DNA from: Clostridia bacterium
Lineage (GTDB): Bacteria > Bacillota > Clostridia > UMGS1883 > UMGS1540
Direction: 5' to 3'
Length of the DNA: 64,000 nucleotides
NCBI GenBank assembly: GCA_017620205.1
Contig: JAFZQX010000003.1
Coordinates: 3,713 to 67,712, forward strand
Below the pieces are notes generated by a model. It did not search any database. It saw only the letters and a program-made list of their open reading frames with translations, and was not told where the DNA came from. Positions 1 through 64,000 of the stretch are shown here, one piece after another (positions within the stretch are counted from its first letter, which is position 1; each line of letters starts with the position of its first letter). The position numbers and the translations under genes were made by a program.

Positions 1-695
1 TTATTTGGACACTTGCTACAGCAAAGCTGAATATCATAAATCCCGCCCTTTTTCCGCCTCCCGGAAAGGTATTCAAACAGCTTATCGAGGATAACAAAAA
101 AATATTTGTTAATATCATAAGCTCGCTCGGAATTATTTTGCAGGGCTATTTGCTCGGAGCTGTTGTTGCAATACCTCTCGGTCTGTTTCTCGGCTGCAGC
201 GCAAGGCTGGGTAGTGCCGCCACGTATATTTCAAAATTTTTCGGCGCAATTCCGCCTATTGTATATATCCCTTACGGAATAGCGCTGCTTCCGACATTCA
301 GATCGGTATCGGTATTTGTAATTTTTCTGGCGACATTCTGGCCGGTTCTTGCCGGAACCATGAGCGGAGTTATGAATGTAGATAAAAAAACGATTGATTC
401 CGCAAAGGTGCTTAATGTAAACAAGCTTTCCATGTTGTTTTCGGTTATCCTTCCCGCGTCCTTGCCTGAGATTTTTATAGGCTGCAATCAGGGTTTAACG
501 GTTTCGTTTATCCTTCTTACATCTGCGGAAATGATAGGCGCGCGCAGCGGTTTGGGATATTATATCAAGAACTATTCGGACTTCGGTGATTATACAAGAA
601 CACTTGTGGGACTTATTGTAATAGGCGTTGTGATTGTATTTATTTCGTTCCTTTTCAATAAGCTGCAGAAATATCTTTTAAGATGGAAATACTGA
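1..695 (+). CDS. ABC transporter permease, 5' partial (NitT/TauT SsuC-like binding-protein-dependent inner membrane component)
   Basis: ORF is open to the window start in the frame of the 138..695 ORF. Multi-TM protein with a permease signature. 11-nt gap to the next gene. Confidence 0.7.
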   Translation, partial: IWTLATAKLNIINPALFPPPGKVFKQLIEDNKKIFVNIISSLGIILQGYLLGAVVAIPLGLFLGCSARLGSAATYISKFFGAIPPIVYIPYGIALLPTFRSVSVFVIFLATFWPVLAGTMSGVMNVDKKTIDSAKVLNVNKLSMLFSVILPASLPEIFIGCNQGLTVSFILLTSAEMIGARSGLGYYIKNYSDFGDYTRTLVGLIVIGVVIVFISFLFNKLQKYLLRWKY

Positions 696-706
696 GGAGG
701 TAACAT

Positions 707-1228
707 ATGATAGAAGTTTTATGGCACGGCAGAGGAGGACAGGGAGCCTTTACTGCCGCAAAACTCCTCGGAGCTGCATTTACTCTGAAAGACAATAGAT
801 ATGCGCTTGCGTTTCCGTCTTTCGGGCCGGAGCGCAGAGGAGCGCCAATCAGGGCATTTACAAAGCTTGATACAAAACCGATAGGGAACCGCAGTGAAAT
901 AACAAAAGCCGATTTTTGTATATTTCTTGACGACACACTGTTTGGCGAAGCGGCTTTCGACAGCTTAAAGCCGGGCGGTAAGATTTTAATAAATACAAAA
1001 AAGAGTTTTGAAGATGGCAGAGTAATTGCTATTGACGCCGATAAAATTGCAGCCGAGATCATAGGATTACCTATAACAAACACAATCCTGCTCGGAGCGC
1101 TCGCGGCTGTATCGAACAATATTGATATTAAAGAAATAGAGACGGCAATTATGCAGAATATGCCCTATAAGCTCATAGAAAAAAACGTAAAAGCCATAAA
1201 AGCGGCATATGAGGAGGCGCAAATTTGA
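707..1228 (+). CDS. porC: 2-oxoacid:ferredoxin oxidoreductase gamma subunit (PorC-like)
   Basis: N-terminal GRGGQG motif typical of POR/VOR gamma subunits. RBS GGAGG lies upstream. Confidence 0.8.
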   Translation: MIEVLWHGRGGQGAFTAAKLLGAAFTLKDNRYALAFPSFGPERRGAPIRAFTKLDTKPIGNRSEITKADFCIFLDDTLFGEAAFDSLKPGGKILINTKKSFEDGRVIAIDADKIAAEIIGLPITNTILLGALAAVSNNIDIKEIETAIMQNMPYKLIEKNVKAIKAAYEEAQI

Positions 1229-1515
1229 AACCGTATTTAAGAAATAAAATACCTTCCTCACCGGAAGAAATACCGGAAAACACCGCTTATGAAGCGGGCT
1301 ATCTTGTAACAAAGAACGCGGGCTGGAGAAATGTTAAACCCGTTATAAGCATAGGTAAGTGCGTGGGGTGTCTTAACTGTTATCTCTATTGTCCCGACGG
1401 GGTAATATACCAAGACAACGGTAAAGCTGCAATAGACTATGATTTTTGCAAAGGCTGCGGTATATGCAGAAAAATCTGCAAAACAGGCGCGATAGAAATG
1501 GAGGCGGAAAAGTAA
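1225..1515 (+). CDS. porD: 2-oxoacid:ferredoxin oxidoreductase delta subunit, 2x[4Fe-4S] ferredoxin
   Basis: Two CxxCxxCxxxCP-type cluster motifs. Overlaps its neighbours by 4 nt and 1 nt. Confidence 0.8.
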   Translation: MKPYLRNKIPSSPEEIPENTAYEAGYLVTKNAGWRNVKPVISIGKCVGCLNCYLYCPDGVIYQDNGKAAIDYDFCKGCGICRKICKTGAIEMEAEK

Positions 1516-2687
1516 TGGCGAAAAAATTCTTATCGGGCAATGAAGCGTTTGCCTACGGAGTAAGCCTTGCGCGTCCGCAGGTGATATCGGCTTATCCCAT
1601 AACGCCTCAGACTATTGTTGTTGAAAAGCTGTCTGAATTTGTTGAAGACGGCAGTCTTAAAGCAGAATTTATCCATGTTGAGTCGGAGCACTCAGCGCTG
1701 TCATGTGCAATGGGGGCGTCGTCTGTCGGCGCAAGAGCATTCACAGCCACTTCATCGCAAGGGCTTTTGTATATGGCAGAGTGCCTTACATATGCCGCAG
1801 GCGGAAGATTTCCCATTGTAATGATGAATGCCAACCGTTCAACTGCGCTTCCGTGGAATATTTACGGCGATCAGCGCGACTCGCTTTCACAGCTTGACAG
1901 CGGCTGGATTCAGGCATACGCGGAAAACGCTCAGGAAGCGCTTGATCTGGCTCTTATGAGTTTTTATATAGCGGAACACAAGCGTGTTTCAACTCCGTTT
2001 ATGGCAAATCTTGACGGTTTTGTACTGACTCACACTTATGAAGTTGTTGATATTCCCACTCAAGATAAGGCGGACGAATTTTTACCGGGATATGAAACGG
2101 AGAACAAGCTTGACCTTGAAAACCCCAGAAATCTTGCTTTTTCCGCAGGGCCCGAACACAATACGGTATTTAAATACAAAGAGCATTTGGGACTTTTAAA
2201 TTCTAAAAAAGCAATAGAAGAAGCAGAAGCAAAGTTTTCAAAAATTTTTGGCAGACAGTACAGCGGTCTTGTGGAGAAATACAAAACGGATGACGCAGAG
2301 TATATTTTGATAACGGTTGGAAGTATATCGGGACTTGTCAAAGAGGTTGTTGACGGGCTGAGAGCTTCGGGGAGAAAAGTCGGTCTTTTAAGACTCCGCT
2401 ATTTAAGGCCTTTACCGAATGAGGAAATAGCCGATGCCCTGAAAGGGGCAAAAGCGGCGGCCGTGCTTGAAAAAGACATTTCGTTCGGTAATGAAGGCAC
2501 AGTATATACAAATGTCAATTCCGCTTTGCATAAAGCAAAAATAAATATTCCTAATTCAAATTATATCGGCGGTCTCGGAGGAAAGAATATTTCGGCAGAG
2601 GAAATAAAAAGCATTTTTGACGATATGGAAAAGGGAAAGTCAGCGGTTAAGTTTCTCGGAATAGGAGGTGCTTTTGATGGCAATTAA
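1515..2687 (+). CDS. porA: 2-oxoacid:ferredoxin oxidoreductase alpha subunit
   Basis: MAKKFLSGNEAFAYG... N-terminus typical of the POR alpha subunit. The ATG at 1515 overlaps the porD stop. The track ORF started earlier, at 1446. Confidence 0.85.
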   Translation: MAKKFLSGNEAFAYGVSLARPQVISAYPITPQTIVVEKLSEFVEDGSLKAEFIHVESEHSALSCAMGASSVGARAFTATSSQGLLYMAECLTYAAGGRFPIVMMNANRSTALPWNIYGDQRDSLSQLDSGWIQAYAENAQEALDLALMSFYIAEHKRVSTPFMANLDGFVLTHTYEVVDIPTQDKADEFLPGYETENKLDLENPRNLAFSAGPEHNTVFKYKEHLGLLNSKKAIEEAEAKFSKIFGRQYSGLVEKYKTDDAEYILITVGSISGLVKEVVDGLRASGRKVGLLRLRYLRPLPNEEIADALKGAKAAAVLEKDISFGNEGTVYTNVNSALHKAKINIPNSNYIGGLGGKNISAEEIKSIFDDMEKGKSAVKFLGIGGAFDGN

Positions 2688-3564
2688 CGCAAAAACACTT
2701 GATAAGACCGAATATTTTTACGGTCATAAAGCCTGCGCGGGATGCGGAGGAAGCCTTGCCGTCAGAATTGCGCTGAAAGTTTTGGGAGAGAGGTCAATAG
2801 CGGTACTTCCTGCGGGATGTATGTCGGCAGTCGGTTTCAATTTTCCGCAGCTTTGCTTCGGAAATAACGCAATAATTTCTACATTTGCGGGAACGGCATC
2901 CATGCTTACCGGTGTTGAAGCGGGGCTTCGGGCGCAGGGAATTAAAGACTTTCACGCTGTAGGCTTTGCGGGCGACGGAGGAACCGCGGATATCGGCATT
3001 CAGGCGCTTTCGGGCGCAATAGACCGAAACGATAATATCATTTATATTTGTTATGACAATGAAGCTTATATGAATACGGGTATTCAAAAAAGCTCATTAA
3101 CGCCGTTCGGCGCGAAAACCACAACAACGCCTGCGGGAAAGAATATTCGCGGCAATTTAAGACCAAAAAAGAATATGTTTGAAATTGTTGCGGCACACGG
3201 CATTCCCTATGCCGCAACCGCAAGCATAGGCTATATAAATGATTTCATGCGTAAAGTCCAAAAGGCTTCCGAGATAGAAGGAACAAAATTTATTCATGTT
3301 CTTGCCCCGTGCCCGACAGGATGGGGAGTGCCGACAGACGCAACGGTTGACATAGCAAAAGAAGTAGTTGACTGCGGACTTTGGTATCTCGCGGAATATG
3401 AGGACGGTGAGTTTAAACTAAATCACAGACCGTCAGTTTTTACAGACGCAGGAGAATATTTAAGAAAGCAAAGCAGGTTCAGACACCTAAAGGATGAAGA
3501 TATAGAGACTATAATAAATGCCCGTGATAAAAAATGGGATTTTATAAATAAGAACTTTAAATAG
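2677..3564 (+). CDS. porB: 2-oxoacid:ferredoxin oxidoreductase beta subunit (TPP-binding)
   Basis: CAGCGG motif and a GDG...N TPP motif. RBS AGGAGG lies 7 nt upstream of the ATG at 2677. Confidence 0.85.
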   Translation: MAINAKTLDKTEYFYGHKACAGCGGSLAVRIALKVLGERSIAVLPAGCMSAVGFNFPQLCFGNNAIISTFAGTASMLTGVEAGLRAQGIKDFHAVGFAGDGGTADIGIQALSGAIDRNDNIIYICYDNEAYMNTGIQKSSLTPFGAKTTTTPAGKNIRGNLRPKKNMFEIVAAHGIPYAATASIGYINDFMRKVQKASEIEGTKFIHVLAPCPTGWGVPTDATVDIAKEVVDCGLWYLAEYEDGEFKLNHRPSVFTDAGEYLRKQSRFRHLKDEDIETIINARDKKWDFINKNFK

Positions 3565-3581
3565 ATTATGGAGGTTAAAAA

Positions 3582-4922
3582 ATGAGCAGAGATATAAATA
3601 ACAAATTCTGGGATGAGGAGCTTGAAACTCTTCCCCGCGAAGAGCTTGAAAAAAGACAGCTTGAGGATTTAAAAGAGATAGTAAAGTTTGCGTATGATAA
3701 CGCGCCTTATTATAAGCGTTCCTTTGATGAGGCGGGCGTAAAGCCGGAAGATATAAAGACACTCAAGGACATTGAAAAATTCCCGTATATAGATAAAAAG
3801 ACACAGCGTGATACGCAGGGCGTAGGTTCGTTTTTGGGCGAGCTTGCGGCCGTTCCCGAGGAAGATGTAGTATTTATCTCAACGTCTTCGGGTTCAACGG
3901 GTGTTCCGACAATGAGCCCCTTTACAAAAAAAGATTTTGATGAGTTTCAGGAAACAGAGAGCCGCTGGTTCTGGCAGGTGGGAATGCGTCCGAGTGACCG
4001 CTATGTTCATGCGCTGAACTTTTCTCTTTATGTAGGCGGTCCCGACGTAATCGGGGCGCAGAATCTCGGCGCCCTTTGTATCTGGGGCGGTACACTTCCG
4101 AGCGAAAGACTTCTCTTTGTTTTGAAAACATATCAGCCGACAGTTATATGGACTTCGCCGTCATACGCATGGCAGCTCGGAGAAAAGGCTTTAAAGAGCG
4201 GAATAGATCCCAAAAAGGATTTAAACATAAAGAAAATTATAGTAGCCGGCGAGCTCGGCGGTTCAATAGAAGCTACAAGACGCGCAATTGAAGATATATG
4301 GGGCGCAGAGGTATATGACTTTTACGGTCTTTCAGATATTTTCGGTGCTTGCGCCGCAATGTGCGAAGCAAAAGACGGCTTACATATAGCAGAAAACCAT
4401 ATCCTTGTAGAAACGGTTGACATTCATACGGGCGAAATACTTGAGCCCGGACAGGTCGGCGAGCTTGTATTTACAACGCTCCGCAAACACGCAAGACCGC
4501 TTATCCGTTTCCGCACAGGCGATATAGGCTGGATAGACAAAACAAAGTGCTCGTGCGGAAGAACACACGGAAGAATTCATATCCAGGGCAGAAAGGACGA
4601 TATGTTTATCGTGTCTGCCGTTAATGTTTTCCCGAGCGATATCGAAGCGGTTGTCAGAGAACAGGAAGGCATAACGGGTGAATATCTTATCCGTATTTTT
4701 GAAAGAGATTTCACCAATAAATATTCGGTTGAAATTGAAAAAAATGCTGACAACACAAAAGATGATGAAACGATAGCATCGGAAGTATCTGCTGCACTTA
4801 AAGCACGTATCGGCGTAAAGCCCACAAGCGTTGTTGTTCATCCCGACGGCGGACTTGATACACGCTCAGAGCATAAATCAAGAAGAGTAATCGATGAAAG
4901 AAAGATAGATTATTCAATTTAA
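3582..4922 (+). CDS. phenylacetate-CoA ligase family (PaaK-like, AMP-forming)
   Basis: STSSGSTGVPT adenylation motif and the PaaK-family N-terminus. Confidence 0.8.
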   Translation: MSRDINNKFWDEELETLPREELEKRQLEDLKEIVKFAYDNAPYYKRSFDEAGVKPEDIKTLKDIEKFPYIDKKTQRDTQGVGSFLGELAAVPEEDVVFISTSSGSTGVPTMSPFTKKDFDEFQETESRWFWQVGMRPSDRYVHALNFSLYVGGPDVIGAQNLGALCIWGGTLPSERLLFVLKTYQPTVIWTSPSYAWQLGEKALKSGIDPKKDLNIKKIIVAGELGGSIEATRRAIEDIWGAEVYDFYGLSDIFGACAAMCEAKDGLHIAENHILVETVDIHTGEILEPGQVGELVFTTLRKHARPLIRFRTGDIGWIDKTKCSCGRTHGRIHIQGRKDDMFIVSAVNVFPSDIEAVVREQEGITGEYLIRIFERDFTNKYSVEIEKNADNTKDDETIASEVSAALKARIGVKPTSVVVHPDGGLDTRSEHKSRRVIDERKIDYSI

Positions 4923-4949
4923 TTTATAGATTCACGGAGGGGGTTCAAA

Positions 4950-6134
4950 ATGCCTGAAATATCAAAACGAACCGAAACATTTACCGATTCTGTAATCAGA
5001 AGAATGACAAGAATTTCTCTCAAATATGACGCTGTAAATCTTTCACAGGGATTTCCGGATTTTAAACCGCCCAAAGAAATACTTAAAAGGCTCAGCGAAG
5101 TTGCAAACGAGGATTTTCATCAATATTCAATAACATGGGGTGCGCAAAACTTCCGTGAGGCGCTCGCAGAAAAACAGTCGGCTCTTATGGGCAGAGAAAT
5201 AGATCCCAACAGAGAAATAGTAGTAACCTGCGGAAGCACGGAAGCGATGATGGCGGCAATGATGACAGTTACAAATCCGGGCGATAAGGTCATTGTATTT
5301 TCACCGTTTTATGAAAACTACGGCGCGGATACAATTTTATCCGGGGCAGAGCCTATATATGTTCCGCTTCATCCGCCCGAATTCAATTTCAGCGTTGATG
5401 AACTTGAGAAGGCTTTTTCTCAAAAGCCGAAAGCGCTTATTCTTTGCAATCCATCTAATCCCTGCGGAAAAGTATTTACATTTGAGGAGCTTAAAATAAT
5501 AGCCGATCTGGCAAAGAAGTATGACGCATTTGTAATTACCGATGAAGTATATGAACATATAGTTTATGAGCCGTATAAGCATATTTATATGGCGTCTCTT
5601 CCGGGTATGTGGGAGCGGACAATTTCCTGCTCGTCCCTTTCAAAAACATACTCTGTAACGGGTTGGAGACTCGGATATATTATAGCACCTGAAAATGTTA
5701 TTGACGCGGCAAAAAAAGTGCACGACTTTTTAACGGTCGGCGCGGCGGCGCCTTTGCAGGAGGCGGCTGTAACAGGTCTTAAATTCGGTAATGACTATTA
5801 TAAACAGCTTCAAAACAAATACACCGAAAAGCGGAACCTGTTTCTTAAAGGCCTTGACGATATCGGCATAGCGCACACGGTGCCGCAGGGGGCATATTAC
5901 ATTTTGCTTAATATCAGCGAATTCGGCTTTGATAGCGATTTGGAATTCTGCGAAACGCTTGCGCGCGATGTCGGCGTCGGAGCGGTGCCGGGCTCAAGCT
6001 TTTTCCGCGAAGATGTAAATAGCCTTATAAGGCTTCATTTTGCAAAAAAGAACGAAACATTACTTGAGGCCTTAAACAGGCTTGAACACATAAGAACAAA
6101 GATTAAAAAACGTAAATCATACCCCTTATTTTAA
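4950..6134 (+). CDS. PLP-dependent aminotransferase class I/II (aromatic or aspartate type)
   Basis: Aminotransferase fold motifs (SLSKTYSVTGWRLGY). Last gene of the operon before a terminator. Confidence 0.8.
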   Translation: MPEISKRTETFTDSVIRRMTRISLKYDAVNLSQGFPDFKPPKEILKRLSEVANEDFHQYSITWGAQNFREALAEKQSALMGREIDPNREIVVTCGSTEAMMAAMMTVTNPGDKVIVFSPFYENYGADTILSGAEPIYVPLHPPEFNFSVDELEKAFSQKPKALILCNPSNPCGKVFTFEELKIIADLAKKYDAFVITDEVYEHIVYEPYKHIYMASLPGMWERTISCSSLSKTYSVTGWRLGYIIAPENVIDAAKKVHDFLTVGAAAPLQEAAVTGLKFGNDYYKQLQNKYTEKRNLFLKGLDDIGIAHTVPQGAYYILLNISEFGFDSDLEFCETLARDVGVGAVPGSSFFREDVNSLIRLHFAKKNETLLEALNRLEHIRTKIKKRKSYPLF

Positions 6135-6135
6135 A

Positions 6136-6175
6136 AAAACCGCAAACGGCTTGTTCGTTTGCGGTTTTTTAAAAA
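6136..6175. terminator. bidirectional rho-independent terminator
   Basis: aaaaaaaccgcaaacggcttgttcgtttgcggtttttt. A GC stem flanked by an A-run and a T-run, between convergent genes. Confidence 0.8.
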
Positions 6176-6179
6176 TTAC

Positions 6180-6551
6180 CTATTTATATGCAACTGCATC
6201 TATTTCCGCCAGCGCTCCTTTCGGCAGGGCGGAAACCTCTACACAGGAACGGGCGGGTTTGTTTTTAAAGTATTTGGCGTATACTTCGTTGAATTTTGCA
6301 AAATCGTTTATGTCTTTCAGAAAACAAGTTGTTTTAATAACATTGTCAATGCTGCTGCCCGCTTCTTGCAAAACTGCGGACAGATTTTTAAGTATCCTTT
6401 CTGTCTGCGTCTCAATATCGGCGTGAACAACTTCTCCCGTAACGGGGTCTATAGGCATCTGACCCGAGGTGTAGATAAAATCGCCTGCTTTAATCGCCTG
6501 CGAATATGGCCCTACGGCTTTGGGGGCGGTTATTTCTTGTGTTTTATTCAT
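6180..6551 (-). CDS. ridA: RidA family reactive-intermediate deaminase (YjgF/TdcF)
   Basis: Full-length match to the RidA family in length and motifs. Confidence 0.85.
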
Positions 6552-7702
6552 CGTATTTTCCTTCTTTCATTATTATTTCCGGTTTCATCGAATTTTTCAA
6601 GAAACGAATGCTTTATGCCGTTTTGCTTGTACCCGATAAGGGTATCAAGATTTACGTTTTGTATGCTTTTATAAATATTGTTTTTAATTTGCGGATTGTC
6701 TTTTTCAAGCTCTGCAATCAGTTGTTTTGTTACCTGCCGTTTTGATTTGTTATCTGGATTACAGGAGGTACAGGTGTCGGTGAATTTACATGCGCATTGC
6801 AGAAAGTGCAGTCCGTTGTAATCGCGCCAATGCTTTATATCCTTTTCGTGAATCAAATATAGCGGTCTGATAAGCTCCATACCCTCAAAATTAGTGCTGT
6901 GCAGCTTTGGCATCATAGCCTGCATCTGACCGCCGAACAGCATACCCATCAGCGTTGTTTCAATAACATCGTCAAAATGATGACCGAGCGCGATTTTGTT
7001 GCACCCAAGCTCTTTTGCTTTGCTGTACAAATAGCCGCGTCTCATCCTCGCGCATATATAACACGGCGATTTTTCGATATGAAGCACCGACTCAAAAATA
7101 TTAGTTTCAAAAACGGTTATGGGGATATCCAAAAGACGTGCGTTTTCCTCTATGATTTTTCTGTTTTCCGCAGAATATCCCGGATCCATCACAAGGTAAA
7201 CTACTTCAAAGGGATATTTGTTGTGGCGTTTAAGCTCCTGAAACAGCTTTGCCATAAGCATACTGTCCTTGCCGCCCGAAATACAGACGGCAACCCTGTC
7301 GTTTTCCTTTAAAAGCTCATATTCATTAAGCGCCAAAGTGAACTTGCTCCAGATGCTTCTGTGAAACTTTTTTATAATGCTGTGTTCCATATCTTTTGCT
7401 TTATCTCTGTTTTCCGAGAGCGTTTTAAGCATATAGCCGTAGTAACCTTCTTTGAGATTTACGGCATTATATCCACGGCTTCTAAGCTCTTCGGAAACAT
7501 TATAGCTTATTATGCCGCTTTTACACATAACTACAATGAGCTTATCTTTTTGGAGCTCCGCAAGTCTGTCATTGATTTCGTTTTGAGGAATACTTACCGC
7601 GCCTTTTATGCTGCCGTATTTAAACGCAATTTCATCGCGGATGTCAACTATTATATAATTATCTAAACTGTTTAAATCCTTAACCGATATTTCTTCTTTC
7701 AT
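6548..7702 (-). CDS. ttcA: rhodanese domain fused to a TtcA-like PP-loop tRNA thiolase (2-thiocytidine synthetase family)
   Basis: N-terminal rhodanese with the active-site Cys (VVMCKSG). Then an SGGKDS PP-loop plus CxxC and C-x-x-x-x-x-C-x-x-C clusters as in TtcA. Confidence 0.7.
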
Positions 7703-7784
7703 TGTTCCGCCTATCTCCGCTCAATACGGTTTGCTTGTTTCATAAAAGTGTTCCGCCTTGCCCTTTGAGATTTTGGGGGAGGGG

Positions 7785-8939
7785 TTATAAACGCTTTTTA
7801 ATTTGAGTTATTGCTTTTTCCAATACGCTTTTCGGACAGGCAATATTCATGCGCATAAACCCGTTTCCGCCTTCTCCGAAAATAAAACCGCTGCTCATCC
7901 AAACGCCGCAGTCACGTATGAAGAATTCTTCAAGTTCACGGGAGTTTAAGCCGAGTTTCCGGCAATCAAGCCACATTAAATATGTGCCTTCCGGCGCTAT
8001 GGGTTTGATTTTTGTGTTTTCAAAGCTCTCTATTACGTAATCCGCGTTGCTTTTCAGATATTTCAGTAATTGCTGCAGCCACTCTTCGCCATGCCTATAT
8101 GCCGCTTTTGCGGCTGCCGCGGACATTATGCCCATTTCGCCCGCACAAGTTGACAGTATTTCTCTCTCTGTTTTATTGCGGATATCCGTGTTTGCTATTA
8201 TTAAATTGGCGCCTTTTATTCCCGCAAGATTAAATGTTTTTGTAACAGAAGTTACAGCTACCGTTATATCTGCCGCTTCTTTTGACAATGACGCTGCCGG
8301 GAAATGATTTTTAAACACCAGATCCGAATGGATTTCGTCGGAAACTATTATGACATTATGCCTCTTGCAAATGTTAACTACATTGCAAAGCTCTTCTTTG
8401 TCCCATACTCTGCTTACGGGATTGTGAGGAGAACAAAAAAGAAGAAGTTTTACGTTTTCTTCAACTATTCTGTTCTCAAGGTCATTAAAATCAATATAAT
8501 ACTTCTGCCCGTCAAAATTTAATACGCTTACAACGGGTCGCCTTTTAAGGGATTTTATAATGTTTAAAAAGGGGTGATATACCGGCTGCATAATAAGAAC
8601 GGAATCACCGGCTTTTGACAGAGCTCTGATTGCTGCCGATATCCCAAACAAAACGCCCTCACAGGGGACAATCCAATCTCGCTTTATATCAAAACCAAAC
8701 CGTTTTTTGTTCCATTTAATCAAAAGATCATAGTATTCATCGTCAAGCTCCGTGTAGCCGAATATGCCGCATTCAGAAGCAGACTGCAGGGCGTCTGTTA
8801 TTTCGGGCGCTGTCTTAAAATCCATATCCGCCACCCACATTGGAATAACATCGCTTACATCGGGATAACGGGGATGCTTCTTATACTTTATTGAATTTGT
8901 GTTTTTACGGTTATAGACCGTGTCAAAATCATATTTCAT
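7785..8939 (-). CDS. patB: PLP-dependent C-S lyase, MalY/PatB family (cystathionine beta-lyase/cysteine desulfhydrase-like)
   Basis: MKYDFDTVYNRKNTNSIKY... N-terminus characteristic of PatB/MalY. Start chosen at the internal ATG that abuts the tcdA stop. Confidence 0.8.
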   Translation of the reverse strand: MKYDFDTVYNRKNTNSIKYKKHPRYPDVSDVIPMWVADMDFKTAPEITDALQSASECGIFGYTELDDEYYDLLIKWNKKRFGFDIKRDWIVPCEGVLFGISAAIRALSKAGDSVLIMQPVYHPFLNIIKSLKRRPVVSVLNFDGQKYYIDFNDLENRIVEENVKLLLFCSPHNPVSRVWDKEELCNVVNICKRHNVIIVSDEIHSDLVFKNHFPAASLSKEAADITVAVTSVTKTFNLAGIKGANLIIANTDIRNKTEREILSTCAGEMGIMSAAAAKAAYRHGEEWLQQLLKYLKSNADYVIESFENTKIKPIAPEGTYLMWLDCRKLGLNSRELEEFFIRDCGVWMSSGFIFGEGGNGFMRMNIACPKSVLEKAITQIKKRL

Positions 8940-9688
8940 TTTATTAAATCTTTTATTACCTCTCCCGCTATTATAAGCCCCGCAACGCTCGGCACAAAAG
9001 CGTTGCTGCCCGGAACCTGATTGCGTACCGTACACGTTCTTTTTGTGTCAGGCGGACAAATGCAGTGGTGCTTACATGAATTATCGTCACTTTCAATCGG
9101 CGTTAAGGGAGACTCTTTTGAATAAACACATTTGAGCTTTTTTATTCCTCTTTTTCTGCACTCATAGCGCATAACTTTAGCAAGCGGACAAACAGAAGTT
9201 TTGTAAATATCCGCAACTTCAAATTTTGTGGGATCGAGTTTGTTGCCCGCGCCCATGCAAGAAATAATGGGAGTTTTGGTATCCGCCGCATTTTGAACTA
9301 AGGCTATCTTGCCTGTTACGGTATCAATAGCGTCTACAACATAATCGTAAAGTGAAAAATCAAACTCCGCGGCGGTTTCGGGCGTGTAAAAGGTTTTGTA
9401 GGTGCTTATTTTTATCCCGGGATTTATCTCCGCGATTCTTTCTGCGGCCACATCTACCTTGTATTTGCCGACAGTTTTTCTTGTCGCGTAAATTTGTCTG
9501 TTGATATTTGTCAGGCATATTTTGTCGTCATCTATTATATCTATGGCGCCTATACCGGAGAGGGCAAGCGCTTCCACGGTAAAGCCGCCTACACCGCCTA
9601 TCCCAAACACGGCAACGCGGGAGACCCAAAGCTTTTGCATTGCGTCTTTGCCTAAAATAAGCTCTGTTCTTGAATATTGATTCAACAT
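8936..9688 (-). CDS. tcdA: tRNA threonylcarbamoyladenosine dehydratase TcdA/CsdL (ThiF/MoeB E1-like)
   Basis: VAVFGIGGVGG...EALALSGIGAIDIIDDDKICLTNINRQ closely parallels E. coli TcdA. Confidence 0.85.
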   Translation of the reverse strand: MLNQYSRTELILGKDAMQKLWVSRVAVFGIGGVGGFTVEALALSGIGAIDIIDDDKICLTNINRQIYATRKTVGKYKVDVAAERIAEINPGIKISTYKTFYTPETAAEFDFSLYDYVVDAIDTVTGKIALVQNAADTKTPIISCMGAGNKLDPTKFEVADIYKTSVCPLAKVMRYECRKRGIKKLKCVYSKESPLTPIESDDNSCKHHCICPPDTKRTCTVRNQVPGSNAFVPSVAGLIIAGEVIKDLIK

Positions 9689-9700
9689 AAAATGTACTCC

Positions 9701-10276
9701 TTAAAGGATGTTTTCATAAATACTTTCACAGCTTCTCATTGCTAAAATTGTTTTGGAAATCAAATCGTCCAAAGACCATCCGAGCATTTCGGCGCCGCGC
9801 TCTATGACTTCTCTTGAACAGCCGGCGGCAAAATTTGAGTTTTTATACTTTTTCTTAACTGATTTGAGTTCAAGATCCGAAACGCTTTTTGAAGGTCGCA
9901 TAAGGGCAACAGCTCCGATAAGACCGGTAAGCTCATCTGCGGCATATAATACTTTTTCCATTTCGTGTTCAGGCTCTATATCAACCGTTATGGCGTAGCC
10001 GTGGCTTGCGGTTGCGTGAATCAATCTTTCGTCAAGCCCAAGCTCGCGCATTATTTCCTGTTCCTTTATACAGTGCTGAGTGGGAAACTGCTCAAAATCA
10101 AGGTCGTGAAGAAGACCTACTATACCCCAGAAATCTGCTTCATCACCGTATCCGAGCTCTCCTGCAAAATAGCGCATTACGCCTTCAACAATAACTGCGT
10201 GCTTTAAATGAAAATTGTCTTTATTATATTCACAAAGCAAATTCCACGCCGCATCTCTTGAAATCTCTTTATTCAT
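9701..10276 (-). CDS. HD-domain phosphohydrolase (HDIG-type)
   Basis: An H...HD...D metal-ligand pattern. The start was moved to the internal ATG with an RBS. Confidence 0.6.
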   Translation of the reverse strand: MNKEISRDAAWNLLCEYNKDNFHLKHAVIVEGVMRYFAGELGYGDEADFWGIVGLLHDLDFEQFPTQHCIKEQEIMRELGLDERLIHATASHGYAITVDIEPEHEMEKVLYAADELTGLIGAVALMRPSKSVSDLELKSVKKKYKNSNFAAGCSREVIERGAEMLGWSLDDLISKTILAMRSCESIYENIL

Positions 10277-10475
10277 CGTCTGACCCTCTTTCTTATCAAA
10301 CGGCAGTAAATACCTACTAATTTTATATATTATATACTTTTTTGCTATTAAAGTCAATCGTTTTGGGCCAGAAAGGCAGGCGCATAATATCTTTTGTTTA
10401 TATATAAAAGCTATAGCAAAGGAATAAACTATACATTTCTATAGCATTCAGGTATAGCTGCGCCAAAAAAATAGT

Positions 10476-10506
10476 ATTGACATATAATAAAAACGGTGTT
10501 ATAATA
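10476..10506 (+). promoter_or_regulatory. sigma-A promoter (TTGACA-17-TATAAT)
   Basis: Exact consensus -35 and -10 hexamers with a 17-nt spacer, about 55 nt upstream of the leader ORF. Confidence 0.8.
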
Positions 10507-10532
10507 CCTATAAAACACGTAGGATTTATAGG
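10507..10532. promoter_or_regulatory. perfect 8-bp inverted repeat CCTATAAA-N10-TTTATAGG at the transcription start
   Basis: Palindrome immediately after the -10 element. Possible operator or 5' hairpin. Confidence 0.45.
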
Positions 10533-10559
10533 ATATAAACTGCTGAAAGGAAATATATC

Positions 10560-10649
10560 ATGAAAAACATTAATAAATCACGTCAGATGAATAATTGTTT
10601 CTGTTGCTGTATTTTATGTGTCCGCATAGGCGATACGGTCTGTTTGTGA
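10560..10649 (+). CDS. Cys-rich leader peptide MKNINKSRQMNNCFCCCILCVRIGDTVCL (putative attenuator)
   Basis: RBS AAAGGA lies 9 nt upstream. 6 of 29 codons are Cys. The stop is 21 nt before an intrinsic terminator. Sits ahead of the Met-to-Cys operon. Not in the ORF track (below 60 aa). Confidence 0.55.
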   Translation: MKNINKSRQMNNCFCCCILCVRIGDTVCL

Positions 10650-10670
10650 TTGCTTTTTTTAAAGTATAAC

Positions 10671-10711
10671 GGCTCCGTCTATGTGTATAAAAGCAGGCGG
10701 AGCCTTTTTAT
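10671..10711 (+). terminator. intrinsic terminator/attenuator (GGCTCCGTCT...AGGCGGAGCC + TTTTTAT)
   Basis: 10-bp stem with one G-U wobble, a 14-nt loop and a U-tract, located in the 5' leader 27 nt upstream of the first structural gene. Confidence 0.65.
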
Positions 10712-10737
10712 ATATCATAAAGAAATGAGGATAGCTT

Positions 10738-11652
10738 ATGACATTATACAGGGAAAGCGTAACGGCAAAAATATGTGCTTTTTCAAGAGCGCATCACTCA
10801 ATGCGGAAAAGCTCAAAAATATTTGATGACAACCTCGCATTTGATATTCTGGGTAAAAAAGAATATGAAAGAATAGGACAGATGATAGAGAACGGATTTA
10901 AAAATCGTGAATATAATCCATTAAGCGCTTTCAACAAGCAATTTGTTTCGGAAGAAATAGAAAAATATATTTCTCCCATAACGCTTTCAAGAGCCGCTTT
11001 TGCGGAAGAAAGTCTTCTGCAGTTTGCCGAAAAGAAAGGCGCCTGTCAGTATGTTATTTGCGGTGCGGGAATGGATACGTTTCCATTTCGCAACGAAAAC
11101 AGGAATATAAAAATATTTGAACTTGATTATCCCGATACGCAGGAGTATAAACTGAAAAAAATCAATGAGCTTAAATGGGATATCCCGTCTGATGTTTACT
11201 ATGTGCCGATAGACTTTTCGAAGGACGATATGAGTATAAAGTTAAAAGAAGCCGGATTTTCAAAAGATATACCGACATTTTTTTCAATACTCGGAGTAAC
11301 ATATTATCTTACGCTTTCGGTTTTTACAAAGACGCTTGAGATGATAAATGAAATATCGTCTCCCGAAAGCGAAATAGTTTTTGATTATCCCGATGAAACA
11401 ACATTTGCCGGCAAAGACAATGAAAGGGTATTGCGTCTTCGCCAGATAGCGTCGGGACTCGGCGAGATAATGAAACAGGGCTTTAGCCTGAATGAAATTG
11501 AAGAAGCGCTCAAAAAAAGCGGTTTTGGAATAAAAAAGCATCTGCCGCCCGGGGAGATACAAAAAACACTTCGCGGGCGCGGCTACAGCCAACAGGCGTT
11601 TGAAAACATCCATTTAATCAAAGCGGTAAAAGGAAAGGAATTTAAAATATGA
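10738..11652 (+). CDS. class I SAM-dependent methyltransferase (TIGR00027/LCM-like O-methyltransferase family)
   Basis: Rossmann SAM-binding core (VICGAGMDT). First gene of the operon, overlapping metK by 4 nt. Confidence 0.65.
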
Positions 11653-12824
11653 GCAGTTTTATTTTTACATCGGAATCGGTAACAAGCGGTCATCCCGATA
11701 AAGTCAGCGATATAATTTCCGATTCAATTCTCGATGCGTATCTTGAAAAGGATCCTCATGCGAGAGTTGCGGTTGAAACAGTGGTAAAAAACAACACCGT
11801 GATTTTAGCGGGTGAAATATCGTCAAATGCAAAAACGGATATTGAAAATACAGTGCGGAAAGCGATAAATGAAATAGGATATAACAGAGGGGAACTCGGT
11901 TTCAGCGGCGATACGGCTGAAATAATAATTCGCATAGACAAACAGTCTCCCGATATAGCACAGGGAGTAGACAGCGCACTTGAAAGCCAAAGCGAAATAG
12001 GTGCGGGTGATCAGGGAATGGTTTTCGGATATGCGTCGGATGAAACGGAGGAGCTTATGCCTTTGCCCATATCCCTTGCGCATAAGCTTGCAAAAAAGCT
12101 TCAGGAAGTCCGTGAAAACGGCACTCTCCCGTATCTCCGCCCAGACGGAAAAACCCAGGTTTCGATCAAATATGAAAACGGCGTACCGGCAGGAATTGAC
12201 ACCGTTTTAGTATCCGCACAGCATGATGAAGACATAACGCAGGAACAAATCCGGAAAGATATAACAGAATATGTTATCAAACCCGTTATACCCGGGGAGT
12301 TTCTTGATATTACAACAAAAATACTTGTAAATCCTACGGGCAGGTTCGTAATAGGAGGCCCTGTGGGCGACAGCGGTCTTACAGGGCGCAAGATTATTGT
12401 AGATACATACGGAGGCGCCGCAAGACACGGCGGCGGTGCGTTTTCCGGGAAAGACCCGACAAAGGTTGACAGAAGCGCGGCATACGCGGCAAGATATGCT
12501 GCAAAAAATATAGTTGCGGCGAAGCTTGCAAAGAAAGCGGAGATACAAATCGCGTATGCAATAGGCGTTGCAAATCCCGTTTCGGTAAGCGTTGATACTT
12601 TCGGAACGGGCGTTGTTGCAGATGACAAGCTGCACGCGGCAATACTTGAAGTGTTTGATTTCAGACCCAAAGCAATCATAAAAGAGCTGGAGCTTCAAAA
12701 ACCGGTATATAAAGAAACCGCAGCTTACGGTCATTTCGGACGGGACGAATCTTTGTTTAATTGGGAAAAAACAGATAAAGCAGCACTGCTTATCGGATAT
12801 TTAAGAGAGCGTGGAGAAATATGA
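11649..12824 (+). CDS. metK: S-adenosylmethionine synthetase
   Basis: Canonical GHPDK motif and GGGAFSGKD motif. Confidence 0.95.
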
Positions 12825-13282
12825 AAACTATTGCGAGCTTTACAGTAAACCACGATAAACTGCAGAAGGGCATTTACATTTCAAGAAAAGACGGGGATGT
12901 TATTACATACGACATAAGAATGAAAAAGCCAAACGGCGGCGACTATCTTTCAAATGAAACTATTCATACAATAGAACATCTTTTTGCAACGTATGTGAGA
13001 AACGGAGCTTTTTCCGAAAGCGTAATATATGTCGGCCCTATGGGCTGCCGTACAGGGTTTTACTTTATCCTTAGAGATAAAGTGTCTCATGCCGAAGTGA
13101 TTTCACTTACAAAAGAAGTTTTTGCTTTTATCGCAAACTTTGAAGGCGCGATACCGGGAACAAGACGCATAGAGTGCGGCAATTACCTGGAACACAACCT
13201 TAAGGACGCAAAAAAAGAAGCAAGGGGAATGGGCAAAGTTTTATCGGACTGGACAGAGGAACAAATGTATTATGAAAACTAA
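12821..13282 (+). CDS. luxS: S-ribosylhomocysteine lyase
   Basis: HTIEH motif and the conserved C of the LuxS family. Confidence 0.9.
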
Positions 13283-13997
13283 TAAACTGATAGGCGTTAT
13301 AGGCGCAATGGAAAGCGAAACTGAAAAGATTAAAACATTGCTTACGGAAAAGCGTCTGTTTACCGAAAGCGGAATAGAATTTGTCAGGGGACGGCTGCAC
13401 GGGCAAGATGTTATTGTTGCCAAAAGCGGTATCGGAAAAGTAAACGCCGCAATATGTACGCAGATTATGATAGATAAGTTCTCTGTTGACTCAATAATCA
13501 ATACAGGCGTCGCGGGGGCAATTGACAAACGGCTGAGCGTGGGTGATCTGATAATCGGAACAACGCTTGTCCAGCATGATTTTGACGTAACTGCGTTCGG
13601 GTATTCCAAAGGATATATGTGTACGGGGAAAAACCCAAACGAGCCGACAAAGTATCATTCGGATAAACGCCTTGTAAATAAAATTTTCCGCGCGGCAAAA
13701 ACAAACTTAAAGGACAAAAGAATAATAACGGGCATCATAGCTTCCGGAGATGTGTTTGTTTCATCTTCCGAAGATAAAGAAATGTTAAAAGAGGTTTTTA
13801 ACGCGTCGGCAGTTGAAATGGAAGGCGCCGCAATTGCGCAAACGGCGGCGGCAGTTAGCGTTCCGTTTGCCGTTATAAGAACCGTGTCGGATAATGCGGA
13901 CGGAGAAGCAGAAAAATCTTTTGATATATTTGAAAAAGAAGCAGCCGAGCAGTCGGCATATGTAATAAATAAATTTATTGAATCGGAGGCAATCTGA
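13272..13997 (+). CDS. mtnN: 5'-methylthioadenosine/S-adenosylhomocysteine nucleosidase
   Basis: IGAMESE motif. Full-length Pfs/MtnN. Confidence 0.9.
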   Translation: MKTNKLIGVIGAMESETEKIKTLLTEKRLFTESGIEFVRGRLHGQDVIVAKSGIGKVNAAICTQIMIDKFSVDSIINTGVAGAIDKRLSVGDLIIGTTLVQHDFDVTAFGYSKGYMCTGKNPNEPTKYHSDKRLVNKIFRAAKTNLKDKRIITGIIASGDVFVSSSEDKEMLKEVFNASAVEMEGAAIAQTAAAVSVPFAVIRTVSDNADGEAEKSFDIFEKEAAEQSAYVINKFIESEAI

Positions 13998-13998
13998 A

Positions 13999-15159
13999 AT
14001 GAAAAGTTATAAAGAGATAGAATCCGCGCTTATACACGGCGGGATTTACGGTGATAAACAAACGGGAGCTGTAAATGTTCCTATTTACCAGACATCAACG
14101 TATGAGCAGGAAGCTCTCGGCAAGCATAAGGGCTATGAATATTCCCGCACGGGAAATCCTACCAGAGCAGCTCTTGAAGCGCTTATAGCCGAGCTTGAAG
14201 AAGGTACGGACGGCTTTGCGTTTGCGTCGGGAATGGCGGCTATCACGGCGGTGCTGAGCCTTTTTAAAACCGGAGACAAAATTATTATTTCAAGCAATGT
14301 ATATGGCGGCACCTTCCGCGTGCTTGACAAAGTCTTTACAAACTTTGGCATAGCATATTCCATAGAAGATACAACAGATATTGACGCCTTGGATAAAAAA
14401 ATAACTGACGATGTTAGGGCGGTTTTAATAGAAAGTCCGGCAAACCCGCTTTTGTCGGTTACCGATTTGTCCGCAGTTGCCGCGCTTGCCAAAAAACACG
14501 GAATTCTTACGATAGTAGATAATACTTTTATGACGCCGTATTTGCAAAAGCCCCTAAAACTCGGCGCCGATATTGTTTTGCACAGCGCAACGAAATACCT
14601 CGGCGGTCACAGCGACCTTGTAGCGGGACTTGTTGCGGTAAATTCCAAAGCGCTTGCAGAGCGTCTTGCGTTTATACAAAATGCGACAGGCGGTGTTTTG
14701 CAGCCGTTTGATTCTTTTTTACTTATACGCGGCATCAAAACTCTCGGAGTCAGAATGGACAGACATGTTGAAAATGCAGAAAAAGCGGCAGAGTTTTTAA
14801 GAAACCATAAAGCGGTCAAAAAAGTGTATTATCCGGGTTTTGAAGACGCCAAAGGTTATGAAATAAACAAAAAACAGGCAAAAAACGGCGGAGCTATGAT
14901 TTCCTTTGAGCTTTACGAAAACTACAATGCAGAAAAATTCTTCTCATCATTAAAGCTTATCGCGCTTGCCGAAAGTTTGGGCGGCGTAGAATCGCTTGTA
15001 TGCCACCCCGCCAGCATGACGCACGCCTCAATTCCGTATGAGACGCGCCAAAAGGTGGGGATTACGGACGGTCTTATTAGGCTGTCGATAGGTATAGAGC
15101 ATATAGATGATATTTTAAATGATTTAGAGCAGGCCATAACGGAAAGTGAGGTAAAATAA
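13999..15159 (+). CDS. mccB: Cys/Met-metabolism PLP enzyme (cystathionine gamma-lyase/homocysteine gamma-lyase, MccB/MetC-like)
   Basis: MetB/MetC/MccB family motifs including the PLP lysine region. Start at the internal ATG just after the mtnN stop. Confidence 0.8.
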   Translation: MKSYKEIESALIHGGIYGDKQTGAVNVPIYQTSTYEQEALGKHKGYEYSRTGNPTRAALEALIAELEEGTDGFAFASGMAAITAVLSLFKTGDKIIISSNVYGGTFRVLDKVFTNFGIAYSIEDTTDIDALDKKITDDVRAVLIESPANPLLSVTDLSAVAALAKKHGILTIVDNTFMTPYLQKPLKLGADIVLHSATKYLGGHSDLVAGLVAVNSKALAERLAFIQNATGGVLQPFDSFLLIRGIKTLGVRMDRHVENAEKAAEFLRNHKAVKKVYYPGFEDAKGYEINKKQAKNGGAMISFELYENYNAEKFFSSLKLIALAESLGGVESLVCHPASMTHASIPYETRQKVGITDGLIRLSIGIEHIDDILNDLEQAITESEVK

Positions 15160-16070
15160 TGAGTTATTATGAATCCATGCAGGATCTTATAGGAAACACC
15201 CCCATTGTAAAACTAAAGCACATTCCTTTGCCGGACGGTGTAAACCTTTTTGCCAAATTAGAGCTTTATAACCCTGCCGGCAGCGTTAAGGACAGGGTTG
15301 GAAAATATATGATAGAGCGTGCCGAAAAAGAGGGAAAGCTGAAACCCGGCGGAACTATTGTGGAAGGTACGGCAGGCAATACGGGACTTGGCATAGCTTT
15401 TGCGGCGCTTAACCGCAATTACCGCGTTATCTTTGCCGTGCCGACAAAATTCTCCGAAGAAAAGCAGACGCTTATGCGTGCGCTCGGAGCCGAAATTATA
15501 AATACACCGCGCGAAGACGGTATGCTCGGCGCTTCAAAAAAGGCTGAGGAGCTTAGAGAAGAAATACCCGGCGCCGTTTCTTTAAAGCAATTTGAAAATC
15601 CTGCAAATCCCCTTGCACATTATGAAACAACCGGACCCGAGATCTGGCGCGATTTAAGCGGAAAAATAGACTATCTGGTTGCAGGTGCGGGCAGCGGCGG
15701 TACATATTCGGGCGCGCTGCGTTATCTTAAGGAGCAAAACCCCGCTATAAAGGGAATACTTGCAGACCCCGTAGGCTCAACAATGGGCGGAGGCGAGCAC
15801 GGCGATTATAACATAGAGGGCATCGGAAACGACTTTATAGCAAAGACAATGGATATGTCACTTGTTGACGATGTTATAAAAATAAATGACGAGGAAGCGT
15901 TTTCTGGCGCCCGTATGCTGGCGCTCAGAGAAGGTATAATAGCGGGCTCGTCGTCCGGGGCGGCGCTTGCGGCAGCACAAAAGCTTGCAAAGAGCGGTGT
16001 TAAGGGAAATATTGTTATAGTTCTTCCCGACAGGGGCGACAGATATTTCAGTAAGAATTTATATTTATAA
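15159..16070 (+). CDS. mccA: cysteine synthase family (OAS-dependent cystathionine beta-synthase MccA-like / CysK)
   Basis: Canonical PLP-lysine motif (GSVKDR) of the cysteine synthase family. Operon context suggests reverse transsulfuration. Confidence 0.8.
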   Translation: MSYYESMQDLIGNTPIVKLKHIPLPDGVNLFAKLELYNPAGSVKDRVGKYMIERAEKEGKLKPGGTIVEGTAGNTGLGIAFAALNRNYRVIFAVPTKFSEEKQTLMRALGAEIINTPREDGMLGASKKAEELREEIPGAVSLKQFENPANPLAHYETTGPEIWRDLSGKIDYLVAGAGSGGTYSGALRYLKEQNPAIKGILADPVGSTMGGGEHGDYNIEGIGNDFIAKTMDMSLVDDVIKINDEEAFSGARMLALREGIIAGSSSGAALAAAQKLAKSGVKGNIVIVLPDRGDRYFSKNLYL

Positions 16071-16101
16071 AATTAAAAAATGCGAAAGCCGGGTGGAGTT
16101 T

Positions 16102-16539
16102 TTGAGAATATCAACAAAAGGGCGGTATGCTTTACGCGTGCTCGTATATCTTGCGGAGAATTTAAACGGTAACTATATCGCGTTAAAGGAAATAGCAAAA
16201 AGCCAACACATATCAAAAAAATACTTGGAACAAATCGTTCCCGTTTTAACGAGAAACGGACTGCTGCAGGTAAACCGCGGCTTTCAGGGGGGATACCGGC
16301 TCAGCCGTAACCCCGATAAATTTACAGTCGGCTCTGTACTGAGAATGACGGAGGGAAGCCTGTCTTCCGAGGGAAATAATGAAAGCGGTTTTGCAAACAG
16401 CGAATACGATGAAGACGGCGAAATACTCTTTGTATGGCAGGGACTTAATAAAACAATAAACACTTATCTTGACAGTATAACAATTCAAGATATTATAGAC
16501 AACAAACAGGATGAATATGTAAATGATTATGTAATTTGA
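16102..16539 (+). CDS. cymR: Rrf2 family transcriptional regulator (CymR/IscR-like)
   Basis: MRISTKGRYALRVL N-terminal HTH of the Rrf2 family. TTG start with a GGTGGAG RBS. Confidence 0.75.
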   Translation: MRISTKGRYALRVLVYLAENLNGNYIALKEIAKSQHISKKYLEQIVPVLTRNGLLQVNRGFQGGYRLSRNPDKFTVGSVLRMTEGSLSSEGNNESGFANSEYDEDGEILFVWQGLNKTINTYLDSITIQDIIDNKQDEYVNDYVI

Positions 16540-16578
16540 TGTTTGAAGCGAAAGTCTTTAAACAGGAGGAAAAAACAA

Positions 16579-17508
16579 ATGACACTGCAGCAAATATTTT
16601 ATGCGCTTACAATATCTGAAACAGGTTCGATGAACAAAGCGGCTGAGGTTTTGTTTATATCACAGCCGTCTTTGACAAACGCGATAAAAGAGCTTGAAAA
16701 AGACGTTGGTATAACCATATTTTCAAGAACGGGCAGAGGCGCCGTGCCTACAAAAGACGGAGAAGAATTTCTCCTATATGCCCGTCAGGTTTATCAGCAA
16801 TACGAGCTTTTACAGCAAAAGTATGGGGAAAAAGGAAACGTTAAACGGAAGTTCGGAGTTTCCTCACAGCACTATTCCTTTGCCGTTAAAGCGTTTGTGG
16901 AAACCGTTAAAAAGCTTGATTCAAGAAAATACGAATTTGCAATACGAGAAGAAAAAACTCATGTGGTAATTCAGGATGTCGGAAATCTCAGGAGCGAAAT
17001 AGGCATTATATATTTAAGCGATTTTAACCGTAAGGTAATAGAAAAAATGCTGAAAGAATATGAGCTTGAATTTCAAAAGCTGATAGAATGCAACGCTTAT
17101 GTATACCTATGGAAAAATCATCCTCTTGCAAAAGAGAAGTCAATCAGTTTTGAACAGCTGAGACAATACCCCTGCCTGTCTTTTGAGCAGGGCGAAAAGG
17201 GCTCCTTCTATTTTGCAGAGGAAATATTAAGCGATAGCGACTATGCGCAGACTATAAAGACATGCGACAGAGCAACCATGCTCAATTTAATGGTAGGGCT
17301 AAACGGATACACGCTTTGCTCGGGAATTATATGCGGTGAACTAAACGGAAGCGACTATGTAGTTGTTCCGTTTGAAGATGATGCAGTTAACCATAACAGC
17401 ATTTTAGAGATAGGATATATTATAAAAAAGCATGGCATCTTAAGCTCTGCCGGTGAAATCTACATCAAAGAAGTACAAAAATATTTGAAAGAGCAGTCGG
17501 ATATTTAA
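16579..17508 (+). CDS. LysR family transcriptional regulator
   Basis: N-terminal HTH with a LysR substrate-binding domain. AGGAGG RBS. Confidence 0.8.
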   Translation: MTLQQIFYALTISETGSMNKAAEVLFISQPSLTNAIKELEKDVGITIFSRTGRGAVPTKDGEEFLLYARQVYQQYELLQQKYGEKGNVKRKFGVSSQHYSFAVKAFVETVKKLDSRKYEFAIREEKTHVVIQDVGNLRSEIGIIYLSDFNRKVIEKMLKEYELEFQKLIECNAYVYLWKNHPLAKEKSISFEQLRQYPCLSFEQGEKGSFYFAEEILSDSDYAQTIKTCDRATMLNLMVGLNGYTLCSGIICGELNGSDYVVVPFEDDAVNHNSILEIGYIIKKHGILSSAGEIYIKEVQKYLKEQSDI

Positions 17509-17530
17509 TGGTTGCTGTGTTATAAAACCA

Positions 17531-17568
17531 AAAACAACTTTGTGCCATCATGGCACAAAGTTGTTTTC
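17531..17568. terminator. bidirectional terminator (perfect 15-bp inverted repeat)
   Basis: aaaaACAACTTTGTGCCAtcaTGGCACAAAGTTGTtttcg, between convergent genes. Confidence 0.85.
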
Positions 17569-17570
17569 GT

Positions 17571-17921
17571 TTAGTCATATATTATCTCGTTTAATATGAT
17601 TTCTTCGGCTTGCGCTTTGCAGACATTGGCAAGTCCAACCCATTTAAGCTGATCCTTTTGCTTTAACTCTTCCGTTACGCCTGCCGATTTCATCAAATTG
17701 GGCAAAATGCTTTCAAGCCTTTCTCTTGCAATTCTGTCAATCTCATTTAAGTGCGGAACAAGTTCTGCGTGAAGTATCAGTCTGTTCCATAATCCCGTCC
17801 TTTGATTTTTTAAATATTCCTCCCGCATCATTCCGTATTTTCCGTATGTTCGTTTTGTTTCAGGATAACTCAAATTCGGCAAATAATAATCTCCCGCTTT
17901 CCTGTAAGTAATCTCTTTCAT
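17571..17921 (-). CDS. TnpV-like small transposon-associated protein
   Basis: Size and N-terminus (MKEITYRK..DYY.PNL) resemble TnpV proteins of Tn4451-family elements. Recalled similarity only. Confidence 0.45.
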   Translation of the reverse strand: MKEITYRKAGDYYLPNLSYPETKRTYGKYGMMREEYLKNQRTGLWNRLILHAELVPHLNEIDRIARERLESILPNLMKSAGVTEELKQKDQLKWVGLANVCKAQAEEIILNEIIYD

Positions 17922-18192
17922 AAATAAACCATCCTTTCATATTTGATGATTTCATTTTAAACCACTTTTGAAATATACACAACGCTGTCAAATTTTAAAA
18001 GCTCCGAATGGAGCGCAGACCGCAGAAGTTTTTTCTGCGTTTTGGGGGATTGGGGAAGTCGCCCCAACAAGCAAAAATGCAAATTCCGCACATCTGCGGG
18101 ATTTGCATTTTTTGTGCTTTTAGGTCATAAAAGCATCGCTTGCCGGAATGTCCGACTAAAAAATTTTTTCAAAATAGGGTACCGAAAGTACT

Positions 18193-18215
18193 GTTTTTAT
18201 TCCATATAAGTGAAG
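18193..18215. repeat. 23-bp direct repeat copy 1 (GTTTTTATTCCATATAAGTGAAG)
   Basis: Exact copy occurs again at 18279..18301. Confidence 0.9.
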
Positions 18216-18278
18216 AGATTTTTCTAATCACATGAAAACAATTTGTAAACATTTTGGAAATGACCCTCTCAAAACCCC

Positions 18279-18301
18279 GTTTTTATTCCATATAAGTGAA
18301 G
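18279..18301. repeat. 23-bp direct repeat copy 2
   Basis: Exact copy of 18193..18215, 86 bp downstream, just before a TTGACA. Confidence 0.9.
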
Positions 18302-18406
18302 GGTGTTTTTTGACACGCTTGCAAAATAATCGGTTTGTGTTAGATTTAAGGTAAAGCCTGATTGTTGCGGCTGACCTTAATATGCAAACAAAAGGAGGTC
18401 AGCAAA

Positions 18407-18595
18407 GTGCGGAATAAGGATAAGCGTCAGCCGCAGGGAACAAACAAATACGAATTTGAAGGACGCGAGTATATCGTCGAGTCTGTTTATAATGATAACG
18501 GACTTGAAGATATAGCCAGTATATTAAGAAGGATGATACTTTGCCAAGCGCAGACGCTAAAGGAGAAACACAATGAAAAGCAAAACCAGGGATAA
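18407..18595 (+). CDS. small hypothetical protein upstream of and overlapping the recombinase gene
   Basis: GTG start with a strong AAAGGAGG RBS. 62 aa. Overlaps the recombinase start by 23 nt. Confidence 0.4.
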   Translation: MRNKDKRQPQGTNKYEFEGREYIVESVYNDNGLEDIASILRRMILCQAQTLKEKHNEKQNQG

Positions 18596-20255
18596 AACAG
18601 CTTCACTTTATTTAAGACTCAGCCGAGATGACAATTTGGAGGGTGAGAGCTACAGCATCAGCAATCAAAAGAAGCTTTTGACAAAAGTAGCAAAAGAAAA
18701 GGGATATACAAATCTGCTTATCTATATCGATGACGGAATTTCGAGCGTTACTATGAACCGTCCCGGATATACCGGCATGATTGAGGATTTTGAAAACAAT
18801 AAATCTTCGGCACTGTTTGTAAAGGATTTGTCGCGAATAGGCAGAAACTATATTGAAGTCGGAAAACTGACAGAGGAATTTCTGCCTGACCACGATATTC
18901 GTCTTGTTGCGGTTTCGGACGGTATTGACAGTCAGGAAGGCGAGAGCGAGTTCGCACCTATTAAAAACTTGTTTAACGAGTGGTACGCAAGAGATATCTC
19001 AAAAAAACGCCGAATAAGCAATAAGATAAAAGGCAATTCGGGCGAGCCGCTGAGCCTGCCGCCTTACGGATATATAAAAGATCCCGATGGGAAGGGATGG
19101 ATTATTGATGAGGAAGCAGCCGGCGTAGTCAGAAAAATCTTTGATATGAGTATGGAAGGTTACGGTACAAGTCAAATAGCAGACGTGCTTGAAGACAAAA
19201 AGATTTTAACGCCGATAGAATACTGTAAAAGCAGAGGAATTAAAAAACCGAGCAACAAACAGAAAGTAGGTCTTTACTGTTGGAATTCCTCTACAGTAAA
19301 CAAAATTCTCGGTACGCAAGAGTATTGCGGAGATATTATAAACTTTAAAACGTATTCAAAATCGTATAAGAACAAAAAGCGATATGCCAATAATCCCGAG
19401 AATATTGTTGTGTTTAAAGACGCTAATCCCGCTATAATTGAACGCGCGGTATTTGAAAAGATACAGAGCAAGAGGGGCAAAACGCGAAAACGAAAAACTG
19501 CGACAGGCGAAAAGAATATGTTTTCGGGACTTCTTGTGTGTGCCGACTGCGGCAGCAATATGGGTTATCACTTTAATCAGGTAAATCACGAAATAACATA
19601 TTTCAACTGTACAGGTTATAATAAAGGTAAACGTAAAATCTGTAATTCAACGCATTATATAAGAACGGACTTTTTGGAACAAGTCGTATTAGGTGAAATT
19701 AAAAGGCTAACAAAGTTTGCTCAAAAGTATGAAGATGAGTTTGCGGAGCAGGTGATGGGCGCTACTATAAAAAATCTTGAAGAAGAAGTATCGCTGAAAG
19801 AGAAGGAACTTAATAAATTAAAAGCGAGAGATAAAGAAATTGATGTACTGTATGAAAAGATTTACGAAGACAATGCCCTCGGCAAGATAAATGATGATCG
19901 CTTTGCAAAATTATCATCCAAATACGATGAAGAACAAAAAGAAATAAGCGACAAAATTAAAGTCTTAACTGACGAAATATCCGAAAAGAAAAGCAAAACA
20001 GTAACGGCTGATATGTTTTTAGACGCGGTGCGTAAATATACAAGGATAAAGAAGCTGACGCCGCAGATTGTAAATGAGCTGATTGAGAAAATAGAGGTTT
20101 ATCAATCCGAAAAGATTGACGGCAAAACAGTTCAACGCCTAAGAATACATTATAACTGCATAGGTACAATGGAAATACCGAGATTAAAACAAATACCCGA
20201 TAATCAAGTAAAAATCCACACCAGACAAGGCGTGGACATAGAATATTATGCATAA
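18573..20255 (+). CDS. large serine recombinase (resolvase/invertase N-domain + recombinase + zinc ribbon + coiled coil)
   Basis: SLYLRLSRDD catalytic motif with the nucleophile Ser. 560 aa, with the Cys-rich zinc ribbon and coiled coil of large serine recombinases. Confidence 0.85.
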   Translation: MKSKTRDKTASLYLRLSRDDNLEGESYSISNQKKLLTKVAKEKGYTNLLIYIDDGISSVTMNRPGYTGMIEDFENNKSSALFVKDLSRIGRNYIEVGKLTEEFLPDHDIRLVAVSDGIDSQEGESEFAPIKNLFNEWYARDISKKRRISNKIKGNSGEPLSLPPYGYIKDPDGKGWIIDEEAAGVVRKIFDMSMEGYGTSQIADVLEDKKILTPIEYCKSRGIKKPSNKQKVGLYCWNSSTVNKILGTQEYCGDIINFKTYSKSYKNKKRYANNPENIVVFKDANPAIIERAVFEKIQSKRGKTRKRKTATGEKNMFSGLLVCADCGSNMGYHFNQVNHEITYFNCTGYNKGKRKICNSTHYIRTDFLEQVVLGEIKRLTKFAQKYEDEFAEQVMGATIKNLEEEVSLKEKELNKLKARDKEIDVLYEKIYEDNALGKINDDRFAKLSSKYDEEQKEISDKIKVLTDEISEKKSKTVTADMFLDAVRKYTRIKKLTPQIVNELIEKIEVYQSEKIDGKTVQRLRIHYNCIGTMEIPRLKQIPDNQVKIHTRQGVDIEYYA

Positions 20256-20265
20256 AAACGAAAAT

Positions 20266-20295
20266 GGTCTTATAGGACTCAGATCCTATAAGACC
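20266..20295. terminator. perfect 12-6-12 palindrome GGTCTTATAGGA-ctcaga-TCCTATAAGACC (terminator of tRNA-Leu; possible recombinase site)
   Basis: Followed on the minus strand by ATTTTCGTTTTT. Confidence 0.6.
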
Positions 20296-20303
20296 ACCCG
20301 TAA

Positions 20304-20387
20304 TGGTGCGAGTGACGGGACTTGAACCCGTACGCCATAAGCACACGCCCCTCAAACGTGCCTGTCTGCCAGTTCCAGCACACTCGC
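20304..20387 (-). tRNA. tRNA-Leu (anticodon GAG), class II
   Basis: 7-bp acceptor stem GCGAGTG/CACTCGC, discriminator A and CCA. 3-bp D stem with an 11-nt D loop (AACTGGCAGA). Anticodon loop TTGAGGG. 12-nt variable arm. T arm with GGTTCAAGTCC. Confidence 0.8.
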
Positions 20388-20410
20388 ATAAATTATTAAC
20401 AACAGATGAT

Positions 20411-20439
20411 ATTATAACAAATAGAAATGTACTTGTCAA
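20411..20439 (-). promoter_or_regulatory. sigma-A promoter for tRNA-Leu (TTGACA-17-TATAAT)
   Basis: Perfect consensus on the minus strand, about 25 nt upstream of the tRNA 5' end. Confidence 0.75.
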
Positions 20440-20460
20440 TAGGTTTTGCAAAAAAAGTTA

Positions 20461-21183
20461 TCAATAAATCACAAATCCGCCGTTTGGGCTTAAAACTTGC
20501 CCTGTATAGAATTTGTTTTCCGCAAGAAACAACACGGTTTTGGCAACATCTTCGGGAGTTCCGAATCTGCATGCAGGAGTATTATCGATTAATTCGTTTT
20601 TTTCTTCCTCTGAAATATCAAACATCATATCTGTCTCTATTATTCCCGGCGCTATTGCATTTACAGTTATGCCGGAGGGTCCAAGCTCTTTTGCGAGAGC
20701 TTTTGTAAAGCCTAAAAGTGCTGCTTTTGAAGCTGAATAATGAACTTCGCACGAGCCGCCGACGATGCCCCACATAGAGGAAATATTAATAATCGCGCCG
20801 CTTTTTTCGTGCAGCATATATGGGAGTGCGGCCTGAGAGGCAAAAAATGCGCCCGTAAAGTTTATATTCATCATGTTTTGCAAATCATCTTCGGTAATAT
20901 CGGAAAACAGCTTCTGCTCGGCAATTCCTGCGTTATTTACAAGCAAGTCAATGCCGCCGAAGCGATCTGCCGCAGAATTTATCATTTCAAACACTTCTTT
21001 TTTTTGGGAAATGTCTGCTTTGTAAAGCATATGCGGCGCAGAGCCGAGTTCATTTGAAAGCGACTTTGCTTCGTCTTCCGACCTGTTGTAGTTTATTAAA
21101 ACATTATATCCGTTTTTTGAAAGGAGAAGCGCACACGCTCTGCCTATCCCGCGCGATGCGCCTGTTATAATCGCTGTTTTCAA
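20461..21183 (-). CDS. SDR family oxidoreductase (3-oxoacyl-ACP reductase FabG-like)
   Basis: TGASRGIG cofactor-binding motif and the SDR fold. Confidence 0.8.
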   Translation of the reverse strand: MKTAIITGASRGIGRACALLLSKNGYNVLINYNRSEDEAKSLSNELGSAPHMLYKADISQKKEVFEMINSAADRFGGIDLLVNNAGIAEQKLFSDITEDDLQNMMNINFTGAFFASQAALPYMLHEKSGAIINISSMWGIVGGSCEVHYSASKAALLGFTKALAKELGPSGITVNAIAPGIIETDMMFDISEEEKNELIDNTPACRFGTPEDVAKTVLFLAENKFYTGQVLSPNGGFVIY

Positions 21184-21184
21184 A

Positions 21185-22846
21185 TCAAACCATGCCTTTC
21201 GTGTTCAGCATATCCAAAGCAGCTGAACGTGCGTTTTCCGTTATTTCATTGCCGCTTATCATTCGTGCTATTTCGTCAACTCTTCCGTCTTTGTCAAGGA
21301 GATTTACAGAAGTTTTTACATCACTGCCGTTTGTGCTTTTTTCTATTAAGTAGTGGTTATCTCCCTGAGACGCAATCTGAGGGAGATGCGTTATTGATAT
21401 AACTTGCTTTTCTCTGCCGAGCTCGTGCATTTTTTCTCCGATTTTTTGTGCGGCGCGTCCTGAAACGCCTGCGTCAATTTCATCAAAAATAAGCGTCTGC
21501 ACTTCATCGGCATCGGATAAAACAGTTTTTATCGCAAGACAAATGCGTGACATTTCACCGCCGGACGCTATGTTTTGAAGCGGCTTTGGGGGCTGTGACG
21601 GATTTGTTGAAACAAGAAATTCTATTGTGTCTCTGCCGGAGAGCGTGTATTCACCGGTTTCGTGTTTTACATCAAATATAACGTTTTTCATATCTAGCTC
21701 TGCTAAAGCCGAACAAGTGTTTTGGGATAGTTTGTCAGAAGCTTCTTTTCTGCTTTGTGTAAGCTTTTCTGCAACTTTATCGAGGCTTTCGGAAAGCGTT
21801 TCTATGCTTTTTTCAAGCTCTTTTTCTCTTTTATCGGAAAACTCTATTTCATCTGCTTCGTTCCTGCAGTTTTCCGCATACTGAAGTATTTCCGGAATTG
21901 TGTTTCCGTATTTTGATTTGAGCTTATAAATTGTTTCAAGTCTTTCTTCAACCGCTGAAAGCTCAGATGGATCAAAATCAAGTCCTTCAGCGTAAGAGGA
22001 CAGTGAGTGAGCAGCGTCTTCAACTTTAAAAAGCGCGTCATTTATAGCGTCGGAAATGGGAGAGAGCGCGTTGTCAAGGCCTGCGGCATTGTTCACTAAA
22101 GAAGCTGCAGCGCTTAAAGCTTCATATGCCGTTTGCTCACCGCCATAAAGCGCGGAATAAGCAGACGATGTACTTTCGCGCAGCTTTTCGCCCGAACGCA
22201 TGATTTTGCGTTTCTGTTCAAGCTCTTCGTCCTCGCCTTCGGCAAGCGCGGCACCGTCTATTTCATCTATCCAGAATTTAAGTATATCAAGCCTTTTGAG
22301 CTTTTCTGACTTTTTTTCTTTTATATTATCCAGTTCTTCTTTTGCTTTTTTTAGATCTTCAAAAACACTTTTGTATTCGGAAAGAACGGCTTGGTTTTTG
22401 GCAAGAGAATCTACAAATGTTATATGGCTGCTCTGCGACAAGAGCTTTTGTCCGTCATGCTGACCGTGAATGTTTATAAGATAGGGTGCGGCGGATTTAA
22501 GCCCGGCAACGGTTGAAAGCATGCCGTTTATTTTGCATACGTTTCTGCCGTCTTCGTGAAGCTCGCGGCTGATGAGAAGCTCGTTTCCTTCAAAGTCGCC
22601 TAAAATCGCTTCAAGTCTTGACTTTTCGGTATCTGTCAGAGTGAAAACAGCCTCAACCAAAGCCTTTTTTTCTCCAAAACGGATAAGATCACGGCTTCCG
22701 CGTTCACCGAGAGCCATATTGAGGGAATCGATAATAAGCGATTTTCCTGCGCCCGTTTCTCCCGTAAATACACTGAAACCACGTTTAAACGAAATCTCCG
22801 CGTGGGATATTACGGCTATATTTGTAATATTGAGCTGTGTTAGCAT
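21185..22846 (-). CDS. recN: DNA repair protein RecN
   Basis: Walker A GETGAGKS, a long coiled-coil middle region and a C-terminal signature. Confidence 0.9.
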   Translation of the reverse strand: MLTQLNITNIAVISHAEISFKRGFSVFTGETGAGKSLIIDSLNMALGERGSRDLIRFGEKKALVEAVFTLTDTEKSRLEAILGDFEGNELLISRELHEDGRNVCKINGMLSTVAGLKSAAPYLINIHGQHDGQKLLSQSSHITFVDSLAKNQAVLSEYKSVFEDLKKAKEELDNIKEKKSEKLKRLDILKFWIDEIDGAALAEGEDEELEQKRKIMRSGEKLRESTSSAYSALYGGEQTAYEALSAAASLVNNAAGLDNALSPISDAINDALFKVEDAAHSLSSYAEGLDFDPSELSAVEERLETIYKLKSKYGNTIPEILQYAENCRNEADEIEFSDKREKELEKSIETLSESLDKVAEKLTQSRKEASDKLSQNTCSALAELDMKNVIFDVKHETGEYTLSGRDTIEFLVSTNPSQPPKPLQNIASGGEMSRICLAIKTVLSDADEVQTLIFDEIDAGVSGRAAQKIGEKMHELGREKQVISITHLPQIASQGDNHYLIEKSTNGSDVKTSVNLLDKDGRVDEIARMISGNEITENARSAALDMLNTKGMV

Positions 22847-22870
22847 GTTAAACCACCAATCCCCGGGAAG

Positions 22871-23320
22871 TTAAATGAGTTCTTTCAGGCTTTCCGCCAA
22901 AACCTTTGCTTCTTTTTCGCTTTTTGTAACGACAAGCACGGTGTCATCGCCTGCTATTGTACCTAATACCTCAGGACGTTCCATTCCTTCTATTGTGATA
23001 GCGGCGGCTTGCGCCATGCCCGATAAAGTTTTTATAATTATCTGATTTAAAGCGCTGTCGATATTTACTACTGAATTTGAAAAAATAGTTTTAATTCTCG
23101 CGCCGCCTTTAATGGGGCTTATATCTGTTCCCTGAGTATAGCGGTATCTTCCGTCGCCTGTCTGGCGTTTCATTATCTGCAAATCTTTAATATCTCTTGA
23201 AACGGTAGCCTGTGTAACTTTAAAGCCGAGAGCGTTGAGTTCATCCGTGAGCTCTTTTTGCGTTTCAATTATTTTGGAACTGATAAGAGATAAAATTGTG
23301 TTGTGTCTTTTTTGTTTCAT
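22871..23320 (-). CDS. argR: arginine repressor ArgR/AhrC
   Basis: N-terminal winged HTH. recN-argR-nadK synteny. Confidence 0.8.
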   Translation of the reverse strand: MKQKRHNTILSLISSKIIETQKELTDELNALGFKVTQATVSRDIKDLQIMKRQTGDGRYRYTQGTDISPIKGGARIKTIFSNSVVNIDSALNQIIIKTLSGMAQAAAITIEGMERPEVLGTIAGDDTVLVVTKSEKEAKVLAESLKELI

Positions 23321-23333
23321 AACTTGTCTCCGA

Positions 23334-24176
23334 TTATTGTAGTTTTTTTTGCAGCAGTTCATAAAAGCCGCTGCTGCCAAGCTTTATTAACTGAGTGTAA
23401 TGCTTTGATTTTTTTATTGTTACTGTTTCGCCGCAGCAAAGGGGACAGCCGTTTTTGCCGTCTGCCGTTACTGCGTTGTCATTATGATCGTCAAAGGCTT
23501 TTGTCAGGGTTACGGTTTTGTCCGGCGGTACAACTATCGGACGTGCATGAAGCATGTGCGGACAAATTGGCGTAATAAGCATTGCACATAGGTCAGGGTC
23601 AATTATCGGTCCGCCCGCCGAGAGGGAGTAGCCTGTTGAACCGGTGGGCGTTGAAATGATAACGCCGTCTGCGAGATAGTTGCCCAAAAACTCGTTTTCT
23701 ATGTGAATTTCTATGTTGCCGAGTCTAGCAAAGCGTGTTCTTGTCACTGTAATATCGTTTAAAGCCGTAAAAGACTCATGCGTTCCGTCAGAATGTGTTA
23801 CATCGGCTTCTATCATCATTCGTTTTTCGGTTTTACAGTTGCCGTCTTTAAGTTCTTTGAATCCCCACTCAAAAAAGTCTTCTTTCTCACAGCCGGTTAA
23901 AAAACCGAGTCTGCCCATATTTATTCCGAGAATGGGTTTGTTATTTTCAGCGGCTTTTAAAGCTGCTGAAAGCAGAGTGCCGTCGCCGCCGAGAGTTATT
24001 ACAATGTCGCAAAGCGTATACAGATCGGCTTCGCGTACAAATTGAACGTTTTCAATACGGCCTTTTAAATCTTCGTGAGCATAAATACATGCAAACTCAG
24101 ACAGAATTTTGCAAAGATGGCGGGTGTTTTTTAAACCGTCGTCTGAAGCAGAGTTTGGTATTACTGAAATTTTCAT
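23334..24176 (-). CDS. nadK: NAD+ kinase
   Basis: GGDGT motif and the NADK family. Confidence 0.9.
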   Translation of the reverse strand: MKISVIPNSASDDGLKNTRHLCKILSEFACIYAHEDLKGRIENVQFVREADLYTLCDIVITLGGDGTLLSAALKAAENNKPILGINMGRLGFLTGCEKEDFFEWGFKELKDGNCKTEKRMMIEADVTHSDGTHESFTALNDITVTRTRFARLGNIEIHIENEFLGNYLADGVIISTPTGSTGYSLSAGGPIIDPDLCAMLITPICPHMLHARPIVVPPDKTVTLTKAFDDHNDNAVTADGKNGCPLCCGETVTIKKSKHYTQLIKLGSSGFYELLQKKLQ

Positions 24177-24198
24177 AATAATTATCCTTTCGGAAATA

Positions 24199-25632
24199 CT
24201 AGCGGTTTAAATAGTATGATATAAGACCCCTGACTATAGGTCCGCATGTCGCACCGCCCGAAGTGCCCGCGTTTTCAACCATAACACAAACGGCAATTTC
24301 GGGGTCTTCCGCAGGAGCAAAAGCTATAAACCAGGCATGAGAAGCGCCTGTGTTTTCTGCTGTTCCCGTTTTGCCTGCAACTTTTATTCCGGATATGGCG
24401 GCTGAAGTACCGGTGCCGGAATTTACGCAGCCTATCATAAGATCTTTGATTCTTTCTGCGGTCGATTTTGAAACGGCGTTAGAAAGGACTTCGGGCTCGT
24501 TGTAGTATACGTTGCGCCCGTCGGAAAGGTCTGCGCTTTCGACAAGATAAGGGCGCATCATCACACCGTCGTTTGCAATTGCCGCGGCAACAAGCGCCAT
24601 GTTTAGCGGCGTAACCTGCGTATCGCCCTGTCCTATTCCGACGGCAGCCACGTTTGTTCTTTCCGAATCCTTCAGACAGCTTGTGTCTGCGGTGGGAAAG
24701 TCATAGTTTATGTCTTTGCCTATCATAAATTTATGTGCTGCCGAAAGCATTTTATCATAACCGAGCTCGTCCGCAAGAGACAGAAATACTACATTGCTTG
24801 AGCGTGCAAACGCTTCTTTTATATCTGTATTTCCGGGACCTTTCTCGTTTGAATTGTGGAACGTGTGTCCGTGTATCGTTACAGAACCGTTATCTACAAA
24901 CGTCTTGTCGGCTATACCGTTTTCGATAGCCGCCGACGCAGTAATTGTTTTAAAAACGGAACCCGGTTCATAAAGACCGCTTGTTGCGCGGGCAACGAAA
25001 ACGCTGTCAGATCTTGAGGATAGTTCTGCCCATTTGCTTTCTGTAAGATTATATGTGCTCGGGTCAAAATCGGGTTTCGAAACAAGCGCGAGTGTTGCGC
25101 CTGTTTTGGGATTTAAAGCTACTATTGACCCGTTTCTATCGCCTAAAAGTGAGTATGCTTTTTCCTGAAAATCATGGTCTATCGTTAAAGTTATGTCGGC
25201 GCCTTCTTTATATTCTTCTCCGGTTATAAGCTGCCTTAAATCAAAAACCTTGTTTGAAATGCCGGTGCCGGAAAGATAAGGGTTAAAAGATTTTTCAAGC
25301 TTGCTTTTGTCAAACTTGTCATTGCAGTAGCCTATGACATGACAATAAATGTTTTCATAAGGATAATGCCTTATCTGTACCGTTGACCTGTCCTTCTTTG
25401 ATTCGCTGCCGTCTGATTCTTCAAATTCGCTGTATGCGAGTTTTTCACCGTCTGCGGAATAAATGGTCCCGCGTTTTATACGTTTTGCCGCTTCAATTAT
25501 TCTGGGGTTTTTGTCGGATACGGCAAGCGCGGGCGCTTTGAATATCTGAAACCAGGTAAGATATGCCACAAGAGAGAGCATAAGCAGTGTGAGTATAATC
25601 AGCGCGTGAATAATCTTTTTGTTATATGACAT
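24199..25632 (-). CDS. penicillin-binding protein 2 / transpeptidase (PbpA-like)
   Basis: N-terminal TM anchor and SxxK/SxN/KTG transpeptidase motifs. Start at the internal ATG (MSYNKK). Confidence 0.8.
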   Translation of the reverse strand: MSYNKKIIHALIILTLLMLSLVAYLTWFQIFKAPALAVSDKNPRIIEAAKRIKRGTIYSADGEKLAYSEFEESDGSESKKDRSTVQIRHYPYENIYCHVIGYCNDKFDKSKLEKSFNPYLSGTGISNKVFDLRQLITGEEYKEGADITLTIDHDFQEKAYSLLGDRNGSIVALNPKTGATLALVSKPDFDPSTYNLTESKWAELSSRSDSVFVARATSGLYEPGSVFKTITASAAIENGIADKTFVDNGSVTIHGHTFHNSNEKGPGNTDIKEAFARSSNVVFLSLADELGYDKMLSAAHKFMIGKDINYDFPTADTSCLKDSERTNVAAVGIGQGDTQVTPLNMALVAAAIANDGVMMRPYLVESADLSDGRNVYYNEPEVLSNAVSKSTAERIKDLMIGCVNSGTGTSAAISGIKVAGKTGTAENTGASHAWFIAFAPAEDPEIAVCVMVENAGTSGGATCGPIVRGLISYYLNR

Positions 25633-26887
25633 CCGAGAGCTCTCCTTCCTTGCTTGATATTGCCTGAAGAATAGCCAGAGATACAAAGCAGGAGGCGAGA
25701 GATGAGCCGCCTGCGCTGATAAACGGAAGCGTAATACCTGTCATGGGAATAAACTTTATTACGCCGCCTATTATTATAAACGTCTGATAGCAAAACATCG
25801 CTGATATGCCGAGAGATACTGCTTTGTTAAACGGTCTTGTGGCTCTTAATGATATTCTTATACCGCGATATACAAAAAGCATAAAAAGCATAATAACCGC
25901 AACGCCGCCGACCATGCCGAATTCTTCGCAGATTGCGGCAAATATAAAATCGTTTTTAACGAGAGGTATATATCTTGGACTGCCGAGAGTAAGACCTGTG
26001 CCGGTAATGCCGCCTGAAGCCATAGCGTAAAGAGTTTGAACTATCTGGCGGCTCTTGTCCGGATCGAAATAACCGAAGGGATCACGCCAGATTGCTATTC
26101 TTTCCTGAATATGCGACACTTTCATCATGCCTACATAAGCGCCGCCTGCAGCCAAAACGGCATTGATCGCAAGAAACTTAAACCCCTTGCCGAGAACGTA
26201 CTGCAGTGTAAAATATATAAGGAAGTATAAAAGCGCGCTGCCCCATTCTTTCTGAAGGAGGAGAAAACCTATATAAAGATATGCAACGCACATAATAACA
26301 AGCTGTCTTTTTTGAGAAATAGCGTCACGTCTTCTTGCTTTTTTCGTAGTTTTGATGTCATAGTTTGTATAAAGGCCGGAAAGTGCGAGAATGAAAAGGA
26401 TTTTTATTATTTCAGAAGGCTGTATTGTTATGGGTCCGAGATCTATCCAGTTCTTGGCGCCGTATACTTCACTGCCGAACGCTTTAGTTACAACAAACAG
26501 AAAAACCGAAAGTGCAATGTAAATTCTGACTATTCTGGGGTCGTTCCATATACTCAAACGTCTGTAAACAGTGTAGACAACAAAAAAACCTACCATTCCA
26601 ACATAGAAGAACATAACCTGATTATGCGCCGCAGTTTCGTCGAGCCTTAAAAGAGAAATAATACCTATTGCAAAAATCATTGAAACGATGAGGAAAAGGT
26701 ACTCATCGCCGAAAGAGGCAAAAAGAATCAGTGAATACGAGGCAAGGATAAGCACCAAAAGCGCCGCCATATTCTGAAGCGCCGCTGTGTCAAAGCCGTC
26801 GTTTGATACATATAAAATACCAAAACCTATTAAACTGACAATCAGTACAATAATAAGAGGCACGAGCCTCCCGAATTTTCTTATCAT
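25622..26887 (-). CDS. rodA: FtsW/RodA/SpoVE family peptidoglycan glycosyltransferase
   Basis: Polytopic membrane protein of the SEDS family. Confidence 0.85.
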   Translation of the reverse strand: MIRKFGRLVPLIIVLIVSLIGFGILYVSNDGFDTAALQNMAALLVLILASYSLILFASFGDEYLFLIVSMIFAIGIISLLRLDETAAHNQVMFFYVGMVGFFVVYTVYRRLSIWNDPRIVRIYIALSVFLFVVTKAFGSEVYGAKNWIDLGPITIQPSEIIKILFILALSGLYTNYDIKTTKKARRRDAISQKRQLVIMCVAYLYIGFLLLQKEWGSALLYFLIYFTLQYVLGKGFKFLAINAVLAAGGAYVGMMKVSHIQERIAIWRDPFGYFDPDKSRQIVQTLYAMASGGITGTGLTLGSPRYIPLVKNDFIFAAICEEFGMVGGVAVIMLFMLFVYRGIRISLRATRPFNKAVSLGISAMFCYQTFIIIGGVIKFIPMTGITLPFISAGGSSLASCFVSLAILQAISSKEGELSDVI

Positions 26888-26902
26888 ATCAAAAATCCCT
26901 GC

Positions 26903-27421
26903 TTATTTCTTTTCGCTTTTGTCCGTAATATAGATAAACGAGAGTTGTCCGAAACTTATTTTGTCGCCGTTTATAAGCTCTATGGGGTCGCCGCGAAGAG
27001 GCGTTCCGTTTAGAGTTGTTCCGTTGGTGCTGTTTAAATCATGAATGTAGCAAGCATCCTCACGGCATAGGATTTCGGCATGAACGCTTGAGAGGAAGGG
27101 GTCGTCTATGCGTATCTCACAAGTTCTGTCACGGCCTATTTTCACATCAGCCGCAATCTCATAGCTTTCGCTTATGGGAAAATCAAGGCTGCTGCGTATG
27201 TTGAGCAGTTTGAGATAAGTACCTACATTTCCGGAAGATTTCTTTTTCATCATAACGGCAATATCGGAACTAACCATTTTTATTATACGTACTATAAAAA
27301 TATATATCAGTAAAACAAAAATAATAGAGAACAGTCTTGGAACGAGTGCCAATATACCTAAATCCTGAATAGAAATCACTCCTTTGCTTAAAAATCGTAA
27401 ATAACCCATGAGGGTATTCAT
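26903..27421 (-). CDS. FHA domain-containing membrane protein (FhaB-like)
   Basis: N-terminal TM segment and a C-terminal FHA domain. Confidence 0.75.
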   Translation of the reverse strand: MNTLMGYLRFLSKGVISIQDLGILALVPRLFSIIFVLLIYIFIVRIIKMVSSDIAVMMKKKSSGNVGTYLKLLNIRSSLDFPISESYEIAADVKIGRDRTCEIRIDDPFLSSVHAEILCREDACYIHDLNSTNGTTLNGTPLRGDPIELINGDKISFGQLSFIYITDKSEKK

Positions 27422-27558
27422 TCCATAACTATTATATTATAACTTAGTTTCAGTCAAATATCAATAGAAAAAGGGTATTTTTATTAAAGTTTTCACATTT
27501 TTATGCACGACGGCATATAATATGGTTGAGAACTGAAAAATCAGTAGGAGGAATTCAT

Positions 27559-28359
27559 ATGGCAGAAAATAATGAACGCCGCAGAGACGCGGTATGCATT
27601 GAGACAAAGCAGATATACGATTCCTGTAAATCAAAGGAATGCTTGGAAAACTTGAGAGTGTACTTAAGCGAAGCCGGTCAAAGCCTTGCAGACAACGCAA
27701 CGGGCGTTAAACTGCGGGATGCTGAAGTTATTTGGGTGTTTACCGATGTGGAACCCGTTGAGTTCAGCCCCGGCTTTTATACAGTTGATCTTAAATATTT
27801 CTTTAAAGTAACGCTTGATGTTTATTCAAATACAGGCGGTGTACGGCGCATTGCGGGACTTTCGGTGTTTGAGAAAAAAATAGTGCTTTTCGGTTCTGAA
27901 GGCAATGCAAAAATATTCACGTCAAAATTTCGCCGCGGCGAAGATGATATTCAGAATTGGAAGAAAACAAACCTCCCCGAAGCTGTTGTAGAAACTGTAA
28001 ATCCTGTGGTACTCTCGGCAAAGTTGGTTGACTGCACCTGCACGTCCCATTGCGACTGCTTCGATGTAGACCTGGCAAATATTCCTGAGTGCATTTGCCG
28101 CGTTTTTGATGAAGCTTTAATCAAGGGCGGAGACGGCAAGAGGGTTTATGCAACCCTGGGTATGTTTACTATTGTAAGGCTTGAAAGAGAAACACAGCTG
28201 CTTGTGCCCTCATACGATTTTTGTATTCCCGACAATGAGTGCGAGGGTGCCGTTGAAAGCGATCCGTGCGAGCTTTTTGAAAATCTCGGTTTTCCCGTTG
28301 ATGAATTTTTCCCGCCGGCCAAGTGCAGTTTTGAAAAAGCGGACGGCTGCTGCGAATAA
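27559..28359 (+). CDS. hypothetical protein, Cys-rich C-terminal half
   Basis: AGGAGG RBS plus ATG. No family recognised. Many CxC/CxxC pairs in the C-terminal half. Confidence 0.6.
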   Translation: MAENNERRRDAVCIETKQIYDSCKSKECLENLRVYLSEAGQSLADNATGVKLRDAEVIWVFTDVEPVEFSPGFYTVDLKYFFKVTLDVYSNTGGVRRIAGLSVFEKKIVLFGSEGNAKIFTSKFRRGEDDIQNWKKTNLPEAVVETVNPVVLSAKLVDCTCTSHCDCFDVDLANIPECICRVFDEALIKGGDGKRVYATLGMFTIVRLERETQLLVPSYDFCIPDNECEGAVESDPCELFENLGFPVDEFFPPAKCSFEKADGCCE

Positions 28360-28428
28360 GAATAAAATCACCTTCGTCGCGTATGAAACGGCCCGTTTTG
28401 CGCAAAATATCGGCGGAGGTGATTTTTT

Positions 28429-28593
28429 ATGGCTAAATCGTATTACGACCTGTTTGAGCTTTTGGAAGACAACACGGAGGCCGATGGCTTTTTTCGCGGC
28501 TTGCCCGAATACGCGCGTGAAATAATAGAAGACCGCGCGGAAAAAATACAAAGCATAAAGGATCTGAAAGACACTGCGGAAACACTTCTATGA
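28429..28593 (+). CDS. small hypothetical protein (54 aa, acidic)
   Basis: GGAGGT RBS 8 nt upstream. Followed by an 11-bp perfect hairpin. Not in the ORF track (below the size threshold). Confidence 0.4.
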   Translation: MAKSYYDLFELLEDNTEADGFFRGLPEYAREIIEDRAEKIQSIKDLKDTAETLL

Positions 28594-28661
28594 GACAGAA
28601 GGTACACCTTCTGTCTCGCTGAAAAAGAATAAATCGGGAATATTCGGTAAAAATAGGGAAG

Positions 28662-29102
28662 GTGAGAATAATGATGGGAACTGTGTTTTCCGTAATAGCC
28701 GGCGCCGCCATGAGTGTTCAGGGCGTATTTAACACCGCGGTTTCCGGCACGGCGGGACTTTATGAAGCCAATACTTTTATACAGGGTACAGCGTTTTTGC
28801 TGTCTCTTGTATTGGGGCTGTTTTTGGGTGACGGAAGCTATAATAAGCTGTTTTCCGTAAACAAGATTTATCTTACGGGCGGTATTTTAGGCGTTTTGAT
28901 AACCGTTTTTGTCATGCTTGCGATAAAGCACAAAGGCGCAACGGTAGCTGTTTCCGTTATACTTGTTTCTCAGCTTCTGACAGCGGCGCTTATCGATGCG
29001 TTCGGCCTGTTTGAAACGCAAAAAATAGCTTTTGGACTTTATAAATACTTGGGTCTTTTGCTTATGATTGCGGGCGTAATTATTTTTAAAAAGGAGATAT
29101 AA
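28662..29102 (+). CDS. DMT-superfamily small membrane protein (DUF606/YdcZ-like)
   Basis: Four to five TM helices and DUF606-like glycine-rich motifs. Confidence 0.55.
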   Translation: MRIMMGTVFSVIAGAAMSVQGVFNTAVSGTAGLYEANTFIQGTAFLLSLVLGLFLGDGSYNKLFSVNKIYLTGGILGVLITVFVMLAIKHKGATVAVSVILVSQLLTAALIDAFGLFETQKIAFGLYKYLGLLLMIAGVIIFKKEI

Positions 29103-29109
29103 AAAAGAT

Positions 29110-29463
29110 ATGGATTATTTAAACGCTTTTTGGGTGGGCGGCTTAATATGCCTTTTGGGACAGATACTGATAGATAAAACTAAAATGACGCCTGCCAGAA
29201 TTTTGGTAACTTTTGTTTGCGTTGGCGTGCTTTTGTCTCTTTTGGGGCTTTACAAGCCGCTTGCGGATTATGCGGGCGCGGGCGCAACCGTCCCGATTTT
29301 AGGCTTTGGACATGCTCTTTTTCAGGGGGTTAAAAAGGCGGTTGATGCGGAAGGACTTTTCGGGGCTTTAAAAGGCGGTCTTGCCGCGGTATCCGCAGGA
29401 CTTGCAGCGGCAATATTCTTCGGTTTTTTGGCCGGTATTATTTTCAAACCAAAATCACGATAA
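29110..29463 (+). CDS. spoVAEB: SpoVAC/SpoVAEB family sporulation membrane protein
   Basis: AGAGATVPILGFGHAL and a C-terminal FKPK, as in B. subtilis SpoVAC/SpoVAEB. Confidence 0.7.
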   Translation: MDYLNAFWVGGLICLLGQILIDKTKMTPARILVTFVCVGVLLSLLGLYKPLADYAGAGATVPILGFGHALFQGVKKAVDAEGLFGALKGGLAAVSAGLAAAIFFGFLAGIIFKPKSR

Positions 29464-29480
29464 AATATGCACTTTTATTT

Positions 29481-29509
29481 GACTTTATTTGTAATATGTG
29501 GTATAATTT
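29481..29509 (+). promoter_or_regulatory. sigma-A promoter (TTGACT-17-TATAAT with an extended -10 TG)
   Basis: Near-consensus, about 35 nt upstream of lysA. Confidence 0.75.
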
Positions 29510-29543
29510 CTGTTAAGTATATAATGATTTGAGGATGATTAAA

Positions 29544-30842
29544 ATGTTTATTTCAAAGTCCCTTGGGACAAACAAAGACGGTAATTTAACAATAGGCGGC
29601 GCCGATACAACGGTTTTGGCAAAAACTTTCGGTACTCCGCTGTACGTTTTCGATGAAAACCTGATAATAGAAAATATGCGTTCCTATAAGGAAAGCATAG
29701 ATACATATTATGACGGACGCGGAATAGTTTTTTATGCCTCCAAAGCGTTTTCCTGCAAAGAGATGGCAAGAATAGCAAACCGTGAAGGCTTGGGACTTGA
29801 CGTCATGAGTGGCGGTGAGCTTTTTACCGCGCAGACGGCTGATTTTCCGCTTGACAGAGTATGTTATCACGGCAACAACAAGGATTTTGAAGAAATTCAG
29901 CAGGCAATTGAAAGCGGTGTCGGCAGAATTGTGGCTGACAGCGGCGAAGAGCTTCAGCTTATAGATTCTATAGCGAAAACGCTTAACAAAAAACAAAAAG
30001 TTTTGCTCCGTGTAACGCCGGGCGTTGAGGCGCATACACATGAGTTTATCCAGACGGGACAAATTGACAGTAAATTCGGCGTAACTCTTGAAACCGGAGC
30101 CGCTTTTGATGTTATCGATAAGGCGAGAAAACTTGAAAATATAGAATTTGCAGGTCTTCACAGCCATATAGGCTCTCAGATTTTTGACGAAGAGCCGTTT
30201 ATATGCGCGGCACGCCTTTTGGTTGGTTTTATGGCTAAGGTAAAAAAAGAGCTCGGTATAAATCTTTATGAACTCAATCTCGGCGGGGGATTTGGAATAA
30301 AATATACTAAAGAGGACAAGCCTAAGCCGTACAGAACATATATGCAGGATCTTATTGCCGGTCTTTGCCGTGCTTGTGATGACTTTAAAGTTGAAAAGCC
30401 TTTCCTTATGGTTGAACCCGGCCGTTCTATAGTAGGTGCGGCAGGTATAACTCTTTATACAGTAGGCGGAGTTAAAAACATACCCGGAATACGCAAATAC
30501 GTGTCCGTAAACGGCGGTATGAGCGACAACCCGAGATATATTCTCTATGAAGCGGAATACGAAGCGCTTTTGGCGGAAAAGCCTTATGAAGAAGGAACAG
30601 AAACGGTTACAATAGTCGGAAAGCATTGCGAATCGGGTGACGTGCTTATAAAAGATATTAAAATGCCCGAAATAGAAAGAGGAGATATTCTAGCCGTGCT
30701 CGCAACAGGTGCATATAACTATTCAATGGCGAGCAACTATAACCGCGTTCCGCGCGCGGCGGCAGTAATGGTGCGCGACGGTGTTCCGAGAGTTATTATA
30801 AAACGCGAGTCTTATGAAGATATTGTGAGGAATGATATATAA
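29544..30842 (+). CDS. lysA: diaminopimelate decarboxylase
   Basis: Fold-III PLP decarboxylase motifs. Confidence 0.9.
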   Translation: MFISKSLGTNKDGNLTIGGADTTVLAKTFGTPLYVFDENLIIENMRSYKESIDTYYDGRGIVFYASKAFSCKEMARIANREGLGLDVMSGGELFTAQTADFPLDRVCYHGNNKDFEEIQQAIESGVGRIVADSGEELQLIDSIAKTLNKKQKVLLRVTPGVEAHTHEFIQTGQIDSKFGVTLETGAAFDVIDKARKLENIEFAGLHSHIGSQIFDEEPFICAARLLVGFMAKVKKELGINLYELNLGGGFGIKYTKEDKPKPYRTYMQDLIAGLCRACDDFKVEKPFLMVEPGRSIVGAAGITLYTVGGVKNIPGIRKYVSVNGGMSDNPRYILYEAEYEALLAEKPYEEGTETVTIVGKHCESGDVLIKDIKMPEIERGDILAVLATGAYNYSMASNYNRVPRAAAVMVRDGVPRVIIKRESYEDIVRNDI

Positions 30843-31489
30843 TGATGGGACTTACTCTCAGGGAAATGATTTTAAGGCTTCCCGTTTTGTTTATTGCCAT
30901 ATCTGTCCACGAATACAGTCACGGATACGCGGCATATAAAATGGGCGACGGAACTGCAAAAATGCAGGGGAGACTTACTCTAAACCCCTTGGCGCATATA
31001 GATATACTCGGCGCTTTGTGCATGGTCCTTTTCGGATTCGGCTGGGCGAAAGCCGTGCCGATAAATCCGAATAATTTCAGAGACCGTAAAAAAGGCCTTG
31101 TATTGGTATCGCTCGCAGGTCCCCTTTCAAACTTTTTTATTGCAATTATAGGCGCCGTGCTTTACGGCATTTTTGCCCGTTTTAATTTCGGCAGCTTTAA
31201 CATTGAATTTGCGGAAGTTTTTTACGGGCTGATGAACCAGCTTATTTTACTTAACGTTTGCTTCGGCGTGTTTAACCTTTTGCCGATACCGCCTTTGGAC
31301 GGCTCAAAAATAGTAGGCGCGTTTTTGCCGTACAGGATTTATTATAAAGTATTGGAGTATGAAAGATACGCTTTTCCCGTACTGCTCATTCTGCTTTATA
31401 CTAATATTTTGAGCAAAGTTCTTTTTATACTTATAAATCCGGTTTTAAAAAGCATAAATAGCTTGATAAATTTTATAGTTAACATATGA
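30842..31489 (+). CDS. site-2 protease (M50) family zinc metalloprotease
   Basis: HEYSH (HExxH) within a TM segment, and an LDG motif. Confidence 0.75.
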   Translation: MMGLTLREMILRLPVLFIAISVHEYSHGYAAYKMGDGTAKMQGRLTLNPLAHIDILGALCMVLFGFGWAKAVPINPNNFRDRKKGLVLVSLAGPLSNFFIAIIGAVLYGIFARFNFGSFNIEFAEVFYGLMNQLILLNVCFGVFNLLPIPPLDGSKIVGAFLPYRIYYKVLEYERYAFPVLLILLYTNILSKVLFILINPVLKSINSLINFIVNI

Positions 31490-32211
31490 CGGATAAAGTT
31501 TTAAGATTTTCGCTTGAGGTTTATGACGGCCCTTTGGATCTTCTCTTAAACCTTGTGCGGAAGAATAAGATTGACATATTTGATATACCGATAGCAGAAA
31601 TAACTTCTCAGTATTTGGATGAGCTTCATAGGATGGAAGAAGCTGATATTGAGATAAGCTCGGAATTTCTCGTTATGGCGTCACAGCTGCTTTTGATGAA
31701 GTCGCGCGCGCTGCTCCCGTCGGAAGAACCCACGGAGGACGAGATGACGCCCGAACAGCTTGCCGAAAGACTTGAGGAGTACAGAAAAATAAAAGAAGCG
31801 GCAAAAATGCTTGATGAGATTCAGTTTTCTTCGGAGGCGCTTTTCTTTAAAAAGCCCGAAAAGCTCCAGAAAGGTCCTATAGAAAACGTAAACATGGAAA
31901 AGGATTTGCTTTTTGAAGCTTTTAAAAGCGTTTTATCCCGCGTTGAGGACAGGCTTCCGCCGAAGAAAGAGAATTTTCAGGGTATAGTGGGCAGAGAGAA
32001 AGTTTCGCTGCCCGATAAAATACGCGATGTTTTAAAATTTGTAAACACAAGAAAGAAAACATCTTTTGAGAGCATATTTGAAAGCTCTAAGACAAAAGGC
32101 GAAGTTGTTACTGTATTTCTTGCCGTTTTGCATCTTATTGCGAGAGGAAAGATAAAAATGCATGAAAGAGGCGGCAAAATAACAATTACAAAAAGCGGTG
32201 ATAAAGCTTGA
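31486..32211 (+). CDS. scpA: segregation and condensation protein A
   Basis: ScpA family N-terminus. Confidence 0.9.
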   Translation: MTDKVLRFSLEVYDGPLDLLLNLVRKNKIDIFDIPIAEITSQYLDELHRMEEADIEISSEFLVMASQLLLMKSRALLPSEEPTEDEMTPEQLAERLEEYRKIKEAAKMLDEIQFSSEALFFKKPEKLQKGPIENVNMEKDLLFEAFKSVLSRVEDRLPPKKENFQGIVGREKVSLPDKIRDVLKFVNTRKKTSFESIFESSKTKGEVVTVFLAVLHLIARGKIKMHERGGKITITKSGDKA

Positions 32212-32753
32212 CGGAAAAACTTAAAAACGCTGCGGAAGCGATACTTTTCAGCTGCGGAGAACCTGTTTCAACGGTTGAAATAGCAGAGGCGCTCGGTGTG
32301 TCAAACAGACTTGCTGTTGATATTATAGAAGCGCTTCAAGCGGAATATGACAAAGAACGCCGCGGCGTTAAAATAATAAAACTGGCGGATTCATATCAGC
32401 TTTGTTCGAGAGAAGATTATTTTGAGTTTATAAGAAATGTTACGGAACCGAGACGCCGTCAGGCGCTGACCGCCCCTACGCTTGAAACGCTTTCGATAAT
32501 AGCTTACAATCAGCCAATAACGAGGAGCAGAATAGAGTTTATTCGCGGCGTTGACTGCACCGCGAGCATAGCAAAGCTTTCGGAACGCGGCCTTATAGAC
32601 GAAGTCGGCAGAATGGATACGCCCGGCAAACCGATACTGTACGGCACAACGGATGAGTTTTTAAGATGCTTCGGACTTTCTGATATAAGCGAGTTGCCGG
32701 AGCTTTCTGAGGCACCGCAGCAGGAGGATTTTTTGAAAAATAGCGAGGAGTAA
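32208..32753 (+). CDS. scpB: segregation and condensation protein B
   Basis: ScpB winged-helix. Confidence 0.9.
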   Translation: MTEKLKNAAEAILFSCGEPVSTVEIAEALGVSNRLAVDIIEALQAEYDKERRGVKIIKLADSYQLCSREDYFEFIRNVTEPRRRQALTAPTLETLSIIAYNQPITRSRIEFIRGVDCTASIAKLSERGLIDEVGRMDTPGKPILYGTTDEFLRCFGLSDISELPELSEAPQQEDFLKNSEE

Positions 32754-32759
32754 CGGCTC

Positions 32760-33344
32760 ATGACTGTTTTAATTATTGTTTTGGCAGTTTTAGCACTGCT
32801 TCTTTTGCTGCCTGTAAAAGCAGATGTATCTTTTCTGCTTTTGGGCGGCCAAGACAGGCTTTGCGTTAAAGCCGGAATAGTTGCTCCTTTTTTGACGGTT
32901 TTTGATTCGACTAAAAAGAAAGCAAAGAAAAAAAAGAAAAAAGAAGAATCGGAAACGGAGAAGGAAGAGCCGGATAAGAAAAAAGAAAAGAAAAATAAGA
33001 AAAAATACAGTTTTGAGCAGATTAAAAAACTGCTTAAGATGGTTTTTGACGCTCTTGCGTTTGTAAAAAAGCATCTGGTTATTTCAAACCTTAAACTGCA
33101 TTTTCATATGGGGTTTGACGACGCGGCTCAAACAGGAATTGCGGTAGGTTCCGCATGGGGCTTTTTATATGACTTTGTCGCGCTTTGCGACAGGAAGTTT
33201 AAGCTTAAAAAGCACAGCGTACATGTTGCCCCCGATTTTACGCAGGAAGTTTTTGAAACAGATTTGAATGTGAAATTAAGCTTTAAATTAATATATGCAA
33301 TTATAGTTGCGGTTAAAATTTTGAAAGGAATGAGAAAACTATGA
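32760..33344 (+). CDS. ytfI: DUF2953 (YtfI-like) sporulation-associated membrane protein with a K/E-rich linker
   Basis: N-terminal TM segment and a poly-K/E low-complexity segment. Paired with ytfJ. Confidence 0.6.
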   Translation: MTVLIIVLAVLALLLLLPVKADVSFLLLGGQDRLCVKAGIVAPFLTVFDSTKKKAKKKKKKEESETEKEEPDKKKEKKNKKKYSFEQIKKLLKMVFDALAFVKKHLVISNLKLHFHMGFDDAAQTGIAVGSAWGFLYDFVALCDRKFKLKKHSVHVAPDFTQEVFETDLNVKLSFKLIYAIIVAVKILKGMRKL

Positions 33345-33742
33345 GTGAATATCCTATTTCCGAACTCGTTGCATCTGCAATGAAAAACATTAAAGACATG
33401 GTAGACGTAAATACAATTATAGGAACGCCTATTGAAACAGCGGACGGCACAACCATTATCCCTGTTTCCAAGGTAAGCTTTGGTTTCGGTGCGGGCGGCA
33501 GTGAGTTTGAACCGAAGAAAAGCGAAGTAAAAGATGGCCTTTTCGGCGGCGGAAGCGGCGCGGGCGTGTCAATAAGTCCTCTCGGCTTTCTCGTTATTTC
33601 ACCTGCGAGCGAGGTGAAAATGATTCCCATATCAAACGGCGAACTCACAGGTATTAATCAGTTTATACAGAACTTCCCGGAAACGTTTGATAAAGTTTCG
33701 GCTTTCGTGCAAAAGAGAAAAGAAAAGAAAATGGACGATTAA
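33341..33742 (+). CDS. ytfJ: sporulation protein YtfJ (GerW family)
   Basis: VSKVSFGFGAGGSE and GGGSGAGVSISPLGFLVI signature of the family. Confidence 0.8.
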   Translation: MSEYPISELVASAMKNIKDMVDVNTIIGTPIETADGTTIIPVSKVSFGFGAGGSEFEPKKSEVKDGLFGGGSGAGVSISPLGFLVISPASEVKMIPISNGELTGINQFIQNFPETFDKVSAFVQKRKEKKMDD

Positions 33743-33752
33743 TTTAAAACGC

Positions 33753-33790
33753 CGTTTCCACAAAATAGCGGAAACGGCGCTTTCTTTCGG
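33753..33790 (+). terminator. rho-independent terminator
   Basis: cgccgtttcc...ggaaacggcg followed by ctttctttc. Confidence 0.7.
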
Positions 33791-33799
33791 AGGAAATAC

Positions 33800-34225
33800 A
33801 TGTTTTATTATATTTGGCCTATCGCGCTTGTTGTGCTGTCAAACGTTTTTTACCAAATTTGCGCGAAATCCGTGCCGGGCGGCATGAATCCGCTTGCTTC
33901 TTTAACCGTTACATATCTTGTGGGTGCGGCGGCGAGCGCCATGCTGTTTTTTATACTTGGCGGCGGCAATCTTTTTAAAGAATACACAAAGCTGAACTTC
34001 GCGCCTTTCGTGCTTGGTATAGTTATAGTCGGTCTTGAGGTCGGGTTTATATATGCCTATAAGGCTGGATGGCAGATAAGCACAGCTTCAATTGTTCAAA
34101 GCGCGTTTTTGGCAGTTGCGCTCATATTTGTTGGACGGCTGTTATACGGCGAGCCGCTTACGTGGAATAAGCTACTCGGCATTTTACTGTGCCTCTTGGG
34201 GCTTGGTTTGATTAATTTAAAGTAA
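33800..34225 (+). CDS. EamA/DMT family small transporter
   Basis: About 4 TM helices of the EamA type. Confidence 0.55.
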   Translation: MFYYIWPIALVVLSNVFYQICAKSVPGGMNPLASLTVTYLVGAAASAMLFFILGGGNLFKEYTKLNFAPFVLGIVIVGLEVGFIYAYKAGWQISTASIVQSAFLAVALIFVGRLLYGEPLTWNKLLGILLCLLGLGLINLK

Positions 34226-34267
34226 ATTAAAAGAGTTTGCGATATTTTGTCGCAAGCTCTTTTTGCT

Positions 34268-34297
34268 GTATAAATAATACCGCTGAAGGCAATAATT
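34268..34297 (+). promoter_or_regulatory. forespore-type (sigma-F/sigma-G) promoter GTATA-15-GGCAATAATT
   Basis: Matches the sigma-F consensus GyATA-15-GGnnAnAnTw, about 45 nt upstream of sigG. Confidence 0.55.
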
Positions 34298-34342
34298 ATT
34301 AGTGCCGCAGATTACATATTTTTGTATTCGGAGGACACCCAA

Positions 34343-35116
34343 ATGGCACTTAATAAAGCACATATCTGCGGCGTTAATACATCTTCTTTACCTCTTTTGT
34401 CCGATGAGGAAAAAGAAACTCTCATACTAAAAGTAAAAGCGGGCGACAAAAAGGCGAGAGAGGAGCTTATAAACGGCAATCTGCGCCTTGTTTTAAGCGT
34501 TATACAAAGGTTTTGCGGCAGGGGCGAAACGCCCGATGACCTTTTTCAGGTCGGCTGCATTGGGCTTATAAAAGCCATTGACAATTTTGATCCAAAATTC
34601 ATGGTAAAATTTTCCACTTATGCCGTGCCTATGATAATTGGCGAGATAAGAAGACACCTGCGCGACTATAACAGCATACGCGTCAGCCGTTCCCTGCGCG
34701 ATATTGCGTATAAGGCGCTGACGGTAAAAGAAAAGCTTACAAATAAAAACAGGAAAGAGCCTACAATTGAAGAAATAGCGAAAGCCATGGATATTCCGAA
34801 AGAAGAAATTGTTTTCGCGCTGGACGCAATACTCGATCCCATATCGCTGTATGAGCCCGTGTATCATGACGGGGGTGACGCCGTGTTTGTCATGGACCAG
34901 GTTTGCGACGAAAAAAACAGGGACGAAGAGTGGATAGAAAAAATATCTTTAAAGGAAGCTATGAAGCATCTCGGAGAGCGCGAAAAGCAAATACTGAATA
35001 TGCGTTTTTTCGCGGGAAAAACACAGATGGAAGTGGCGGACGAGATAGGAATTTCGCAGGCGCAGGTGTCCCGTCTTGAAAAAAGCGCGCTTACTTCAAT
35101 GCGCAAATTCATTTGA
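34343..35116 (+). CDS. sigG: sporulation sigma factor SigG
   Basis: Close to B. subtilis SigG across regions 2 to 4 (LVNGNLRLVLSVIQRF, KFSTYAVPMIIGEIRR, IRVSRSLRDIAYKAL). Confidence 0.85.
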   Translation: MALNKAHICGVNTSSLPLLSDEEKETLILKVKAGDKKAREELINGNLRLVLSVIQRFCGRGETPDDLFQVGCIGLIKAIDNFDPKFMVKFSTYAVPMIIGEIRRHLRDYNSIRVSRSLRDIAYKALTVKEKLTNKNRKEPTIEEIAKAMDIPKEEIVFALDAILDPISLYEPVYHDGGDAVFVMDQVCDEKNRDEEWIEKISLKEAMKHLGEREKQILNMRFFAGKTQMEVADEIGISQAQVSRLEKSALTSMRKFI

Positions 35117-35166
35117 CAAAAAGCGTCAAAAAATGTATAATTATCAGTATATGAGAGGTTACATTT

Positions 35167-36252
35167 ATGAATATACTTTACTTGATAAATCACGCCGGCA
35201 GAGCCGGAACAGAAAAATACGTATACAATTTAACAAAGGCATTTAACGGCAAAAAGGCAAACTGCCATTTCGCATATAACGAGCCGGGTCTTTTGTCGGA
35301 GCAGATGGAAGAGCTCGGCGTTCCCATGTTTCGCTTGGAGATGAAAAACCCGTTTGATTTAAAGGCGGCAAAAAAGCTCGCGAAATACTGCAAGGAAAAC
35401 AAAATAGATATTGTCCATTCGCAGTACCCGCGCGAAAATTATATTGCGATTTTATCAAAGCTTTTCGGCAGTGGGGCAAAGGCAATATATACTTGCCACC
35501 TTACATATTTCCCGCCGAAAATCTGGAATTTGATGAATAAAATCGTTATGCGCAAAAACGACAGAATAATAGCCGTTTGCAATTACGGTAAAGAAATACT
35601 GTGTCAGATAGGAGCACCGCGTGAAAAAATAGACGTAATCTTTAACGGTATTCCTAAACCCTCTGCTCCCGTTCGCGACAGAAGCGTTTTAAAAGAGATA
35701 GGCGTAAGTGAAGATGCCTTTGTAATAGTTACGCTCTCGCGCCACAATAAAGAAAAAGGTCTGCCGTATCTTGTGCGCTCAATGAAGCGTCTCAGAGAGA
35801 AAACAGACAAAAACTTTGTATGCCTTATAGCGGGCGACGGTCCGCTTTTTGATGAAACGTGCAGTTACATAAAAGAGCAGGGAGCGGAGGACTATGTCAA
35901 AGCTTTGGGCTTTAGAAAAGATACGGAAAAAATCCTCAGCGCCTCGGACGCTTTTGTAAACAGCGCGGAGTGTAACGAAGCTTTAAGCTTCGCCATACTT
36001 GAAGCCATGGGACACGCTCTGCCTATTGTCGCGACCGATATAGGCGGCAACCCCGATATAGTAAACCCTGAACACTTCTGCGGCGAACTCGTGCCGTACG
36101 GCGATGAAAACGCCATGAGCGACGCCTTCCTTCGCCTTATGAATGACAGCGAATACTATAAAAAATGCAGCGGCGGCGCATTTAACACCGTTTCAAGCGT
36201 TTTTAATTTAGACGAGCTTATGGAAAAAACATTTGAAGAGTATATCTTTTAG
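35167..36252 (+). CDS. glycosyltransferase family 4
   Basis: GT4 C-terminal motifs (E...E). Confidence 0.75.
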   Translation: MNILYLINHAGRAGTEKYVYNLTKAFNGKKANCHFAYNEPGLLSEQMEELGVPMFRLEMKNPFDLKAAKKLAKYCKENKIDIVHSQYPRENYIAILSKLFGSGAKAIYTCHLTYFPPKIWNLMNKIVMRKNDRIIAVCNYGKEILCQIGAPREKIDVIFNGIPKPSAPVRDRSVLKEIGVSEDAFVIVTLSRHNKEKGLPYLVRSMKRLREKTDKNFVCLIAGDGPLFDETCSYIKEQGAEDYVKALGFRKDTEKILSASDAFVNSAECNEALSFAILEAMGHALPIVATDIGGNPDIVNPEHFCGELVPYGDENAMSDAFLRLMNDSEYYKKCSGGAFNTVSSVFNLDELMEKTFEEYIF

Positions 36253-36277
36253 CAAATTACATCGGAGGAATCTCAAA

Positions 36278-37597
36278 ATGAGAAAAATAACAGCACTTAT
36301 TTTAAGTATAATTATATTTTCACTTGGTGCGGTTTCCGTGACAGCCGATGGGAATAACATTGAGGGCCTAAAGGAGTGCATGGACGCGCTTTGGATGAAA
36401 AACTATTATACAGAGAAACAGTTTGCCGAAATGCGCGAAAAAAGAAAGGCAGAATATACGGATGAATTTTGGCGAACGCCGTGGGAGACACGGCGGAATC
36501 TTGAATGGAGATATATAAAATACCCCGACGACGCGGAGGCGGAGCTGTCATATCGTATAGAAACTCGTATGCCGGATCCTGACGATAGCTTGTGGGTAAC
36601 ATGGCTGAATGATCCAGATATGAATTATTGTAATGTGTACGCACAGAACGGGGTTTTTGATTATATTTTCAGCGATACAGGATATTGGACTTATTATAGA
36701 AAGTATTCAGGCAGTGTAATGCGTACGGACGGGACTTTTTTAAAAGTCAGAACTGCAAACAAGAGGGAAACATATATATCAATATACTCGGACTCGGATG
36801 AACTTGATTTTATTAAAGATATTAATGGTATTGCGGATTTACTTGGCAGTGCGGGAGTAAAGACGGTTTATGATGTTAAAATATTTGGAACAGGGTTTAT
36901 GTCAAGTGAAATGCGTTTTTTGTATTTTAAGTGTGATAACGGTGATTATCTTATTCGATTGTCAACTACGAATACTGCTACGGATCAAAATGTCTATCTG
37001 CCGATAATGGAACGTTTTCAATTGTATACAGCTAAAGAAGCAATGCAAAAAATATCGGACGTTTATTTAAGTGACAATCACGATGAACGTGAATTTGGAT
37101 TGAAACAAGCAAAAAGCATTGCTGCCGTAAAACCGACATTTGAAGAAGAGGCAGAGGCATTACAACAGGCGGGCCTTTTGCAGGGAAACGAAAAAGGGCT
37201 TGATTTGTTAAAGCCCCTATCCCGTATTGAAGCAACTGCGCTCCTTGTACGCGCATTGGGTCTTGAAAATGAGCCTGCGGCGGAGCAGTCAGAGTTTGCG
37301 GATATACCTAATGGTCATTGGGGAGTAAAATATGCTAACATTGCGGCTGAAAAAGGAATAACAAAAGGTGTTGGCAATAATGAGTTTGCACCAAATAGTC
37401 TTGTTACAGATAATCAGTTTGCAACGCTTGTGCTTCGCAGCGCAAATGAGAGTGATTTTAATTGGGAAACGGCAATTGAGACGCTGACGGAGCGCGGAAT
37501 AATTACTCCGGAAGACGCTTCAACCATGGATTTATTTACTCGCGGCGACGCGGCAAAGATTATATATGAGGCACGCGAAAAAGGATTGTTAAGATAG
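36278..37597 (+). CDS. secreted protein with C-terminal S-layer homology (SLH) domains
   Basis: Signal peptide, then three SLH-like repeats at the C-terminus. Confidence 0.65.
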   Translation: MRKITALILSIIIFSLGAVSVTADGNNIEGLKECMDALWMKNYYTEKQFAEMREKRKAEYTDEFWRTPWETRRNLEWRYIKYPDDAEAELSYRIETRMPDPDDSLWVTWLNDPDMNYCNVYAQNGVFDYIFSDTGYWTYYRKYSGSVMRTDGTFLKVRTANKRETYISIYSDSDELDFIKDINGIADLLGSAGVKTVYDVKIFGTGFMSSEMRFLYFKCDNGDYLIRLSTTNTATDQNVYLPIMERFQLYTAKEAMQKISDVYLSDNHDEREFGLKQAKSIAAVKPTFEEEAEALQQAGLLQGNEKGLDLLKPLSRIEATALLVRALGLENEPAAEQSEFADIPNGHWGVKYANIAAEKGITKGVGNNEFAPNSLVTDNQFATLVLRSANESDFNWETAIETLTERGIITPEDASTMDLFTRGDAAKIIYEAREKGLLR

Positions 37598-37628
37598 AAA
37601 ACAAAAATATACAATATATTAAAAATAA

Positions 37629-37660
37629 GGGATTGTACAAAAAACGTACAATCCCTTAAA
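37629..37660. terminator. bidirectional terminator (perfect 12-bp stem AAGGGATTGTAC/GTACAATCCCTT)
   Basis: Between the SLH gene and the convergent tyrS gene. T-rich on the minus strand. Confidence 0.8.
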
Positions 37661-37670
37661 TGTTTCTGTA

Positions 37671-38900
37671 TTATTTGAGTGTGATTTTAAGATAAGCTTT
37701 CTTACCGCGTCTTGCGATAATTCCGTCGCCCTTCAGTTCGTCGGCTGTGATCGTCATATCAAAGTCTGTTACCTTGTTGTCGTTAATTGTAAGACCGCCC
37801 TGCTTTATAAGGCGCTTTGCTTCTGATTTTGAGGGGAGCAGACCGCAGTCAACAACTAAATCTACTACGTTTATGCCGTCGCCTACTTTGCTCTCTTCTA
37901 TTTCAGCCGTAGGCATATCTGCAGATACGCCGCCTGCGGAGAATACCGCGCGTGCCGCATCCTGTGCACGTCTTGCTTCTTCTTCGCCGTGAACAAGCTT
38001 TGTAACTTCAAAGCCCAGACGCTCTTTAACTTCGTTTAAAGCAGCGCCTTCGAGTTTTTCGTATTCTTTGATTTCTTCCATCGGCAGGAACGTTACAAGT
38101 TTTAAGAAACGGCAAACGTCATCGTCGCCGACGTTTCTCCAGTACTGGTAAAAGTCATAGGGAGATACCTTTTCGGGGTCGAGCCAAAGAGCGCCCTTAG
38201 CCGTTTTGCCCATCTTTTTGCCTTCGCTGTTTGTAAGGAGCGTAAACGTCATGCCGTATGCCTGCGCGTTTTCTTTACGTCTGATAAGGTCAATACCGCC
38301 CAAAATATTGCTCCACTGGTCGTCGCCGCCGAGCTCAAGTTTTGCACCGTACTGCTTATAGAGCTGTAAAAAGTCGTAGCTTTGCATAAGCATATAGTTA
38401 AACTCAATAAACGAAAGTCCTTTTTCAAGACGCGTCTGGAAACACTTTGCGCGAAGCATTTCGTTTACGGAGAAGCAAACGCCTATATCACGCAAAAACT
38501 CAATGTAGTTAAGGTTACGAAGCCAGTCCGCATTATTTACCATTATAGCCTTGCCCTCGGAAAAATCAATAACGGAGGAGAGCTGTTTTTTAAAGCATTC
38601 GCAGTTGTGGTTAATGGTTTCAACGGTCATCATCTGGCGCATATCCGTTCTGCCGGAAGGGTCGCCTACCATGCCCGTGCCGCCGCCTACGAGTGCTATC
38701 GGGCGGTGACCCGCAAGCTGCATGTGGCGCATAACGACCATCTGCAAAAAGTGACCTATATGCAGGCTGTCTGCCGTGGGGTCAAAGCCTATGTAGAAAG
38801 TAACTTTCTCTTTTCCGAGTAATTCTCTTATCTCTTCTTCATGTGTAGTCTGCGCGATAAGACCGCGCTCTTTTAAGGTATCAAATACGTTTTCAGACAT
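37671..38900 (-). CDS. tyrS: tyrosine--tRNA ligase
   Basis: HIGH and KMGKT motifs. C-terminal S4 domain. Confidence 0.95.
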
Positions 38901-38920
38901 CTGTAAATCTCCTTTTAATT

Positions 38921-39844
38921 CTAAAGTGCTCCCAGCAGTGCAAAAAACAGCGGGATTGTAACGATACTTATTATATTTGAAACAAATGTTGTTTTCGCGC
39001 CTGTTGTGCCGTCGCCGCCGTATGCGGAGGGGAAGACAACACTATTGAGTCCCATCGGCATACAAAGCATAGCTCCTGTGATAATAGTTATTGTCTTGTC
39101 AACTTTTAGCAAGAGCATAATAGCGAGCACTACGCCCGGTATAAGTATTGCACGAATCAAAGCCGCGAGATAAAATTTCGGTTTTGTAAGCAAATCGCCT
39201 ATATCTACGCCGCCTAAAATAAAGCCTGTAAGTATCATGGCGCAGGGCGACATGCACCCTTTTGAAGCTTCTATTGTCTGCTGCAAAAAGCCCGGAAGTT
39301 TAATACTAAACAAACCTACAACCATGCCTATTGCCATCGCAACCATGCTGGGGTTTAATATTTTCTTAAGCGTAAACTGACGTTTCGGGTTTAATATATA
39401 AATTCCGTATGTATAAATGACAACGAGAAACGGAATTGAAAACATCATCATTTTATAAAGCATATCGCTGCCGAAAACTGCACCGACGAGTGGCCAGCCC
39501 ATGTAGCCGATGTTTGGGATAAGAAAGCTGTACATATAAACATCTTCCTGTAAATTGTTTTCCGCAAACATTTTGGCAAACATCTTTGAAATGAAGAATG
39601 TAAAGAATAAAACAATACATCCCGCCAAAATAAACGGCGCGTTTTCGCTCATAGTCTCAATATGAAAATGCTCCGCGAATGTCAGATATGTCATTGCGGG
39701 GAGAAAGAAGTTTACTATAAGCGCCGATAAAACTTCTGAAACCGATGGTCCTCCTATTCCTTTTTTCCTTACGAAATACCCTATAACCATAAAGGTAAAC
39801 ATCATAAGAATTTGATTCACCGTTGTAATAAATGTCTCTTGCAA
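38921..39844 (-). CDS. AEC (auxin efflux carrier / malate permease-like) family transporter
   Basis: Ten-TM AEC family. Confidence 0.75.
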
Positions 39845-39859
39845 AGTAATTGCCCCTTA

Positions 39860-40693
39860 TTAATCCATAAATTTGCTGCGAAGCAGCCTTATTTCTTTTT
39901 CGTATCCGTCAATTTCATTAGGCGTTTCAAGATAGAATGGGAGAGAGCGAAGCGTTTTGTTATTTATAACGTTTTCAAAAGTTTCAAGCCCCAAATATCC
40001 TTCGCCTATTTTCTCGTGCCTGTCCTTGTGGCTTTCAAACGGATTTTTTGTGTCGTTTATATGTATCGCGCAAAGGCGGTCTATGCCTATTACTCTGTCA
40101 AACTCCTCTAAAACGCCCTCGAGGTTTTCTTTTATATCATAGCCCGCGTCATAAACATGACACGTGTCAAGACAAACGCCCATTTTGTTTTGAAGTTTTA
40201 CACCGTCTATAATTTCTCGAAGCTCTTCAAAACGGGAGCCGACTTCGCTGCCTTTGCCCGCCATTGTTTCAAGCAATACGGTTGTCGTCATGTCATCCCA
40301 TAAAATCTCATTGAGCGCGTCTGTTATTAATTTGATGCCGGTTTCAAGGCCTTGCCCCACATGGCTTCCCGGGTGGAAGTTATACATATTTCCGGGCGTG
40401 TATTCCATTCTTTTAAGGTCGTCCGCCATTGTGTTTTTCGCAAATGTGCGTATGCCTTCATCAGCGGAGCATAGGTTTAGTGTATACGGCGCGTGTGCCA
40501 AAATCTTTTCTATGCCGGTGGCTTTACAAAACTCCAAAAACGCGTTAACGTCGTTTTCGTCTATCGCTTTTGCCGTACCGCCGCGCGGGTTGCGCGTGAA
40601 AAACTGAAATGTGTTGGCGCTTATATCAACGGCTTGTCTGCCCATGGCAAGATAGCCCTTTGAAGCTGAAAGATGACAGCCTATCGTAAACAT
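39860..40693 (-). CDS. nfo: deoxyribonuclease IV (endonuclease IV)
   Basis: Xylose-isomerase-like TIM barrel with Nfo motifs. Confidence 0.85.
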
Positions 40694-40697
40694 AATA

Positions 40698-41111
40698 TCA
40701 CTGCCTTTCGTATTCGCGGACGCTTTCAATAAGTTCGGATACGCTCGAGAACCACTCGCGTATCATATGGCGCATCATGCCAACGTTTTCCGATTTTGCT
40801 TTGAGTCCGAATATTGTTTTGCCCATGCCGTACGCCGCGCCTATCTCAGCCCAAGCGTCACAGCCGGAAGGCCCGATATATATTATCAGATCAGCATTCG
40901 TCACAGAAGTTACGCAAAAGTCAAAAACCTTTCTGCCTACGTCGCTTTTTATAAAATTGTCAAGGTCTTTATTTGATAAAAACGCTTCTTCCGGTCTGCC
41001 TTCGCGAAGCCAGGAAAGTATCTCATGACCTTCTGCTTCAAGCATTTCCGTAAGCATTTCAACAGCGTGCTGGTGCTTCCATGATGCCGCTATGTATATC
41101 TTCAATATCAT
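40698..41111 (-). CDS. YtoQ / nucleoside 2-deoxyribosyltransferase-like family protein
   Basis: Size and pattern resemble the YtoQ family. Weak call. Confidence 0.4.
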
Positions 41112-41176
41112 CAGCCCTTTCTAAATTCAATATTCTATCACAAAATTCTCTGTTTGTATATACTTTTTTTTTAATT

Positions 41177-42988
41177 TTATAAATTTAACGTGCGCAGGGA
41201 ATTGAGTATTGCAATAACGCATACGCCGACATCTGCAAATACCGCCAAAGCCAGCGGCATACCGAACGCGCCGCAGAGTATCATGATAAGAAACTTTATA
41301 AAGAGCGATACGAATATATTCTCTTTCGCTATAAGTACGGCTTTGCGCGCTGTTTTTATAGCTGTTGGAAGCGATGACGGACTGTCGTTCATAAGCACAA
41401 CATCTGCCGCTTCAATAGCGGCTTCGCTGCCAAGTGCGCCCATGGCGGCGCCTATATCGGCGCGCGCTATTGAAGGCGCATCGTTTATGCCGTCGCCAAC
41501 GAATATAAGCGGCGCGCCGCCTGTCATTTTTTCTATTTCCGCCGTTTTTTCGTGCGGCAAAAGCTCCGCCTTAAAGCTGTCAAGACCAATTTCGCCGCAT
41601 ACCTCTTTTGCCGTAGCCGCGGTGTCGCCCGTAAGCATTGCGCACTGCTTTATGCCTAGATCTTTAAGCTCTTTTATTGTGTTTTGAGATTCGGGGCGAA
41701 CGGTATCGCAAAGCATTAAATACCCGGCGTATTTACCGTCAACCGAAACGTGCAGTATGCAGCCGCCCTGAATTTCTTCATACTTTGCGCCTTCCATTGC
41801 CATCATTTTGCCGTTGCCGACGGCAACGCGCATGTCGTTTATGTTTGCCACAACGCCGTGGCCCGCAATTTCCTTTGTGTCTTTTATATCATAGCCGCTT
41901 GGCTCTTTGCCGTAAGCTTCGCGCAGATAAACGGCGATGGGGTGGGAGGAGTAGTATTCCGCGCAGACGCAGAGCGCGAAAAGCTCTCTTTGCGTCATGC
42001 CTTCGGCGTGAACGCGCCGGAGTTCAAATTTCCCGCTTGTAAGCGTTCCGGTTTTGTCAAAAACAGCTTTGTCCGCCCTTGAAAGTAAATCCAAAGTATG
42101 ACTGTTTTTTATAAGTATACCGTGCTTTGAAGCACTGCCTATCCCTCCGAAAAACGCGCAGGGAACACTTATTAAAAGAGCGCACGGGCACGATACTACA
42201 AGAAACGATAACGCCCTGTAAATACTCTCTTTAATGCTCATTCCGAAAACGGGCAGAATAAGCGCAAGCAAAACCGCTATTATAACGACAGCCGGAGTAT
42301 ATTTCTTTGAAAAACGCGTTATAAAACGCTCCGTGCTTGATTTTTTGTCCGCGCTTTCCTCGATAAGCTGAAGGATTTTGGAAACGGTTGAGGTTTCATA
42401 AGTGCTTTCCGTTTTAATTTCAACCGTGCCCGAAAGGTTTATAAATCCGCTTATTGCCTTATCACCGGTGCCTGCGTCGCGCGGGATAGACTCGCCGGTT
42501 AAAGAGGCTGTGTCAAAAGACGTACTGCCGGAAACTATAACGCCGTCTAAGGGAACCTTCTGACCTGCGGAAACAACGATAATATCTCCGAGCTTTACTT
42601 CGGATGCGTGTACCTTTTCTATACCGTCGCCGCGCTTTACAAACGCTTCGTCCGCACGCATTTCGGCGAGAGAGGATATGGACGCGCGCGATTTGTCGCT
42701 TGCTATATCGCAGAGAAGCTCTCCCAGCTGATAGAAAAGCATAATAGCCGCGCCCTCGGGAAATGCGCCTATACAAAATGCGCCGATGGAGGCTATTGTC
42801 ATCAAAAAGCACTCGTCAAATACTTCGCCGTGAATTATATTTTCAACGGCTTCTTTCAAAACAGGGAAACCGCAGATAAGAAAAGAAGCGATATAAAGCG
42901 CCAAAGAAAGATAAAAGCTATCTCTTAATAAAAAGCCTAGGCACAAAAGTATGAGAGACAGTATAATCAGTGAAATTCTCTTTTTCAT
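41177..42988 (-). CDS. cadA: heavy-metal (Cd/Zn/Co-type) P1B-type ATPase without an N-terminal metal-binding domain
   Basis: CPC in TM6, DKTGT, GDGIND. Confidence 0.85.
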   Translation of the reverse strand: MKKRISLIILSLILLCLGFLLRDSFYLSLALYIASFLICGFPVLKEAVENIIHGEVFDECFLMTIASIGAFCIGAFPEGAAIMLFYQLGELLCDIASDKSRASISSLAEMRADEAFVKRGDGIEKVHASEVKLGDIIVVSAGQKVPLDGVIVSGSTSFDTASLTGESIPRDAGTGDKAISGFINLSGTVEIKTESTYETSTVSKILQLIEESADKKSSTERFITRFSKKYTPAVVIIAVLLALILPVFGMSIKESIYRALSFLVVSCPCALLISVPCAFFGGIGSASKHGILIKNSHTLDLLSRADKAVFDKTGTLTSGKFELRRVHAEGMTQRELFALCVCAEYYSSHPIAVYLREAYGKEPSGYDIKDTKEIAGHGVVANINDMRVAVGNGKMMAMEGAKYEEIQGGCILHVSVDGKYAGYLMLCDTVRPESQNTIKELKDLGIKQCAMLTGDTAATAKEVCGEIGLDSFKAELLPHEKTAEIEKMTGGAPLIFVGDGINDAPSIARADIGAAMGALGSEAAIEAADVVLMNDSPSSLPTAIKTARKAVLIAKENIFVSLFIKFLIMILCGAFGMPLALAVFADVGVCVIAILNSLRTLNL

Positions 42989-43353
42989 TCGTTTTCGCCC
43001 CTTTCGTTTATATGGTCAAGTCCGAGTTCGAATATCGCCTTAATATGCGCGTCGTCAAGCGAATAGAAAACGTTTTTGGACTCCCTTCTGTATTTTACAA
43101 GTTTAGCGTCTTTTAAAATCTTAAGCTGATGCGAAATAGCAGATTTTGTCATAGACAAAAGCGCTGCCAGATCGCAAACGCATAGGGGGGCGGTATCAAG
43201 TGCAGAAACTATGCGTATTCTCGTTGTGTCGCCCAAAACCTTGTATAAAGCCGCTATCTCCAAAAGCGATTTTTCGTCCGGCATGTTTTTCTTCGCAACG
43301 GAAACCGCGTCGGAATGAATAACGTCACAGTCACATGTATAAGCGTTTTTCAT
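42985..43353 (-). CDS. cadC: ArsR/SmtB family metalloregulator (CadC-like)
   Basis: N-terminal Cys pairs with an ArsR HTH. Overlaps cadA by 4 nt. Confidence 0.8.
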   Translation of the reverse strand: MKNAYTCDCDVIHSDAVSVAKKNMPDEKSLLEIAALYKVLGDTTRIRIVSALDTAPLCVCDLAALLSMTKSAISHQLKILKDAKLVKYRRESKNVFYSLDDAHIKAIFELGLDHINERGENE

Positions 43354-43501
43354 ATATATCAATCCTTTCGCACAGTTGAATGTTTGTTCAACTATATTAT
43401 AATTGAATAACCATTCAATTGTCAAGCCTTTTTTGAAATTTCTTGATTTTTTTTAAAAACTAAGATAAAATCTATATATAAATCTATAAAAGGTGAGTTA
43501 A

Positions 43502-44719
43502 TTGAAAAAAGAAAGAATAATATATCTTATAATTACGATACTGTTTATTTTGGCTAGCGTTACAATTCTGCATAACACCGATATGTCCGATAACGTAATG
43601 CTGTCAAAGGCAATACAGGTAATAATAATCCTGTTTCTTATAAGAATCTCTTACGGTTGTGCCGCGTTTATAAGACGGCAGTACAGGGAACAGAAGTATT
43701 CTTACGGAATAGTAATGAATTTGGGTCTGCTTATATTTATAAACATAAATATCTTAAGACAAATAAACTTGCTTATACAGAACTGGAAAATCTTAAGTAT
43801 TGTTGATATATATAACAACACTCTTGAATCTTTTTCGTTTTTTGCCATGCTTACATTGCCGTGTATTGCGATAATGGCAATATATTGTATCATAACAAAT
43901 ATAATTCTTATAAAGAAAGAAGGCTTTACATACAGAAACCTTTTGGGCGTTTTTGTCGGCTTTTTTGTGATTTTAGGCCTTTTCGGCAGTCAGGGCGTTT
44001 ATATGCTAACGTCGCATCTTTTAAAGGGACATAGCCTTATGATAGTCAAAAAGCTTTTTGATGTTATGATAAACGTAATACTTTCGTATTTTTATACGCT
44101 TATGCTCGCAACTGTTTACTGCAACGCGAGGGCGGGAGGGCATACTCCTGCATATGATAAGGATTATGTTATAATACTCGGCTGTATGGTGCGCAAAGAC
44201 GGCAGCTTACCGCCGCTTCTGCGCGGCAGAGTAGATAGGGCGATAGACTTTGCCGAAAAACAAAAAGAAAATACGGGCAAAGAAGTGATATTTGTCCCTT
44301 CAGGCGGCAAGGGCAGCGATGAAACAATAGCCGAAGCAGATGCTATGAAGAACTATTTAATAGGACGCGGCATAGGTGAAGAGAGAATAAGACCGGAAAA
44401 TAAATCGCTAAACACTTACGAGAACATGAACTTTTCAAAAAAAATTATCGATGCCGGAAAAGATGACACGAAGATAGGCTTTTCAACTACAAATTTTCAC
44501 GTTTTCAGAAGCGGCGTAATAGCAAACGACTGCGGTATTGACTGTGAAGGCATGGGCAGTAAAACGAAATGGTATTTTTACACAAACGCGCTTATAAGAG
44601 AATTTATAGCAAACCTAGCAAGTGAGAAAAAGAAGCATATTGCTTTAATTACCATGATGAGCTTATCATCAATCGCATTGGTTGTGATAGGCTGTGTTTA
44701 TCAGCTGATACGGTTTTAA
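43502..44719 (+). CDS. membrane protein with a C-terminal DUF218 (YdcF/SanA-like) domain
   Basis: About six N-terminal TM helices, then the DUF218 core. TTG start with RBS. Confidence 0.6.
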   Translation: MKKERIIYLIITILFILASVTILHNTDMSDNVMLSKAIQVIIILFLIRISYGCAAFIRRQYREQKYSYGIVMNLGLLIFININILRQINLLIQNWKILSIVDIYNNTLESFSFFAMLTLPCIAIMAIYCIITNIILIKKEGFTYRNLLGVFVGFFVILGLFGSQGVYMLTSHLLKGHSLMIVKKLFDVMINVILSYFYTLMLATVYCNARAGGHTPAYDKDYVIILGCMVRKDGSLPPLLRGRVDRAIDFAEKQKENTGKEVIFVPSGGKGSDETIAEADAMKNYLIGRGIGEERIRPENKSLNTYENMNFSKKIIDAGKDDTKIGFSTTNFHVFRSGVIANDCGIDCEGMGSKTKWYFYTNALIREFIANLASEKKKHIALITMMSLSSIALVVIGCVYQLIRF

Positions 44720-44744
44720 CAGATAATTGTTTTATAAAAAAGCA

Positions 44745-44773
44745 TTGACAAATTAAAAATAGTGTGTTAAACT
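44745..44773 (+). promoter_or_regulatory. sigma-A promoter (TTGACA-17-TAAACT) of the DUF2325 operon
   Basis: Consensus -35 with a fair -10. The iron-box palindrome begins 10 nt downstream. Confidence 0.55.
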
Positions 44774-44783
44774 TTATAGCAGA

Positions 44784-44799
44784 GTTAGCAAAGGCTAAC
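44784..44799. promoter_or_regulatory. operator palindrome GTTAGC-AAAG-GCTAAC (putative DtxR-family iron box)
   Basis: Perfect 6-4-6 palindrome. Same motif at 45134, 55112, 55615 and 55715. Confidence 0.6.
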
Positions 44800-44833
44800 T
44801 ATTAAACGGATATAAAATCAAGGAGAATAGTTT

Positions 44834-45121
44834 ATGAGCATAGTTATTGTAGGGGGACATGACCGCATGCATTGCCGCTATAAGGAAATATGCAAAAACT
44901 TTGGTTGTAAATGTAAGGTCTTTACACAATGTCCCGCCAATTTTCAAGGGAAGATAGGAAATCCCGATGTGATTATAGTTTTCACAAAAACAGTAGCGCA
45001 TAAGATGCTGAATGTTGTTTCAAGCAAAGCGTCCCAATCGGGCATAACGGTAAAATACTGCAATTCTTCGAGCGCCTTTGCGCTGAAAGAATGTCTGACT
45101 TCCCATCTTCAAATCAGTTAA
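44834..45121 (+). CDS. DUF2325 family protein
   Basis: About 95 aa with an MSIVIVGG N-terminus, recalled as DUF2325. Confidence 0.5.
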   Translation: MSIVIVGGHDRMHCRYKEICKNFGCKCKVFTQCPANFQGKIGNPDVIIVFTKTVAHKMLNVVSSKASQSGITVKYCNSSSAFALKECLTSHLQIS

Positions 45122-45133
45122 TTTTTTTTGGCA

Positions 45134-45157
45134 TTTAGTTAGCCTGTGCTAACTAAA
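45134..45157. promoter_or_regulatory. extended operator palindrome TTTAGTTAGC-CTGT-GCTAACTAAA
   Basis: Perfect 10-4-10 palindrome between the DUF2325 and DUF3793 genes. Confidence 0.6.
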
Positions 45158-45173
45158 TTAAGGAGGCTTTTGG

Positions 45174-45725
45174 TTGGAAAAAATAATAGCATATCACTGT
45201 GCGCCTGCGCTTGCCGGAATAAAACCGTCAAATCTTGTTTCAATTTCAAAAGAAAATACTCAGGATATAGCTTCTGAAATTGAAAGGCTAAACAAGCTGC
45301 TGAATTGTAAAGACATTTATATTGAAAAAATACATGAATGTACGTCCAGGGTCCTTGCGATAGTATACAGAAAAAAAGTGCTTTTAAGACATCTGAAAAA
45401 AGCCGAGTCGATTAAGTTTTTACGGAAATACGGTTACAGAGAGGCGGAAAAAACGGAAGATTTCATGGAAATTCTTAAATACAGGCTATCAAACTCACCG
45501 GAATTTCCGCATGAAATAGGAGTTTTTCTCGGATATCCAATAAACGATATTTACGGCTTTATTCATCATAAAAATGAAGGGTGTCTTTTGTGCGGAGAGT
45601 GGCGGGTTTATCAAAATGCAGATGAAGCAAAAGAGCTTTTCAGAAGATTTAAATTCTGCCGTAATGCACTTTTAAAAAGAATAGAAAGTGGCGTAACGCT
45701 TGCGGAGGTTTTTTGTACAATTTGA
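45174..45725 (+). CDS. DUF3793 family protein
   Basis: TTG start after AGGAGG. Family assignment from recalled similarity. Confidence 0.5.
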   Translation: MEKIIAYHCAPALAGIKPSNLVSISKENTQDIASEIERLNKLLNCKDIYIEKIHECTSRVLAIVYRKKVLLRHLKKAESIKFLRKYGYREAEKTEDFMEILKYRLSNSPEFPHEIGVFLGYPINDIYGFIHHKNEGCLLCGEWRVYQNADEAKELFRRFKFCRNALLKRIESGVTLAEVFCTI

Positions 45726-45777
45726 AACAAGTTTACTTTAGTAAGTAAATTGTTAATATAAAAAGGAGGTTTTACAA

Positions 45778-46209
45778 ATGAGTAAAACAGCAATTATTTA
45801 TTGGAGTGGCACAGGAAACACTGAGATAATGGCTAAAGCCGTTTTAGTTGGCGCAGCAGAAACAAACCCCGAAACGGAGCTTTTTCATGTTTCTGAAATT
45901 ACGCCCGATACAGCTGCTTCATACGATACACTCATACTTGGGTGCCCCGCTATGGGATCAGAGGTTTTGGAGGAGGAGGAATTTGAGCCGTTCTTTACGG
46001 AGCTTGAAGCAAGCCTTGCGGGTAAAAAAGTCGGTCTTTTCGGCTCATACGGTTGGGGTGACGGCGAATGGATGCGCAACTGGGAAAAACGCGTTGAAGA
46101 CGCAGGAGGAAATCTGTTGGGCGGTCAAGGCCTGATTGTAAATGACGCTCCAGACGAAGCGGCACTTGAAGAGTGCAGAGAATTAGGAAAATCGGCTTCG
46201 GAAAGTTAA
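45778..46209 (+). CDS. fldA: short-chain flavodoxin
   Basis: The T/SGTGNTE FMN phosphate-binding loop. 143 aa. Confidence 0.9.
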   Translation: MSKTAIIYWSGTGNTEIMAKAVLVGAAETNPETELFHVSEITPDTAASYDTLILGCPAMGSEVLEEEEFEPFFTELEASLAGKKVGLFGSYGWGDGEWMRNWEKRVEDAGGNLLGGQGLIVNDAPDEAALEECRELGKSASES

Positions 46210-46267
46210 AAACAGATGTGATTGGGGCTGTCTTAATATAGTGCAGAACGGACAAACTGAACCCGAA

Positions 46268-46316
46268 GGCGTACGAGGGTACGTCGAGAGGTGAAGTTTG
46301 TTCGTAGCAAAAAGCA
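46268..46316. repeat. conserved intergenic segment (copy 1) GGCGTACGAGGGTACG...GCAAAAAGCA
   Basis: About 80% identical to 61310..61350. Flanked by the inverted repeats TTGGGGCTGTCT (46222) and AGACAGCCCCAA (46446). Confidence 0.6.
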
Positions 46317-46461
46317 TTAATTTATTAAAAAATTCGTCAAAACGAATTTTTACATCAAGTTTTTAAAAGAACTACAATCGATAAAAACGTCAAACTATCA
46401 GGATTTTTACCCGTTTTTTCTGCTTTTTGCGGTCTGTGCATAGTGAGACAGCCCCAACTGC

Positions 46462-47241
46462 TTATCCAAGTGCAACATCAAGTATCATCATTAATGTAAA
46501 GCCGAGTGAAAACAATATAACCCCGATGTTTGAATGTTTTCCCGAAGACATTTCGGGGATAAGTTCTTCAACAACAACATATATCATAGCACCTGCCGCA
46601 AAGCTCAGAAAATATGGCATTGCCGGTATGATAAACCCTGCCAAAAGCATTGTAAGCACTGCCGCAACTGGCTCTACCGCGCCTGATAAAACACCGTCTG
46701 CAAACGACCTTGCTTTATTTCTGCCCTCCGCGTGAAGCGGCATGGATATAATTGCACCTTCAGGAAAATTCTGAATAGCAATACCAAGCGAAAGTGCCAA
46801 AGCGACCCCCGCCGTTATATTGGCAGAGCCTGAAAGATACCCCGCATATAAAACACCGACAGCCATTCCCTCCGGTATATTATGAAGTGTAACGGCTAAA
46901 AGAAGCATTGTCGTTTTGGAAAAACTGCTTTTCGGACCCTCCGCCTTGTTTGCATCCATGTGTAAATGCGGAATGCTTTTATCCAGTATGAGCAGAAATA
47001 ATATACCAAGCCAAAATCCAATCGTTGCAGGAACAAACGAGAATTTCCCAAGATTGTCCGACTGTTCGAGTGACGGAATGATAAGACTCCATACAGAGGC
47101 CGCTGTCATAACGCCCGCTGCAAATCCTGTCAATGCCCGTCGGGTAGTTTTATTCATTTCTTTTTTCATGAAGAAAACACAAAATGCACCAAGAGATGTG
47201 CCTATAAAAGGTATTAAAACGCCGCAAAATATTTCAAGCAT
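46462..47241 (-). CDS. zupT: ZIP family metal (zinc) transporter ZupT/GufA-like
   Basis: Eight-TM ZIP protein with HNxPEG-type motifs (HNIPEGMAVG, QNFPEGAII). Confidence 0.85.
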   Translation of the reverse strand: MLEIFCGVLIPFIGTSLGAFCVFFMKKEMNKTTRRALTGFAAGVMTAASVWSLIIPSLEQSDNLGKFSFVPATIGFWLGILFLLILDKSIPHLHMDANKAEGPKSSFSKTTMLLLAVTLHNIPEGMAVGVLYAGYLSGSANITAGVALALSLGIAIQNFPEGAIISMPLHAEGRNKARSFADGVLSGAVEPVAAVLTMLLAGFIIPAMPYFLSFAAGAMIYVVVEELIPEMSSGKHSNIGVILFSLGFTLMMILDVALG

Positions 47242-47256
47242 GATAAAATCCACTCC

Positions 47257-47922
47257 TTACTTTGAGCCGCTGTCCGATAATGCTTCAGGGTTTTTATCGC
47301 CTATAATCCAATAATTACACTCGCCGTCACCGCAGGCAAGGGTTTTGTGCCGTATCAAAGTAGCGTGCATTGTTTTACAGGTGAGCTGATCTATGGCACA
47401 AAGATTTGGCAAAAAGTCTATATATCCGTATTTTCTTGCAAAATCATTTATGGGACAGGTATCAAAAACAAAAGCTATGCCCTTGTCGTGTTTTTCGGGA
47501 TTTAATCGTATTTCCCAAGTGCTGCCCCAATCTTTGCCGCGGTGCCTATCGGCTTTTTTCGCATAATTTGCAAAGTATTTATATATAAGTTTCATAAGCC
47601 ATTTCTTTTTTTCTAATTTATTCATATCAAAATGAGACAGCAGTTTTAGCTTTTTACCCATTGCAATATCTATAAGATCATTTAAATCTTCTTTTGTGAG
47701 TGTACGGTCAACAGCTTCATAAAATGCAAAAAACGCATAGACCAATAAGACATTATCTGCCATCATATTTTTTCTGCCGCCGAAATCGCCTTCTTCACGC
47801 AGCCATTTGTTATAGAGAGATAACGCCTTTTCAAAGCGTTTTTCGGCTTCTTCGGGGGTGTAATGCTCCGAAAGCCATTTTTTCACATAAGGCTCAAACT
47901 TTTTTAAGTATTTATCATACAT
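47257..47922 (-). CDS. L-2-amino-thiazoline-4-carboxylic acid hydrolase-like (ATC hydrolase family) protein
   Basis: C-terminal C...C...CGDGxC pattern recalled for the PF14196 family. Confidence 0.4.
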   Translation of the reverse strand: MYDKYLKKFEPYVKKWLSEHYTPEEAEKRFEKALSLYNKWLREEGDFGGRKNMMADNVLLVYAFFAFYEAVDRTLTKEDLNDLIDIAMGKKLKLLSHFDMNKLEKKKWLMKLIYKYFANYAKKADRHRGKDWGSTWEIRLNPEKHDKGIAFVFDTCPINDFARKYGYIDFLPNLCAIDQLTCKTMHATLIRHKTLACGDGECNYWIIGDKNPEALSDSGSK

Positions 47923-47987
47923 CAAACTGTCCTCCGTTTTTTTGCTTTCTGAAAGAATTACGGCATACATCTTGAAAGCTCCGATAA

Positions 47988-48437
47988 TTAAATCGTTCTA
48001 TGATTTAACAGTTTTATCCATTTTCTCTGTCTATGAGCATAAAAACAGTTAGCCCACATCCATATGAAGATCGTCTTCCATCCGGCATCTATATCAACCT
48101 TGTCAGTATATCTGCATCTGTTTACCGGTAATTCTTCGAGTATAATTTCATGATTCCATATAGGAACATGCTCATTTTCCTCATGTGTATATATTCCGTC
48201 ATCCAATTCAAATCTGATCACATGGATCGTATGAGTTCCAAATGGAATAATGCCAAACAACCTGAACTTAAACCGCGATGTACTTCCAACCTCCCAGGAC
48301 ATATTATCGGTTCTATCCACAGGTGTAAAAGTGGCATACGGATATGCAATATACTGAAGTGTCTTAAGTTTCAAAAGCCTTTTAAATACATGCTTTTTGC
48401 TGTCGGGTAGTATGCATGTCTTTTTAACTGTTTTCAT
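47988..48437 (-). CDS. hypothetical protein
   Basis: ORF in an operon-like array. No family recognised. Confidence 0.4.
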   Translation of the reverse strand: MKTVKKTCILPDSKKHVFKRLLKLKTLQYIAYPYATFTPVDRTDNMSWEVGSTSRFKFRLFGIIPFGTHTIHVIRFELDDGIYTHEENEHVPIWNHEIILEELPVNRCRYTDKVDIDAGWKTIFIWMWANCFYAHRQRKWIKLLNHRTI

Positions 48438-48527
48438 GATATATTCCTCTCTGTTCATAGTCAGTTAGAAGTAACGCTGTTTAAGCATCTTTACAGTTTC
48501 AATTGCGGATACGGCAAAAAGCACAGT

Positions 48528-49196
48528 TTAAATGCTTTTCCATTTAGTGTTTTTCTTTTCTGAGTAATAAATTGCCGCATACATCAATAGCCAGCCAAAC
48601 GATTCAAAACCGCTGTCGGCACCCATAAAAGAGAAAGGTATAAAATTTATGAGCTGACCGATAAGAGCAATTATTATGGGGTTTAGAATTACCGTCCATT
48701 TAGGGAGTTTAATGTCTCCTTTCAGCACTATGCCAAACCATGCTATGGTTACGAGCACATCCGTAAAAACAAACTGCAAAATAAGCGGTATAGATACGCT
48801 TTTTGCAACGCGAAAAAGCATACCCTTTGCAAGCTCTGTATTGCCGGTTGCTTCAAAGCCTGCGTTAAATATCACTATCAGCATACAAATAGCAATATGT
48901 ATAAACGTAAAAAACAGAATTCCCGCATAATTGCTTATTTTAAAAAGCTTAACGTATTTGCTTTTGGGATGCCTGGCTTCAAGCATTTTGCAGGTTTCGA
49001 TTGCGGAAACGGCAAAAAGTACGGCGCAAAGCATACCAAGTACGGCCGAGAGCGCAAGCCGCCAATCCGCTACTACATTCCAGACCATTTTGCCCGTGCT
49101 GTCCGTGCCGATGGAGTTGATTCCCATTAAATAATCGCCTATCATTGCAAGGGAAAACGCAGGAATGGCAAGGAATATCTTTTGTTTTCTTGTCAA
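48528..49196 (-). CDS. hypothetical polytopic membrane protein
   Basis: About six hydrophobic helices. Confidence 0.45.
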   Translation of the reverse strand: MTRKQKIFLAIPAFSLAMIGDYLMGINSIGTDSTGKMVWNVVADWRLALSAVLGMLCAVLFAVSAIETCKMLEARHPKSKYVKLFKISNYAGILFFTFIHIAICMLIVIFNAGFEATGNTELAKGMLFRVAKSVSIPLILQFVFTDVLVTIAWFGIVLKGDIKLPKWTVILNPIIIALIGQLINFIPFSFMGADSGFESFGWLLMYAAIYYSEKKNTKWKSI

Positions 49197-49211
49197 TTAT
49201 AACACCTTCTT

Positions 49212-49994
49212 TTATTTTATTCCTGTAAGTAAGGTTGAAGATTCTAAAAAAAGCCGTTTTGCTTCACGTTTTGTCATAAACATGCCGTTTGCCGTATTTA
49301 TAAGTTCAACCTTTTCATAACCTTCATTTTTAAGTTCCCCGACAAATTTTTGCATATCACCGCAGCGAATGGGGGACATAAGATCGTGTATTGCAAATGT
49401 GCCGCCTTTTTTAAGTACGCGCAGTGTCTCGCGCAAAAGAGCCTGCTTATCTGCGCCTACAATATTGTGATAAACATAATTGCTTAAAACGCAGTCAAAG
49501 CTCTCATCCGGAAAGTCAAGTTTTTTTGCGTCGCCTTTTTGGAAAGTAACGTTTTTTACACCCTCGGCTTCGGCGTTTTTTTCACACAGTTTTTTACTGA
49601 AAGACCTGTAATTCTTTCCCCAACGGTCAACGCCTGTTATCTGCGCTTTCGGGTTTTTCTTTGCGCACGCAATGGTTAATGCGCCGCTGCCGCAGCCTAT
49701 GTCAAGTGCGTGCCCGCCTTCGGGTACCTTTATAAAATCCGCAATGCCTTCTATGATATGCTTTGACAGCTTCCGTCTCCCTTTATATGAAAACGCTTGA
49801 TACCATGATATGAACATAAAAGAGCAAGCACCTGATACAAGAGTCAACATGGACAGAAAGATAAAACAAAAAGCACGCAGTCTTACGGCGGTTATTTGCT
49901 GCGTCAGTATTAACAACACAACCGAAACGGCAGTAAGTACGGGCGGAACTGTAACCATGCTTTTCGGTACCCAATTACGGTAATCTGCTTTCAT
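49212..49994 (-). CDS. class I SAM-dependent methyltransferase with an N-terminal TM anchor
   Basis: LDIGCGSG motif I and downstream methyltransferase motifs. Confidence 0.7.
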   Translation of the reverse strand: MKADYRNWVPKSMVTVPPVLTAVSVVLLILTQQITAVRLRAFCFIFLSMLTLVSGACSFMFISWYQAFSYKGRRKLSKHIIEGIADFIKVPEGGHALDIGCGSGALTIACAKKNPKAQITGVDRWGKNYRSFSKKLCEKNAEAEGVKNVTFQKGDAKKLDFPDESFDCVLSNYVYHNIVGADKQALLRETLRVLKKGGTFAIHDLMSPIRCGDMQKFVGELKNEGYEKVELINTANGMFMTKREAKRLFLESSTLLTGIK

Positions 49995-50000
49995 TTTGTT

Positions 50001-50258
50001 TTACCCCCTTTGCCAGAAGTGCTTCGTATCTTCAACTATTTCTGTTTTTACCGACAGAATTTTATATCCTGTTTTTCCGATGGCTTTTTGCAGTTTTAAT
50101 TCATCGGGATAGAAATCGGTTATAAAAGTTGTTTCGCCTTTTCTGTAAGAAGATTTTACTTTTTTGGCATCGGGATAAACCGTTCTTATTGCGTGGTTTA
50201 TATGTGTTTCACACATCCCGCAGCCCATACCTTCAATTTTAAAAGTAGTTTTAATCAT
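50001..50258 (-). CDS. heavy-metal-associated (HMA)-like domain protein
   Basis: MGCGMC (MxCxxC) metal-binding motif near the N-terminus. About 85 aa. Confidence 0.5.
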   Translation of the reverse strand: MIKTTFKIEGMGCGMCETHINHAIRTVYPDAKKVKSSYRKGETTFITDFYPDELKLQKAIGKTGYKILSVKTEIVEDTKHFWQRG

Positions 50259-51021
50259 TTTTAGTCCTTTCACACATGCGCGTAATTTCTTTTGCAAACG
50301 TATCCGGCAGCTTCGTCGCAAGACCGCCGTGACCTATGCCTTTAAACATTTTAAAACGTATGTTTGGTATATTGTTTTTTACAAATTTTATATCTTTTTC
50401 CCTGTCTTTTGTTTCGCTTTCAGCATACCAGTATTCAATGTTTTCACAACCGGTTTTGTTTGTTGCAGGCAATGAAAAATTGTTGCAGGAATCAAACGTA
50501 TTCCATACTGTTCTGGCGCTCATCATTTTAAGAACTACTGCTATGTATTCGAGCTCTTTTTTTGAATAATTGTCGGTTGTAAACGCCCTTTGAAGAAGCT
50601 TTGCACCGCCCGCTTTACCGAGCATAATCAGAATAAAATCTTTTACTGCAATAAACCTTGTTAAAATATAAGGCATCCTGTATGGTGCAATACCGCCGTC
50701 AATTACGGCGCTTTCCGGCTTTATTCTGCCCTCGGCAAGCATACGTATTATAATCGAACCGCCCATAGAGCAGCCGTATATACACGCGATTTCTTTTTTT
50801 ATATTTTCCATTATGTGTTTCGTAAGTTCATCTGCTGTTTTCTCAACGCTTTCAAAATCGCTTTTTCTATCTTTGTCATATCCGGGTAGGGCGGGGACAA
50901 TAAGATGAAACCGCTTCTCCAAAAGCGGTATTACATATTCAAAATAGTCCCACATAACGCAGGAGGGGTGAATAAGCAACACAGCTTTTTCGTTTTCTTT
51001 TCCAAATTCGTGTATTGTCAT
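50251..51021 (-). CDS. alpha/beta hydrolase
   Basis: GCSMGG nucleophile elbow. Confidence 0.7.
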   Translation of the reverse strand: MTIHEFGKENEKAVLLIHPSCVMWDYFEYVIPLLEKRFHLIVPALPGYDKDRKSDFESVEKTADELTKHIMENIKKEIACIYGCSMGGSIIIRMLAEGRIKPESAVIDGGIAPYRMPYILTRFIAVKDFILIMLGKAGGAKLLQRAFTTDNYSKKELEYIAVVLKMMSARTVWNTFDSCNNFSLPATNKTGCENIEYWYAESETKDREKDIKFVKNNIPNIRFKMFKGIGHGGLATKLPDTFAKEITRMCERTKND

Positions 51022-51033
51022 TTTGAATACCCC

Positions 51034-51516
51034 CTAAAATAACATTGTTACTATGCCTGCAGGGATGGCGGCGAGAATAAGCCATAATATGGCAAGTATG
51101 CCTCGTTTTATAAACATCCCGCCCCAACTTTGAATATATGGTACGCCCTCCATACCTTTAATTTTCCAAAGTCTGCCGTAGCCTACCCAAACCTTGTCAA
51201 TAATGATACCGTCATATATATTCATTATTTCTAAAAACAAGAGAGATTGAAGGTAAGCGTTTTTAAAATAGCCGTTTCTGTTCACCGCACCAATCAAAAT
51301 AACAAGCACGGTCAGTAAAATGATACAAAACGGCAGCATAAACCGCATTTTCTTTTTTTTGATTGTTTGCCTGTCGGAAAGACCTATACTTATTGCTTTT
51401 CTTTGATATTTCTCCGGATAGAAATAAAGTGCGTTTACCGCACCGCCCACGGCTGACAGCCTTACAAGCAGAGTAAACAAAACGCAAAATCCTATTATTT
51501 CAAAAACAAGTAGCAT
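51034..51516 (-). CDS. hypothetical membrane protein
   Basis: Three to four TM helices. GGAGG RBS before the internal ATG. Confidence 0.4.
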   Translation of the reverse strand: MLLVFEIIGFCVLFTLLVRLSAVGGAVNALYFYPEKYQRKAISIGLSDRQTIKKKKMRFMLPFCIILLTVLVILIGAVNRNGYFKNAYLQSLLFLEIMNIYDGIIIDKVWVGYGRLWKIKGMEGVPYIQSWGGMFIKRGILAILWLILAAIPAGIVTMLF

Positions 51517-51712
51517 ATTTTGCCTCCGGTTATTTCTTTCTGCAAACGGCGTGCATTCTGAAAAAGCGTTTATGTCATATCGCATTCAAATACTGCTATC
51601 GGGAGAATCTTTTTTACAGAGATTATATACACTTGGGCTATTGTCCTCAAAGTGCTTTGCCGCTTTGTCAAATTCTTTTATTGTCAGCTTTTTCAGATCC
51701 GTTTTCCATACC

Positions 51713-52387
51713 TCATTTTACGCACTCAAAGCACCCTTCAGACAGCACCGTTTCAACCTTTGCGGTTGTATACATATTTTGCAGACGGTTTAAAAGAGAG
51801 TCTTTTGTGTCAAACGGCGGGTTAAAATAGCCTTTGGGAACATACGAGGTTTTAATAAACCAATCCGTTCTTTTGCACTCGCCTTCTATATACGTACAGC
51901 CGCAGAACGTGCCGCCCGGCTTTAAAACTCTATATAGCTCGGAAAAAGCTGCGTCCTTATCGGGAAACACGTGCAGACCGTTCATGGAAAGCACAATATC
52001 AAACGTGTTGTCTTCAAACGGAAGTTTGCCTACGTCACCCTGACAAAACGAAATGTTTTTTATATCCATATCTTTTGCGCGTTTCTCGGCGTGCGACATC
52101 ATTTCATTTGAATAGTCAAGACATGTTATATCGGCACCCGTCAAATCTTTATATATCGGCATTGTAAGTATTCCCGTGCCGACGGGCACTTCCAGAAGCT
52201 TGCCGCTGAAACCGTCGGGAATAGGGCGCGTTGCAAGGCGCTGATATTCTCTGTCTTTGTTTTTGTCCATTTTCCATATAACGTTACTGACAATACTTCC
52301 TATAAATCCCGTGCCTGTTATAATGTCGTCGTATAATCCGCCTTTGCTTCCTGCATAATCAAATGCTTTTTTCGTTTTATCTTTCAT
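51713..52387 (-). CDS. class I SAM-dependent methyltransferase (type 11)
   Basis: LEVPVGTG motif I, an acidic loop and motif III. Confidence 0.7.
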   Translation of the reverse strand: MKDKTKKAFDYAGSKGGLYDDIITGTGFIGSIVSNVIWKMDKNKDREYQRLATRPIPDGFSGKLLEVPVGTGILTMPIYKDLTGADITCLDYSNEMMSHAEKRAKDMDIKNISFCQGDVGKLPFEDNTFDIVLSMNGLHVFPDKDAAFSELYRVLKPGGTFCGCTYIEGECKRTDWFIKTSYVPKGYFNPPFDTKDSLLNRLQNMYTTAKVETVLSEGCFECVK

Positions 52388-52472
52388 GATATCATCTCCC
52401 GATATAATTTTATGGCACATTTGGAGTTTAGTCAAATATAAGAGAATAAAGGGACAAAAATGTCCCTTTACC

Positions 52473-52619
52473 CTAATTCTTATGACACTCTCCACACATG
52501 GGGCATGAGCCGCAGGAGCAACCGCAGGATGATTTACCTTGCTTTTTGTTTTTCACCATTTTAAATATTATGCCTGCGACTATGGCAATAAGGATAATGC
52601 TTATTATAACATTCGCCAT
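52473..52619 (-). CDS. FeoB-associated Cys-rich small membrane protein (48 aa) MANVIISIILIAIVAGIIFKMVKNKKQGKSSCGCSCGSCPMCGECHKN
   Basis: Starts 3 nt after the feoB stop. One TM segment then a CGCSCGSC..C..C tail. Absent from the ORF track (below 60 aa). Confidence 0.65.
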   Translation of the reverse strand: MANVIISIILIAIVAGIIFKMVKNKKQGKSSCGCSCGSCPMCGECHKN

Positions 52620-52622
52620 GTT

Positions 52623-55097
52623 TTACGCCTCCTCAAGTTTTGTAGCCTCCTTATACTTTTTGATAAACAGCATGTATATCATAACCGCCAAGAGAGCTAA
52701 AGCTGCAATAAAGCCTATTATATTTATATTGCCGCTTACGGCTTTTCCGAACTGGTTTATCATAAGAGCTATTGCATACGCAAAGCCTGTCTGATACAAA
52801 ATCGCAAACCAAGTCCATTTGCGGTTGTTCATCTCGCGCTTTATAGCGCCTATTGCCGCAAAGCAAGGTGCACAGAGTAAGTTAAATACCAAAAATGCAA
52901 AGCCCGAAACGGACGTGAATGCTTCTGCAATGCCGCGGTATGCGTTTCCTGCACCGCTGTATAAAATACCCATAGTGCCGACGATATTTTCTTTAGCAAC
53001 AAGTCCCGTTATGGAAGCTACTGCCGCCTGCCATTTGCCAAAGCCGAGAGGTGCAAAGAGAGGCGCTATCAGACTTCCTATTCTTGCTAAAATTGATAAG
53101 TCAAGCTCGTCTTCCGAGAGCATTCTGAAGCCTTCATCCGTAAAGCCGAAGAAGCTTGTAAACCAAACAAATATAGTAGATAAGAGAATGATAGTGCCGG
53201 CCTTTTTAATAAACGACCAGCCGCGCTCCCACATGGAACGCAAAACGTTTGAAAGTGTAGGAAGGTGGTAGGAGGGAAGCTCCATAACGAAAGGCGCGGG
53301 CTGTCCCGAAAACATCTTTGTCTTTTTAAGCATTATGCCCGATATTACTATTGCCGCCATACCTATAAAGTATGCCGATGTAGCGATCCACGCAGAGCCG
53401 CCGAAAAGCGCGCCGGCGATCATAGCGATAAACGGAATTTTTGCGCCGCAGGGGATAAATGTTGTTGTCATTATTGTCATACGGCGGTCACGTTCATTTT
53501 CAATTGTACGGCTTGCCATAATACCGGGCACCCCGCAGCCTGTGCCTATAAGCATAGGAATAAACGATTTACCCGAAAGACCGAATTTTCTGAATATTCT
53601 GTCAAGCACAAATGCGATACGTGCAATATATCCGCAAGCTTCAAGAAACGCCAGGAGGAAGAATAGCACAAGCATTTGCGGCACAAAACCGAGCACTGCG
53701 CCGACACCCGCTATAATACCGTCTAAAATCAAGCCTTTTAGCCAATCTGCCGCGCCTGCTTTATCGAGCCAACCTTCTATAACCGAAGGAATACCTTTTA
53801 CCCAAATTCCGTAATTGGCAGGATCCGGCTCGTCAAAACCTTTTTCTTCAAAGTATTCTACCGCTTCTTTGTATGATACGGGAACTACGTCTTCACCGGC
53901 GTCTTCCGGAACTTCGTCAAAATAAACCGTCATAGCTTCTGTTGCCAACGTTTCTTCGTCTTCAACCTCAACAGTTGACGTTTCTTCTCCACTGATTTCT
54001 TTCATTTCAGCGAGTGCGGCTTCTTCGTCAAAATCCTCCGCTTCCGTGTCAAGCTCATAAAAAGCGTTTACGGCGTTTAAGCTATCCGTGTATTCTTCTG
54101 ATACTTCTTCATATTCTGCAGTTCCCTTGCCGAATAAATGCCAGCCGTCGCCGAAAAGTCCGTCATTTGCCCAATCTGTTGAAGCTGCACCTATGCCTAC
54201 CATTGAAATGTAGTAAACAAGAAACATAATCACGGCGAAAATAGGGAGGCCGAGCCATCTGTTTGTAACTACTTTATCTATTTTGTCGGAGCTTGATAAT
54301 TTACCCGTGTCCTTTTTCTTGTAGCATGTTTTTATAATCTCGGCAATACCTATATATCGTTCGTTTGTGATAATGCTCTCTGCGTCATCGTCAAGTTCGC
54401 GCTCTGCCGCTTTTATATCTTCCTCAATATGCGAAAGAGTTTCGGACGGGACGCCGAGCTTTTCAATGATTTTTTCATCGCGTTCAAATATTTTTATTGC
54501 GTACCATCTTTGCGCGTCATCTGACATATCATGCAGAGCCGCTTCTTCGATATGTGCTATTGCATGCTCAACCGCACCCGAAAAAGTATGCGGATGAACT
54601 TTTTTGCCGCCTTTGGCAGCTTTTATTGCGGCTTCTGCCGCTTCCATAATGCCGTCACCTTTTAAAGCCGAAATTTCAACAATAGGACATCCGAGCCTTA
54701 AAGATAACATATCCGTATTTAATTTGTCGCCGTTTTTTCTTACAACGTCCATCATGTTGACGGCTACAACAACGGGTATCCCAAGCTCTATAAGCTGAGT
54801 TGTGAGATACAGGTTTCGCTCAATATTTGTGCCGTCAACAATGTTTAAAATAGCGTCGGGCTTTTCGTCAATAAGATAATTTCGTGCGACAACCTCTTCC
54901 AATGTGTAGGGCGATAGGGAATAGATGCCCGGAAGATCTGTAACGGTTACGCCTTCGTGGCGTTTAAGCTTACCTTCTTTTTTTTCAACCGTTACGCCGG
55001 GCCAGTTTCCTACAAACTGATTAGAACCCGTAAGCGCGTTAAAAAGAGTTGTTTTACCGCTGTTTGGGTTTCCCGCAAGTGCAATTTTAATCTCCAT
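52623..55097 (-). CDS. feoB: ferrous iron transporter FeoB, with an acidic insertion of about 100 aa
   Basis: N-terminal G domain (GNPNSGKTT) with a polytopic permease. 824 aa including a D/E-rich insert. Confidence 0.9.
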   Translation of the reverse strand: MEIKIALAGNPNSGKTTLFNALTGSNQFVGNWPGVTVEKKEGKLKRHEGVTVTDLPGIYSLSPYTLEEVVARNYLIDEKPDAILNIVDGTNIERNLYLTTQLIELGIPVVVAVNMMDVVRKNGDKLNTDMLSLRLGCPIVEISALKGDGIMEAAEAAIKAAKGGKKVHPHTFSGAVEHAIAHIEEAALHDMSDDAQRWYAIKIFERDEKIIEKLGVPSETLSHIEEDIKAAERELDDDAESIITNERYIGIAEIIKTCYKKKDTGKLSSSDKIDKVVTNRWLGLPIFAVIMFLVYYISMVGIGAASTDWANDGLFGDGWHLFGKGTAEYEEVSEEYTDSLNAVNAFYELDTEAEDFDEEAALAEMKEISGEETSTVEVEDEETLATEAMTVYFDEVPEDAGEDVVPVSYKEAVEYFEEKGFDEPDPANYGIWVKGIPSVIEGWLDKAGAADWLKGLILDGIIAGVGAVLGFVPQMLVLFFLLAFLEACGYIARIAFVLDRIFRKFGLSGKSFIPMLIGTGCGVPGIMASRTIENERDRRMTIMTTTFIPCGAKIPFIAMIAGALFGGSAWIATSAYFIGMAAIVISGIMLKKTKMFSGQPAPFVMELPSYHLPTLSNVLRSMWERGWSFIKKAGTIILLSTIFVWFTSFFGFTDEGFRMLSEDELDLSILARIGSLIAPLFAPLGFGKWQAAVASITGLVAKENIVGTMGILYSGAGNAYRGIAEAFTSVSGFAFLVFNLLCAPCFAAIGAIKREMNNRKWTWFAILYQTGFAYAIALMINQFGKAVSGNINIIGFIAALALLAVMIYMLFIKKYKEATKLEEA

Positions 55098-55111
55098 TTC
55101 AATCTCCTTCC

Positions 55112-55129
55112 GGTTAGCAAACGCTAACC
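55112..55129. promoter_or_regulatory. operator palindrome GGTTAGC-AAAC-GCTAACC between feoA and feoB
   Basis: Perfect 7-4-7 palindrome. Confidence 0.55.
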
Positions 55130-55143
55130 ACTATTCAAAAAAA

Positions 55144-55365
55144 TTAGTCAACCAAAATCATCTGAGCGTCAGCTTTTCTTATAGAAAGCTCATATCCTCT
55201 GACAGTAACTTCAATCGGGTCGCCGAGAGGAGCTACTTTTCTAACTGAAATAGTTGTACCTTTTGTTACGCCCATGTCCATAATTCTGCGCTTCACCGCG
55301 CCTTCGCCGCTGAGCTTTGAAACAACCGCTGTTTCGCCTACTTTAACGTCTTTTAATGTTTTCAT
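55144..55365 (-). CDS. feoA: FeoA family protein
   Basis: SH3-like FeoA domain. 73 aa. Confidence 0.85.
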   Translation of the reverse strand: MKTLKDVKVGETAVVSKLSGEGAVKRRIMDMGVTKGTTISVRKVAPLGDPIEVTVRGYELSIRKADAQMILVD

Positions 55366-55376
55366 GATTATTCCTC

Positions 55377-55589
55377 CTAAATCAAAATTTTGCTTGCCAT
55401 TTTGGAATCAAGCGCAACTCTTGATTCTTTTATTTTTACAATAACATTTCCGCCTATTGTGTTTATTACGGTTGCGCTTCCGCCGACAGAAAAGCCAAGG
55501 TTTTCAAGGTGTTTTTTAACATCGGGCGTGCCGCCTATTTTTTTGATTATACATTCCTCGCCCGCTAAGGCAAAGCTGATGGGAATCAT
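55377..55589 (-). CDS. feoA: FeoA family protein (second copy)
   Basis: FeoA domain. Start moved to the ATG with an AGGAAG RBS. Confidence 0.8.
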   Translation of the reverse strand: MIPISFALAGEECIIKKIGGTPDVKKHLENLGFSVGGSATVINTIGGNVIVKIKESRVALDSKMASKILI

Positions 55590-55614
55590 AAAATCACTTC
55601 CTAAGTTCACATTT

Positions 55615-55631
55615 GTTAGCCTATGCTAACC
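55615..55631. promoter_or_regulatory. operator palindrome GTTAGC-CTAT-GCTAACC at +8..+24 of the feo promoter
   Basis: Lies between the -10 and the RBS of feoA. Confidence 0.6.
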
Positions 55632-55640
55632 TCTTAATAC

Positions 55641-55670
55641 ATTATAGTTACCCAAAGCTAACTTGTCAAT
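55641..55670 (-). promoter_or_regulatory. sigma-A promoter of the feoAAB operon (TTGACA-17-TATAAT), spacer carrying an AGTTAGC half-site
   Basis: Perfect consensus on the minus strand. Confidence 0.7.
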
Positions 55671-55714
55671 CCGTTTTCCGCAAAAAAATAAAGTTTGGTT
55701 AATATAAATAAACA

Positions 55715-55730
55715 GTTAGTCATAACTAAC
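55715..55730. promoter_or_regulatory. operator-like palindrome GTTAGT-CATA-ACTAAC upstream of the dtxR-family gene
   Basis: Variant of the same 6-4-6 motif. Confidence 0.5.
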
Positions 55731-55816
55731 CCGTTTGTTGTATATTTTTTGTTTTCTCGTTTATATGCTTGATTTTAGGAGAAAAAGATGGTAAAATATT
55801 AAAAAAGGGAGGTGCG

Positions 55817-56194
55817 TCTATGGCAAACGGTGAATCAAAAGAGATGTATCTTGAAACAATACTTATTCTATCAAAAGAAAATAAAACTGTCCGTTCTGTG
55901 GACATCAGTGAATATATGGGCTTTTCTAAGCCCTCCGTCAGCCGTGCAATGGGGCTTTTAAAAGACGCGGGGTATATAGAAGAAGATTACAGGGAAGGGA
56001 TTAACCTTACAAAAAAGGGAAAGCAGATAGCAGAAGATGTGTATGAAAGACACCTGACGCTTACAAAGATGTTTGAGTCTTTAGGTGTTGACCATGATAC
56101 GGCTGTTGATGACGCCTGTAAAATTGAGCATTTTATAAGCGATAAAACGTTTAAGGCTATAAAAAAGCATTTTGAAGAATATAATAAAGAATAA
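55817..56194 (+). CDS. DtxR/MntR family metal-dependent transcriptional repressor
   Basis: N-terminal HTH (PSVSRAMGLLKDAGYI) and a dimerisation/metal-binding domain. 125 aa with no SH3 domain. Confidence 0.8.
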   Translation, partial: SMANGESKEMYLETILILSKENKTVRSVDISEYMGFSKPSVSRAMGLLKDAGYIEEDYREGINLTKKGKQIAEDVYERHLTLTKMFESLGVDHDTAVDDACKIEHFISDKTFKAIKKHFEEYNKE

Positions 56195-56205
56195 AAATTT
56201 GATAT

Positions 56206-56240
56206 AAAAAACATCCGTGAGACCGAATGGTTTCACGGAT
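56206..56240. terminator. bidirectional terminator (CATCCGTGAGA...TTTCACGGATG)
   Basis: Stem flanked by A-runs and T-runs. Confidence 0.75.
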
Positions 56241-56257
56241 GTTTTTGTTAATGATTA

Positions 56258-56956
56258 TTATTTATCGCTTTCGAGATACTTATAAACAAGTGCTGCGACA
56301 GCAGCGCCAACTAACGGACCAACGATAAATACCCAAAGGCATGAAAGCGGAGAGCCGTTGCCTGCAAATGCTGCAACGAGAGCAGGACCAAAGCTTCTTG
56401 CCGGGTTTACGGATGTGCCTGTAAGGCCTATACCTAAAATATGAACGAGAGTAAGAGTTAGACCTATTATAAGACCGCCGAATGAGCCATGACCTGCTTT
56501 TTTGGATGTAACGCCGAGTATTGTCAAAACAAATATAAATGTAAGCACAATTTCAACGAGTAATCCGGCAACAGCGCTGCCGTTTACGCCTGCGAGACCG
56601 TTTGAGCCGAAGCCGCCTGTCATATCAGTTACGCCGCCTAGCTTGAAAACAGCAGCAAGTATTCCTGCGCCTGCGAAAGCGCCGAGACACTGTGAAACAA
56701 TATAACCTAAAAATTCGCCGCCGGTCATGCCGCCACTCATTAAAACGCCGAGAGATACAGCGGGGTTAATGTGACAGCCCGAGATATTACCAACGCAGTA
56801 AGCCATGCCTACAATTACAAGACCGAAAGCTAAAGCCGTGAGGATGTATCCGCATCCCGCGTCTGCCGCGCAGCCTACGAGCATTGCCGTTCCGCAGCCC
56901 ATAATAACAAGAACCATTGTGCCGATAAATTCAGCAATATACTTTTTTGTTTTCAT
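56258..56956 (-). CDS. aqpZ: MIP family channel (aquaporin Z / glycerol facilitator-like)
   Basis: Two NPA boxes (HINPAVS and NPARS). Confidence 0.85.
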   Translation of the reverse strand: MKTKKYIAEFIGTMVLVIMGCGTAMLVGCAADAGCGYILTALAFGLVIVGMAYCVGNISGCHINPAVSLGVLMSGGMTGGEFLGYIVSQCLGAFAGAGILAAVFKLGGVTDMTGGFGSNGLAGVNGSAVAGLLVEIVLTFIFVLTILGVTSKKAGHGSFGGLIIGLTLTLVHILGIGLTGTSVNPARSFGPALVAAFAGNGSPLSCLWVFIVGPLVGAAVAALVYKYLESDK

Positions 56957-57100
56957 AGAAAACCCCTCCTGAAAAGTTATTTTATTTAAAGCGTGCTATG
57001 CTTCAAATTACATGTATTATACCAAATATCGCAAAATTTGTAAAGTGTTTCGGGGAAATAATGTGCAGTGATATTTGATATCACTGCACATTGATTTGTG

Positions 57101-59596
57101 TTATTCTATTACTTCCGTATATTTTTCGTTATTATATAAATCGGTAAAAATATACATGGGTTTTGCTTTTGTTGTATCATAAAGCTCGGCATTGCTTATT
57201 TTATGATTGCCGTTATAAGTGATCTTGCCCTTTTCGCCGAACGTATAATTGTTGCGGAACGTACCGTCATATCCGTAGAAGTCATACATAAACTCGATTA
57301 CGTCGCCGTTTTCAAGAGTAACCATGCTCTTTGCAACGGTTTCGGTTTCGCCGTTTATATAGTCTATTGTAGCGCCTGCTATATATCCTTCCGGATGGCT
57401 GTCATCAAACACAATTAAGAGGTTTGCGCGTGTGCCGTTTAAGAGAACGGGAACACGGCCTGTTATAATACTGTTACCGTTTTCTTCAACACTGTCAACA
57501 TAATAGTACGGGATAGTTATACCGTCTATCGCGAGCCAAGTGCCGTCATATTCGCCTATCAGAGCGCCGTCAGCGGTAAAGTCAAATACGTTGTCGGTAC
57601 CGAGGTCTATATAGCCTTCGCCGTTATCATACCAAACGTTTAGTACTAATTCGTGAACGAGTTTCCACTGGTCTTCCGAAAGTCTTAAAACTTTTGTTCC
57701 GTTTTCGTCTGTCCACTTAAGAAGCGATGAGTCCAGCTGATTCTGCGAAATATAGTTTGCGTCATTCTGAACGTCTATATTGTTTCCGAGGAAACCGAAG
57801 TTTGAAGCAAGGTCTGCAAGATTGCCGAGCCCGCCGCTGCTTTCGGTAATGCCGGAAAGTCCGCTGAAATCTCCGCCGAGGAGGCTTCCGAGTAAGTCTG
57901 TCAAGTCACCTGCCGAAGCAGTTGATGAGCCCGTAGCTTCGCCGAGGATGGTTGAAAGCGGGTTGGAAGAGCCGCCCGATGCCGCCTGACCGCTTACTTC
58001 AAGGCTTGCAAAACGCTGAATGCAGTCCGCATAGCTGCTGTCCATGCCGATATCGTTGTATGTCTGTACCGCGCTTCCAACTTTTGATGTCTTCTTATAT
58101 GGGAAATAGATGGAAATGCCGTAAGCGTTTGTCATATTTGAAGATGTCTTATTGTATTTTACAGCGCTGAGGAGCGAATCTGCCAAAGCTTTGCTTTCAT
58201 CGGTTCCTATATTTAAAGCAAGGTTTACAAGGTCAATCTGGTCTATTTTGGTTGTCGGCGCAAATTCGCGCGTTTTGCTTCTCGCGTCCGAAACCTTTTT
58301 ATAGCCGTCTGTCTTCATAAGCTCTGTTGTTGAAGCAGAGAAGCTCTTTAAGCTTTCGGGAACAGTTGCCGAAAGCTCCGCAAGGTCAATGAGAGAGAGG
58401 GTTGTCTTCTGACCGGGGCATTTTCTCGCACATTCTGCGACAAAATCGTCTATTATATTTTTGCCGATTTCCGTTGTCGGCATAGAAGTATTCTGTGAAA
58501 GCTTTGTGAGCCAGTTTGTGTAATACCAGCCAACGCCGGGCTCTGTCTCTTCGGAAGCTATGAGATAATCTGCATAGTCGTTGAGCATCAATGCGTTTTC
58601 AAGAGTGCCCATAAGGCAAGCGTCAAACCCTACAAAGTCGAACGTTACGCCGCCCTGCGAGAGAGCTTCTTTGATGCCGGAAAGAGGCATTGAACCTGCC
58701 ATTTTGTTTTTCTCGTCATAACCGTAGCCGCTTATAGAGCCGCCGCCGTGATCCCACATGATAAGCTCGTATCTGTTTGCGGGGAAGTTTCTGCTGCAGT
58801 ATTTAATAAAGTTTGCAAGCGTTGCGGGTTTTACCATTGAGTCATTTCCTGCGTTTTGTTCGAGACAACGGACATTTCCGCTTTCAACTTTATAAATTTG
58901 GTTTACGCTGCTGCTTACAACATTGTTTTTCCATTTGGAACAGCCGCCTGTGAAAACGATTAAGTTTACATTAGAACTTATTGTGGCGTTCTGCATTTCA
59001 GCAAGGTCCGATGTAGCCATACCGTTTCTGGATTCAAGGTCTGTGCCGCAGAGATAAACCATAATAGTTACAACATCGCGGTTGTTGCCGAGTATTTGAG
59101 TGCGTTTTGCTCGCGCGTTTGATACAACGGAAGTATCGAGACTGCCCGTGTTAGCTTCCGTTACCCAGCCCTGAGAAGCTGACGCATTTCCACCGAAAAG
59201 ACTTGTAATGTCTGTTCCGCCTCCGCCTAAAAGTGAGCCGAGTAAATCTCCCGTGCTGTTGTCACCGCCAAGGAACGAGCCGCCGCATTTTGTGAGCATT
59301 AATATGATGAGCGCGCCAATAATTATGATAGGGAGTATGCCGCAGCCCTGTCTTGTTGTCTGACCGCCCGATGAGGAACCCCCGCCGAGGAGAGAGCCTA
59401 AGGGATTACTGCTGCTGTTGTTTCCGCTTGTGTTTAAGCTGCTTCCTGAGGTATTTTGAGGGTTGCTTTGCGGCTTTCTGCCGCTGTATCCGTCAGCTTT
59501 TCCAACGGGACCGCCGCTGTGCGACGTACCGTTTTGGAAATCGCTTTTACTTTTTCCGCTGACATATTTTTTTCTGCCTTGTGGTCTGTTATCCAT
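57101..59596 (-). CDS. clostripain-related cysteine peptidase (C11 family) with an N-terminal cytoplasmic G/S-rich region and a single TM
   Basis: H-G dyad (WDHGGG) and a D-A-C catalytic Cys (FDACLMG), typical of C11. Confidence 0.7.
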   Translation of the reverse strand: MDNRPQGRKKYVSGKSKSDFQNGTSHSGGPVGKADGYSGRKPQSNPQNTSGSSLNTSGNNSSSNPLGSLLGGGSSSGGQTTRQGCGILPIIIIGALIILMLTKCGGSFLGGDNSTGDLLGSLLGGGGTDITSLFGGNASASQGWVTEANTGSLDTSVVSNARAKRTQILGNNRDVVTIMVYLCGTDLESRNGMATSDLAEMQNATISSNVNLIVFTGGCSKWKNNVVSSSVNQIYKVESGNVRCLEQNAGNDSMVKPATLANFIKYCSRNFPANRYELIMWDHGGGSISGYGYDEKNKMAGSMPLSGIKEALSQGGVTFDFVGFDACLMGTLENALMLNDYADYLIASEETEPGVGWYYTNWLTKLSQNTSMPTTEIGKNIIDDFVAECARKCPGQKTTLSLIDLAELSATVPESLKSFSASTTELMKTDGYKKVSDARSKTREFAPTTKIDQIDLVNLALNIGTDESKALADSLLSAVKYNKTSSNMTNAYGISIYFPYKKTSKVGSAVQTYNDIGMDSSYADCIQRFASLEVSGQAASGGSSNPLSTILGEATGSSTASAGDLTDLLGSLLGGDFSGLSGITESSGGLGNLADLASNFGFLGNNIDVQNDANYISQNQLDSSLLKWTDENGTKVLRLSEDQWKLVHELVLNVWYDNGEGYIDLGTDNVFDFTADGALIGEYDGTWLAIDGITIPYYYVDSVEENGNSIITGRVPVLLNGTRANLLIVFDDSHPEGYIAGATIDYINGETETVAKSMVTLENGDVIEFMYDFYGYDGTFRNNYTFGEKGKITYNGNHKISNAELYDTTKAKPMYIFTDLYNNEKYTEVIE

Positions 59597-59635
59597 TGTA
59601 TTTACCTCCTGTTATGATTATCTTAAGTAAATGAA

Positions 59636-61138
59636 TTATCTTTTAAAATTACCGAGCAGCCCGCGTATAAAACGCCTGCCCAGCTCTCTGCCAATCGTAG
59701 TCGCTGCGGAATTAACAGTTTTTTGGAATGCGCTTTGCTTTTTTCTGCCTGTTTTACCGCTTGATGCTTTCTTTTTAGCTTCTTCTTTTTCTTTCTTTTC
59801 TTTTTCCTTTGCCTCAGCTTCGCGTGCCGCTTCCTGCTCTGCCTGCTCGCGCTCTTCGGAGAGAATCTCAAACGCCGAACGGCGGTCTATTGTTTCTTTG
59901 TATTTATTATCAAGAGGACTTGAAGATATAATCTCCTGAATTTTACCGTCATCTACTGCGCTCATAGAGCTTCTCGGCGGCAAAATGTTTGCGCGCTCAA
60001 CCATTGTGGGAACACCTTTTTCGTCAAGAACAGAAACAAGCGCTTCACCAACACCGAGCTCCTGCAGCGTGCGTTCGGTGTCAAAATCGGGGTTTGCCCT
60101 GAACGATTTTGCCGCATAGCGGACAGCCTTCTGCTCATTAGGAGTATATGCCCTCAAAGCGTGCTGAACGCGGCTTCCGAGCTGTGCCAGAACTGTTTCG
60201 GGAATATCCGCGGGGTTTTGTGATATAAACCAAACGCTTACGCCCTTTGAACGGATAAGGCGCACAACCTGTTCTACCTTTTCAAGAAGAGCTTTCGGAG
60301 CGTCGTTAAAGAGCAGATGCGCTTCGTCGAAGAAAAACGCGATTTTCGGCTTTTCAATATCGCCGACCTCGGGGAGCAATTCGTAAAGCTCGGAGAGCAT
60401 CCATAAAAGAAACGTTGCGTATAAAAGCGGATGTTGGAAAAGCTCCTGACACTCTAAAATATTCATCATGCCGCGACCGTTTTCGTCCCAGTCGAGCCAA
60501 TCTGCAATATCGAGTGCAGGCTCACCGAAGAATATTTCACCGCCTGCGTCTTCAAGAGATAAAAGCGCGCGCTGTATGGCGCCGACTGACTGCGACGTAA
60601 CATTTCCGTATGTGAGCTTGTAGTCATTTGCATTATCGCCAACGTGCTGTACCATGCTTCTTAAATCCTTTAAGTCAAGAAGCATGAGCTTTTTGTCATC
60701 GGCAATGCGGAAAACTATTCTTAATACGCCCGTCTGTGTATCGTTGAGTCCCAAAAGTCTGGCGAGAAGTTCGGGACCCATATCGGAAATAGTTGTCCTT
60801 ACGGGATGTCCCTGCTTGCCGTAAACATCAAAAAAACGGACGGGATATGTGGTATATGTAAAGTTTTCAATGTTCATCGTATCGATACTGCGGCGTATGT
60901 GCTTGTTTTCAACGCCTTCTTCGCACATGCCGGAAAGGTCGCCCTTTATATCGGCAACAAAAACCGGAACGCCCATTTCGGAGAGGGACTCCGCAATAAC
61001 TTTGAGTGTTACTGTTTTACCGGTACCCGTAGCGCCTGCTATAACGCCGTGGCGGTTGAGCATAGAAGGCTCTAAATAAACGCGCTCTTTGCCCGTCGCG
61101 AGCCATATTTTATTTTCATCTTGTAAATACATCTGCAA
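59636..61138 (-). CDS. DUF853 / HerA-FtsK-like P-loop NTPase (YjgR family)
   Basis: Walker A GATGTGKT and a K/E-rich C-terminal tail typical of the family. Confidence 0.7.
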   Translation of the reverse strand: MQMYLQDENKIWLATGKERVYLEPSMLNRHGVIAGATGTGKTVTLKVIAESLSEMGVPVFVADIKGDLSGMCEEGVENKHIRRSIDTMNIENFTYTTYPVRFFDVYGKQGHPVRTTISDMGPELLARLLGLNDTQTGVLRIVFRIADDKKLMLLDLKDLRSMVQHVGDNANDYKLTYGNVTSQSVGAIQRALLSLEDAGGEIFFGEPALDIADWLDWDENGRGMMNILECQELFQHPLLYATFLLWMLSELYELLPEVGDIEKPKIAFFFDEAHLLFNDAPKALLEKVEQVVRLIRSKGVSVWFISQNPADIPETVLAQLGSRVQHALRAYTPNEQKAVRYAAKSFRANPDFDTERTLQELGVGEALVSVLDEKGVPTMVERANILPPRSSMSAVDDGKIQEIISSSPLDNKYKETIDRRSAFEILSEEREQAEQEAAREAEAKEKEKKEKEEAKKKASSGKTGRKKQSAFQKTVNSAATTIGRELGRRFIRGLLGNFKR

Positions 61139-61309
61139 TCCTCCTTAAAAAGGTCGGTAAATATTAAATTATATTTTATCACAAAACTATGAAAATATCA
61201 ATATAAAAAGAAAAAAAGCTGTGAAATCACAGCTTCGGATTGATGACAAAGTCATCAGGATTAAAGGACGCTGAGAAACGTCGGTTTATTTCGCGAAATT
61301 AAATTCGTA

Positions 61310-61350
61310 GGCGTACGAGTGTACGGTAGAGTTTAAGTTCGCAAAAAGCA
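61310..61350. repeat. conserved intergenic segment (copy 2)
   Basis: Matches 46268..46316. Confidence 0.6.
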
Positions 61351-61354
61351 AACA

Positions 61355-61438
61355 GCCCCAAGAGATTGATATGTACCCCCTTTACTGGACAAAACAGTAG
61401 AGGGGGTACATATCAGATTTCGATAAGCTCTTGGGGGC
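61355..61438 (-). terminator. long nested hairpin plus U-tract (terminator of the barstar/RNase operon)
   Basis: Outer stem GCCCCAAGAG/CTCTTGGGGGC and inner stem GATATGTACCCCCT/AGGGGGTACATATC. The minus strand is followed by TTTGCTTTTTGCG. Confidence 0.6.
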
Positions 61439-61526
61439 TGGGATTTATAATATAAAAACTGTTACTGTTCTTATTTAACACTTAATATACGTTTTCCCTT
61501 GCGGTAGACCGAGTTTGTCAGTGACC

Positions 61527-61799
61527 TTAAAATGGGATAGTGAAGTGAATGTTACTCTTTTCCAGGTCTACGTCTTCCATAAGCTGCAGGAAAGACTGCC
61601 AACGTGTGCCGAGAGCTTCTGAAAGCAAGGAGGTATTAACGGCAATAATGCCTATCTCTTCCTGTGCGCTTGTAAGAACATCGTTTAAAGCGTCTAGGTT
61701 TTTGCCGTAACTCCGCGGCAAATCAAGAGCTTTAATAAACGCCTTGTGAAAATGCTTTGTGTTTTTAATTTTGTTTCCGTCAAGTATAATAATTTTCAT
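61527..61799 (-). CDS. barstar family (barnase inhibitor) immunity protein
   Basis: About 90 aa with a barstar-like motif arrangement. Overlaps the RNase gene by 4 nt. Confidence 0.65.
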   Translation of the reverse strand: MKIIILDGNKIKNTKHFHKAFIKALDLPRSYGKNLDALNDVLTSAQEEIGIIAVNTSLLSEALGTRWQSFLQLMEDVDLEKSNIHFTIPF

Positions 61800-62323
61800 T
61801 TCTGTTCATCTCCGTAAAGCAGCGTAAAGCTTTCATAATGGTCATCCGTATAATAAATAAGACCGTCATTTGAATAGATTATGCGCTTTGTACCGCGCTT
61901 TTTCTTGCCTAAGGTGTCTATATCGCATTCTTGGTATTTTCTGCCGTTCTTTTTAGGTAAAAGTCCTTCATAATTTCCGAATCTGTCACCGCCGATACAC
62001 TTGCCGGGTGCGTATTCATTCAAAGAGCCGCCCTGCCAGCCGAGAGCTTCAGCTTCCTTTTTTGATATATAGTTCTTCGGCAGACGTCCGTATGTATGAA
62101 TATACAAGGCAACATCGTCTTTCGAATCATATACGCCGTTTTCGTCAATCTTAGCTTTGTCCTCTTTCTGCTTTGAAGCCGGCGCTTCGGAAGCGGTGGG
62201 GGACAAGGTTGCGGAAGGTGAGGCGTTTTGCTGACTGCTTTTTGTTTTAAAGCGGCTGCACGCCGAAAAAACAAATACGGCAAGGAAAGCAAGCAGCAGC
62301 GCCGTTATTCTTTTAAATCTCAT
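61796..62323 (-). CDS. secreted barnase/N1-T1 family ribonuclease lipoprotein
   Basis: Lipobox LAVFVFSAC. Guanyl-specific RNase motifs (YQECDID, RGTKRIIYSNDGLIYYTDDHYESF). Confidence 0.7.
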   Translation of the reverse strand: MRFKRITALLLAFLAVFVFSACSRFKTKSSQQNASPSATLSPTASEAPASKQKEDKAKIDENGVYDSKDDVALYIHTYGRLPKNYISKKEAEALGWQGGSLNEYAPGKCIGGDRFGNYEGLLPKKNGRKYQECDIDTLGKKKRGTKRIIYSNDGLIYYTDDHYESFTLLYGDEQK

Positions 62324-62335
62324 AAGAATACCTCT

Positions 62336-63082
62336 TTATAATACTTTGTTCAAAAAGTCAATTGTACGCGGGTTTTTCGGATTAGAAAAGATTTCGGAGG
62401 GCGCGCCTTCTTCCATAATAATTCCTTCGTCCATAAACAAAACGCGGTCTGCAACTTCGCGTGCAAATCCCATCTCATGCGTAACAACTATCATTGTCAT
62501 GCCTTCTTTTGCCAGGCTTTTCATAACGTTTAAAACCTCGCCTACCATTTCCGGGTCAAGGGCTGATGTAGGCTCGTCAAAAAGCATGATATCGGGGTTC
62601 ATTGCGAGCGCTCTTGCAATTGCAACACGCTGCTTCTGTCCGCCCGAAAGTTGGGAGGGGTAGCTTTCCGCTTTATCTGAAAGTCCTACCGATTCCAAAA
62701 GCCTTAAAGCGTTTTCTTTTGCTTCTTGCTTATTCGCTTTTTTGAGGTCTACGGGTGCGAGCATTAAGTTTCTCAAAACATTCATATTCGCAAAGAGATT
62801 AAAATGCTGAAACACCATACCTATATTTTCACGTATTTTATTTAAATCAGCCTTTTTGTCGCTGATTTTATATCCGTCCACAACTATTTCGCCTTTGTTT
62901 ATGTTTTCAAGCCTGTTTATGCATCGCAGAAAGGTTGATTTACCGGAGCCTGACGGACCTATAACACAGACAACTTCGCCTTCGTAAATATCAACGGAGA
63001 TTCCCTTTAAAACCTCGTTGTGGCCAAATGACTTGTGAAGATCCGTAATATGAACTTTAACATTAGTTTTGTTTGCGGTCAC
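62336..63082 (-). CDS. amino acid ABC transporter ATP-binding protein (GlnQ-like)
   Basis: Walker A, LSGGQKQR and Walker B. Confidence 0.9.
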
Positions 63083-63752
63083 GGCTTAGCCTCCTTTCAA
63101 GTGCGTTTGCAACTTGCTGCAGAATCAGGATTACAATAAGATACATAACTGCAACAATGCCCCAGGTCTGAAAAGACTTGAACGTTCTCGCTATAACGTT
63201 CTGAGCCTTATTAACGAGCTCCGGGAATCCGATAACGGAAAGAATAGACGTATCTTTAAGAGTAATGATAAACTGATTAACTATACTCGGTATCATGTTT
63301 TTTATCGCCTGAGGCAGTACAACGCGGTACATTGAACGCCAGTAAGATAAACCGAGACTTCTTGCAGCTTCCATTTGTCCGGGGTCGATAGACTGTATAC
63401 CCGCGCGGATTATTTCTGACATATACGCGCCGCAATTGAGGGCAAGACATATTGTTCCTGCCTGAAGCGCCGTGAAAGTATACTTGTATCCCAAAATTGT
63501 GCGGATTCCGTACGGTACACCGTAAAAAACAAAAAATGCCAAAACAATCATAGGAACGCCGCGTATAAGATTTACGTATATTTTCGCTATAATTTTTGTT
63601 GCTTTGTTGTCGACAACGCTCATAAGTCCGAATATAATACCAAGGATGCATCCGAAAAAGAGACCCCAGAGGGCGAGTAAGAGCGTCTGGCCCATAGCCT
63701 TTGAAAGAAGCGGACCGTATGTTTTTAATATCTCAATCATGTTATTCTCCAA
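63063..63752 (-). CDS. amino acid ABC transporter permease (HisM/GlnP family)
   Basis: EAA-type permease motif. Confidence 0.85.
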
Positions 63753-63811
63753 TCAAAAGAATAAGGGTATCAGCCAAGGCCAATACCCTTAAGCATTTGC
63801 TTTAATGTTTA

Positions 63812-64000
63812 TTATCCGAGATAATTGTTGATGATTTCGTCATATTTGCCGTTTGCTTTAATGTTTTTAAGACCGGCGTTGAAAAGGTCAACCAGTTCCT
63901 GGTTGTTTGCATCGAATATTGCGAGACCGTACTGAGCAGGTTCGTTTTCGGTGCCTTCAACAAATTTCATTTCGAGTTCGCCTATCTTGATGTTGTATTT
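63812..64000 (-). CDS. amino acid ABC transporter substrate-binding protein, C-terminal fragment (5' end outside the window)
   Basis: Minus-strand frame reads ...GKYDEIINNYLG* and is open to the window end. Confidence 0.6.
   Translation of the reverse strand, partial: KYNIKIGELEMKFVEGTENEPAQYGLAIFDANNQELVDLFNAGLKNIKANGKYDEIINNYLG

Follow-up and report, generated by a model that had tools for sequence, protein, structure and literature searches.

The window, by which we mean the whole stretch of 64,000 nt analysed here, comes from a gut Clostridia bacterium and contains five closely linked ORFs on its minus strand, encoding an HD-like protein, TcdA, PatB, a rhodanese::TtcA-like fusion and RidA. 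The question raised by this locus is whether these genes form a self-contained sulfur relay, in which cysteine sulfur would be passed to a persulfide on the rhodanese and from there to a thionucleoside, as had been proposed in an earlier note on this DNA. The linkage on which that proposal was built was confirmed, the five ORFs and their signals being located as follows.

10329 to 10357, minus strand: promoter-like site TTGACT-17-TATAAT, called from its match to the consensus (11/12); the start codon of the HD-like gene follows about 50 nt downstream
9701 to 10276, minus strand: first gene, HD-superfamily-like protein of 191 aa with an invariant H..HD..H..D pattern
8936 to 9688, minus strand: tcdA, putative E1-like tRNA t6A37 dehydratase homologue of 250 aa (Pfam ThiF, NCBIfam and identity to E. 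coli TcdA)
7785 to 8939, minus strand: patB, predicted PLP-dependent C-S beta-lyase of 384 aa (TIGR04350), start codon overlapping the tcdA stop (ATGA)
7703 to 7784, minus strand: patB/fusion spacer of 82 nt, in place of which relatives L084 and L089 have an overlap of the two genes
6548 to 7702, minus strand: rhodanese::PP-loop fusion gene (Pfam Rhodanese at aa 8-90, ATP_bind_3 at aa 137-301)
7433 to 7681, minus strand: rhodanese domain at the N terminus of the fusion (aa 8-90; Pfam Rhodanese 56 bits, cutoff 22)
6548 to 7405, minus strand: predicted TtcA-family PP-loop thiolase domain, aa about 100-384 (NCBIfam TtcA and identity to E. coli TtcA)
6180 to 6551, minus strand: ridA, predicted enamine/imine deaminase of 123 aa (Pfam Ribonuc_L-PSP), start codon overlapping the fusion stop (ATGA)
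6133 to 6170, either strand: bidirectional intrinsic terminator common to the end of ridA and a convergent aminotransferase gene

The 4-nt overlaps that had been attributed to the cluster are present at two junctions, tcdA/patB and fusion/ridA, but not at the remaining two, which display gaps of 12 nt (HD/tcdA) and 82 nt (patB/fusion). Neither a terminator-like nor a promoter-like site was called in the 82-nt spacer by a consensus scan, and no strong-stemmed terminator-like hairpin was found in the intergenic stretches of the operon. The same scan listed 5-bp sites at two places within the HD-like and patB reading frames; in all, it found no more sites than in shuffled sequence. The 3' end of ridA is followed by a strong hairpin and then U7 (-21.7 kcal/mol, z = -5.2, with 0/200 shuffles folding as well); its G+C-rich core stem of 9 bp spans 6140-6164, the predicted fold adds A-U pairs to it, and A6 and T7 stand on either side. 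With a single promoter-like site, ATGA overlaps at two junctions and a strong terminator at the end, the five genes are likely to form one transcription unit. Its neighbour in back-to-back orientation is a methyltransferase-metK-luxS-mtnN-mccB-cysK-like-Rrf2-LysR operon; a CymR-like Rrf2 gene is found at 16093-16539 of the window. The operon is situated within a cysteine/methionine-metabolism island.

The fusion is a TtcA-family protein with a rhodanese domain of its own. Its top NCBIfam match is TtcA with 200 bits, below the cutoff of 272, against 73 bits for TilS_N and 61 bits for TtuA, the ThiI-related matches being marginal, and it shares 30% identity with E. coli TtcA across 259 aa (E = 3e-41). 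The PP-loop domain displays the SGGKDS motif, a C214-x2-C217 pair and a cysteine cluster C303-x-C305-x5-C311-x2-C314. TtcA requires a [4Fe-4S] cluster held by three cysteines, on which the sulfur has been proposed to sit (PMC4081106), and in the alignment C214 and C217 fall on Cys122 and Cys125, published as Fe-S ligands of the E. coli enzyme. The PP-loop region aligns to the [4Fe-4S] structures of TtuA and NcsA, which are the nearest solved. A TilS-type paralogue, considered as an alternative identity, was ruled out by the difference between the TtcA and TilS_N scores and by the retention of the Fe-S ligand cysteines. The PP-loop, C214, C217, C303 and C305 are invariant in 81/81 sequences. 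The rhodanese domain, also part of the initial reading, was upheld: its active-site loop is C60-KSGII-S66 (Cys60 codon at 7523-7525), and 80 of 81 family members retain the catalytic cysteine when one-column alignment shifts are allowed. At least 592 species representatives encode the fusion, as a rule in one gene; identity is 55-86% among Lachnospiraceae, Oscillospiraceae and other groups, and carriers include Anaerostipes hadrus (L022), Coprococcus intestinihominis (L024) and Bovifimicola ammoniilytica (L015). Homologues up to 66% identical lack the rhodanese, which means that some lineages can do without a carrier in cis. A literature search turned up no account of a rhodanese-TtcA fusion.

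The ThiF-family protein matches TcdA best in NCBIfam (163 bits, below the cutoff of 304, against 92 bits for MoeB) and shares 35% identity with E. coli TcdA from end to end (E = 4e-50); PGAP names it tRNA threonylcarbamoyladenosine dehydratase. It contains a Cys4 loop, C205-x3-C209-x-C211-x8-C220 (nt 9029-9076), which is kept in 17 of 18 Clostridial homologues and missing from E. coli TcdA, and which is in all appearance specific to Clostridia. Since the TtcA and TcdA scores both lie below their equivalog cutoffs, they do not fix the substrate position of either enzyme. The label of HD hydrolase given to the first gene was retained in part. Pfam returned no match for this protein even at E = 10, but a weak NCBIfam match to HDIG was obtained (E = 0.006), and the best PDB fold matches of its AlphaFold model (pLDDT 87) are all HD domains, albeit weak ones (TM 0.5-0.56, E about 0.03). 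Homologues 81-89% identical exist, with the JGI name 'predicted hydrolase (HD superfamily)'.

PatB is assigned with 434 bits to TIGR04350 (cutoff 340), its nearest solved structures being 4dgt, cystalysin 1c7n, B. subtilis PatB 6qp3 and cysteine-S-conjugate beta-lyases, and its Lys234 aligns with position 238 of cystalysin in an SKTFN motif. These features indicate a class I/II beta-eliminating lyase rather than a persulfide-forming desulfurase. Class I/II beta-lyases of the cystalysin and PatB kind release H2S or thiols together with aminoacrylate, without a persulfide being formed on the enzyme. We know of no persulfidation of a rhodanese by a PatB-type lyase and, to our knowledge, a rhodanese cannot be loaded directly by free H2S. 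Because PatB is a beta-eliminating lyase, the proposed step from cysteine to the rhodanese persulfide is one that we infer. RidA scores 171 bits against TIGR00004 (cutoff 106).

The conservation of the cluster was assessed in 80 diverse species-level loci around the fusion, 7 close relatives (at least 70% identity) and 5 TcdA-centred loci. TcdA is located near the fusion in 12/80 diverse loci, as its direct neighbour in 10 of these, in both gene orders and in 6 of the 19 sequence clusters represented; it accompanies the fusion in 6/7 close relatives, and in L095 it overlaps a rhodanese-less homologue. PatB accompanies the fusion in 4/7 close relatives and is near it in 4-5 of the 80 diverse loci. 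The order is LarE-TcdA-PatB-fusion-RidA in L084, TcdA-LarE-PatB-fusion in L089 and TcdA-LarE-PatB-two inserted genes-fusion in L085, the stop and start codons of PatB and fusion overlapping in L084 and L089. In L066, where the fusion is 62% identical, the four genes are rearranged as TcdA-fusion-PatB-HD. Co-conservation is hence observed in the nearest relatives and, reordered, in L066. RidA adjoins the fusion in only 2/80 diverse loci, which weakens its suggested place beside the lyase. PatB had also been placed in the position held by CsdA beside TcdA. This arrangement is not general, PatB being adjacent in none of the 5 TcdA-centred loci. A class V cysteine desulfurase adjoins the fusion in none of the 80 loci, three being found at 4.5-6.6 kb.

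Other neighbours of the fusion in the 80 loci include CysK (6), Cys_Met_Meta_PP, a Cys/Met gamma-PLP family (about 8), and Rrf2 (5-6), as well as amino-acid ABC transporters and ThiS-ThiF-JAB clusters. LarE homologues stand beside TcdA in L084, L085, L089 and L069, and the HD-like gene lies within 1.4 kb of the fusion in 6/80 loci and at 0.8-5.3 kb in L084, L085 and L089. CysK, Cys/Met PLP enzymes, Rrf2, LarE and the HD-like gene are about as common near the fusion as PatB, which places the fusion in cysteine-metabolism islands. The strongest link of the fusion is therefore that to TcdA, which recurs across Clostridia, while the lyase link is mainly restricted to close relatives of this bacterium. 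TcdA and the TtcA-like enzyme, a pair that was secondary in the first reading, form the conserved core, to which PatB, RidA, HD and LarE are variable additions.

We tentatively favor an explanation in which a single operon, within its cysteine/methionine island, co-expresses two tRNA anticodon-loop modification enzymes together with a local cysteine-cleaving module. By homology, TcdA would convert t6A37 to ct6A37, and the fusion would act as a [4Fe-4S]-type TtcA-family thiolase, its product most probably being s2C32 or a closely similar 2-thiolation. By analogy with E. coli TtcA, TtuA and ThiI, the target carbonyl would be adenylated by the PP-loop and the adenylated base attacked by a hydrosulfide on the free iron of a cluster held by C214, C217 and one cysteine of the C303-C314 group, sulfur being delivered to this cluster in cis from a Cys60 persulfide of the rhodanese. 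In this clade, PatB may produce sulfide from cysteine, or thiocysteine from cystine, by beta-elimination beside the thiolase, and RidA may clear the 2-aminoacrylate by-product; this idea of a PatB sulfur relay is plausible but weakly supported. In E. coli, s2C32 and t6A37 occur together on tRNA-Ser(GCU) and on tRNA-Arg(UCU), so TcdA and the TtcA-like enzyme plausibly share tRNA substrates; the four E. coli tRNAs with s2C32 are listed in PMC5372745.

A distinct possibility, to be taken seriously, is that the genes merely belong to a shared sulfur regulon under common cysteine-responsive control. PatB, as a cystathionine beta-lyase or cysteine desulfhydrase, and RidA, cleaning up aminoacrylate, would then serve ordinary cysteine and methionine metabolism, and the thiolase would draw its sulfur from a housekeeping cysteine desulfurase or ambient sulfide, with no transfer from PatB to the rhodanese. 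The shifting sulfur amino-acid genes around the fusion, the adjacent metK-luxS operon and a PatB no commoner than other cysteine genes and missing from all TcdA-centred loci are in line with this, and tRNA thiolases can be members of cysteine regulons. However, the ATGA overlap of tcdA and patB in the window and the stop-start overlaps of PatB and fusion in L084 and L089 hint at co-expression in fixed stoichiometry and not at a loose regulon, the operon has no methionine-biosynthesis genes of the metA/metI type, and the same four genes reappear reordered in L066. The fusion might instead thiolate a small molecule (a free nucleotide, nucleobase or cofactor precursor), the HD-like protein being a phosphohydrolase and the ThiF-like protein a second adenylating enzyme of a thio-metabolite pathway. 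PP-loop thiolases with such substrates exist (YcfA and LarE), LarE homologues flank TcdA in four loci and the HD-like gene is a repeated neighbour, but this is unlikely: the very strong conservation, the breadth and the usual single-copy occurrence of the fusion resemble a housekeeping pattern, its closest characterised relatives are all tRNA enzymes, and its surroundings show no conserved biosynthetic core or export genes.

Direct use of free cysteine, as in YcfA-YcfC, is also improbable. The PP-loop enzyme would adenylate its substrate and add L-cysteine, PatB would cleave the C-S bond of the S-cysteinyl adduct to give a thiocarbonyl, and RidA would dispose of the aminoacrylate. PatB, fusion and RidA are indeed contiguous in the window and in L084, and a PP-loop enzyme with a PLP C-S lyase is an experimentally established thioamide route with aminoacrylate release, in 6-thioguanine biosynthesis (PMC12494993). 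The TtcA-type Fe-S cysteines and the rhodanese cysteine kept by the fusion would be needless in such a route, however, most fusions have no lyase nearby, YcfC differs from PatB in fold, and action on a tRNA-bound adduct would be unprecedented. A ubiquitin-like relay of the TtuC/TtuB/TtuA or Uba4/Urm1/Ncs6 type, in which a ThiF-family E1 adenylates a ThiS-like carrier and the rhodanese yields a thiocarboxylate for the Fe-S thiolase, is very improbable. An E1-like protein, a rhodanese and a TtuA/TtcA-family PP-loop enzyme constitute the protein set of this pathway minus the carrier, a ThiS-like or MoeB-like ThiF gene directly adjoins the fusion in L016, L035 and L043, and ThiS-ThiF-JAB precedes TcdA in L085. 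Yet the window operon has no ThiS-like ORF, its ThiF-family protein matches TcdA over its full length and well above MoeB, the TcdA surface blocks binding of ubiquitin-like proteins (PMC4405576), and the ThiS-ThiF-JAB clusters adjoin CysM/MetY-type genes, fitting cysteine or homocysteine synthesis.

The favored explanation, two co-expressed tRNA modification enzymes with a local cysteine-cleaving module, can be set against known systems. E. coli TtcA shares with the fusion the SGGKDS PP-loop, the CxxC pair and a further cysteine at the third-ligand position; the fusion, known here from its sequence, differs by an additional rhodanese domain of about 95 aa at its N terminus, by an 8-residue insertion giving the four-cysteine cluster C303/C305/C311/C314 and by its sub-cutoff equivalog score. 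In the TtuA-TtuB-TtuC and Ncs6-Urm1-Uba4 relays, a PP-loop/[4Fe-4S] enzyme, an E1-like protein and a rhodanese likewise occur together, but the operon encodes no ubiquitin-like carrier, its E1-like protein is of the TcdA type and its thiolase scores 200 bits for TtcA against 61 for TtuA. YcfA-YcfC of Erwinia amylovora resembles the operon in encoding a PP-loop ATP-dependent thiolase with a PLP C-S lyase (PMC12494993). According to that paper, YcfA couples free cysteine straight to a guanine nucleotide with no persulfide carrier; YcfC has a class V/C-DES-like fold, unlike the class I/II PatB. The CsdA-CsdE-TcdA (CsdL) system also links a TcdA homologue to sulfur-mobilising or sulfur-carrying proteins, a link whose reason in E. 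coli was called 'enigmatic' (PMC4405576). The operon lacks both a class V desulfurase and a SufE-like protein, no homologue of CsdA or CsdE is adjacent, and Clostridial TcdA differs in its Cys4 loop and in its recurring partner, a TtcA-like thiolase with or without rhodanese rather than PatB. Firmicute Rrf2-desulfurase-thiolase operons place a tRNA thiolase among cysteine-responsive genes with an Rrf2 regulator nearby, as in the window, although sulfur is mobilised there by a genuine class V desulfurase, with MnmA (s2U34) as the thiolase. Such operons are cymR-yrvO-mnmA in B. subtilis and Rrf2-iscS-iscU-trmU in C. perfringens, the latter described in PMC2940859. Like the fusion, E. coli ThiI (s4U8 synthase) is an adenylating PP-loop thiolase with its own in-cis rhodanese persulfide acceptor (PMC5372745), but its domain order is reversed, the rhodanese being C-terminal, and its PP-loop subfamily is different. 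The operon described here is real and partly conserved, and represents a variant of these known tRNA-thiolation systems. Bacterial ThiI itself has no Fe-S cluster and contains THUMP and NFLD domains, whereas the fusion combines a rhodanese with a TtcA-type domain that retains the Fe-S ligand cysteines.

Five open reading frames were called on the minus strand within 6180-10276, in the order that an earlier note, made from the sequence alone, had given. The operon that they form is real and comprises the following genes.

9701-10276, minus strand: HD-like gene, 191 aa (weak HDIG profile match; fold comparison of an AlphaFold model)
8936-9688, minus strand: tcdA-like gene of the ThiF family (163 bits on the TcdA model vs 92 on MoeB; TcdA equivalog cutoff 304)
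7785-8939, minus strand: patB (TIGR04350, 434 bits; cutoff 340)
6548-7702, minus strand: rhodanese::TtcA-like PP-loop fusion, 384 aa (Pfam Rhodanese at aa 8-90 and ATP_bind_3 at aa 137-301; top NCBIfam model TtcA)
6180-6551, minus strand: ridA (TIGR00004, 171.5 bits; cutoff 106)

The tight linkage with 4-nt overlaps that had been described for these genes applies to two junctions (ATGA at tcdA/patB and at fusion/ridA), whereas 12 nt separate the HD-like gene from tcdA and 82 nt separate patB from the fusion. The HD-like gene, the first of the operon, has a near-consensus promoter (TTGACT-17-TATAAT) some 50 nt upstream, and a strong bidirectional terminator (-21.7 kcal/mol, z = -5.2) follows ridA. 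This terminator is common to ridA and to a convergent plus-strand block (about 1-6134), in which an NMT1-type ABC transporter and a four-subunit 2-oxoacid:ferredoxin oxidoreductase are encoded. The following features flank the operon.

3582-4922, plus strand: PaaK-like phenylacetate-CoA ligase homologue
4950-6134, plus strand: class I/II aminotransferase
10738-17508, plus strand: methyltransferase (LCM-type, SAM)-metK-luxS-mtnN-mccB-like-cysK/mccA-like operon, then Rrf2 and LysR genes, transcribed divergently from the intergenic region that it shares with the five-gene operon
16093-16539, plus strand: CymR/IscR-like Rrf2 gene
16543-17508, plus strand: LysR regulator gene

Behind a perfect TTGACA-17-TATAAT promoter (10477-10505), the divergent operon has a leader of about 230 nt, in which neither an S-box nor a T-box was detected. 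It is comparable to the clostridial ubiG operon, devoted to methionine-to-cysteine conversion (PMC2940859). At gathering thresholds, Rfam returned no family in the whole 64-kb window, S-box and T-box being absent, and at relaxed thresholds the stretch 10200-10800, which takes in the divergent promoter region of 460 bp, yielded chance-level matches only. Two copies of the octamer CTATAGCA stand 29 nt apart at 10410-10446, between the two divergent promoters; the pair could be an operator, its length being too short to tell it from chance. The window contains a single tRNA gene, tRNA-Leu(GAG) at 20304-20387, which says nothing on C32 near the operon. It is adjoined, just past the sulfur island, by a large serine recombinase gene (Resolvase/Recombinase/Zn_ribbon/DUF4368; 18573-20255), and the two may mark the boundary of a mobile element.

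The fusion scores 200.3 bits on the NCBIfam TtcA model (NF007972), under the equivalog cutoff of 272 and far ahead of TilS_N (73) and TtuA (61). Over the C-terminal 290 residues it shares 30% identity with E. coli TtcA (BLAST, E = 3e-41), and the solved structures closest to it are those of the [4Fe-4S] thiolases TtuA and NcsA. The earlier note had left room for a TilS paralogue; the fusion is not one, since TilS_N reaches only 73 bits, under 93.6, and full-length TilS 22, under 606. Moreover, Fe-S-type cysteines are conserved, unlike what is expected of a TilS-type enzyme. Residue conservation was assessed on 80 species-level homologues and the window protein (n=81), aligned together with E. 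coli TtcA using MAFFT. The PP-loop S142-GGKDS-147 is invariant (81/81) and aligns with S47-S52 of E. coli TtcA. Equally invariant are C214 and C217 (81/81), which align with Cys122 and Cys125, both ligands of the [4Fe-4S] cluster in the E. coli enzyme (PMC4081106). The third ligand, published as Cys222, is C213 in the MG1655 sequence. BLAST pairs C210 and C213 of E. coli TtcA with C311 and C314 of the fusion, designating C314 as the candidate; the TtuA alignment and MAFFT designate C303 or C305 instead. All sequences have C303 and C305, 77-78 of the 81 have C311 and C314, and a rhodanese-less homologue (locus L095) that keeps the former pair without the latter favors C303 or C305. A third ligand is thus available, predicted to lie somewhere within the four-cysteine cluster C303/C305/C311/C314.

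The rhodanese domain (PF00581, 56 bits; cutoff 22) displays an active-site loop of the CX5[S/T/R] type, C60-KSGII-S66, whose cysteine is kept in 80 of the 81 sequences when one-column alignment shifts are allowed. Coupling of its loss to that of C311/C314 was considered and found imperfect: L064, the sole member without the rhodanese cysteine, has lost both, and L053 and L076 have lost only C311/C314. Given the retention of the PP-loop, of the cluster-ligand cysteines and of the rhodanese cysteine, the fusion is predicted to be a TtcA-family Fe-S-type thiolase carrying its own catalytic rhodanese.

More than 8000 database matches to the fusion were obtained, and both domains are present in all of the best 120. 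It occurs in at least 592 GTDB species representatives, and 459 representatives of 50% identity clusters match it at E <= 1e-30. Among the species that carry it, Anaerostipes hadrus, Coprococcus intestinihominis, Bovifimicola ammoniilytica and Oribacterium sp. C9 are in culture. Rhodanese-less homologues of 270-295 aa are also numerous and reach 66% identity. The source databases name the homologues only 'ATPase' or 'ATP-binding protein'; a literature search for a rhodanese-TtcA fusion or for s2C in Clostridia returned nothing relevant and many matches to 'TTCA' primer strings. By these sequence criteria the fusion is a widespread, uncharacterised and new architectural variant of TtcA.

The TcdA-like protein of the window shares 35% identity with its E. 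coli namesake over 250 aa, is named TcdA by PGAP and conserves, as C58, the equivalent of E. coli Cys66. A Cys4 motif (C-x3-C-x-C-x8-C) at residues 205-220, encoded at 9029-9076 on the minus strand, is found in 17 of 18 Clostridial homologues; the E. coli protein lacks it. In the L069 homologue the motif is deleted and the equivalent of Cys66 is missing as well. The motif falls in the loop that the structure of E. coli TcdA shows as disordered, and may be a metal site or a sulfur-acceptor site.

The label 'HD hydrolase' proved the weakest of the five. No Pfam match was obtained even at E = 10, a PDB sequence search was also empty, and the HDIG match (16 bits) is under the cutoff of 27.6. The top PDB fold matches to the AlphaFold model (pLDDT 87) are all HD domains, but weak ones (TM 0.5-0.56, E ~0.03). 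An H..HD..H..D pattern is invariant (H26, H57-D58, H87, H92 and D114), and homologues are 81-89% identical.

Gene neighborhoods were scored by tblastn and by clustering of neighboring ORFs in 80 species-level loci, with fusions that share 55-71% identity with that of the window. Many of these loci end at contig edges and the counts are consequently lower bounds.

Genes found by the fusion in the 80 loci
TcdA: at least 12 of 80; 10 directly adjacent on the same strand, upstream or downstream
Cys_Met_Meta_PP enzymes: at least about 8 of 80
HD-like: at least 6 of 80, within 1.4 kb
CysK: at least 6 of 80
Rrf2 regulator: at least 5-6 of 80
PatB-like: at least 4 of 80, same strand within 4.3 kb; 1 further on the opposite strand
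ThiS or MoeB-like ThiF: at least 3 of 80, adjacent
Class V desulfurase: at least 3 of 80, 4.5-6.6 kb distant, none adjacent
RidA: at least 2 of 80

TcdA and the TtcA-like thiolase are thus robustly linked. The linked loci span 6 of 19 sequence clusters, a diversity equal to that of the family overall, so that the link is not the accident of a single clade. In L095 (Oscillospiraceae MAG, 5001-6622), one of five contexts centred on TcdA, TcdA overlaps by 4 nt the gene of the rhodanese-less TtcA-like protein (290 aa), which shares 57% identity with residues 88-382 of the fusion. PatB, RidA, LarE and the HD-like gene constitute a recurrent yet variable shell, and the whole gene set tends to lie in cysteine-metabolism islands. 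In the nearest relatives, taken from a set with fusion identity of at least 70%, TcdA-PatB-fusion is kept.

Gene order in close relatives (fusion identity to the window protein)
Window, 100%: HD-TcdA-PatB-fusion-RidA
L084, 86%: LarE-TcdA-PatB-fusion-RidA, with HD and pdxST upstream
L085, 82%: ThiS-ThiF-JAB-TcdA-LarE-PatB-ECF-TPR-fusion
L089, 78%: TcdA-LarE-PatB-fusion-TPR-HD
L090, 72-74%: fusion-TcdA only
L092, 71%: fusion alone
L091, 70%: fusion-TcdA only

A different order, TcdA-fusion-PatB-HD, is seen in the more distant L066 (62%). The stop and start codons of PatB and the fusion overlap in L084 and L089.

A LarE-family PP-loop gene stands directly beside TcdA in four loci (L084:5260-6066, L085:4751-5566, L089:5030-5857 and L069:13926-14729); in the window this place is taken by the HD-like gene. 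All four LarE proteins score 328-341 bits on TIGR00268 (cutoff 150) and show the three-cysteine pattern typical of Fe-S-type LarE; LarA, LarB and LarC domains are absent among the listed genes near these loci. ThiS-like or MoeB-like ThiF genes lie immediately by the fusion at L016:9704-9907, L035:1495-2292 and L043:11185-11934, and in L085 TcdA comes after a ThiS-ThiF-JAB cluster (2574-3996). By analogy, such neighbors recall thiocarboxylate-based sulfur delivery. At L084:3785-5236, pdxS and pdxT, which encode PLP synthase, stand on the same strand and immediately upstream of LarE-TcdA-PatB-fusion-RidA, and pdxS follows the fusion in L054; this proximity may tie cofactor supply to the PLP-dependent lyase.

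PatB was also considered as a disguised class V desulfurase and rejected as such: it matches Aminotran_1_2, shows no Aminotran_5 match and has class I/II enzymes as nearest structures. Its PLP-binding lysine, Lys234 in 'TSVTKTFN' (SKTFN motif), pairs with Lys238, the PLP lysine of cystalysin. With E. coli CsdA as query, neither the window nor the genes adjoining the fusion in the 80 loci gave a homologue, and no ThiS-like carrier, LarE or second desulfurase was found in the window operon. By beta-elimination, enzymes of the PatB type turn cysteine into H2S or cystine into thiocysteine; aminoacrylate is the other product, which would explain the presence of RidA. They are not known to form an enzyme persulfide, and a relay to the rhodanese would therefore need thiocysteine or another sulfane carrier; alternatively, sulfide might load the cluster directly. 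The earlier note had placed PatB in the position of CsdA, as the partner of TcdA in a self-contained relay from cysteine through a rhodanese persulfide to a thionucleoside. The case for this replacement is weak: the enrichment of PatB does not exceed that of other genes of cysteine metabolism, and PatB was found in none of five TcdA-centred contexts picked regardless of neighbors.

By comparison with characterised relatives, the thiolase would adenylate a tRNA pyrimidine at its C2 carbonyl, the likeliest target being C32. A hydrosulfide on the free iron of the cluster would then replace the carbonyl, following the model proposed for TtcA (PMC4081106), and the rhodanese would hand over the sulfur of this hydrosulfide in cis as a persulfide, as in ThiI. 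PatB may be the supplier of the sulfur. The reading that we favor, tentatively and at somewhat less than even odds, is that PatB and RidA provide a clade-specific sulfur supply for two anticodon-loop enzymes: the TcdA link recurs across the family and PatB accompanies it in the nearest relatives. Co-localisation as a regulon, with no direct transfer, is only slightly less probable; it would suit the cysteine-metabolism islands, and the codon overlap of PatB and the fusion in two relatives is to be weighed on the other side. A YcfA-like mechanism, a ubiquitin-like carrier and a small-molecule mechanism jointly share the probability left by these two. For the carrier, the ThiS/ThiF neighbors of some loci are to be set against the window operon, in which no such carrier was found. 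The fusion and PatB do not match the YcfA-YcfC system, given the retained Fe-S and rhodanese cysteines and the class I/II nature of PatB.

The most valuable lead, ahead of the PatB relay, is the pairing of TcdA with the thiolase. Ser-GCU and Arg-UCU are among the four E. coli tRNAs that bear s2C32 (PMC5372745); both read ANN codons and hence also carry t6A/ct6A37. That two of the four s2C32 tRNAs bear both modifications offers a simple rationale for the link. In its boldest form, which we consider improbable, TcdA and the TtcA-like thiolase would be an ancient functional pair of Clostridia acting jointly on C32 and A37 of AGN-decoding tRNAs, with desulfurase-independent sulfur from a C-S lyase, LarE or rhodanese and with the Clostridia-specific Cys4 loop of TcdA contacting sulfur or metal. 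If true, it would offer a comparative-genomic account of the dependence of ct6A on the CsdA/CsdE relay in E. coli, long left without explanation, and could uncover a new sulfur-containing TcdA state or a new t6A derivative.

We know of studies of s2C32 and TtcA in Proteobacteria only, B. subtilis having neither. A widespread and highly conserved rhodanese-fused TtcA-like enzyme predicts an uncharacterised tRNA thiolation in gut Clostridia, one of the groups that dominate the human microbiome. TcdA itself poses a puzzle, as its modification contains no sulfur and the enzyme is yet tied to sulfur-transfer proteins; its adjacency to the thiolase, and to LarE and PatB in some lineages, gives a new and testable approach to it.

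If PatB feeds the thiolase, the route from cysteine to thionucleoside would bypass cysteine desulfurase, in parallel to the recently solved chemistry of YcfA-YcfC. In that system a PP-loop enzyme and a C-S lyase act via a cysteine S-adduct with release of aminoacrylate (PMC12494993), a published precedent for cooperation between such enzymes. YcfA uses free cysteine and no persulfide, and its partner YcfC is a class V-like C-S lyase without the desulfurase cysteine (PMC12494993); the fusion, in contrast, keeps Fe-S ligand cysteines and a rhodanese cysteine, and PatB belongs to another fold class (I/II). The likeness to ThiI lies in the rhodanese persulfide placed in cis to the thiolase. Finally, the dependence of E. 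coli TcdA on CsdA/CsdE is unexplained (PMC4405576), and it is this dependence within the CsdA-CsdE-TcdA system that the TcdA-thiolase link echoes.

Follow-up and report, generated by a model that had tools for sequence, protein, structure and literature searches.

The leader that precedes a Met-to-Cys operon in the window (the whole 64-kb stretch of DNA analysed here) is, in our view with good confidence, a transcription attenuator of the classical four-region type, in which the ribosome reports on charged tRNA-Cys, to judge from its sequence and that of its relatives. An SD-led leader ORF, a cluster of cognate codons, a terminator, an antiterminator (regions 2:3) and an anti-antiterminator (regions 1:2) are all present, and the observations behind this reading are the sequence parts themselves, their mutually exclusive pairings, conservation, covariation, reading frame and geometry. 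The element represents a new family of a classical mechanism, of which we found no earlier description in Clostridia.

Promoter, leader ORF and terminator in the window

The following features make up the control region and the operon.

10477..10505, plus strand: SigA/sigma-70-type promoter with a TTGACA -35 box (10477-10482), a 17-nt spacer and a TG-extended -10 box, TATAAT (10500-10505)
10546..10553, plus strand: SD-like sequence of the leader ORF, AAAGGAAA, 6 nt 5' of the ATG
10560..10649, plus strand: leader ORF, 29 codons plus stop, translation MKNINKSRQMNNCFCCCILCVRIGDTVCL
10596-98, 10602-04, 10605-07, 10608-10, 10617-19 and 10641-43, plus strand: Cys codons of the leader ORF, as read from the sequence
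10671..10709, plus strand: intrinsic terminator, with 5' arm (10671-10680), 14-nt loop, 3' arm (region 4, 10695-10704) and U-run (10705-10709)
10738..16070, plus strand: putatively regulated operon of six Met-to-Cys genes
10738-11652, plus strand: LCM-type SAM methyltransferase (PF04072)
11649-12824, plus strand: metK
12821-13282, plus strand: luxS
13272-13997, plus strand: mtnN
13978-15159, plus strand: mccB-like gene, cystathionine gamma-lyase
15159-16070, plus strand: mccA-like gene, CysK/CBS enzyme

The promoter, originally described as a consensus one, matches the consensus at 12 of 12 positions and is the top site within 9600-17500; equivalent promoters are present in related loci without an upstream cysK. 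The leader ORF starts approximately 50 nt 3' of the predicted transcription start, and the analysis bore out the proposal of a 29-codon ORF with a good ribosome-binding site and six Cys codons: these are codons 13, 15, 16, 17, 20 and 28, five of which fall within eight codons. The GC-rich hairpin with U-run is likewise where it had been placed, 21 nt beyond the stop codon of the ORF. Its G+C-rich stem has 10 bp, formed by GGCUCCGUCU (10671-10680) and AGGCGGAGCC (10695-10704), and is followed by UUUUU, with a predicted energy of -17.6 kcal/mol. The genes downstream encode the methyltransferase, MetK, LuxS, MtnN and the MccB-like and MccA-like enzymes, in agreement with the proposed Met-to-Cys operon. 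From these assignments, the predicted pathway runs from Met via SAM, SAH, homocysteine and cystathionine to Cys, which would make the operon one for salvage or conversion and not for de novo synthesis. Since the operon makes Cys from Met, expression at low Cys fits the logic of an attenuator.

Folding of 10507-10737, suggested in the original prediction as a check, was by itself uninformative on alternative structures (single-sequence minimum free energy, z = -1.55), and the exclusive structures, among them the antiterminator, became visible because leaders were compared. Comparison was needed for the ORF as well. Other Cys-rich small ORFs exist in the 64-kb window, one of them a genuine FeoB-associated protein, so that within one window Cys richness alone is not decisive and conservation is.

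Conservation of the leader across Clostridia

Our comparison set consisted of 80 orthologous loci from diverse Clostridia. In 73 of them a covariance model of the leader (R1) finds one copy, directly upstream of the methyltransferase gene, with all four parts of the leader; the carriers belong to Ruminococcus, Oscillospiraceae, Lachnospiraceae, Christensenellales, Anaerotignum, Ruminiclostridium, Eubacterium oxidoreducens and Bianquea. Culturable carriers include Anaerotignum propionicum, Eubacterium oxidoreducens DSM 3217, Ruminiclostridium sufflavum, Bianquea renquensis and Ruminococcus sp. YE282. The window has a single match (10596-10710, E = 3e-14), which at 53.2 bits makes it a weak member of the family; the model detects no second copy of the leader in the window or in any of the 80 loci. 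A small ORF with a Cys run precedes the methyltransferase gene in 71 of the 80 loci, compared to 5 of the 51 regions before the neighbouring cysK that served as controls. A Cys leader belonging to cysK was also considered and rejected, being absent in 46 of the 51 loci. Related loci have these same genes 3' of the leader, which in most genomes sits inside a transcription unit, preceded by cysK and followed by the methyltransferase gene. A metagenome scan with the pattern ACAGGCGG..CCGYCTG..CAGGCGG for other genes controlled in this way proved unspecific, with the real element in 2 of 80 retrieved loci.

Translation of the Cys run is suggested by the reading frame. In 70 of 71 leaders the run is traversed by an ATG-started ORF in the Cys frame, 64 of them with an SD. 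The other two frames have 25 and 2 ATG ORFs, none with an SD. Counting the start codon chosen for each leader, 68 of 71 are preceded by an SD-like sequence. The geometry is fixed as well: region 2 is preceded by 3-7 Cys codons, 4.8 on average, of which the last begins 9 nt before region 2 in 45 of 69 leaders and the first begins 21-30 nt before it. The position of the stop codon is variable, and a ribosome halted there would leave region 2 uncovered in most leaders. In one leader (L056) the ORF extends through the terminator. Loss of the small ORF from leaders that keep their RNA structure had been named beforehand as the outcome that would speak against the attenuator; what we found is a Cys-frame ORF and Cys run in 70 of 71 leaders, and neither a riboswitch nor a T-box.

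An SD-ATG ORF that is this well conserved might also encode a functional Cys-rich micropeptide, such as one that binds metal or sulfur, or a RiPP-like precursor, with the hairpin serving as a leaky terminator or a processing signal; the original prediction had likewise mentioned that the peptide could be a true product. The short motifs 'DTGG' and 'AE..FGG' recur among the peptides, genuine Cys-rich small proteins are present in the same window, and some attenuator leader peptides act in trans elsewhere (peTrpL, PMC7298713). Outside the Cys run, however, the peptides vary freely, with lengths of 21-57 aa and a mean column identity of 24% (alignment A3). 'DTGG' corresponds to ACAGGCGG, which is kept 3' of the stop codon in L004, L013 and L017 and in another frame in L034. 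'AE..FGG' corresponds to a local RNA hairpin, GCCGAA...UUCGGC, whose inner pairs covary, and the window and the short leaders do not have it. The conserved nucleotides moreover pair and covary with the terminator arm. A profile search with 43 leader peptides against 5.8 billion proteins gave 11 matches, eight of them identical or nearly identical to leaders of our set and three (P0124, P0125 and P0129) only resembling them, and revealed no larger protein family. The constraint 3' of the Cys run therefore acts on the RNA and not on the peptide, both motifs reflecting RNA constraints, and we give the micropeptide almost no credence.

Alternative pairings and covariation

The attenuator reading requires helices that exclude one another, and these are found between the following segments of the window copy.

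10602..10619, plus strand: region 1, 5' strand of the anti-antiterminator; UGUUGCU (10602-10608) and UAUGU (10615-10619), consisting of Cys codons, pair with region 2
10623..10635, plus strand: region 2; 10623-10632 (CGCAUAGGCG) is the 5' strand of the antiterminator, and 10624-10635 alternatively pairs with region 1
10676..10685, plus strand: region 3 (CGUCUAUGUG), which pairs with region 2 to give the antiterminator and overlaps the terminator 5' arm

An antiterminator could not be recognised by eye when the prediction was made, but it exists: 10623-10632 pairs with 10676-10685 in a 10-bp helix, and the segment from region 2 to region 3 folds with -17.9 kcal/mol. Region 2 of the window aligns to the family block (GAC)ACAGGCGG(C), at columns 43-51 of alignment A2, and the U-A pair of the window at columns 44/166 is a compensatory change relative to the C-G of the family. 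Region 3 is common to the 2:3 helix and the terminator, which are mutually exclusive in the window as well as in the family.

Both helices are supported by covariation. For the antiterminator, 88.8% of cells are paired in the family and 8 of 9 pairs have changes on both sides, values reached by none of 500 shuffles; slid controls give 32-52%, and these counts come from a MAFFT alignment that had not been adjusted to the structure. For the terminator, 87.7% of cells are paired and 9 of 11 pairs have changes on both sides, with 40-48% for slid controls. Here the observed values were reached by 0 of 500 shuffles on four of five measures and by 20 of 500 on the fifth, 'further pair types'. RNAalifold independently predicts the same terminator helix, and only this one. 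The third helix, 1:2, between Cys codons and region 2, was followed in per-sequence folds, with a mean of -13.7 kcal/mol, a mean z of -2.6 and z < -1 in 86% of leaders. The 1:2 hairpin of the window is weak compared to the family (-6.5 to -7.1 kcal/mol, z = -0.8). We also considered, and rejected, that the N-terminal coding part pairs over a long range with the stretch immediately 5' of the terminator (mean z 0.17).

Because the Cys codons are complementary to region 2, the UGY run could be explained by structure alone, with the ORF a by-product of UGY-rich pairing with ACAGGCGG and the conserved RNA being sensed by a trans factor (a protein, tRNA or metabolite). T-boxes, riboswitches and RNA-binding proteins are the usual solutions for such a task in Firmicutes (PMC2566862, PMC2940859). 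Against this, there is no match to known RNA families at the Rfam gathering score for the whole window or 10 related loci; at Rfam E values up to 10, nothing relevant, be it a T-box (RF00230), a SAM/S-box or another riboswitch, is found in 10300-10800, and no S-box antisense unit was found in the window. The leaders have no conserved structured domain beyond simple hairpins, as the RNAalifold result illustrates, and they are short, with about 115-190 nt from the Cys run to the U-run. Finally, an SD-ATG ORF occurs exclusively where UGY is read as Cys (64 of 71 leaders, and 0 in each of the other two frames). We consider a trans-acting sensor highly improbable.

Stalling at Cys codons could also act via another route: Rho-dependent termination, mRNA stability or a translational coupling of the mycobacterial type. 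Mycobacterial polyCys small ORFs unmask a downstream ribosome-binding site (bioRxiv 10.1101/834739), Cys leaders of Actinobacteria are without terminators (PMC1262725), and one of our leaders (L037) is without a good U-run. By contrast, about 70 of 71 leaders have a hairpin with U-run 20-60 nt before the methyltransferase start, and the terminator 5' arm covaries with its own 3' arm and likewise with region 2. In the window, the SD of the methyltransferase gene (UGAGGA, 10726-10731, for an ATG at 10738) lies outside the leader helices. These data make another route decidedly unlikely. With an antiterminator and an anti-antiterminator that are conserved and covary in about 70 leaders, the proposal of trp/his-type attenuation sensing Cys has gained support.

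Proposed mechanism

In the attenuator model, transcription would start at the consensus promoter and a ribosome would translate the 29-codon leader. With ample Cys-tRNA, the ribosome would pass the Cys codons and region 2, and regions 1 and 2 would re-pair in its wake. Region 3 would then be free, so that the 3:4 terminator hairpin and U-run could form and RNA polymerase would halt before the methyltransferase gene. If Cys-tRNA is in short supply, the ribosome would stall at the first Cys codons, in region 1, keeping 1:2 open and leaving region 2 uncovered; 2:3 would form once region 3 has been transcribed, no terminator would arise and the Met-to-Cys operon would be on. Ribosome stalling, a ribosome close behind RNA polymerase and a cysteine response in vivo are what we infer from the sequence comparison.

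Folding of the leaders agrees with this scheme in part. In folds with a ribosome footprint on the second or third Cys codon and the RNA cut before region 4, 2:3 forms in 94% and 93%, respectively, of 69 leaders, the window included. The free full-length RNA of the 69 leaders folds into the terminator in 91% and into the 1:2 hairpin in 88%. For untranslated RNA cut before region 4, 2:3 is favoured over 1:2 at equilibrium in 57% of leaders, which means that termination without translation is not guaranteed. Even when a stalled ribosome is included, the terminator remains the most stable fold of the full-length RNA, so that the switch has to be a kinetic one.

For the model to work, a ribosome has to follow the polymerase closely. 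What counts against it is that transcription in Bacillota is classed as 'runaway', with RNA polymerase ahead of the ribosomes (PMC13323073). The conserved hairpins within the ORF, P0 and 1:2, might be pause signals that aid coupling. A NusG-type TTNTTT pause motif between regions 2 and 3 shows no convincing enrichment (26% of leaders versus 16% expected).

A promoter palindrome and a neighbouring Rrf2 gene

Two further features, outside the attenuator proper, point to additional control.

10507..10523, unstranded: palindrome CCTAT-N7-GTAGG, directly 3' of the -10 box, candidate repressor operator
16093..16539, plus strand: Rrf2-family, CymR-like regulator, 22 nt 3' of mccA, candidate binder of the promoter palindrome

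The palindrome has its sole exact match in the 64 kb at this position. The same palindrome follows the -10 box upstream of the leader in about 16 loci, and upstream of cysK in 45 of 52 loci. In its general form, CCTAY-N7-RTAGG, it has no obvious match to the B. subtilis CymR box. The Rrf2 protein scores 108 bits with PF02082 and 101 bits with NF047409 (CymR), which is under the cut-off of 195 for the latter, and its orthologues adjoin the operon in at least 12 loci. The conserved palindrome, together with the adjacent CymR-like gene, suggests a second control layer in addition to the attenuator, in which the Rrf2 protein is, by its co-location, a candidate for binding the palindrome.

Implications

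Leader-peptide attenuation is textbook knowledge in Proteobacteria and considered rare in Firmicutes. In the latter, T-boxes, riboswitches and RNA-binding proteins dominate, which has been attributed to RNA polymerase outrunning the ribosomes. What makes the family notable is that translation-coupled attenuation is regarded as scarce in Bacillota. We lean towards the view that it is an undescribed, widespread family of translation-coupled Cys attenuators in class Clostridia, which replaced the Cys T-box before the Met-to-Cys operon. If this is true, ribosomes would keep near enough to RNA polymerase to permit trp-style attenuation, although the phylum is generally classed as 'runaway'.

A functional element would add a missing regulator of cysteine and methionine salvage for abundant rumen and gut anaerobes, and would provide a clean natural case in which a leader peptide has taken the place of a T-box, with operon and signal unchanged. 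It would also offer a simple genetic read-out of transcription-translation coupling in Clostridia. For annotation, the small ORFs are better described as leader peptides than as hypothetical proteins, and the family is suitable for Rfam. The promoter palindrome and adjacent Rrf2 gene represent a candidate second sulfur-metabolism regulon.

Comparison with known systems

The organisation resembles that of the enterobacterial trp, his, leu, thr and pheA attenuators, in which an SD-led short ORF carries tandem codons for the pathway amino acid in region 1, and exclusive 1:2, 2:3 and 3:4 helices include an intrinsic terminator (3:4) just before the first structural gene. The present family differs in sensing Cys, in its hosts (Clostridia, Bacillota) and in having no sequence relationship to the enterobacterial elements. 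It would control a salvage or conversion operon and mostly lies within a transcription unit, with cysK on one side and the methyltransferase gene on the other. Unlike in trpL, the ORF usually runs past region 2, so that a terminating ribosome is not seated on region 2.

With regard to operon and signal, a close parallel is the Cys T-box found before ubiG-mccBA(-luxS) in Clostridium acetobutylicum and C. perfringens (PMC2566862, PMC2940859); the T-box of C. acetobutylicum senses Cys-tRNA and regulates the counterpart of the operon studied here (PMC2566862). A SAM methyltransferase, mccB, mccA and luxS are shared, as are the signal (tRNA-Cys charging) and the output (terminator versus antiterminator). 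The sensor would differ, being in our model a ribosome that translates Cys codons instead of direct binding of uncharged tRNA, and the methyltransferase is LCM-type (PF04072) and not UbiG-type. In Bacillus subtilis, the Met-to-Cys operon yrrT-mtnN-mccA-mccB is under the cysteine-responsive Rrf2 protein CymR (PMC2940859), to which the CymR-like gene and palindrome of the window may provide a parallel.

The original prediction named no precedent of a Cys leader-peptide attenuator for such an operon. We found no paper describing the element in Firmicutes, but Cys leader peptides as such have precedents: mycobacteria have them (bioRxiv 10.1101/834739), a prediction exists for Actinobacteria (PMC1262725), and another was made for cysS in Rhodobacterales (PMC8632094). 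The polyCys ORFs of the mycobacterial 'Cys ribulon' also place runs of Cys codons upstream of cysteine-metabolism genes, with stalling at low Cys switching expression on. They are, however, leaderless and translational, acting via unmasking of the ribosome-binding site, with no intrinsic terminator; the Clostridia leaders, with an SD and a U-run terminator and a predicted action on transcription, fall outside that class. The uORFC-8-2 motif upstream of cysS in Rhodobacterales (PMC8632094) is likewise a predicted attenuator with Cys codons in a stem and a U-run terminator, but has two Cys codons, belongs to alpha-proteobacteria and cysS, and has a different structure and unrelated sequence. Within Firmicutes, the His leader peptide of hisS paralogues and hisZ in Bacillus (PMC2965389) is also a leader-peptide attenuator that replaces a T-box. 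It concerns another amino acid, other genes and another clade, and whereas that case is confined to few bacilli, the Cys family extends over several orders of Clostridia.

The leader and its operon

The promoter, Shine-Dalgarno-like sequence, short ORF with six Cys codons, terminator and Met-to-Cys operon that the original prediction had read from the sequence were all found, and that description is accurate in every particular. The parts of the leader in the window are:

10477-10505, + strand: perfect promoter, TTGACA-17-TATAAT with TG extension
about 55 nt downstream of the promoter, before the ATG at 10560: Shine-Dalgarno-like sequence AAAGGAAA
10560-10649, + strand: leader ORF MKNINKSRQMNNCFCCCILCVRIGDTVCL, 29 codons, six of them Cys
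10671-10680 and 10695-10704: terminator, GGCUCCGUCU pairing with AGGCGGAGCC, then UUUUU at 10705-10709

This promoter is the top promoter-like site within 9600-17500. The terminator hairpin (predicted energy -17.6 kcal/mol) starts 21 nt past the leader stop codon, and the first long gene starts at 10738. Rfam searches at the gathering score gave no family match in the window, in particular no T-box or S-box, and at E-values up to 10 gave no match in the leader.

The six downstream genes overlap or nearly abut and encode an LCM-family SAM-dependent methyltransferase, MetK, LuxS, MtnN (MTA/SAH nucleosidase), an MccB-like cystathionine gamma-lyase and an MccA-like CysK/CBS enzyme. Together they form a complete route from methionine via SAM, SAH, S-ribosylhomocysteine, homocysteine and cystathionine to cysteine. 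Divergent from the leader are three upstream genes (7785-10357, - strand) and a promoter-like site:

7785-9035, - strand: PatB-type C-S lyase, also a sulfur amino-acid enzyme
8936-9688, - strand: TcdA/ThiF-family adenylyltransferase
9701-10357, - strand: 218-aa ORF, no family match
10357-10329, - strand: promoter-like site

Conservation of the leader

Cys richness alone within one window is weak evidence. Other Cys-rich frames turned up when all small ORFs were scanned, one of them a genuine protein:

52473-52619, - strand: 48-aa FeoB-associated Cys-rich membrane protein (PF12669, 53.6 bits)

With its hydrophobic N-terminal helix and Cys-rich tail, CGCSCGSCPMCGEC, this ORF is a real small protein and not a leader. 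It is the comparative evidence that is decisive for the leader. The protein collection contains approximately 1,500 proteins related to the methyltransferase, the closest being 52-59% identical, and the one named match among these closest relatives is from Anaerosporobacter (Clostridia). A profile-guided scan of one genome per GTDB species yielded 80 orthologous loci, from Ruminococcus, Oscillospiraceae, Lachnospiraceae, Christensenellales, Acutalibacteraceae, Anaerotignum, Ruminiclostridium sufflavum, Eubacterium oxidoreducens and Bianquea renquensis. The small ORF and its Cys run, whose conservation in related Clostridia the original prediction had proposed to check, are kept in 71 of these 80 loci, on the same strand and a few hundred nt upstream of the methyltransferase gene, the typical run being CC(C)[LMI]CC(C). 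As a control, the 350 nt preceding the adjacent cysK paralogue were examined in 51 loci, and only 5 of these have a Cys-run small ORF there.

When a covariance model was built from the leaders, 73 loci each gave a single match, in every case immediately 5' of the methyltransferase gene; the one copy in the window (10596-10710) scores 53.2 bits (E = 3e-14), and the next match 13 bits. The loci that depart from this pattern are mostly accounted for: a cysK-like gene immediately precedes the methyltransferase gene in L021, L024, L036, L057 and L080, hardly any upstream sequence is available for L074, L053 carries a reduced form, and L014 has a promoter and no leader. Three loci (L035, L036 and L060) bear metagenome-assembled-genome labels outside Clostridia (Enterobacterales, Succinivibrio, Alphaproteobacteria), which may reflect mis-binning or horizontal transfer; the covariance model finds the leader weak in L035 and L060 (27 and 34 bits).

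Gene order 3' of the leader is conserved across the loci, with the methyltransferase gene followed by optional metK, luxS and mtnN and then by mccB and mccA. In approximately 50 loci (among L002-L079), the methyltransferase gene is directly preceded, approximately 250-1200 nt upstream, by a co-directional cysK paralogue, its product sharing 43-48% identity with MccA of the window, and the leader occupies the 190-340 nt gap between the two. The attenuator in these loci thus sits within a longer transcription unit, separating cysK from the Met-to-Cys genes.

Alternative RNA pairings

Side-by-side comparison of the leaders revealed three conserved nucleotide blocks:

region 2 (antiterminator 5' strand), a few codons past the Cys run: (GAC)ACAGGCGG(C)
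region 3 (overlapping the terminator 5' arm): CCGCCUGU or CCGUCUGU
region 4 (terminator 3' arm): ACAGGCGG, then a U-run

Regions 2 and 4 are essentially the same sequence and each is complementary to region 3, which is the signature of an antiterminator/terminator pair. The Cys-codon strand itself, GCUGCUGUxUGUGUUGU, is complementary to GACACAGGCGGC (UGY versus RCA, GCU versus GGC), so that it pairs with region 2 as a fourth element, region 1.

Pairs were counted in 69 leaders aligned with MAFFT independently of any structure. For the terminator (3:4), 87.7% of cells are paired, compared to 40-48% in slid registers, with changes on both sides in 9 of 11 pairs; none of 500 column shuffles reached the observed value on four of five measures, while 20 of 500 did so on further pair types. 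RNAalifold independently predicts the same hairpin. The 2:3 helix is paired in 88.8% of cells (slid registers, 32-52%), with both-side changes in 8 of 9 pairs and 0 of 500 shuffles reaching the observed values. The antiterminator, which the original prediction had been unable to assign by eye, is thereby identified: in the window, CGCAUAGGCG (10623-10632) pairs with CGUCUAUGUG (10676-10685), with compensatory changes across the family, including a U-A in the window in place of the family's C-G in the same alignment columns. The segment from region 2 to region 3 folds to -17.9 kcal/mol in the window, comparable with the terminator. The 1:2 hairpin (anti-antiterminator) has a mean energy of -13.7 kcal/mol and a mean z of -2.6 versus shuffles, with z < -1 in 86% of leaders; in the window it is weaker, at approximately -7 kcal/mol (10602-10608 with 10629-10635, and 10615-10619 with 10624-10628).

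The window's copy also has a local hairpin (10624-10660, -6.8 kcal/mol) whose formation draws on the 3' portion of region 2, in competition with the 2:3 helix. A U7 follows it (10654-10660), just past the stop codon of the leader, and the hairpin could serve in pausing or weak termination.

The leader ORF as a probable sensor

Read in the Cys frame, 70 of 71 leaders have an ATG-started ORF through the Cys run, 64 of them with a Shine-Dalgarno-like sequence; in the remaining two frames, 25 and 2 leaders have one, never with a Shine-Dalgarno sequence. A functional micropeptide might account for a translated ORF with recurring peptide motifs, yet the peptides range from 21 to 57 residues with a mean column identity of 24%, only the Cys columns being nearly invariant, and the conserved-looking parts in fact reflect RNA-level conservation. 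'DTGG' is ACAGGCGG, kept past the stop codon in L004, L013 and L017 and in another frame in L034, and 'AE....FGG' is an extra hairpin inside the leader ORF (P0, GCCGAA-N-UUCGGC), whose inner pairs covary. With peptide length and sequence variable and the shared motifs belonging to the RNA, a micropeptide is disfavoured, and the comparison argues for a sensor ORF.

P0 is present in at least 26 of 71 leaders (including L001, L002, L003, L010, L017, L040, L045, L072 and L073), approximately 50 to 19 nt before the first Cys codon, and is absent from the window and from short leaders; a pause signal is one possibility.

Additional tiny polyCys upstream ORFs occur in L002 (-113 to -47 from cysK), L031 (-109 to -73 from cysK), L056 (approximately 270 nt before the methyltransferase gene) and L053, with the products ...RRCCC*, MKFQYLLRCCC*, MYPKRCCAV* and MMIQKRCYPCV.... 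These are similar to the Cys short ORFs of mycobacteria and might represent a second Cys sensor of a simpler type.

Mechanism

We consider it highly probable that the element is a classical attenuator sensing charged tRNA-Cys. With cysteine plentiful, the ribosome would pass the Cys codons and region 2, leaving region 3 to pair with region 4, and transcription would stop at approximately 10705-10712. With cysteine scarce, a ribosome stalled on region 1 would let region 2 capture region 3, and the Met-to-Cys operon would be transcribed. The leaders contain the parts, alternative pairings, covariation, frame and spacing of such an attenuator, which supports the trp/his-type Cys attenuation put forward in the original prediction.

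For folding of the leaders, a 28-nt ribosome footprint was centred on the second or third Cys codon and the transcript was cut off immediately ahead of region 4. Under these constraints the 2:3 helix was predicted in 94% and 93% of leaders, respectively, window included; full-length RNA without a footprint gave the terminator in 91% of leaders and the 1:2 hairpin in 88%. In these predictions, constrained folding reproduces the switch logic. The first Cys codon starts 21-30 nt before region 2, and the last one ahead of region 2 starts 9 nt before it in 45 of 69 leaders, a tight spacing by which a ribosome stalled early in the run would leave region 2 just clear. Against this, the terminator is the equilibrium structure even with a stalled ribosome, so that the decision must be kinetic, and, for RNA that is untranslated and truncated ahead of region 4, 2:3 is preferred to 1:2 in 57% of leaders. 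Most leaders differ from trpL in having their stop codon past region 2, and in L056 the leader ORF extends through the terminator.

From this arrangement we infer that ribosomes stall in the run, that they stay close to RNA polymerase and that the operon responds in vivo. Bacillota are classed as showing runaway transcription (PMC13323073), which weighs against the model. However, ribosome-mediated transcription attenuation operates in antibiotic-sensing leaders of Bacillus subtilis, aided by NusG-dependent pausing (PMC4191407, PMC6851288), so that a ribosome near the polymerase is not implausible. No enrichment of a NusG-type pause motif was found in the leaders.

Promoter palindrome and Rrf2 regulator

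A palindrome, CCTAY-N7-RTAGG, directly follows the -10 box, and next to the operon lies a regulator gene:

10507-10523: palindrome, the sole exact match in the 64 kb
10507-10514 and 10525-10532: extended inverted repeat, CCTATAAA and TTTATAGG
16093-16539, + strand: Rrf2-family, CymR-like regulator, 22 nt after mccA (PF02082, 108 bits)

The palindrome is found at the promoter of the transcription unit in more than 60 loci (among L002-L079), after the -10 box of a strong promoter upstream of the leader in approximately 16 loci and after that upstream of cysK in 45 of 52. It is independent of the attenuator, since L014 has it without a leader, and is a candidate repressor operator. The best specific model for the Rrf2 protein is CymR (101 bits, versus a cut-off of 195), and orthologues (45-55% identity) adjoin the operon in at least 12 related loci; from this co-location, the protein is likely to bind the palindrome. 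The overall design is likely a repressor at initiation with an attenuator at elongation. A LysR-type regulator gene (16543-17508) follows the Rrf2 gene.

Comparison with known systems

Every feature of the trp/his/leu-type attenuator class that can be tested in sequence was found in the Cys leader, which is proposed to work in the same way as these enterobacterial attenuators. Cys-codon leaders in general have precedents: leaders without terminators were predicted ahead of cys genes in Mycobacterium, Propionibacterium and Bifidobacterium (PMC1262725), and in Mycobacterium smegmatis they have been demonstrated to act as leaderless translational attenuators (bioRxiv 10.1101/834739). A terminator-type Cys motif was predicted upstream of cysS in Rhodobacterales (PMC8632094), and a His leader, present in a few bacilli, has been described as the first 'regular' leader peptide of Firmicutes (PMC2965389). 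Full-text searches of the literature outside subscription journals found no Cys leader-peptide terminator attenuator in Firmicutes or Clostridia or before this operon, and Rfam 15 has no corresponding family; an earlier description in a subscription journal is possible. What is new about the Cys leader is the family; the mechanism is a well-known one. In Clostridium acetobutylicum and C. perfringens, the same job for ubiG-mccBA is done by a Cys T-box (PMC2566862, PMC2940859), which the Cys leader is not. Its interest lies in its breadth across Clostridia, in this clean replacement of a T-box by a leader peptide, and in the test of transcription-translation coupling that it offers in Bacillota.

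Follow-up and report, generated by a model that had tools for sequence, protein, structure and literature searches.

A methionine-to-cysteine operon of an uncultured Clostridia bacterium with a conserved operator and a putative polycysteine leader-peptide attenuator

The ubiG-mccBA operons of clostridia are induced by cysteine limitation through control of premature transcription termination (PMC2566862, PMC2940859). Their usual gene order is ubiG-mccB-mccA (PMC2566862), with the two mcc genes opposite to their arrangement in the yrrT-mtnN-mccAB operon of Bacillus subtilis. The locus analyzed here, in a window of 64 kb (the whole stretch of DNA examined), is a variant of these known operons that occurs widely among Clostridia of rumen and gut. 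Whereas related clostridia control the counterpart with a T-box RNA, this locus has a cysteine-rich leader peptide and a conserved, putative repressor site. Neither a T-box nor an S-box, nor any further Rfam family, was detected in the window or across 18 related loci. What is new is the short leader peptide, previously unnoticed, as the apparent switch of the operon in the manner of a classical transcription attenuator. The operon probably turns methionine into cysteine and responds to cysteine scarcity, under the control of a repressor acting at the operator and of ribosome-mediated attenuation in the leader.

Eight genes of shared orientation, overlapping or abutting, occupy positions 10738-17508, and all of their open reading frames were confirmed (Table 1). 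The methyltransferase/metK and metK/luxS junctions overlap by 4 nt each, luxS/mtnN by 11 nt, and mccB/mccA by 1 nt; 22 nt separate mccA from the Rrf2 gene, and the gap between the Rrf2 and LysR genes is 3-39 nt depending on the LysR start codon chosen. The true starts are likely ATG 13999 for mccB and ATG 16579 for LysR, which may also have a promoter of its own at 16469-16496. The segment 10477-17569 is best explained as a single sulfur-salvage transcription unit. A preliminary description had proposed an operon of methionine-to-cysteine genes including metK and luxS, followed by Rrf2 and LysR regulators, and the profile scores bear out each of these families.

Table 1. Features of the transcription unit and its leader (window positions)
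Feature	Position	Strand	Evidence or remark
Sigma-A promoter TTGACA, 17 nt, TATAAT, extended TG	10477-10505	+	12/12 consensus match
Operator, 26 bp, CCTATAAAACACGTAGGATTTATAGG, beginning 2 nt past the -10 box	10507-10532	+	Probable repressor site
Shine-Dalgarno AAAGGA of leader ORF	10546-10551	+	Read from sequence
Leader ORF, 29 codons, six Cys codons, MKNINKSRQMNNCFCCCILCVRIGDTVCL	10560-10649	+	
Attenuator extent by family covariance model	10593-10710	+	Model R2
Cys-codon run, putative sensor (region 1 in family)	10596-10619	+	
Region 2, CGCAUAGGCG, putative antiterminator strand	10623-10632	+	Complementary to 10676-10685
Intrinsic terminator; 5' arm GGCUCCGUCU 10671-10680, 3' arm AGGCGGAGCC 10695-10704, U-run 10705-10709	10671-10709	+	
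LCM/TIGR00027 methyltransferase	10738-11652	+	LCM PF04072 E 1e-38; TIGR00027 140 bits, cutoff 93.6
metK, methionine adenosyltransferase (Met to SAM)	11649-12824	+	TIGR01034 562 bits, cutoff 309
luxS, S-ribosylhomocysteine lyase (S-ribosylhomocysteine to homocysteine)	12821-13282	+	NF002604 181 bits, cutoff 158
mtnN, MTA/SAH nucleosidase (SAH to S-ribosylhomocysteine)	13272-13997	+	NF004079 254 bits, cutoff 169
mccB-type cystathionine gamma-lyase / homocysteine desulfhydrase	13978-15159	+	Cys_Met_Meta_PP; PRK07671 573.7 bits
mccA-type CysK-like cystathionine beta-synthase, probably O-acetylserine-dependent	15159-16070	+	PALP
Rrf2-family regulator, cysteine-free	16093-16539	+	Family profile match
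LysR-family regulator	16543-17508	+	Family profile match
Strong bidirectional terminator, 19-bp stem, closing the unit 3' of LysR	17529-17569	.	

Judged by gene family, MetK would convert methionine to SAM, the LCM-type methyltransferase would spend SAM to yield SAH, and MtnN and LuxS would carry SAH to homocysteine. The MccA-type enzyme would then join homocysteine to O-acetylserine, giving cystathionine, from which the MccB-type lyase would release cysteine. The methyltransferase matched no family other than LCM, even at E <= 10, which supports the earlier suggestion that an LCM-family enzyme has displaced YrrT/UbiG non-orthologously. Its SAM-binding residues G109, G111, D113, E128, D130, and D159 are invariant among 20 homologues. 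The structure nearest to its AlphaFold model (pLDDT 82) is ML2640c/Rv0731c, followed by the carboxyl methyltransferases LCMT-1, PPM1, and TYW4.

The promoter is the only perfect sigma-A site within 9500-18700 and would start transcription near 10512. Promoter and operator are kept in register in sibling loci L009, L015, L018, L024, L031, L038, L047, and L048. Scored with a weight matrix from 9 sibling sites, the window left out, the window operator reaches 32.5 bits; this matrix finds 60 matches in 2.05 Mb, compared with 0 in shuffled sequence. Nearly all of these matches are located ahead of cysK, ahead of the leader and methyltransferase, or between the Rrf2 and LysR genes. The most likely protein at this putative repressor site is Rrf2, and the alternative is LysR; because the genes for both flank the intergenic copies, the site could equally be one for LysR. 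LysR orthologues with 58-69% identity adjoin the operon in 41/80 loci. The Rrf2 protein, having no cysteine residues, cannot hold an Fe-S cluster and in this resembles CymR. On the NCBIfam CymR equivalog the protein scores 101 bits, short of the cutoff of 195. In a first layer of control, this cluster-less, CymR-like repressor, the product of a gene at the operon's end, would bind the operator abutting the -10 box.

The second layer is suggested by the leader, whose anatomy recurs across the family. Open reading frames packing four or more Cys into 8 residues precede the operon in 68/78 related loci. Control rates are 0% for the reverse strand, 1.8% for shuffled sequence, and 0.3% for positions elsewhere. 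Of the 68 leaders, 66 have a Shine-Dalgarno motif ahead of an in-frame start, whereas out-of-frame controls yield 8/136. Within the Cys codons T and G are invariant while the third position toggles between C and T (TGT 175, TGC 95); in region 2, the degenerate third positions (ACA-GGC-GGC) are almost fixed. This combination indicates selection on codons in the run and on RNA in region 2. The polycysteine leaders follow trp-type attenuation in their four-segment logic. In 43/44 sibling leaders the Cys-codon run pairs with region 2 at <= -8 kcal/mol (mean -15.5), and region 2, (G)ACACAGGCGGC in siblings, is a near copy of the terminator 3' arm and forms duplexes of -13 to -18 kcal/mol with the 5' arm. 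The terminator arms themselves, CCGYCUGU and ACAGGCGG, are conserved across the family.

The pairing of region 2 is locus-specific. It matches the terminator 5' arm at 8.9/11 positions, a value that drops to 8.45 +/- 0.09 if each locus is given the arm of another (0/2000 permutations reach 8.9) and to 4.4/11 for other 11-mers. The three helices are 94-98% paired, falling to 21-57% once partners are slid, and three-way compensatory changes occur in L006 (UCAG:CUGA:UCAG) and L019 (GGACGG:CCGUCC), and also in L042 and L031. In a broader alignment, fitted to the model, 16/25 pairs change on both sides, compared with 6.7 +/- 1.5 after shuffling (0/500); within the well-aligned canonical subgroup no two-sided changes were seen. 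In 34-42 of the 44 loci the terminator is favored at equilibrium, and the switch, to work, would have to be a kinetic one. In co-transcriptional simulations with a ribosome placed at the first Cys codon, the antiterminator forms before region 4 has been transcribed in 38/44 loci; it does so in 23/44 without a ribosome and in 16/44 with the ribosome at the stop codon.

From this anatomy we infer a response to cysteine. A ribosome would translate the leader ORF while the leader RNA is being made. With ample Cys-tRNA(Cys) it would reach the stop codon, the terminator hairpin would form, and transcription would halt 28 nt short of the first gene. With scarce Cys-tRNA(Cys) it would stall early in the Cys run, leaving region 2 just downstream free to pair with the terminator 5' arm, and RNA polymerase would read through. 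In most related genomes the attenuator lies between cysK and the methionine-to-cysteine genes. There the operator-controlled promoter would drive cysK and the attenuator would decide whether the costlier, methionine-consuming branch is added. The preliminary description's 'probably Cys-regulated' promoter thus gains support from two elements, attenuator and operator, that go beyond its own evidence.

In the window, the leader spans 380 bp upstream of the first gene, and the Cys codons begin at 10596, 10602, 10605, 10608, 10617, and 10641. Region 2 starts 5 nt past the last Cys codon of the run as computed for the family comparison, or 3 nt by these codon coordinates (family median 5 nt). The chief alternative, though an unlikely one, is that control is exerted at the promoter only, by Rrf2 and/or LysR, and that mini-ORF and hairpin are here a decayed attenuator remnant, the hairpin either terminating constitutively in part or acting on RNA stability. 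Within the set, the window leader is indeed the one that diverges most: the ORF has 29 codons, compared with 40-50 elsewhere, and region 2 has mutated from the ancestral GACACAGGCGGC to GAUACGGUCUGU. The replacement antiterminator is a weak one of 10 bp between region 2 and CGUCUAUGUG (-9.4 kcal/mol, z -0.8), the ORF contains a second GGUCUGU copy with which region 2 can also pair locally, and equilibrium folding keeps the terminator at every simulated ribosome position. A first, narrower covariance model (R1) recognizes the leader marginally (19.2 bits, E 0.021). However, Shine-Dalgarno, start codon, six Cys codons, and stop codon are all retained, and a matched, window-specific AUAG:CUAU change in region 2 and the terminator 5' arm argues for ongoing selection on the pairing. 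Model R2, built from 38 sibling leaders with the window left out, scores the element at 34.1 bits (E about 1e-6); its runner-up in the window, at 22.3 bits, is an ordinary gene terminator. Moreover, the hairpin (-19 kcal/mol, followed by a T-run) would, if never relieved so close to the first gene, mean permanent silencing.

A comparison of 80 species-level loci from rumen and gut Clostridia bears on the purpose of the operon. It could instead serve the activated methyl cycle, SAH detoxification, or AI-2 production, the PLP enzymes disposing of homocysteine or making H2S. The SAM cycle accounts for four of the six enzymes (MetK, methyltransferase, MtnN, and LuxS), annotations of MccB-type enzymes include a second activity as homocysteine desulfhydrase, and methionine synthase is absent, so that the cycle is not closed and homocysteine needs removal. 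Nevertheless, this is improbable, since a sensor made of consecutive Cys codons would tie expression to tRNA(Cys) charging rather than to SAM or methionine, and the S-box is lacking. Furthermore, the core conserved in at least 55 loci is methyltransferase-mccB-mccA, in the mcc order that was called reversed; it is so relative to B. subtilis but is the usual clostridial one. The variable parts are metK, luxS, and mtnN, and all six enzymes recur in just one other of the 80 loci. Sibling loci carry the unit as a fusion behind cysK, with a bona fide CysK (471-475 bits) encoded by a separate gene just upstream in 52/72 loci.

That position directly 3' of cysK also allows the hairpin to be read as the cysK terminator and the polycysteine ORF as a functional small peptide, whether metal-binding, redox-active, or a RiPP precursor. 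Small Cys-rich proteins do exist, for example at 52473-52619 of the window. This reading has very little probability. The element keeps its place before the methyltransferase in loci without cysK (the window, L003, L015, L020, L025, L042, and L075), the N-terminal peptide sequence varies from one subgroup to another, the motif that follows the Cys run, besides matching the terminator arm, is conserved even at third positions that are degenerate, implying an RNA constraint, and no maturation, export, or immunity genes lie nearby.

The direction of flux depends on the two PLP enzymes. The lyase falls slightly below the cutoff (594) of its top model, 'bifunctional cystathionine gamma-lyase/homocysteine desulfhydrase', and its nearest solved structure is 7d7o (481 bits), followed by the cystathionine gamma-lyases of Helicobacter pylori, Lactobacillus plantarum, and Staphylococcus aureus; the best solved relatives include 7d7o, 4l0o, 6ldo, and S. 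aureus MccB. By these matches, it groups with MccB-type cystathionine gamma-lyases and not with MetC. The PALP enzyme scores 338.6 bits on the cysKM, 336.2 on the cysK, and 336.9 on the CBS model, each under its own cutoff (351 for cysK). Its best solved relative, 5xw3, is 30 bits ahead of the next, and the O-acetylserine-dependent CBS of L. plantarum, 5b1h (PMC7483736), is also near the top, so by sequence it is not an ordinary CysK. As O-acetylserine sulfhydrylase activity can persist in MccA-type enzymes (PMC7483736) and the lyase lies just below its model cutoff, both specificities are predictions. With the lyase not MetC-like and the PALP enzyme not a bona fide CysK, the proposed methionine-to-cysteine direction stands. 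Opposite flux, from cysteine to methionine by transsulfuration, with an ordinary CysK and a MetC/MetB lyase, is most improbable: both families are hard to assign by sequence, the PALP enzyme scoring near-equally on cysK and CBS models and the lyase reaching 564 bits on a cystathionine gamma-synthase model, but the best matches are MccB-type and CBS-type, siblings have a separate true CysK, metK, mtnN, and luxS make sense solely for flow from methionine to homocysteine, a homoserine-activating enzyme and methionine synthase are absent, and a leader sensing cysteine shortage would be perverse for a pathway that consumes cysteine.

The inclusion of metK had been called unusual, which is overstated, as metK is common in the clade's operons (26/80 loci). 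The gene is essential, and its placement under a cysteine-repressed attenuator is awkward unless there is a second copy or leaky read-through; within the window, each operon gene occurs once.

The preliminary description of this locus proposed an operon that recycles methionine to cysteine and includes metK. All eight of its open reading frames are present where it placed them, on the plus strand, and they overlap or abut as claimed (see the table; assignments rest on Pfam and NCBIfam profile matches). Its observation and interpretation are both correct, but it was incomplete, as it missed the regulatory leader in the 380 bp before the first gene, an LCM/TIGR00027 methyltransferase (MT). Comparative evidence strongly supports reading this leader as a known mechanism, attenuation by a leader peptide, in varied form and in an unexpected phylum.

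Features of the operon region, its neighbours and the second leader element of related loci (L numbers denote loci fetched for comparison; other coordinates are those of the window)
Feature	Location	Strand	Evidence or remark
Rhodanese + PP-loop protein	6548-7702	minus	
PatB-family C-S lyase	7785-8939	minus	
ThiF-family protein	8936-9688	minus	
HD-like protein		minus	no Pfam match; 74-82% identical neighbours in L016, L026, L047
Promoter TTGACA-17-TGnTATAAT	10477-10505	+	perfect
Operator, 26-bp dyad CCTATAAAACACGTAGGATTTATAGG	10507-10532	+	
Shine-Dalgarno AAAGGA	9 nt before ATG 10560	+	
Leader ORF MKNINKSRQMNNCFCCCILCVRIGDTVCL	10560-10649	+	29 codons, six Cys codons; translation predicted
Intrinsic terminator	10671-10709	+	-19 kcal/mol hairpin + UUUUU; ends 28 nt before MT start codon
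LCM / TIGR00027 SAM-dependent methyltransferase (MT)	10738-11652	+	140 bits, cutoff 93.6
MetK	11649-12824	+	562 bits, cutoff 309
LuxS	12821-13282	+	181 bits, cutoff 158
MtnN	13272-13997	+	254 bits, cutoff 169
Cys/Met-metabolism PLP enzyme	13978-15159	+	best NCBIfam model PRK07671, 573.7 bits, cutoff 594
PALP enzyme	15159-16070	+	cysK, cysKM and CBS models near-equal, ~337 bits, each under cutoff
Rrf2 regulator	16093-16539	+	Pfam/NCBIfam
LysR regulator	16543-17508	+	Pfam/NCBIfam
Bidirectional terminator, 19-bp	17529-17569		end of transcription unit
TnpV gene	17571-17921	minus	
Large serine recombinase	18573-20255		DUF4368 domain
Second leader element	L003 11101-11196; L009 13145-13291; L015 12628-12723; L038 12753-12854; L048 7277-7375		
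Second leader element, variants	L022 9031-9126; L041 7511-7606		

The direction of flux hinges on the last two enzymes. The preliminary description had set against its own reading a flux towards methionine, with a MetC-type lyase and a true CysK; instead, the lyase groups with MccB-type cystathionine gamma-lyases and the PALP enzyme stands apart from true CysK. The lyase matches PF01053 (E 2e-155), and its top model, PRK07671, is named 'bifunctional cystathionine gamma-lyase/homocysteine desulfhydrase'. Its nearest solved relatives are 7d7o (481 bits) and then the enzymes of H. pylori, L. plantarum and S. aureus, all MccB-type cystathionine gamma-lyases (7d7o, 6ldo, 7mcb and 6kgz are among the best matches), and MetC-type beta-lyases are farther away in the same solved-structure search. 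On these matches the window lyase is classed as an MccB-type cystathionine gamma-lyase.

The MccA-type protein, of 303 aa, consists of a PALP domain only, without a Bateman domain, and scores 336 bits on the cysK model against a cutoff of 351. Its top solved relative is 5xw3 (318 bits), with the next one 30 bits lower; we take 5xw3 and 6ahi, which also ranks high, to be the O-acetylserine-dependent cystathionine beta-synthases of B. anthracis and H. pylori. The O-acetylserine-dependent cystathionine beta-synthase of L. plantarum, 5b1h (PMC7483736), ranks high as well. Related loci ("siblings") carry a second PALP gene directly upstream of the operon, whose product reaches 471-475 bits against the cysK equivalog cutoff of 351, while the operon's own PALP enzyme in related genomes reaches 336-343 bits. 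Since the former passes the cutoff and the latter fails it, the MccA-like enzyme of these genomes is separate from their true CysK. Neither a homoserine-activating enzyme nor a methionine synthase lies beside metK, mtnN and luxS; with these three genes present, the methionine-to-cysteine reading therefore stands. The specificities assigned to the operon products are predictions from their sequences. Elsewhere within the 64-kb window, no paralogue of any operon gene was found, a second metK and cysK included.

That an LCM-type enzyme has displaced YrrT/UbiG by non-orthologous replacement, as also proposed at the outset, is supported by MT matching LCM (PF04072) only, even at E <= 10, where Methyltransf_11/25-type families give no match. 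MT heads the operon as in yrrT/ubiG-type operons, so that its role is analogous although the gene is not a YrrT/UbiG orthologue. Its SAM-binding residues are invariant among 20 homologues. A fold search with its AlphaFold model (pLDDT 82, pTM 0.84) returned the mycobacterial TIGR00027 proteins ML2640c and Rv0731c as nearest, followed by the carboxyl methyltransferases LCMT-1, PPM1 and TYW4; a sequence search against solved structures gave one weak match only. The fold search placed the family and gave no substrate, and carboxyl methylation, drawn from the fold neighbours, is a guess. More than 1500 homologues exist, while the window's exact protein is annotated solely from a 'Clostridia bacterium' MAG. 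One homologue cluster (P0102, 79 member sequences) has a single predicted product with LCM and MetK N-terminal domains, a result that probably stems from the 4-nt MT/metK overlap where a contig ends, rather than from a genuine fusion. The operon family places a subfamily of the poorly understood TIGR00027/LCM methyltransferases in a physiological context, the supply of SAH for methionine-to-cysteine conversion.

The leader ORF follows a 5' UTR of about 48 nt, and five of its six Cys codons fall within eight codons. Short ORFs with at least four Cys in eight residues occur in the 450 nt upstream of MT in 68 of 78 related loci, whereas the same test yields 0% for the reverse strand, 1.8% after dinucleotide shuffling and 0.3% elsewhere in the loci. 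The usual motifs are ...CCCMCC-DTGG... and ...CCLCCC..TGG.... An in-frame start after a Shine-Dalgarno motif is present in 66 of the 68 leaders; the two out-of-frame readings give 8 of 136. The T and G of the leader Cys codons are invariant while the third base varies (TGT 175, TGC 95), which indicates selection on codon identity in the Cys run. No further polycysteine leader was found within the window, where the remaining candidates are long, unconserved ORFs, and none lies upstream of the sibling cysK genes, which have an operator there instead. A 48-aa ORF at 52473-52619 of the window (minus strand), with a hydrophobic N-terminus and a Cys-rich tail (…SSCGCSCGSCPMCGECHKN), sits directly downstream of a FeoB-like gene (52623-55097) and is probably a FeoB-associated Cys-rich membrane protein, separate from the attenuator.

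That a T-box or S-box controls the operon, whether from within the leader or as an antisense element further downstream, can be dismissed: at E <= 10 only noise appears in the leader, no T-box (RF00230), S-box or other Rfam family reaches its gathering score in the whole window or 18 related loci, and Rfam matches no SAM riboswitch on either strand, be it before metK or in antisense orientation to the operon.

The leaders instead contain the parts of a classical attenuator. The Cys-codon run, with UGY repeats that pair with ACAGGCGG, forms segment 1; segment 2, the antiterminator strand, is ACACAGGCGGC, segment 3, the terminator 5' arm, is GCCGUCUGU, and segment 4, the 3' arm, is ACAGGCGG with a U-run. 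The terminator arms are kept across the family (5' CCG(C/U)CUGU; 3' ACAGGCGG, then U's). The codons GAC-ACA-GGC-GGC, which specify the conserved 'DTGG' behind the Cys run, nearly repeat the 3' arm and are hence complementary to the 5' arm. The four-fold-degenerate third positions of these codons are almost fixed, which argues for a constraint on the RNA, not on the peptide. In the 49 loci with clean terminators, the ORF segment that pairs best with the 5' arm begins 20-26 nt downstream of the first Cys codon and a median of 5 nt past the last one, forming duplexes of -13 to -18 kcal/mol.

This pairing is specific to each locus: of 11 positions in region 2, 8.9 pair with the 5' arm of the same locus, compared with a mean of 8.45 +/- 0.09 for arms exchanged among loci (none of 2000 permutations attains 8.9) and 4.4 of 11 for other leader 11-mers. 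Subgroups differ by three-way compensatory changes, found in L006 (UCAG:CUGA:UCAG), L019 (GGACGG:CCGUCC:GGACGG), L042 (additional G, U and G) and L031 (a longer GGCGGAG:CUCCGC). In 43 of 44 loci, region 2 is in turn the pairing partner of the Cys-codon run (mean -15.5 kcal/mol, median z -2.7), so that all four segments of a trp-type attenuator are present. The leader stop codon lies 3-26 nt beyond segment 2. In the canonical leaders this codon is within a small conserved hairpin (GUUUUAU...UAAAAC) in the interval between region 2 and the terminator (about columns 63-90 of alignment A3, e.g. L059 7906-7928), which may be a pause or spacer element.

Across 27 canonical leaders, helices 2:3, 3:4 and 1:2 are paired at 97.5%, 93.9% and 95.1%, against 21-57% for slid partners. 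True covariation is absent from this canonical alignment, in which changes are one-sided only (G.U to A-U or G-C). In a model-fitted alignment of 38 leaders, which is structure-biased by construction, two-sided changes occur at 16 of 25 pairs (60 cells); its shuffles give 6.7 +/- 1.5, with none of 500 as high as observed, and slid pairings give 4-7. Pair counts rest on subgroup alignment A3 and model-based alignment A5. The MAFFT alignment A2 was dropped for this purpose because it misaligned the 5' arm in loci with long terminator loops, and an ungapped arm finder mis-chose the arms in bulged stems and in the window.

Folding simulations agree in direction with a ribosome-dependent switch. 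An antiterminator of at least 6 bp forms before segment 4 is made in 38 of 44 loci when a ribosome occupies the first Cys codon, in 23 of 44 with no ribosome and in 16 of 44 with the ribosome at the stop codon. For the full leader at equilibrium, the terminator is favoured in 34-42 of the 44 loci, so the switch must be kinetic, as in classical attenuators; it was judged on the co-transcriptional state before segment 4, as equilibrium folds retain the terminator in most states.

The window's own leader, with its short ORF, is the most divergent member of the family. The ancestral segment 2 has changed to GAUACGGUCUGU, and the functional-looking segment 2 is CGCAUAGGCG (10623-10632), which forms 10 bp with CGUCUAUGUG (10676-10685) in the terminator 5' arm. 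The pairing carries a matched change of its own, AUAG:CUAU where siblings have ACAG:CUGU. The antiterminator is at the expected position but weak (-9.4 kcal/mol, z -0.8), and the terminator is retained in every equilibrium fold of the window's leader. Model R1, a covariance model of the canonical leaders only, ranks the leader as its top match in the window, at an E of 0.021 that was not taken as proof alone. A broadened model (R2), built from 38 sibling leaders and no window sequence, was needed, and it gives the leader 34.1 bits (E about 1e-6) against 22.3 bits for the runner-up. We conclude that the element is a genuine family member, and it is probably, with some room for doubt, a working cysteine switch. 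The second R2 match (56201-56318, minus strand) covers an aquaporin-family gene's 3' end plus its terminator and is a chance match. A long hairpin absent from sibling leaders is predicted between 10522-10538 and 10606-10623, joining the operator-bearing 5' UTR to the Cys-codon region and enclosing the leader Shine-Dalgarno and start codon.

A second layer of control is suggested by the operator. A weight matrix from nine sibling sites, window excluded, applied at >=16 bits to 2.05 Mb, yields 60 matches, and 0 in shuffled sequence. Almost all fall in three settings: cysK promoters (20-200 nt upstream of cysK in about 35 loci), leaders where cysK is missing (the window, at 32.5 bits, and L003, L014, L015, L020, L025, L032, L042 and L075) and Rrf2-LysR intergenic regions (divergent in L021 and L048; also L004 and L016). 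Where a promoter is recognisable, the operator begins 2-4 nt past the -10 box, the position of a repressor site. The 26-bp operator resembles what we take to be the consensus of the B. subtilis CymR box. Matches of 16-22 bits away from mapped genes (L017 11644; L009 2812; L071 1173; L080 4544; L072 239) may mark additional regulon members.

The window's Rrf2 protein (PF02082, E 4e-31) has 148 aa and zero cysteine residues, so that no Fe-S cluster is possible, like in CymR. It does not reach the cutoff of the CymR equivalog NF047409 (101 bits vs 195), and in a comparison with solved structures apo-IscR (4cic, 83 bits) and CymR (2y75, 69 bits) come out about equally close to it. We hold with moderate confidence that the operator would be bound by this Rrf2 protein; the adjacent LysR is the alternative candidate.

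Related loci come from a one-genome-per-species scan, with 183 relatives and 80 loci fetched. The fetched loci are mainly from rumen/gut Ruminococcus, Oscillospiraceae, Lachnospiraceae and Christensenellales MAGs, and cultured carriers include Eubacterium oxidoreducens, Anaerotignum propionicum, Bianquea renquensis and Ruminiclostridium sufflavum. Among the 62 loci complete downstream, 24 have MT-luxS-mccB-mccA, 13 MT-metK-luxS-mccB-mccA, 12 MT-mccB-mccA and five MT-metK-mccB-mccA; only L075 has all six genes as in the window. These counts identify MT-mccB-mccA as the conserved core, which is the clostridial ubiG-mccB-mccA design with the methyltransferase swapped (PMC2566862, PMC2940859), and the window's six-gene operon is the rare, fullest form of the architecture. 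The metK gene is inside the operon in 26 of 80 loci, a LysR orthologue is near it in 41 and an Rrf2 gene in 15, mostly on the opposite strand. A true cysK directly precedes the operon in 52 of 72 loci; the window has none at that place. The operon is a previously known type in a new form, widespread in its clade.

The closest known systems are the ubiG operons of clostridia, namely ubiG-mccB-mccA in C. acetobutylicum, the C. perfringens operon that also supplies LuxS, and ubiG-mccB-luxS-mccA in C. botulinum (PMC2566862, PMC2940859). Like the window operon, whose activities are read from sequence, they lead from methionine to cysteine, begin with a SAM-dependent methyltransferase and have mccB before mccA, sometimes with luxS. 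They are induced by cysteine limitation through control of premature termination in the leader (PMC2566862, PMC2940859). There, however, a cysteine-specific T-box reads uncharged tRNA directly, whereas the window has a polycysteine leader ORF and no T-box or S-box; C. acetobutylicum additionally has an S-box-controlled antisense RNA. The window also differs in its methyltransferase, of LCM/TIGR00027 and not UbiG type, and in the addition of metK and mtnN. The CymR-repressed yrrT-mtnN-mccA-mccB-yrhC operon of B. subtilis (PMC2566862, PMC3828012) likewise unites a methyltransferase, mtnN, mccA and mccB behind a promoter with an operator, and both CymR and the window protein are Rrf2-family members without an Fe-S cluster. 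Its gene order is different, it lacks metK and luxS, and it has no attenuator.

Cys-codon leaders are known elsewhere. In mycobacteria, polycysteine leaderless short ORFs constitute a 'Cys ribulon' (bioRxiv 10.1101/834739), predicted earlier in PMC1262725; the authors of the former study called uORF-mediated cysteine attenuation previously undescribed. As proposed here, these Cys-codon runs sense cysteine by ribosome stalling and control cysteine-metabolism operons. In contrast to the window leader, which has a 5' UTR, a Shine-Dalgarno and a terminator with a competing antiterminator in a member of the Clostridia, they are leaderless, belong to Actinobacteria, lack a Shine-Dalgarno and an intrinsic terminator, and act by unmasking a downstream ribosome-binding site. 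The uORFC-8-2 motif before cysS in Rhodobacterales is a proposed ribosome-mediated transcription attenuator (PMC8632094) and, like the window, has a Cys-codon uORF followed by a terminator-like stem and U-run. Unlike the window, it has two tandem Cys codons only, controls a tRNA synthetase gene, occurs in alpha-proteobacteria and has no sequence relationship to the leader; it was not among the Rfam matches here. In the classical trp/his/leu attenuators of Proteobacteria and their few Firmicute counterparts, as in the present family, segment 1 holds the regulatory codons, 1:2 and 3:4 terminate, 2:3 reads through and the stop codon lies shortly past segment 2. The present family differs in sensing cysteine, in using the Cys-codon run itself as segment 1 and in being mostly operon-internal, in the order cysK, attenuator, downstream genes.

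In the proposed model, most genomes would drive cysK from a single operator-controlled promoter, and the polycysteine attenuator after cysK would set whether transcription goes on into the methionine-consuming branch. The window locus is without cysK and has the promoter-operator module directly before the leader. The repressor layer would track cysteine or O-acetylserine status, and the attenuator would sense tRNA(Cys) charging before ATP and methionine are spent. Judging by its Cys-codon leader, the operon is expected to be induced by cysteine limitation. Placing metK behind a cysteine switch would make sense if this metK is an additional copy dedicated to flux.

Several siblings, though not the window, share a second recurrent leader-peptide element just downstream of the LysR gene. 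With a TTGACA/TATAAT promoter and Shine-Dalgarno of its own, it comprises a terminator (GGAAGCC...GGCUUC and U's) and a mini-ORF rich in Met and Cys codons (...ENMCMCMMR..DCC(I/V).RCC(M/V)SRM), and looks like a methionine/cysteine-sensing attenuator. It is followed by sulfur-compound ABC importers, such as MetQ/NlpA-MetN(NIL)-MetI in L038; in L009 the importer comprises an SsuA/NMT1-type binding protein, an ATPase and a permease. In the window, a transposon (17571-20255) directly follows the LysR terminator, and its insertion may explain the missing transporter-attenuator module.

Taken jointly, these features would mean that rumen/gut Clostridia swapped the T-box/S-box control of sulfur amino acids typical of Firmicutes for a ribosome-sensed regulon, consisting of the polycysteine attenuator between cysK and the methionine-to-cysteine block, Met/Cys-rich leaders before MetNIQ- or Ssu-type importers and a shared CymR-like Rrf2 operator; we regard the chances for and against this reading as evenly balanced. 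Cysteine has long been without any described leader-peptide attenuator (bioRxiv 10.1101/834739), and amino-acid operons of Firmicutes were thought to be regulated by T-boxes and not by classical attenuation (PMC1262725, PMC2965389), leader peptides being rare there (His in bacilli, PMC2965389; a Leu-rich ilv leader in S. aureus, PMC5794164). Neither the literature searched nor Rfam 15 yielded a polycysteine attenuator of Firmicutes, an absence that is not proof. If the reading is true, this attenuator would be without precedent as a terminator/antiterminator-type cysteine control of a biosynthetic operon, and it would be the first of its kind in Firmicutes. Conserved across about 70 Clostridia species, the four-segment polycysteine attenuator would exemplify the replacement of the sensing device at one operon, and an element of < 200 nt could act as a cysteine-responsive switch for anaerobes. 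Many rumen/gut Clostridia appear able to take cysteine from methionine, which bears on sulfur nutrition, H2S and AI-2 production.

Divergent from the operon promoter region, the minus strand of the window (6548-10357) carries a gene set with a PatB-family C-S lyase. PatB adjoins the operon region in several siblings, with the operator between PatB and cysK, and may therefore share the regulon. Another Cys-rich mini-ORF (MLSVNELFCCACCVTVLIFIRRYKGER), seen at L058 only (3161-3244, minus strand), ends 20 nt before a PatB gene.
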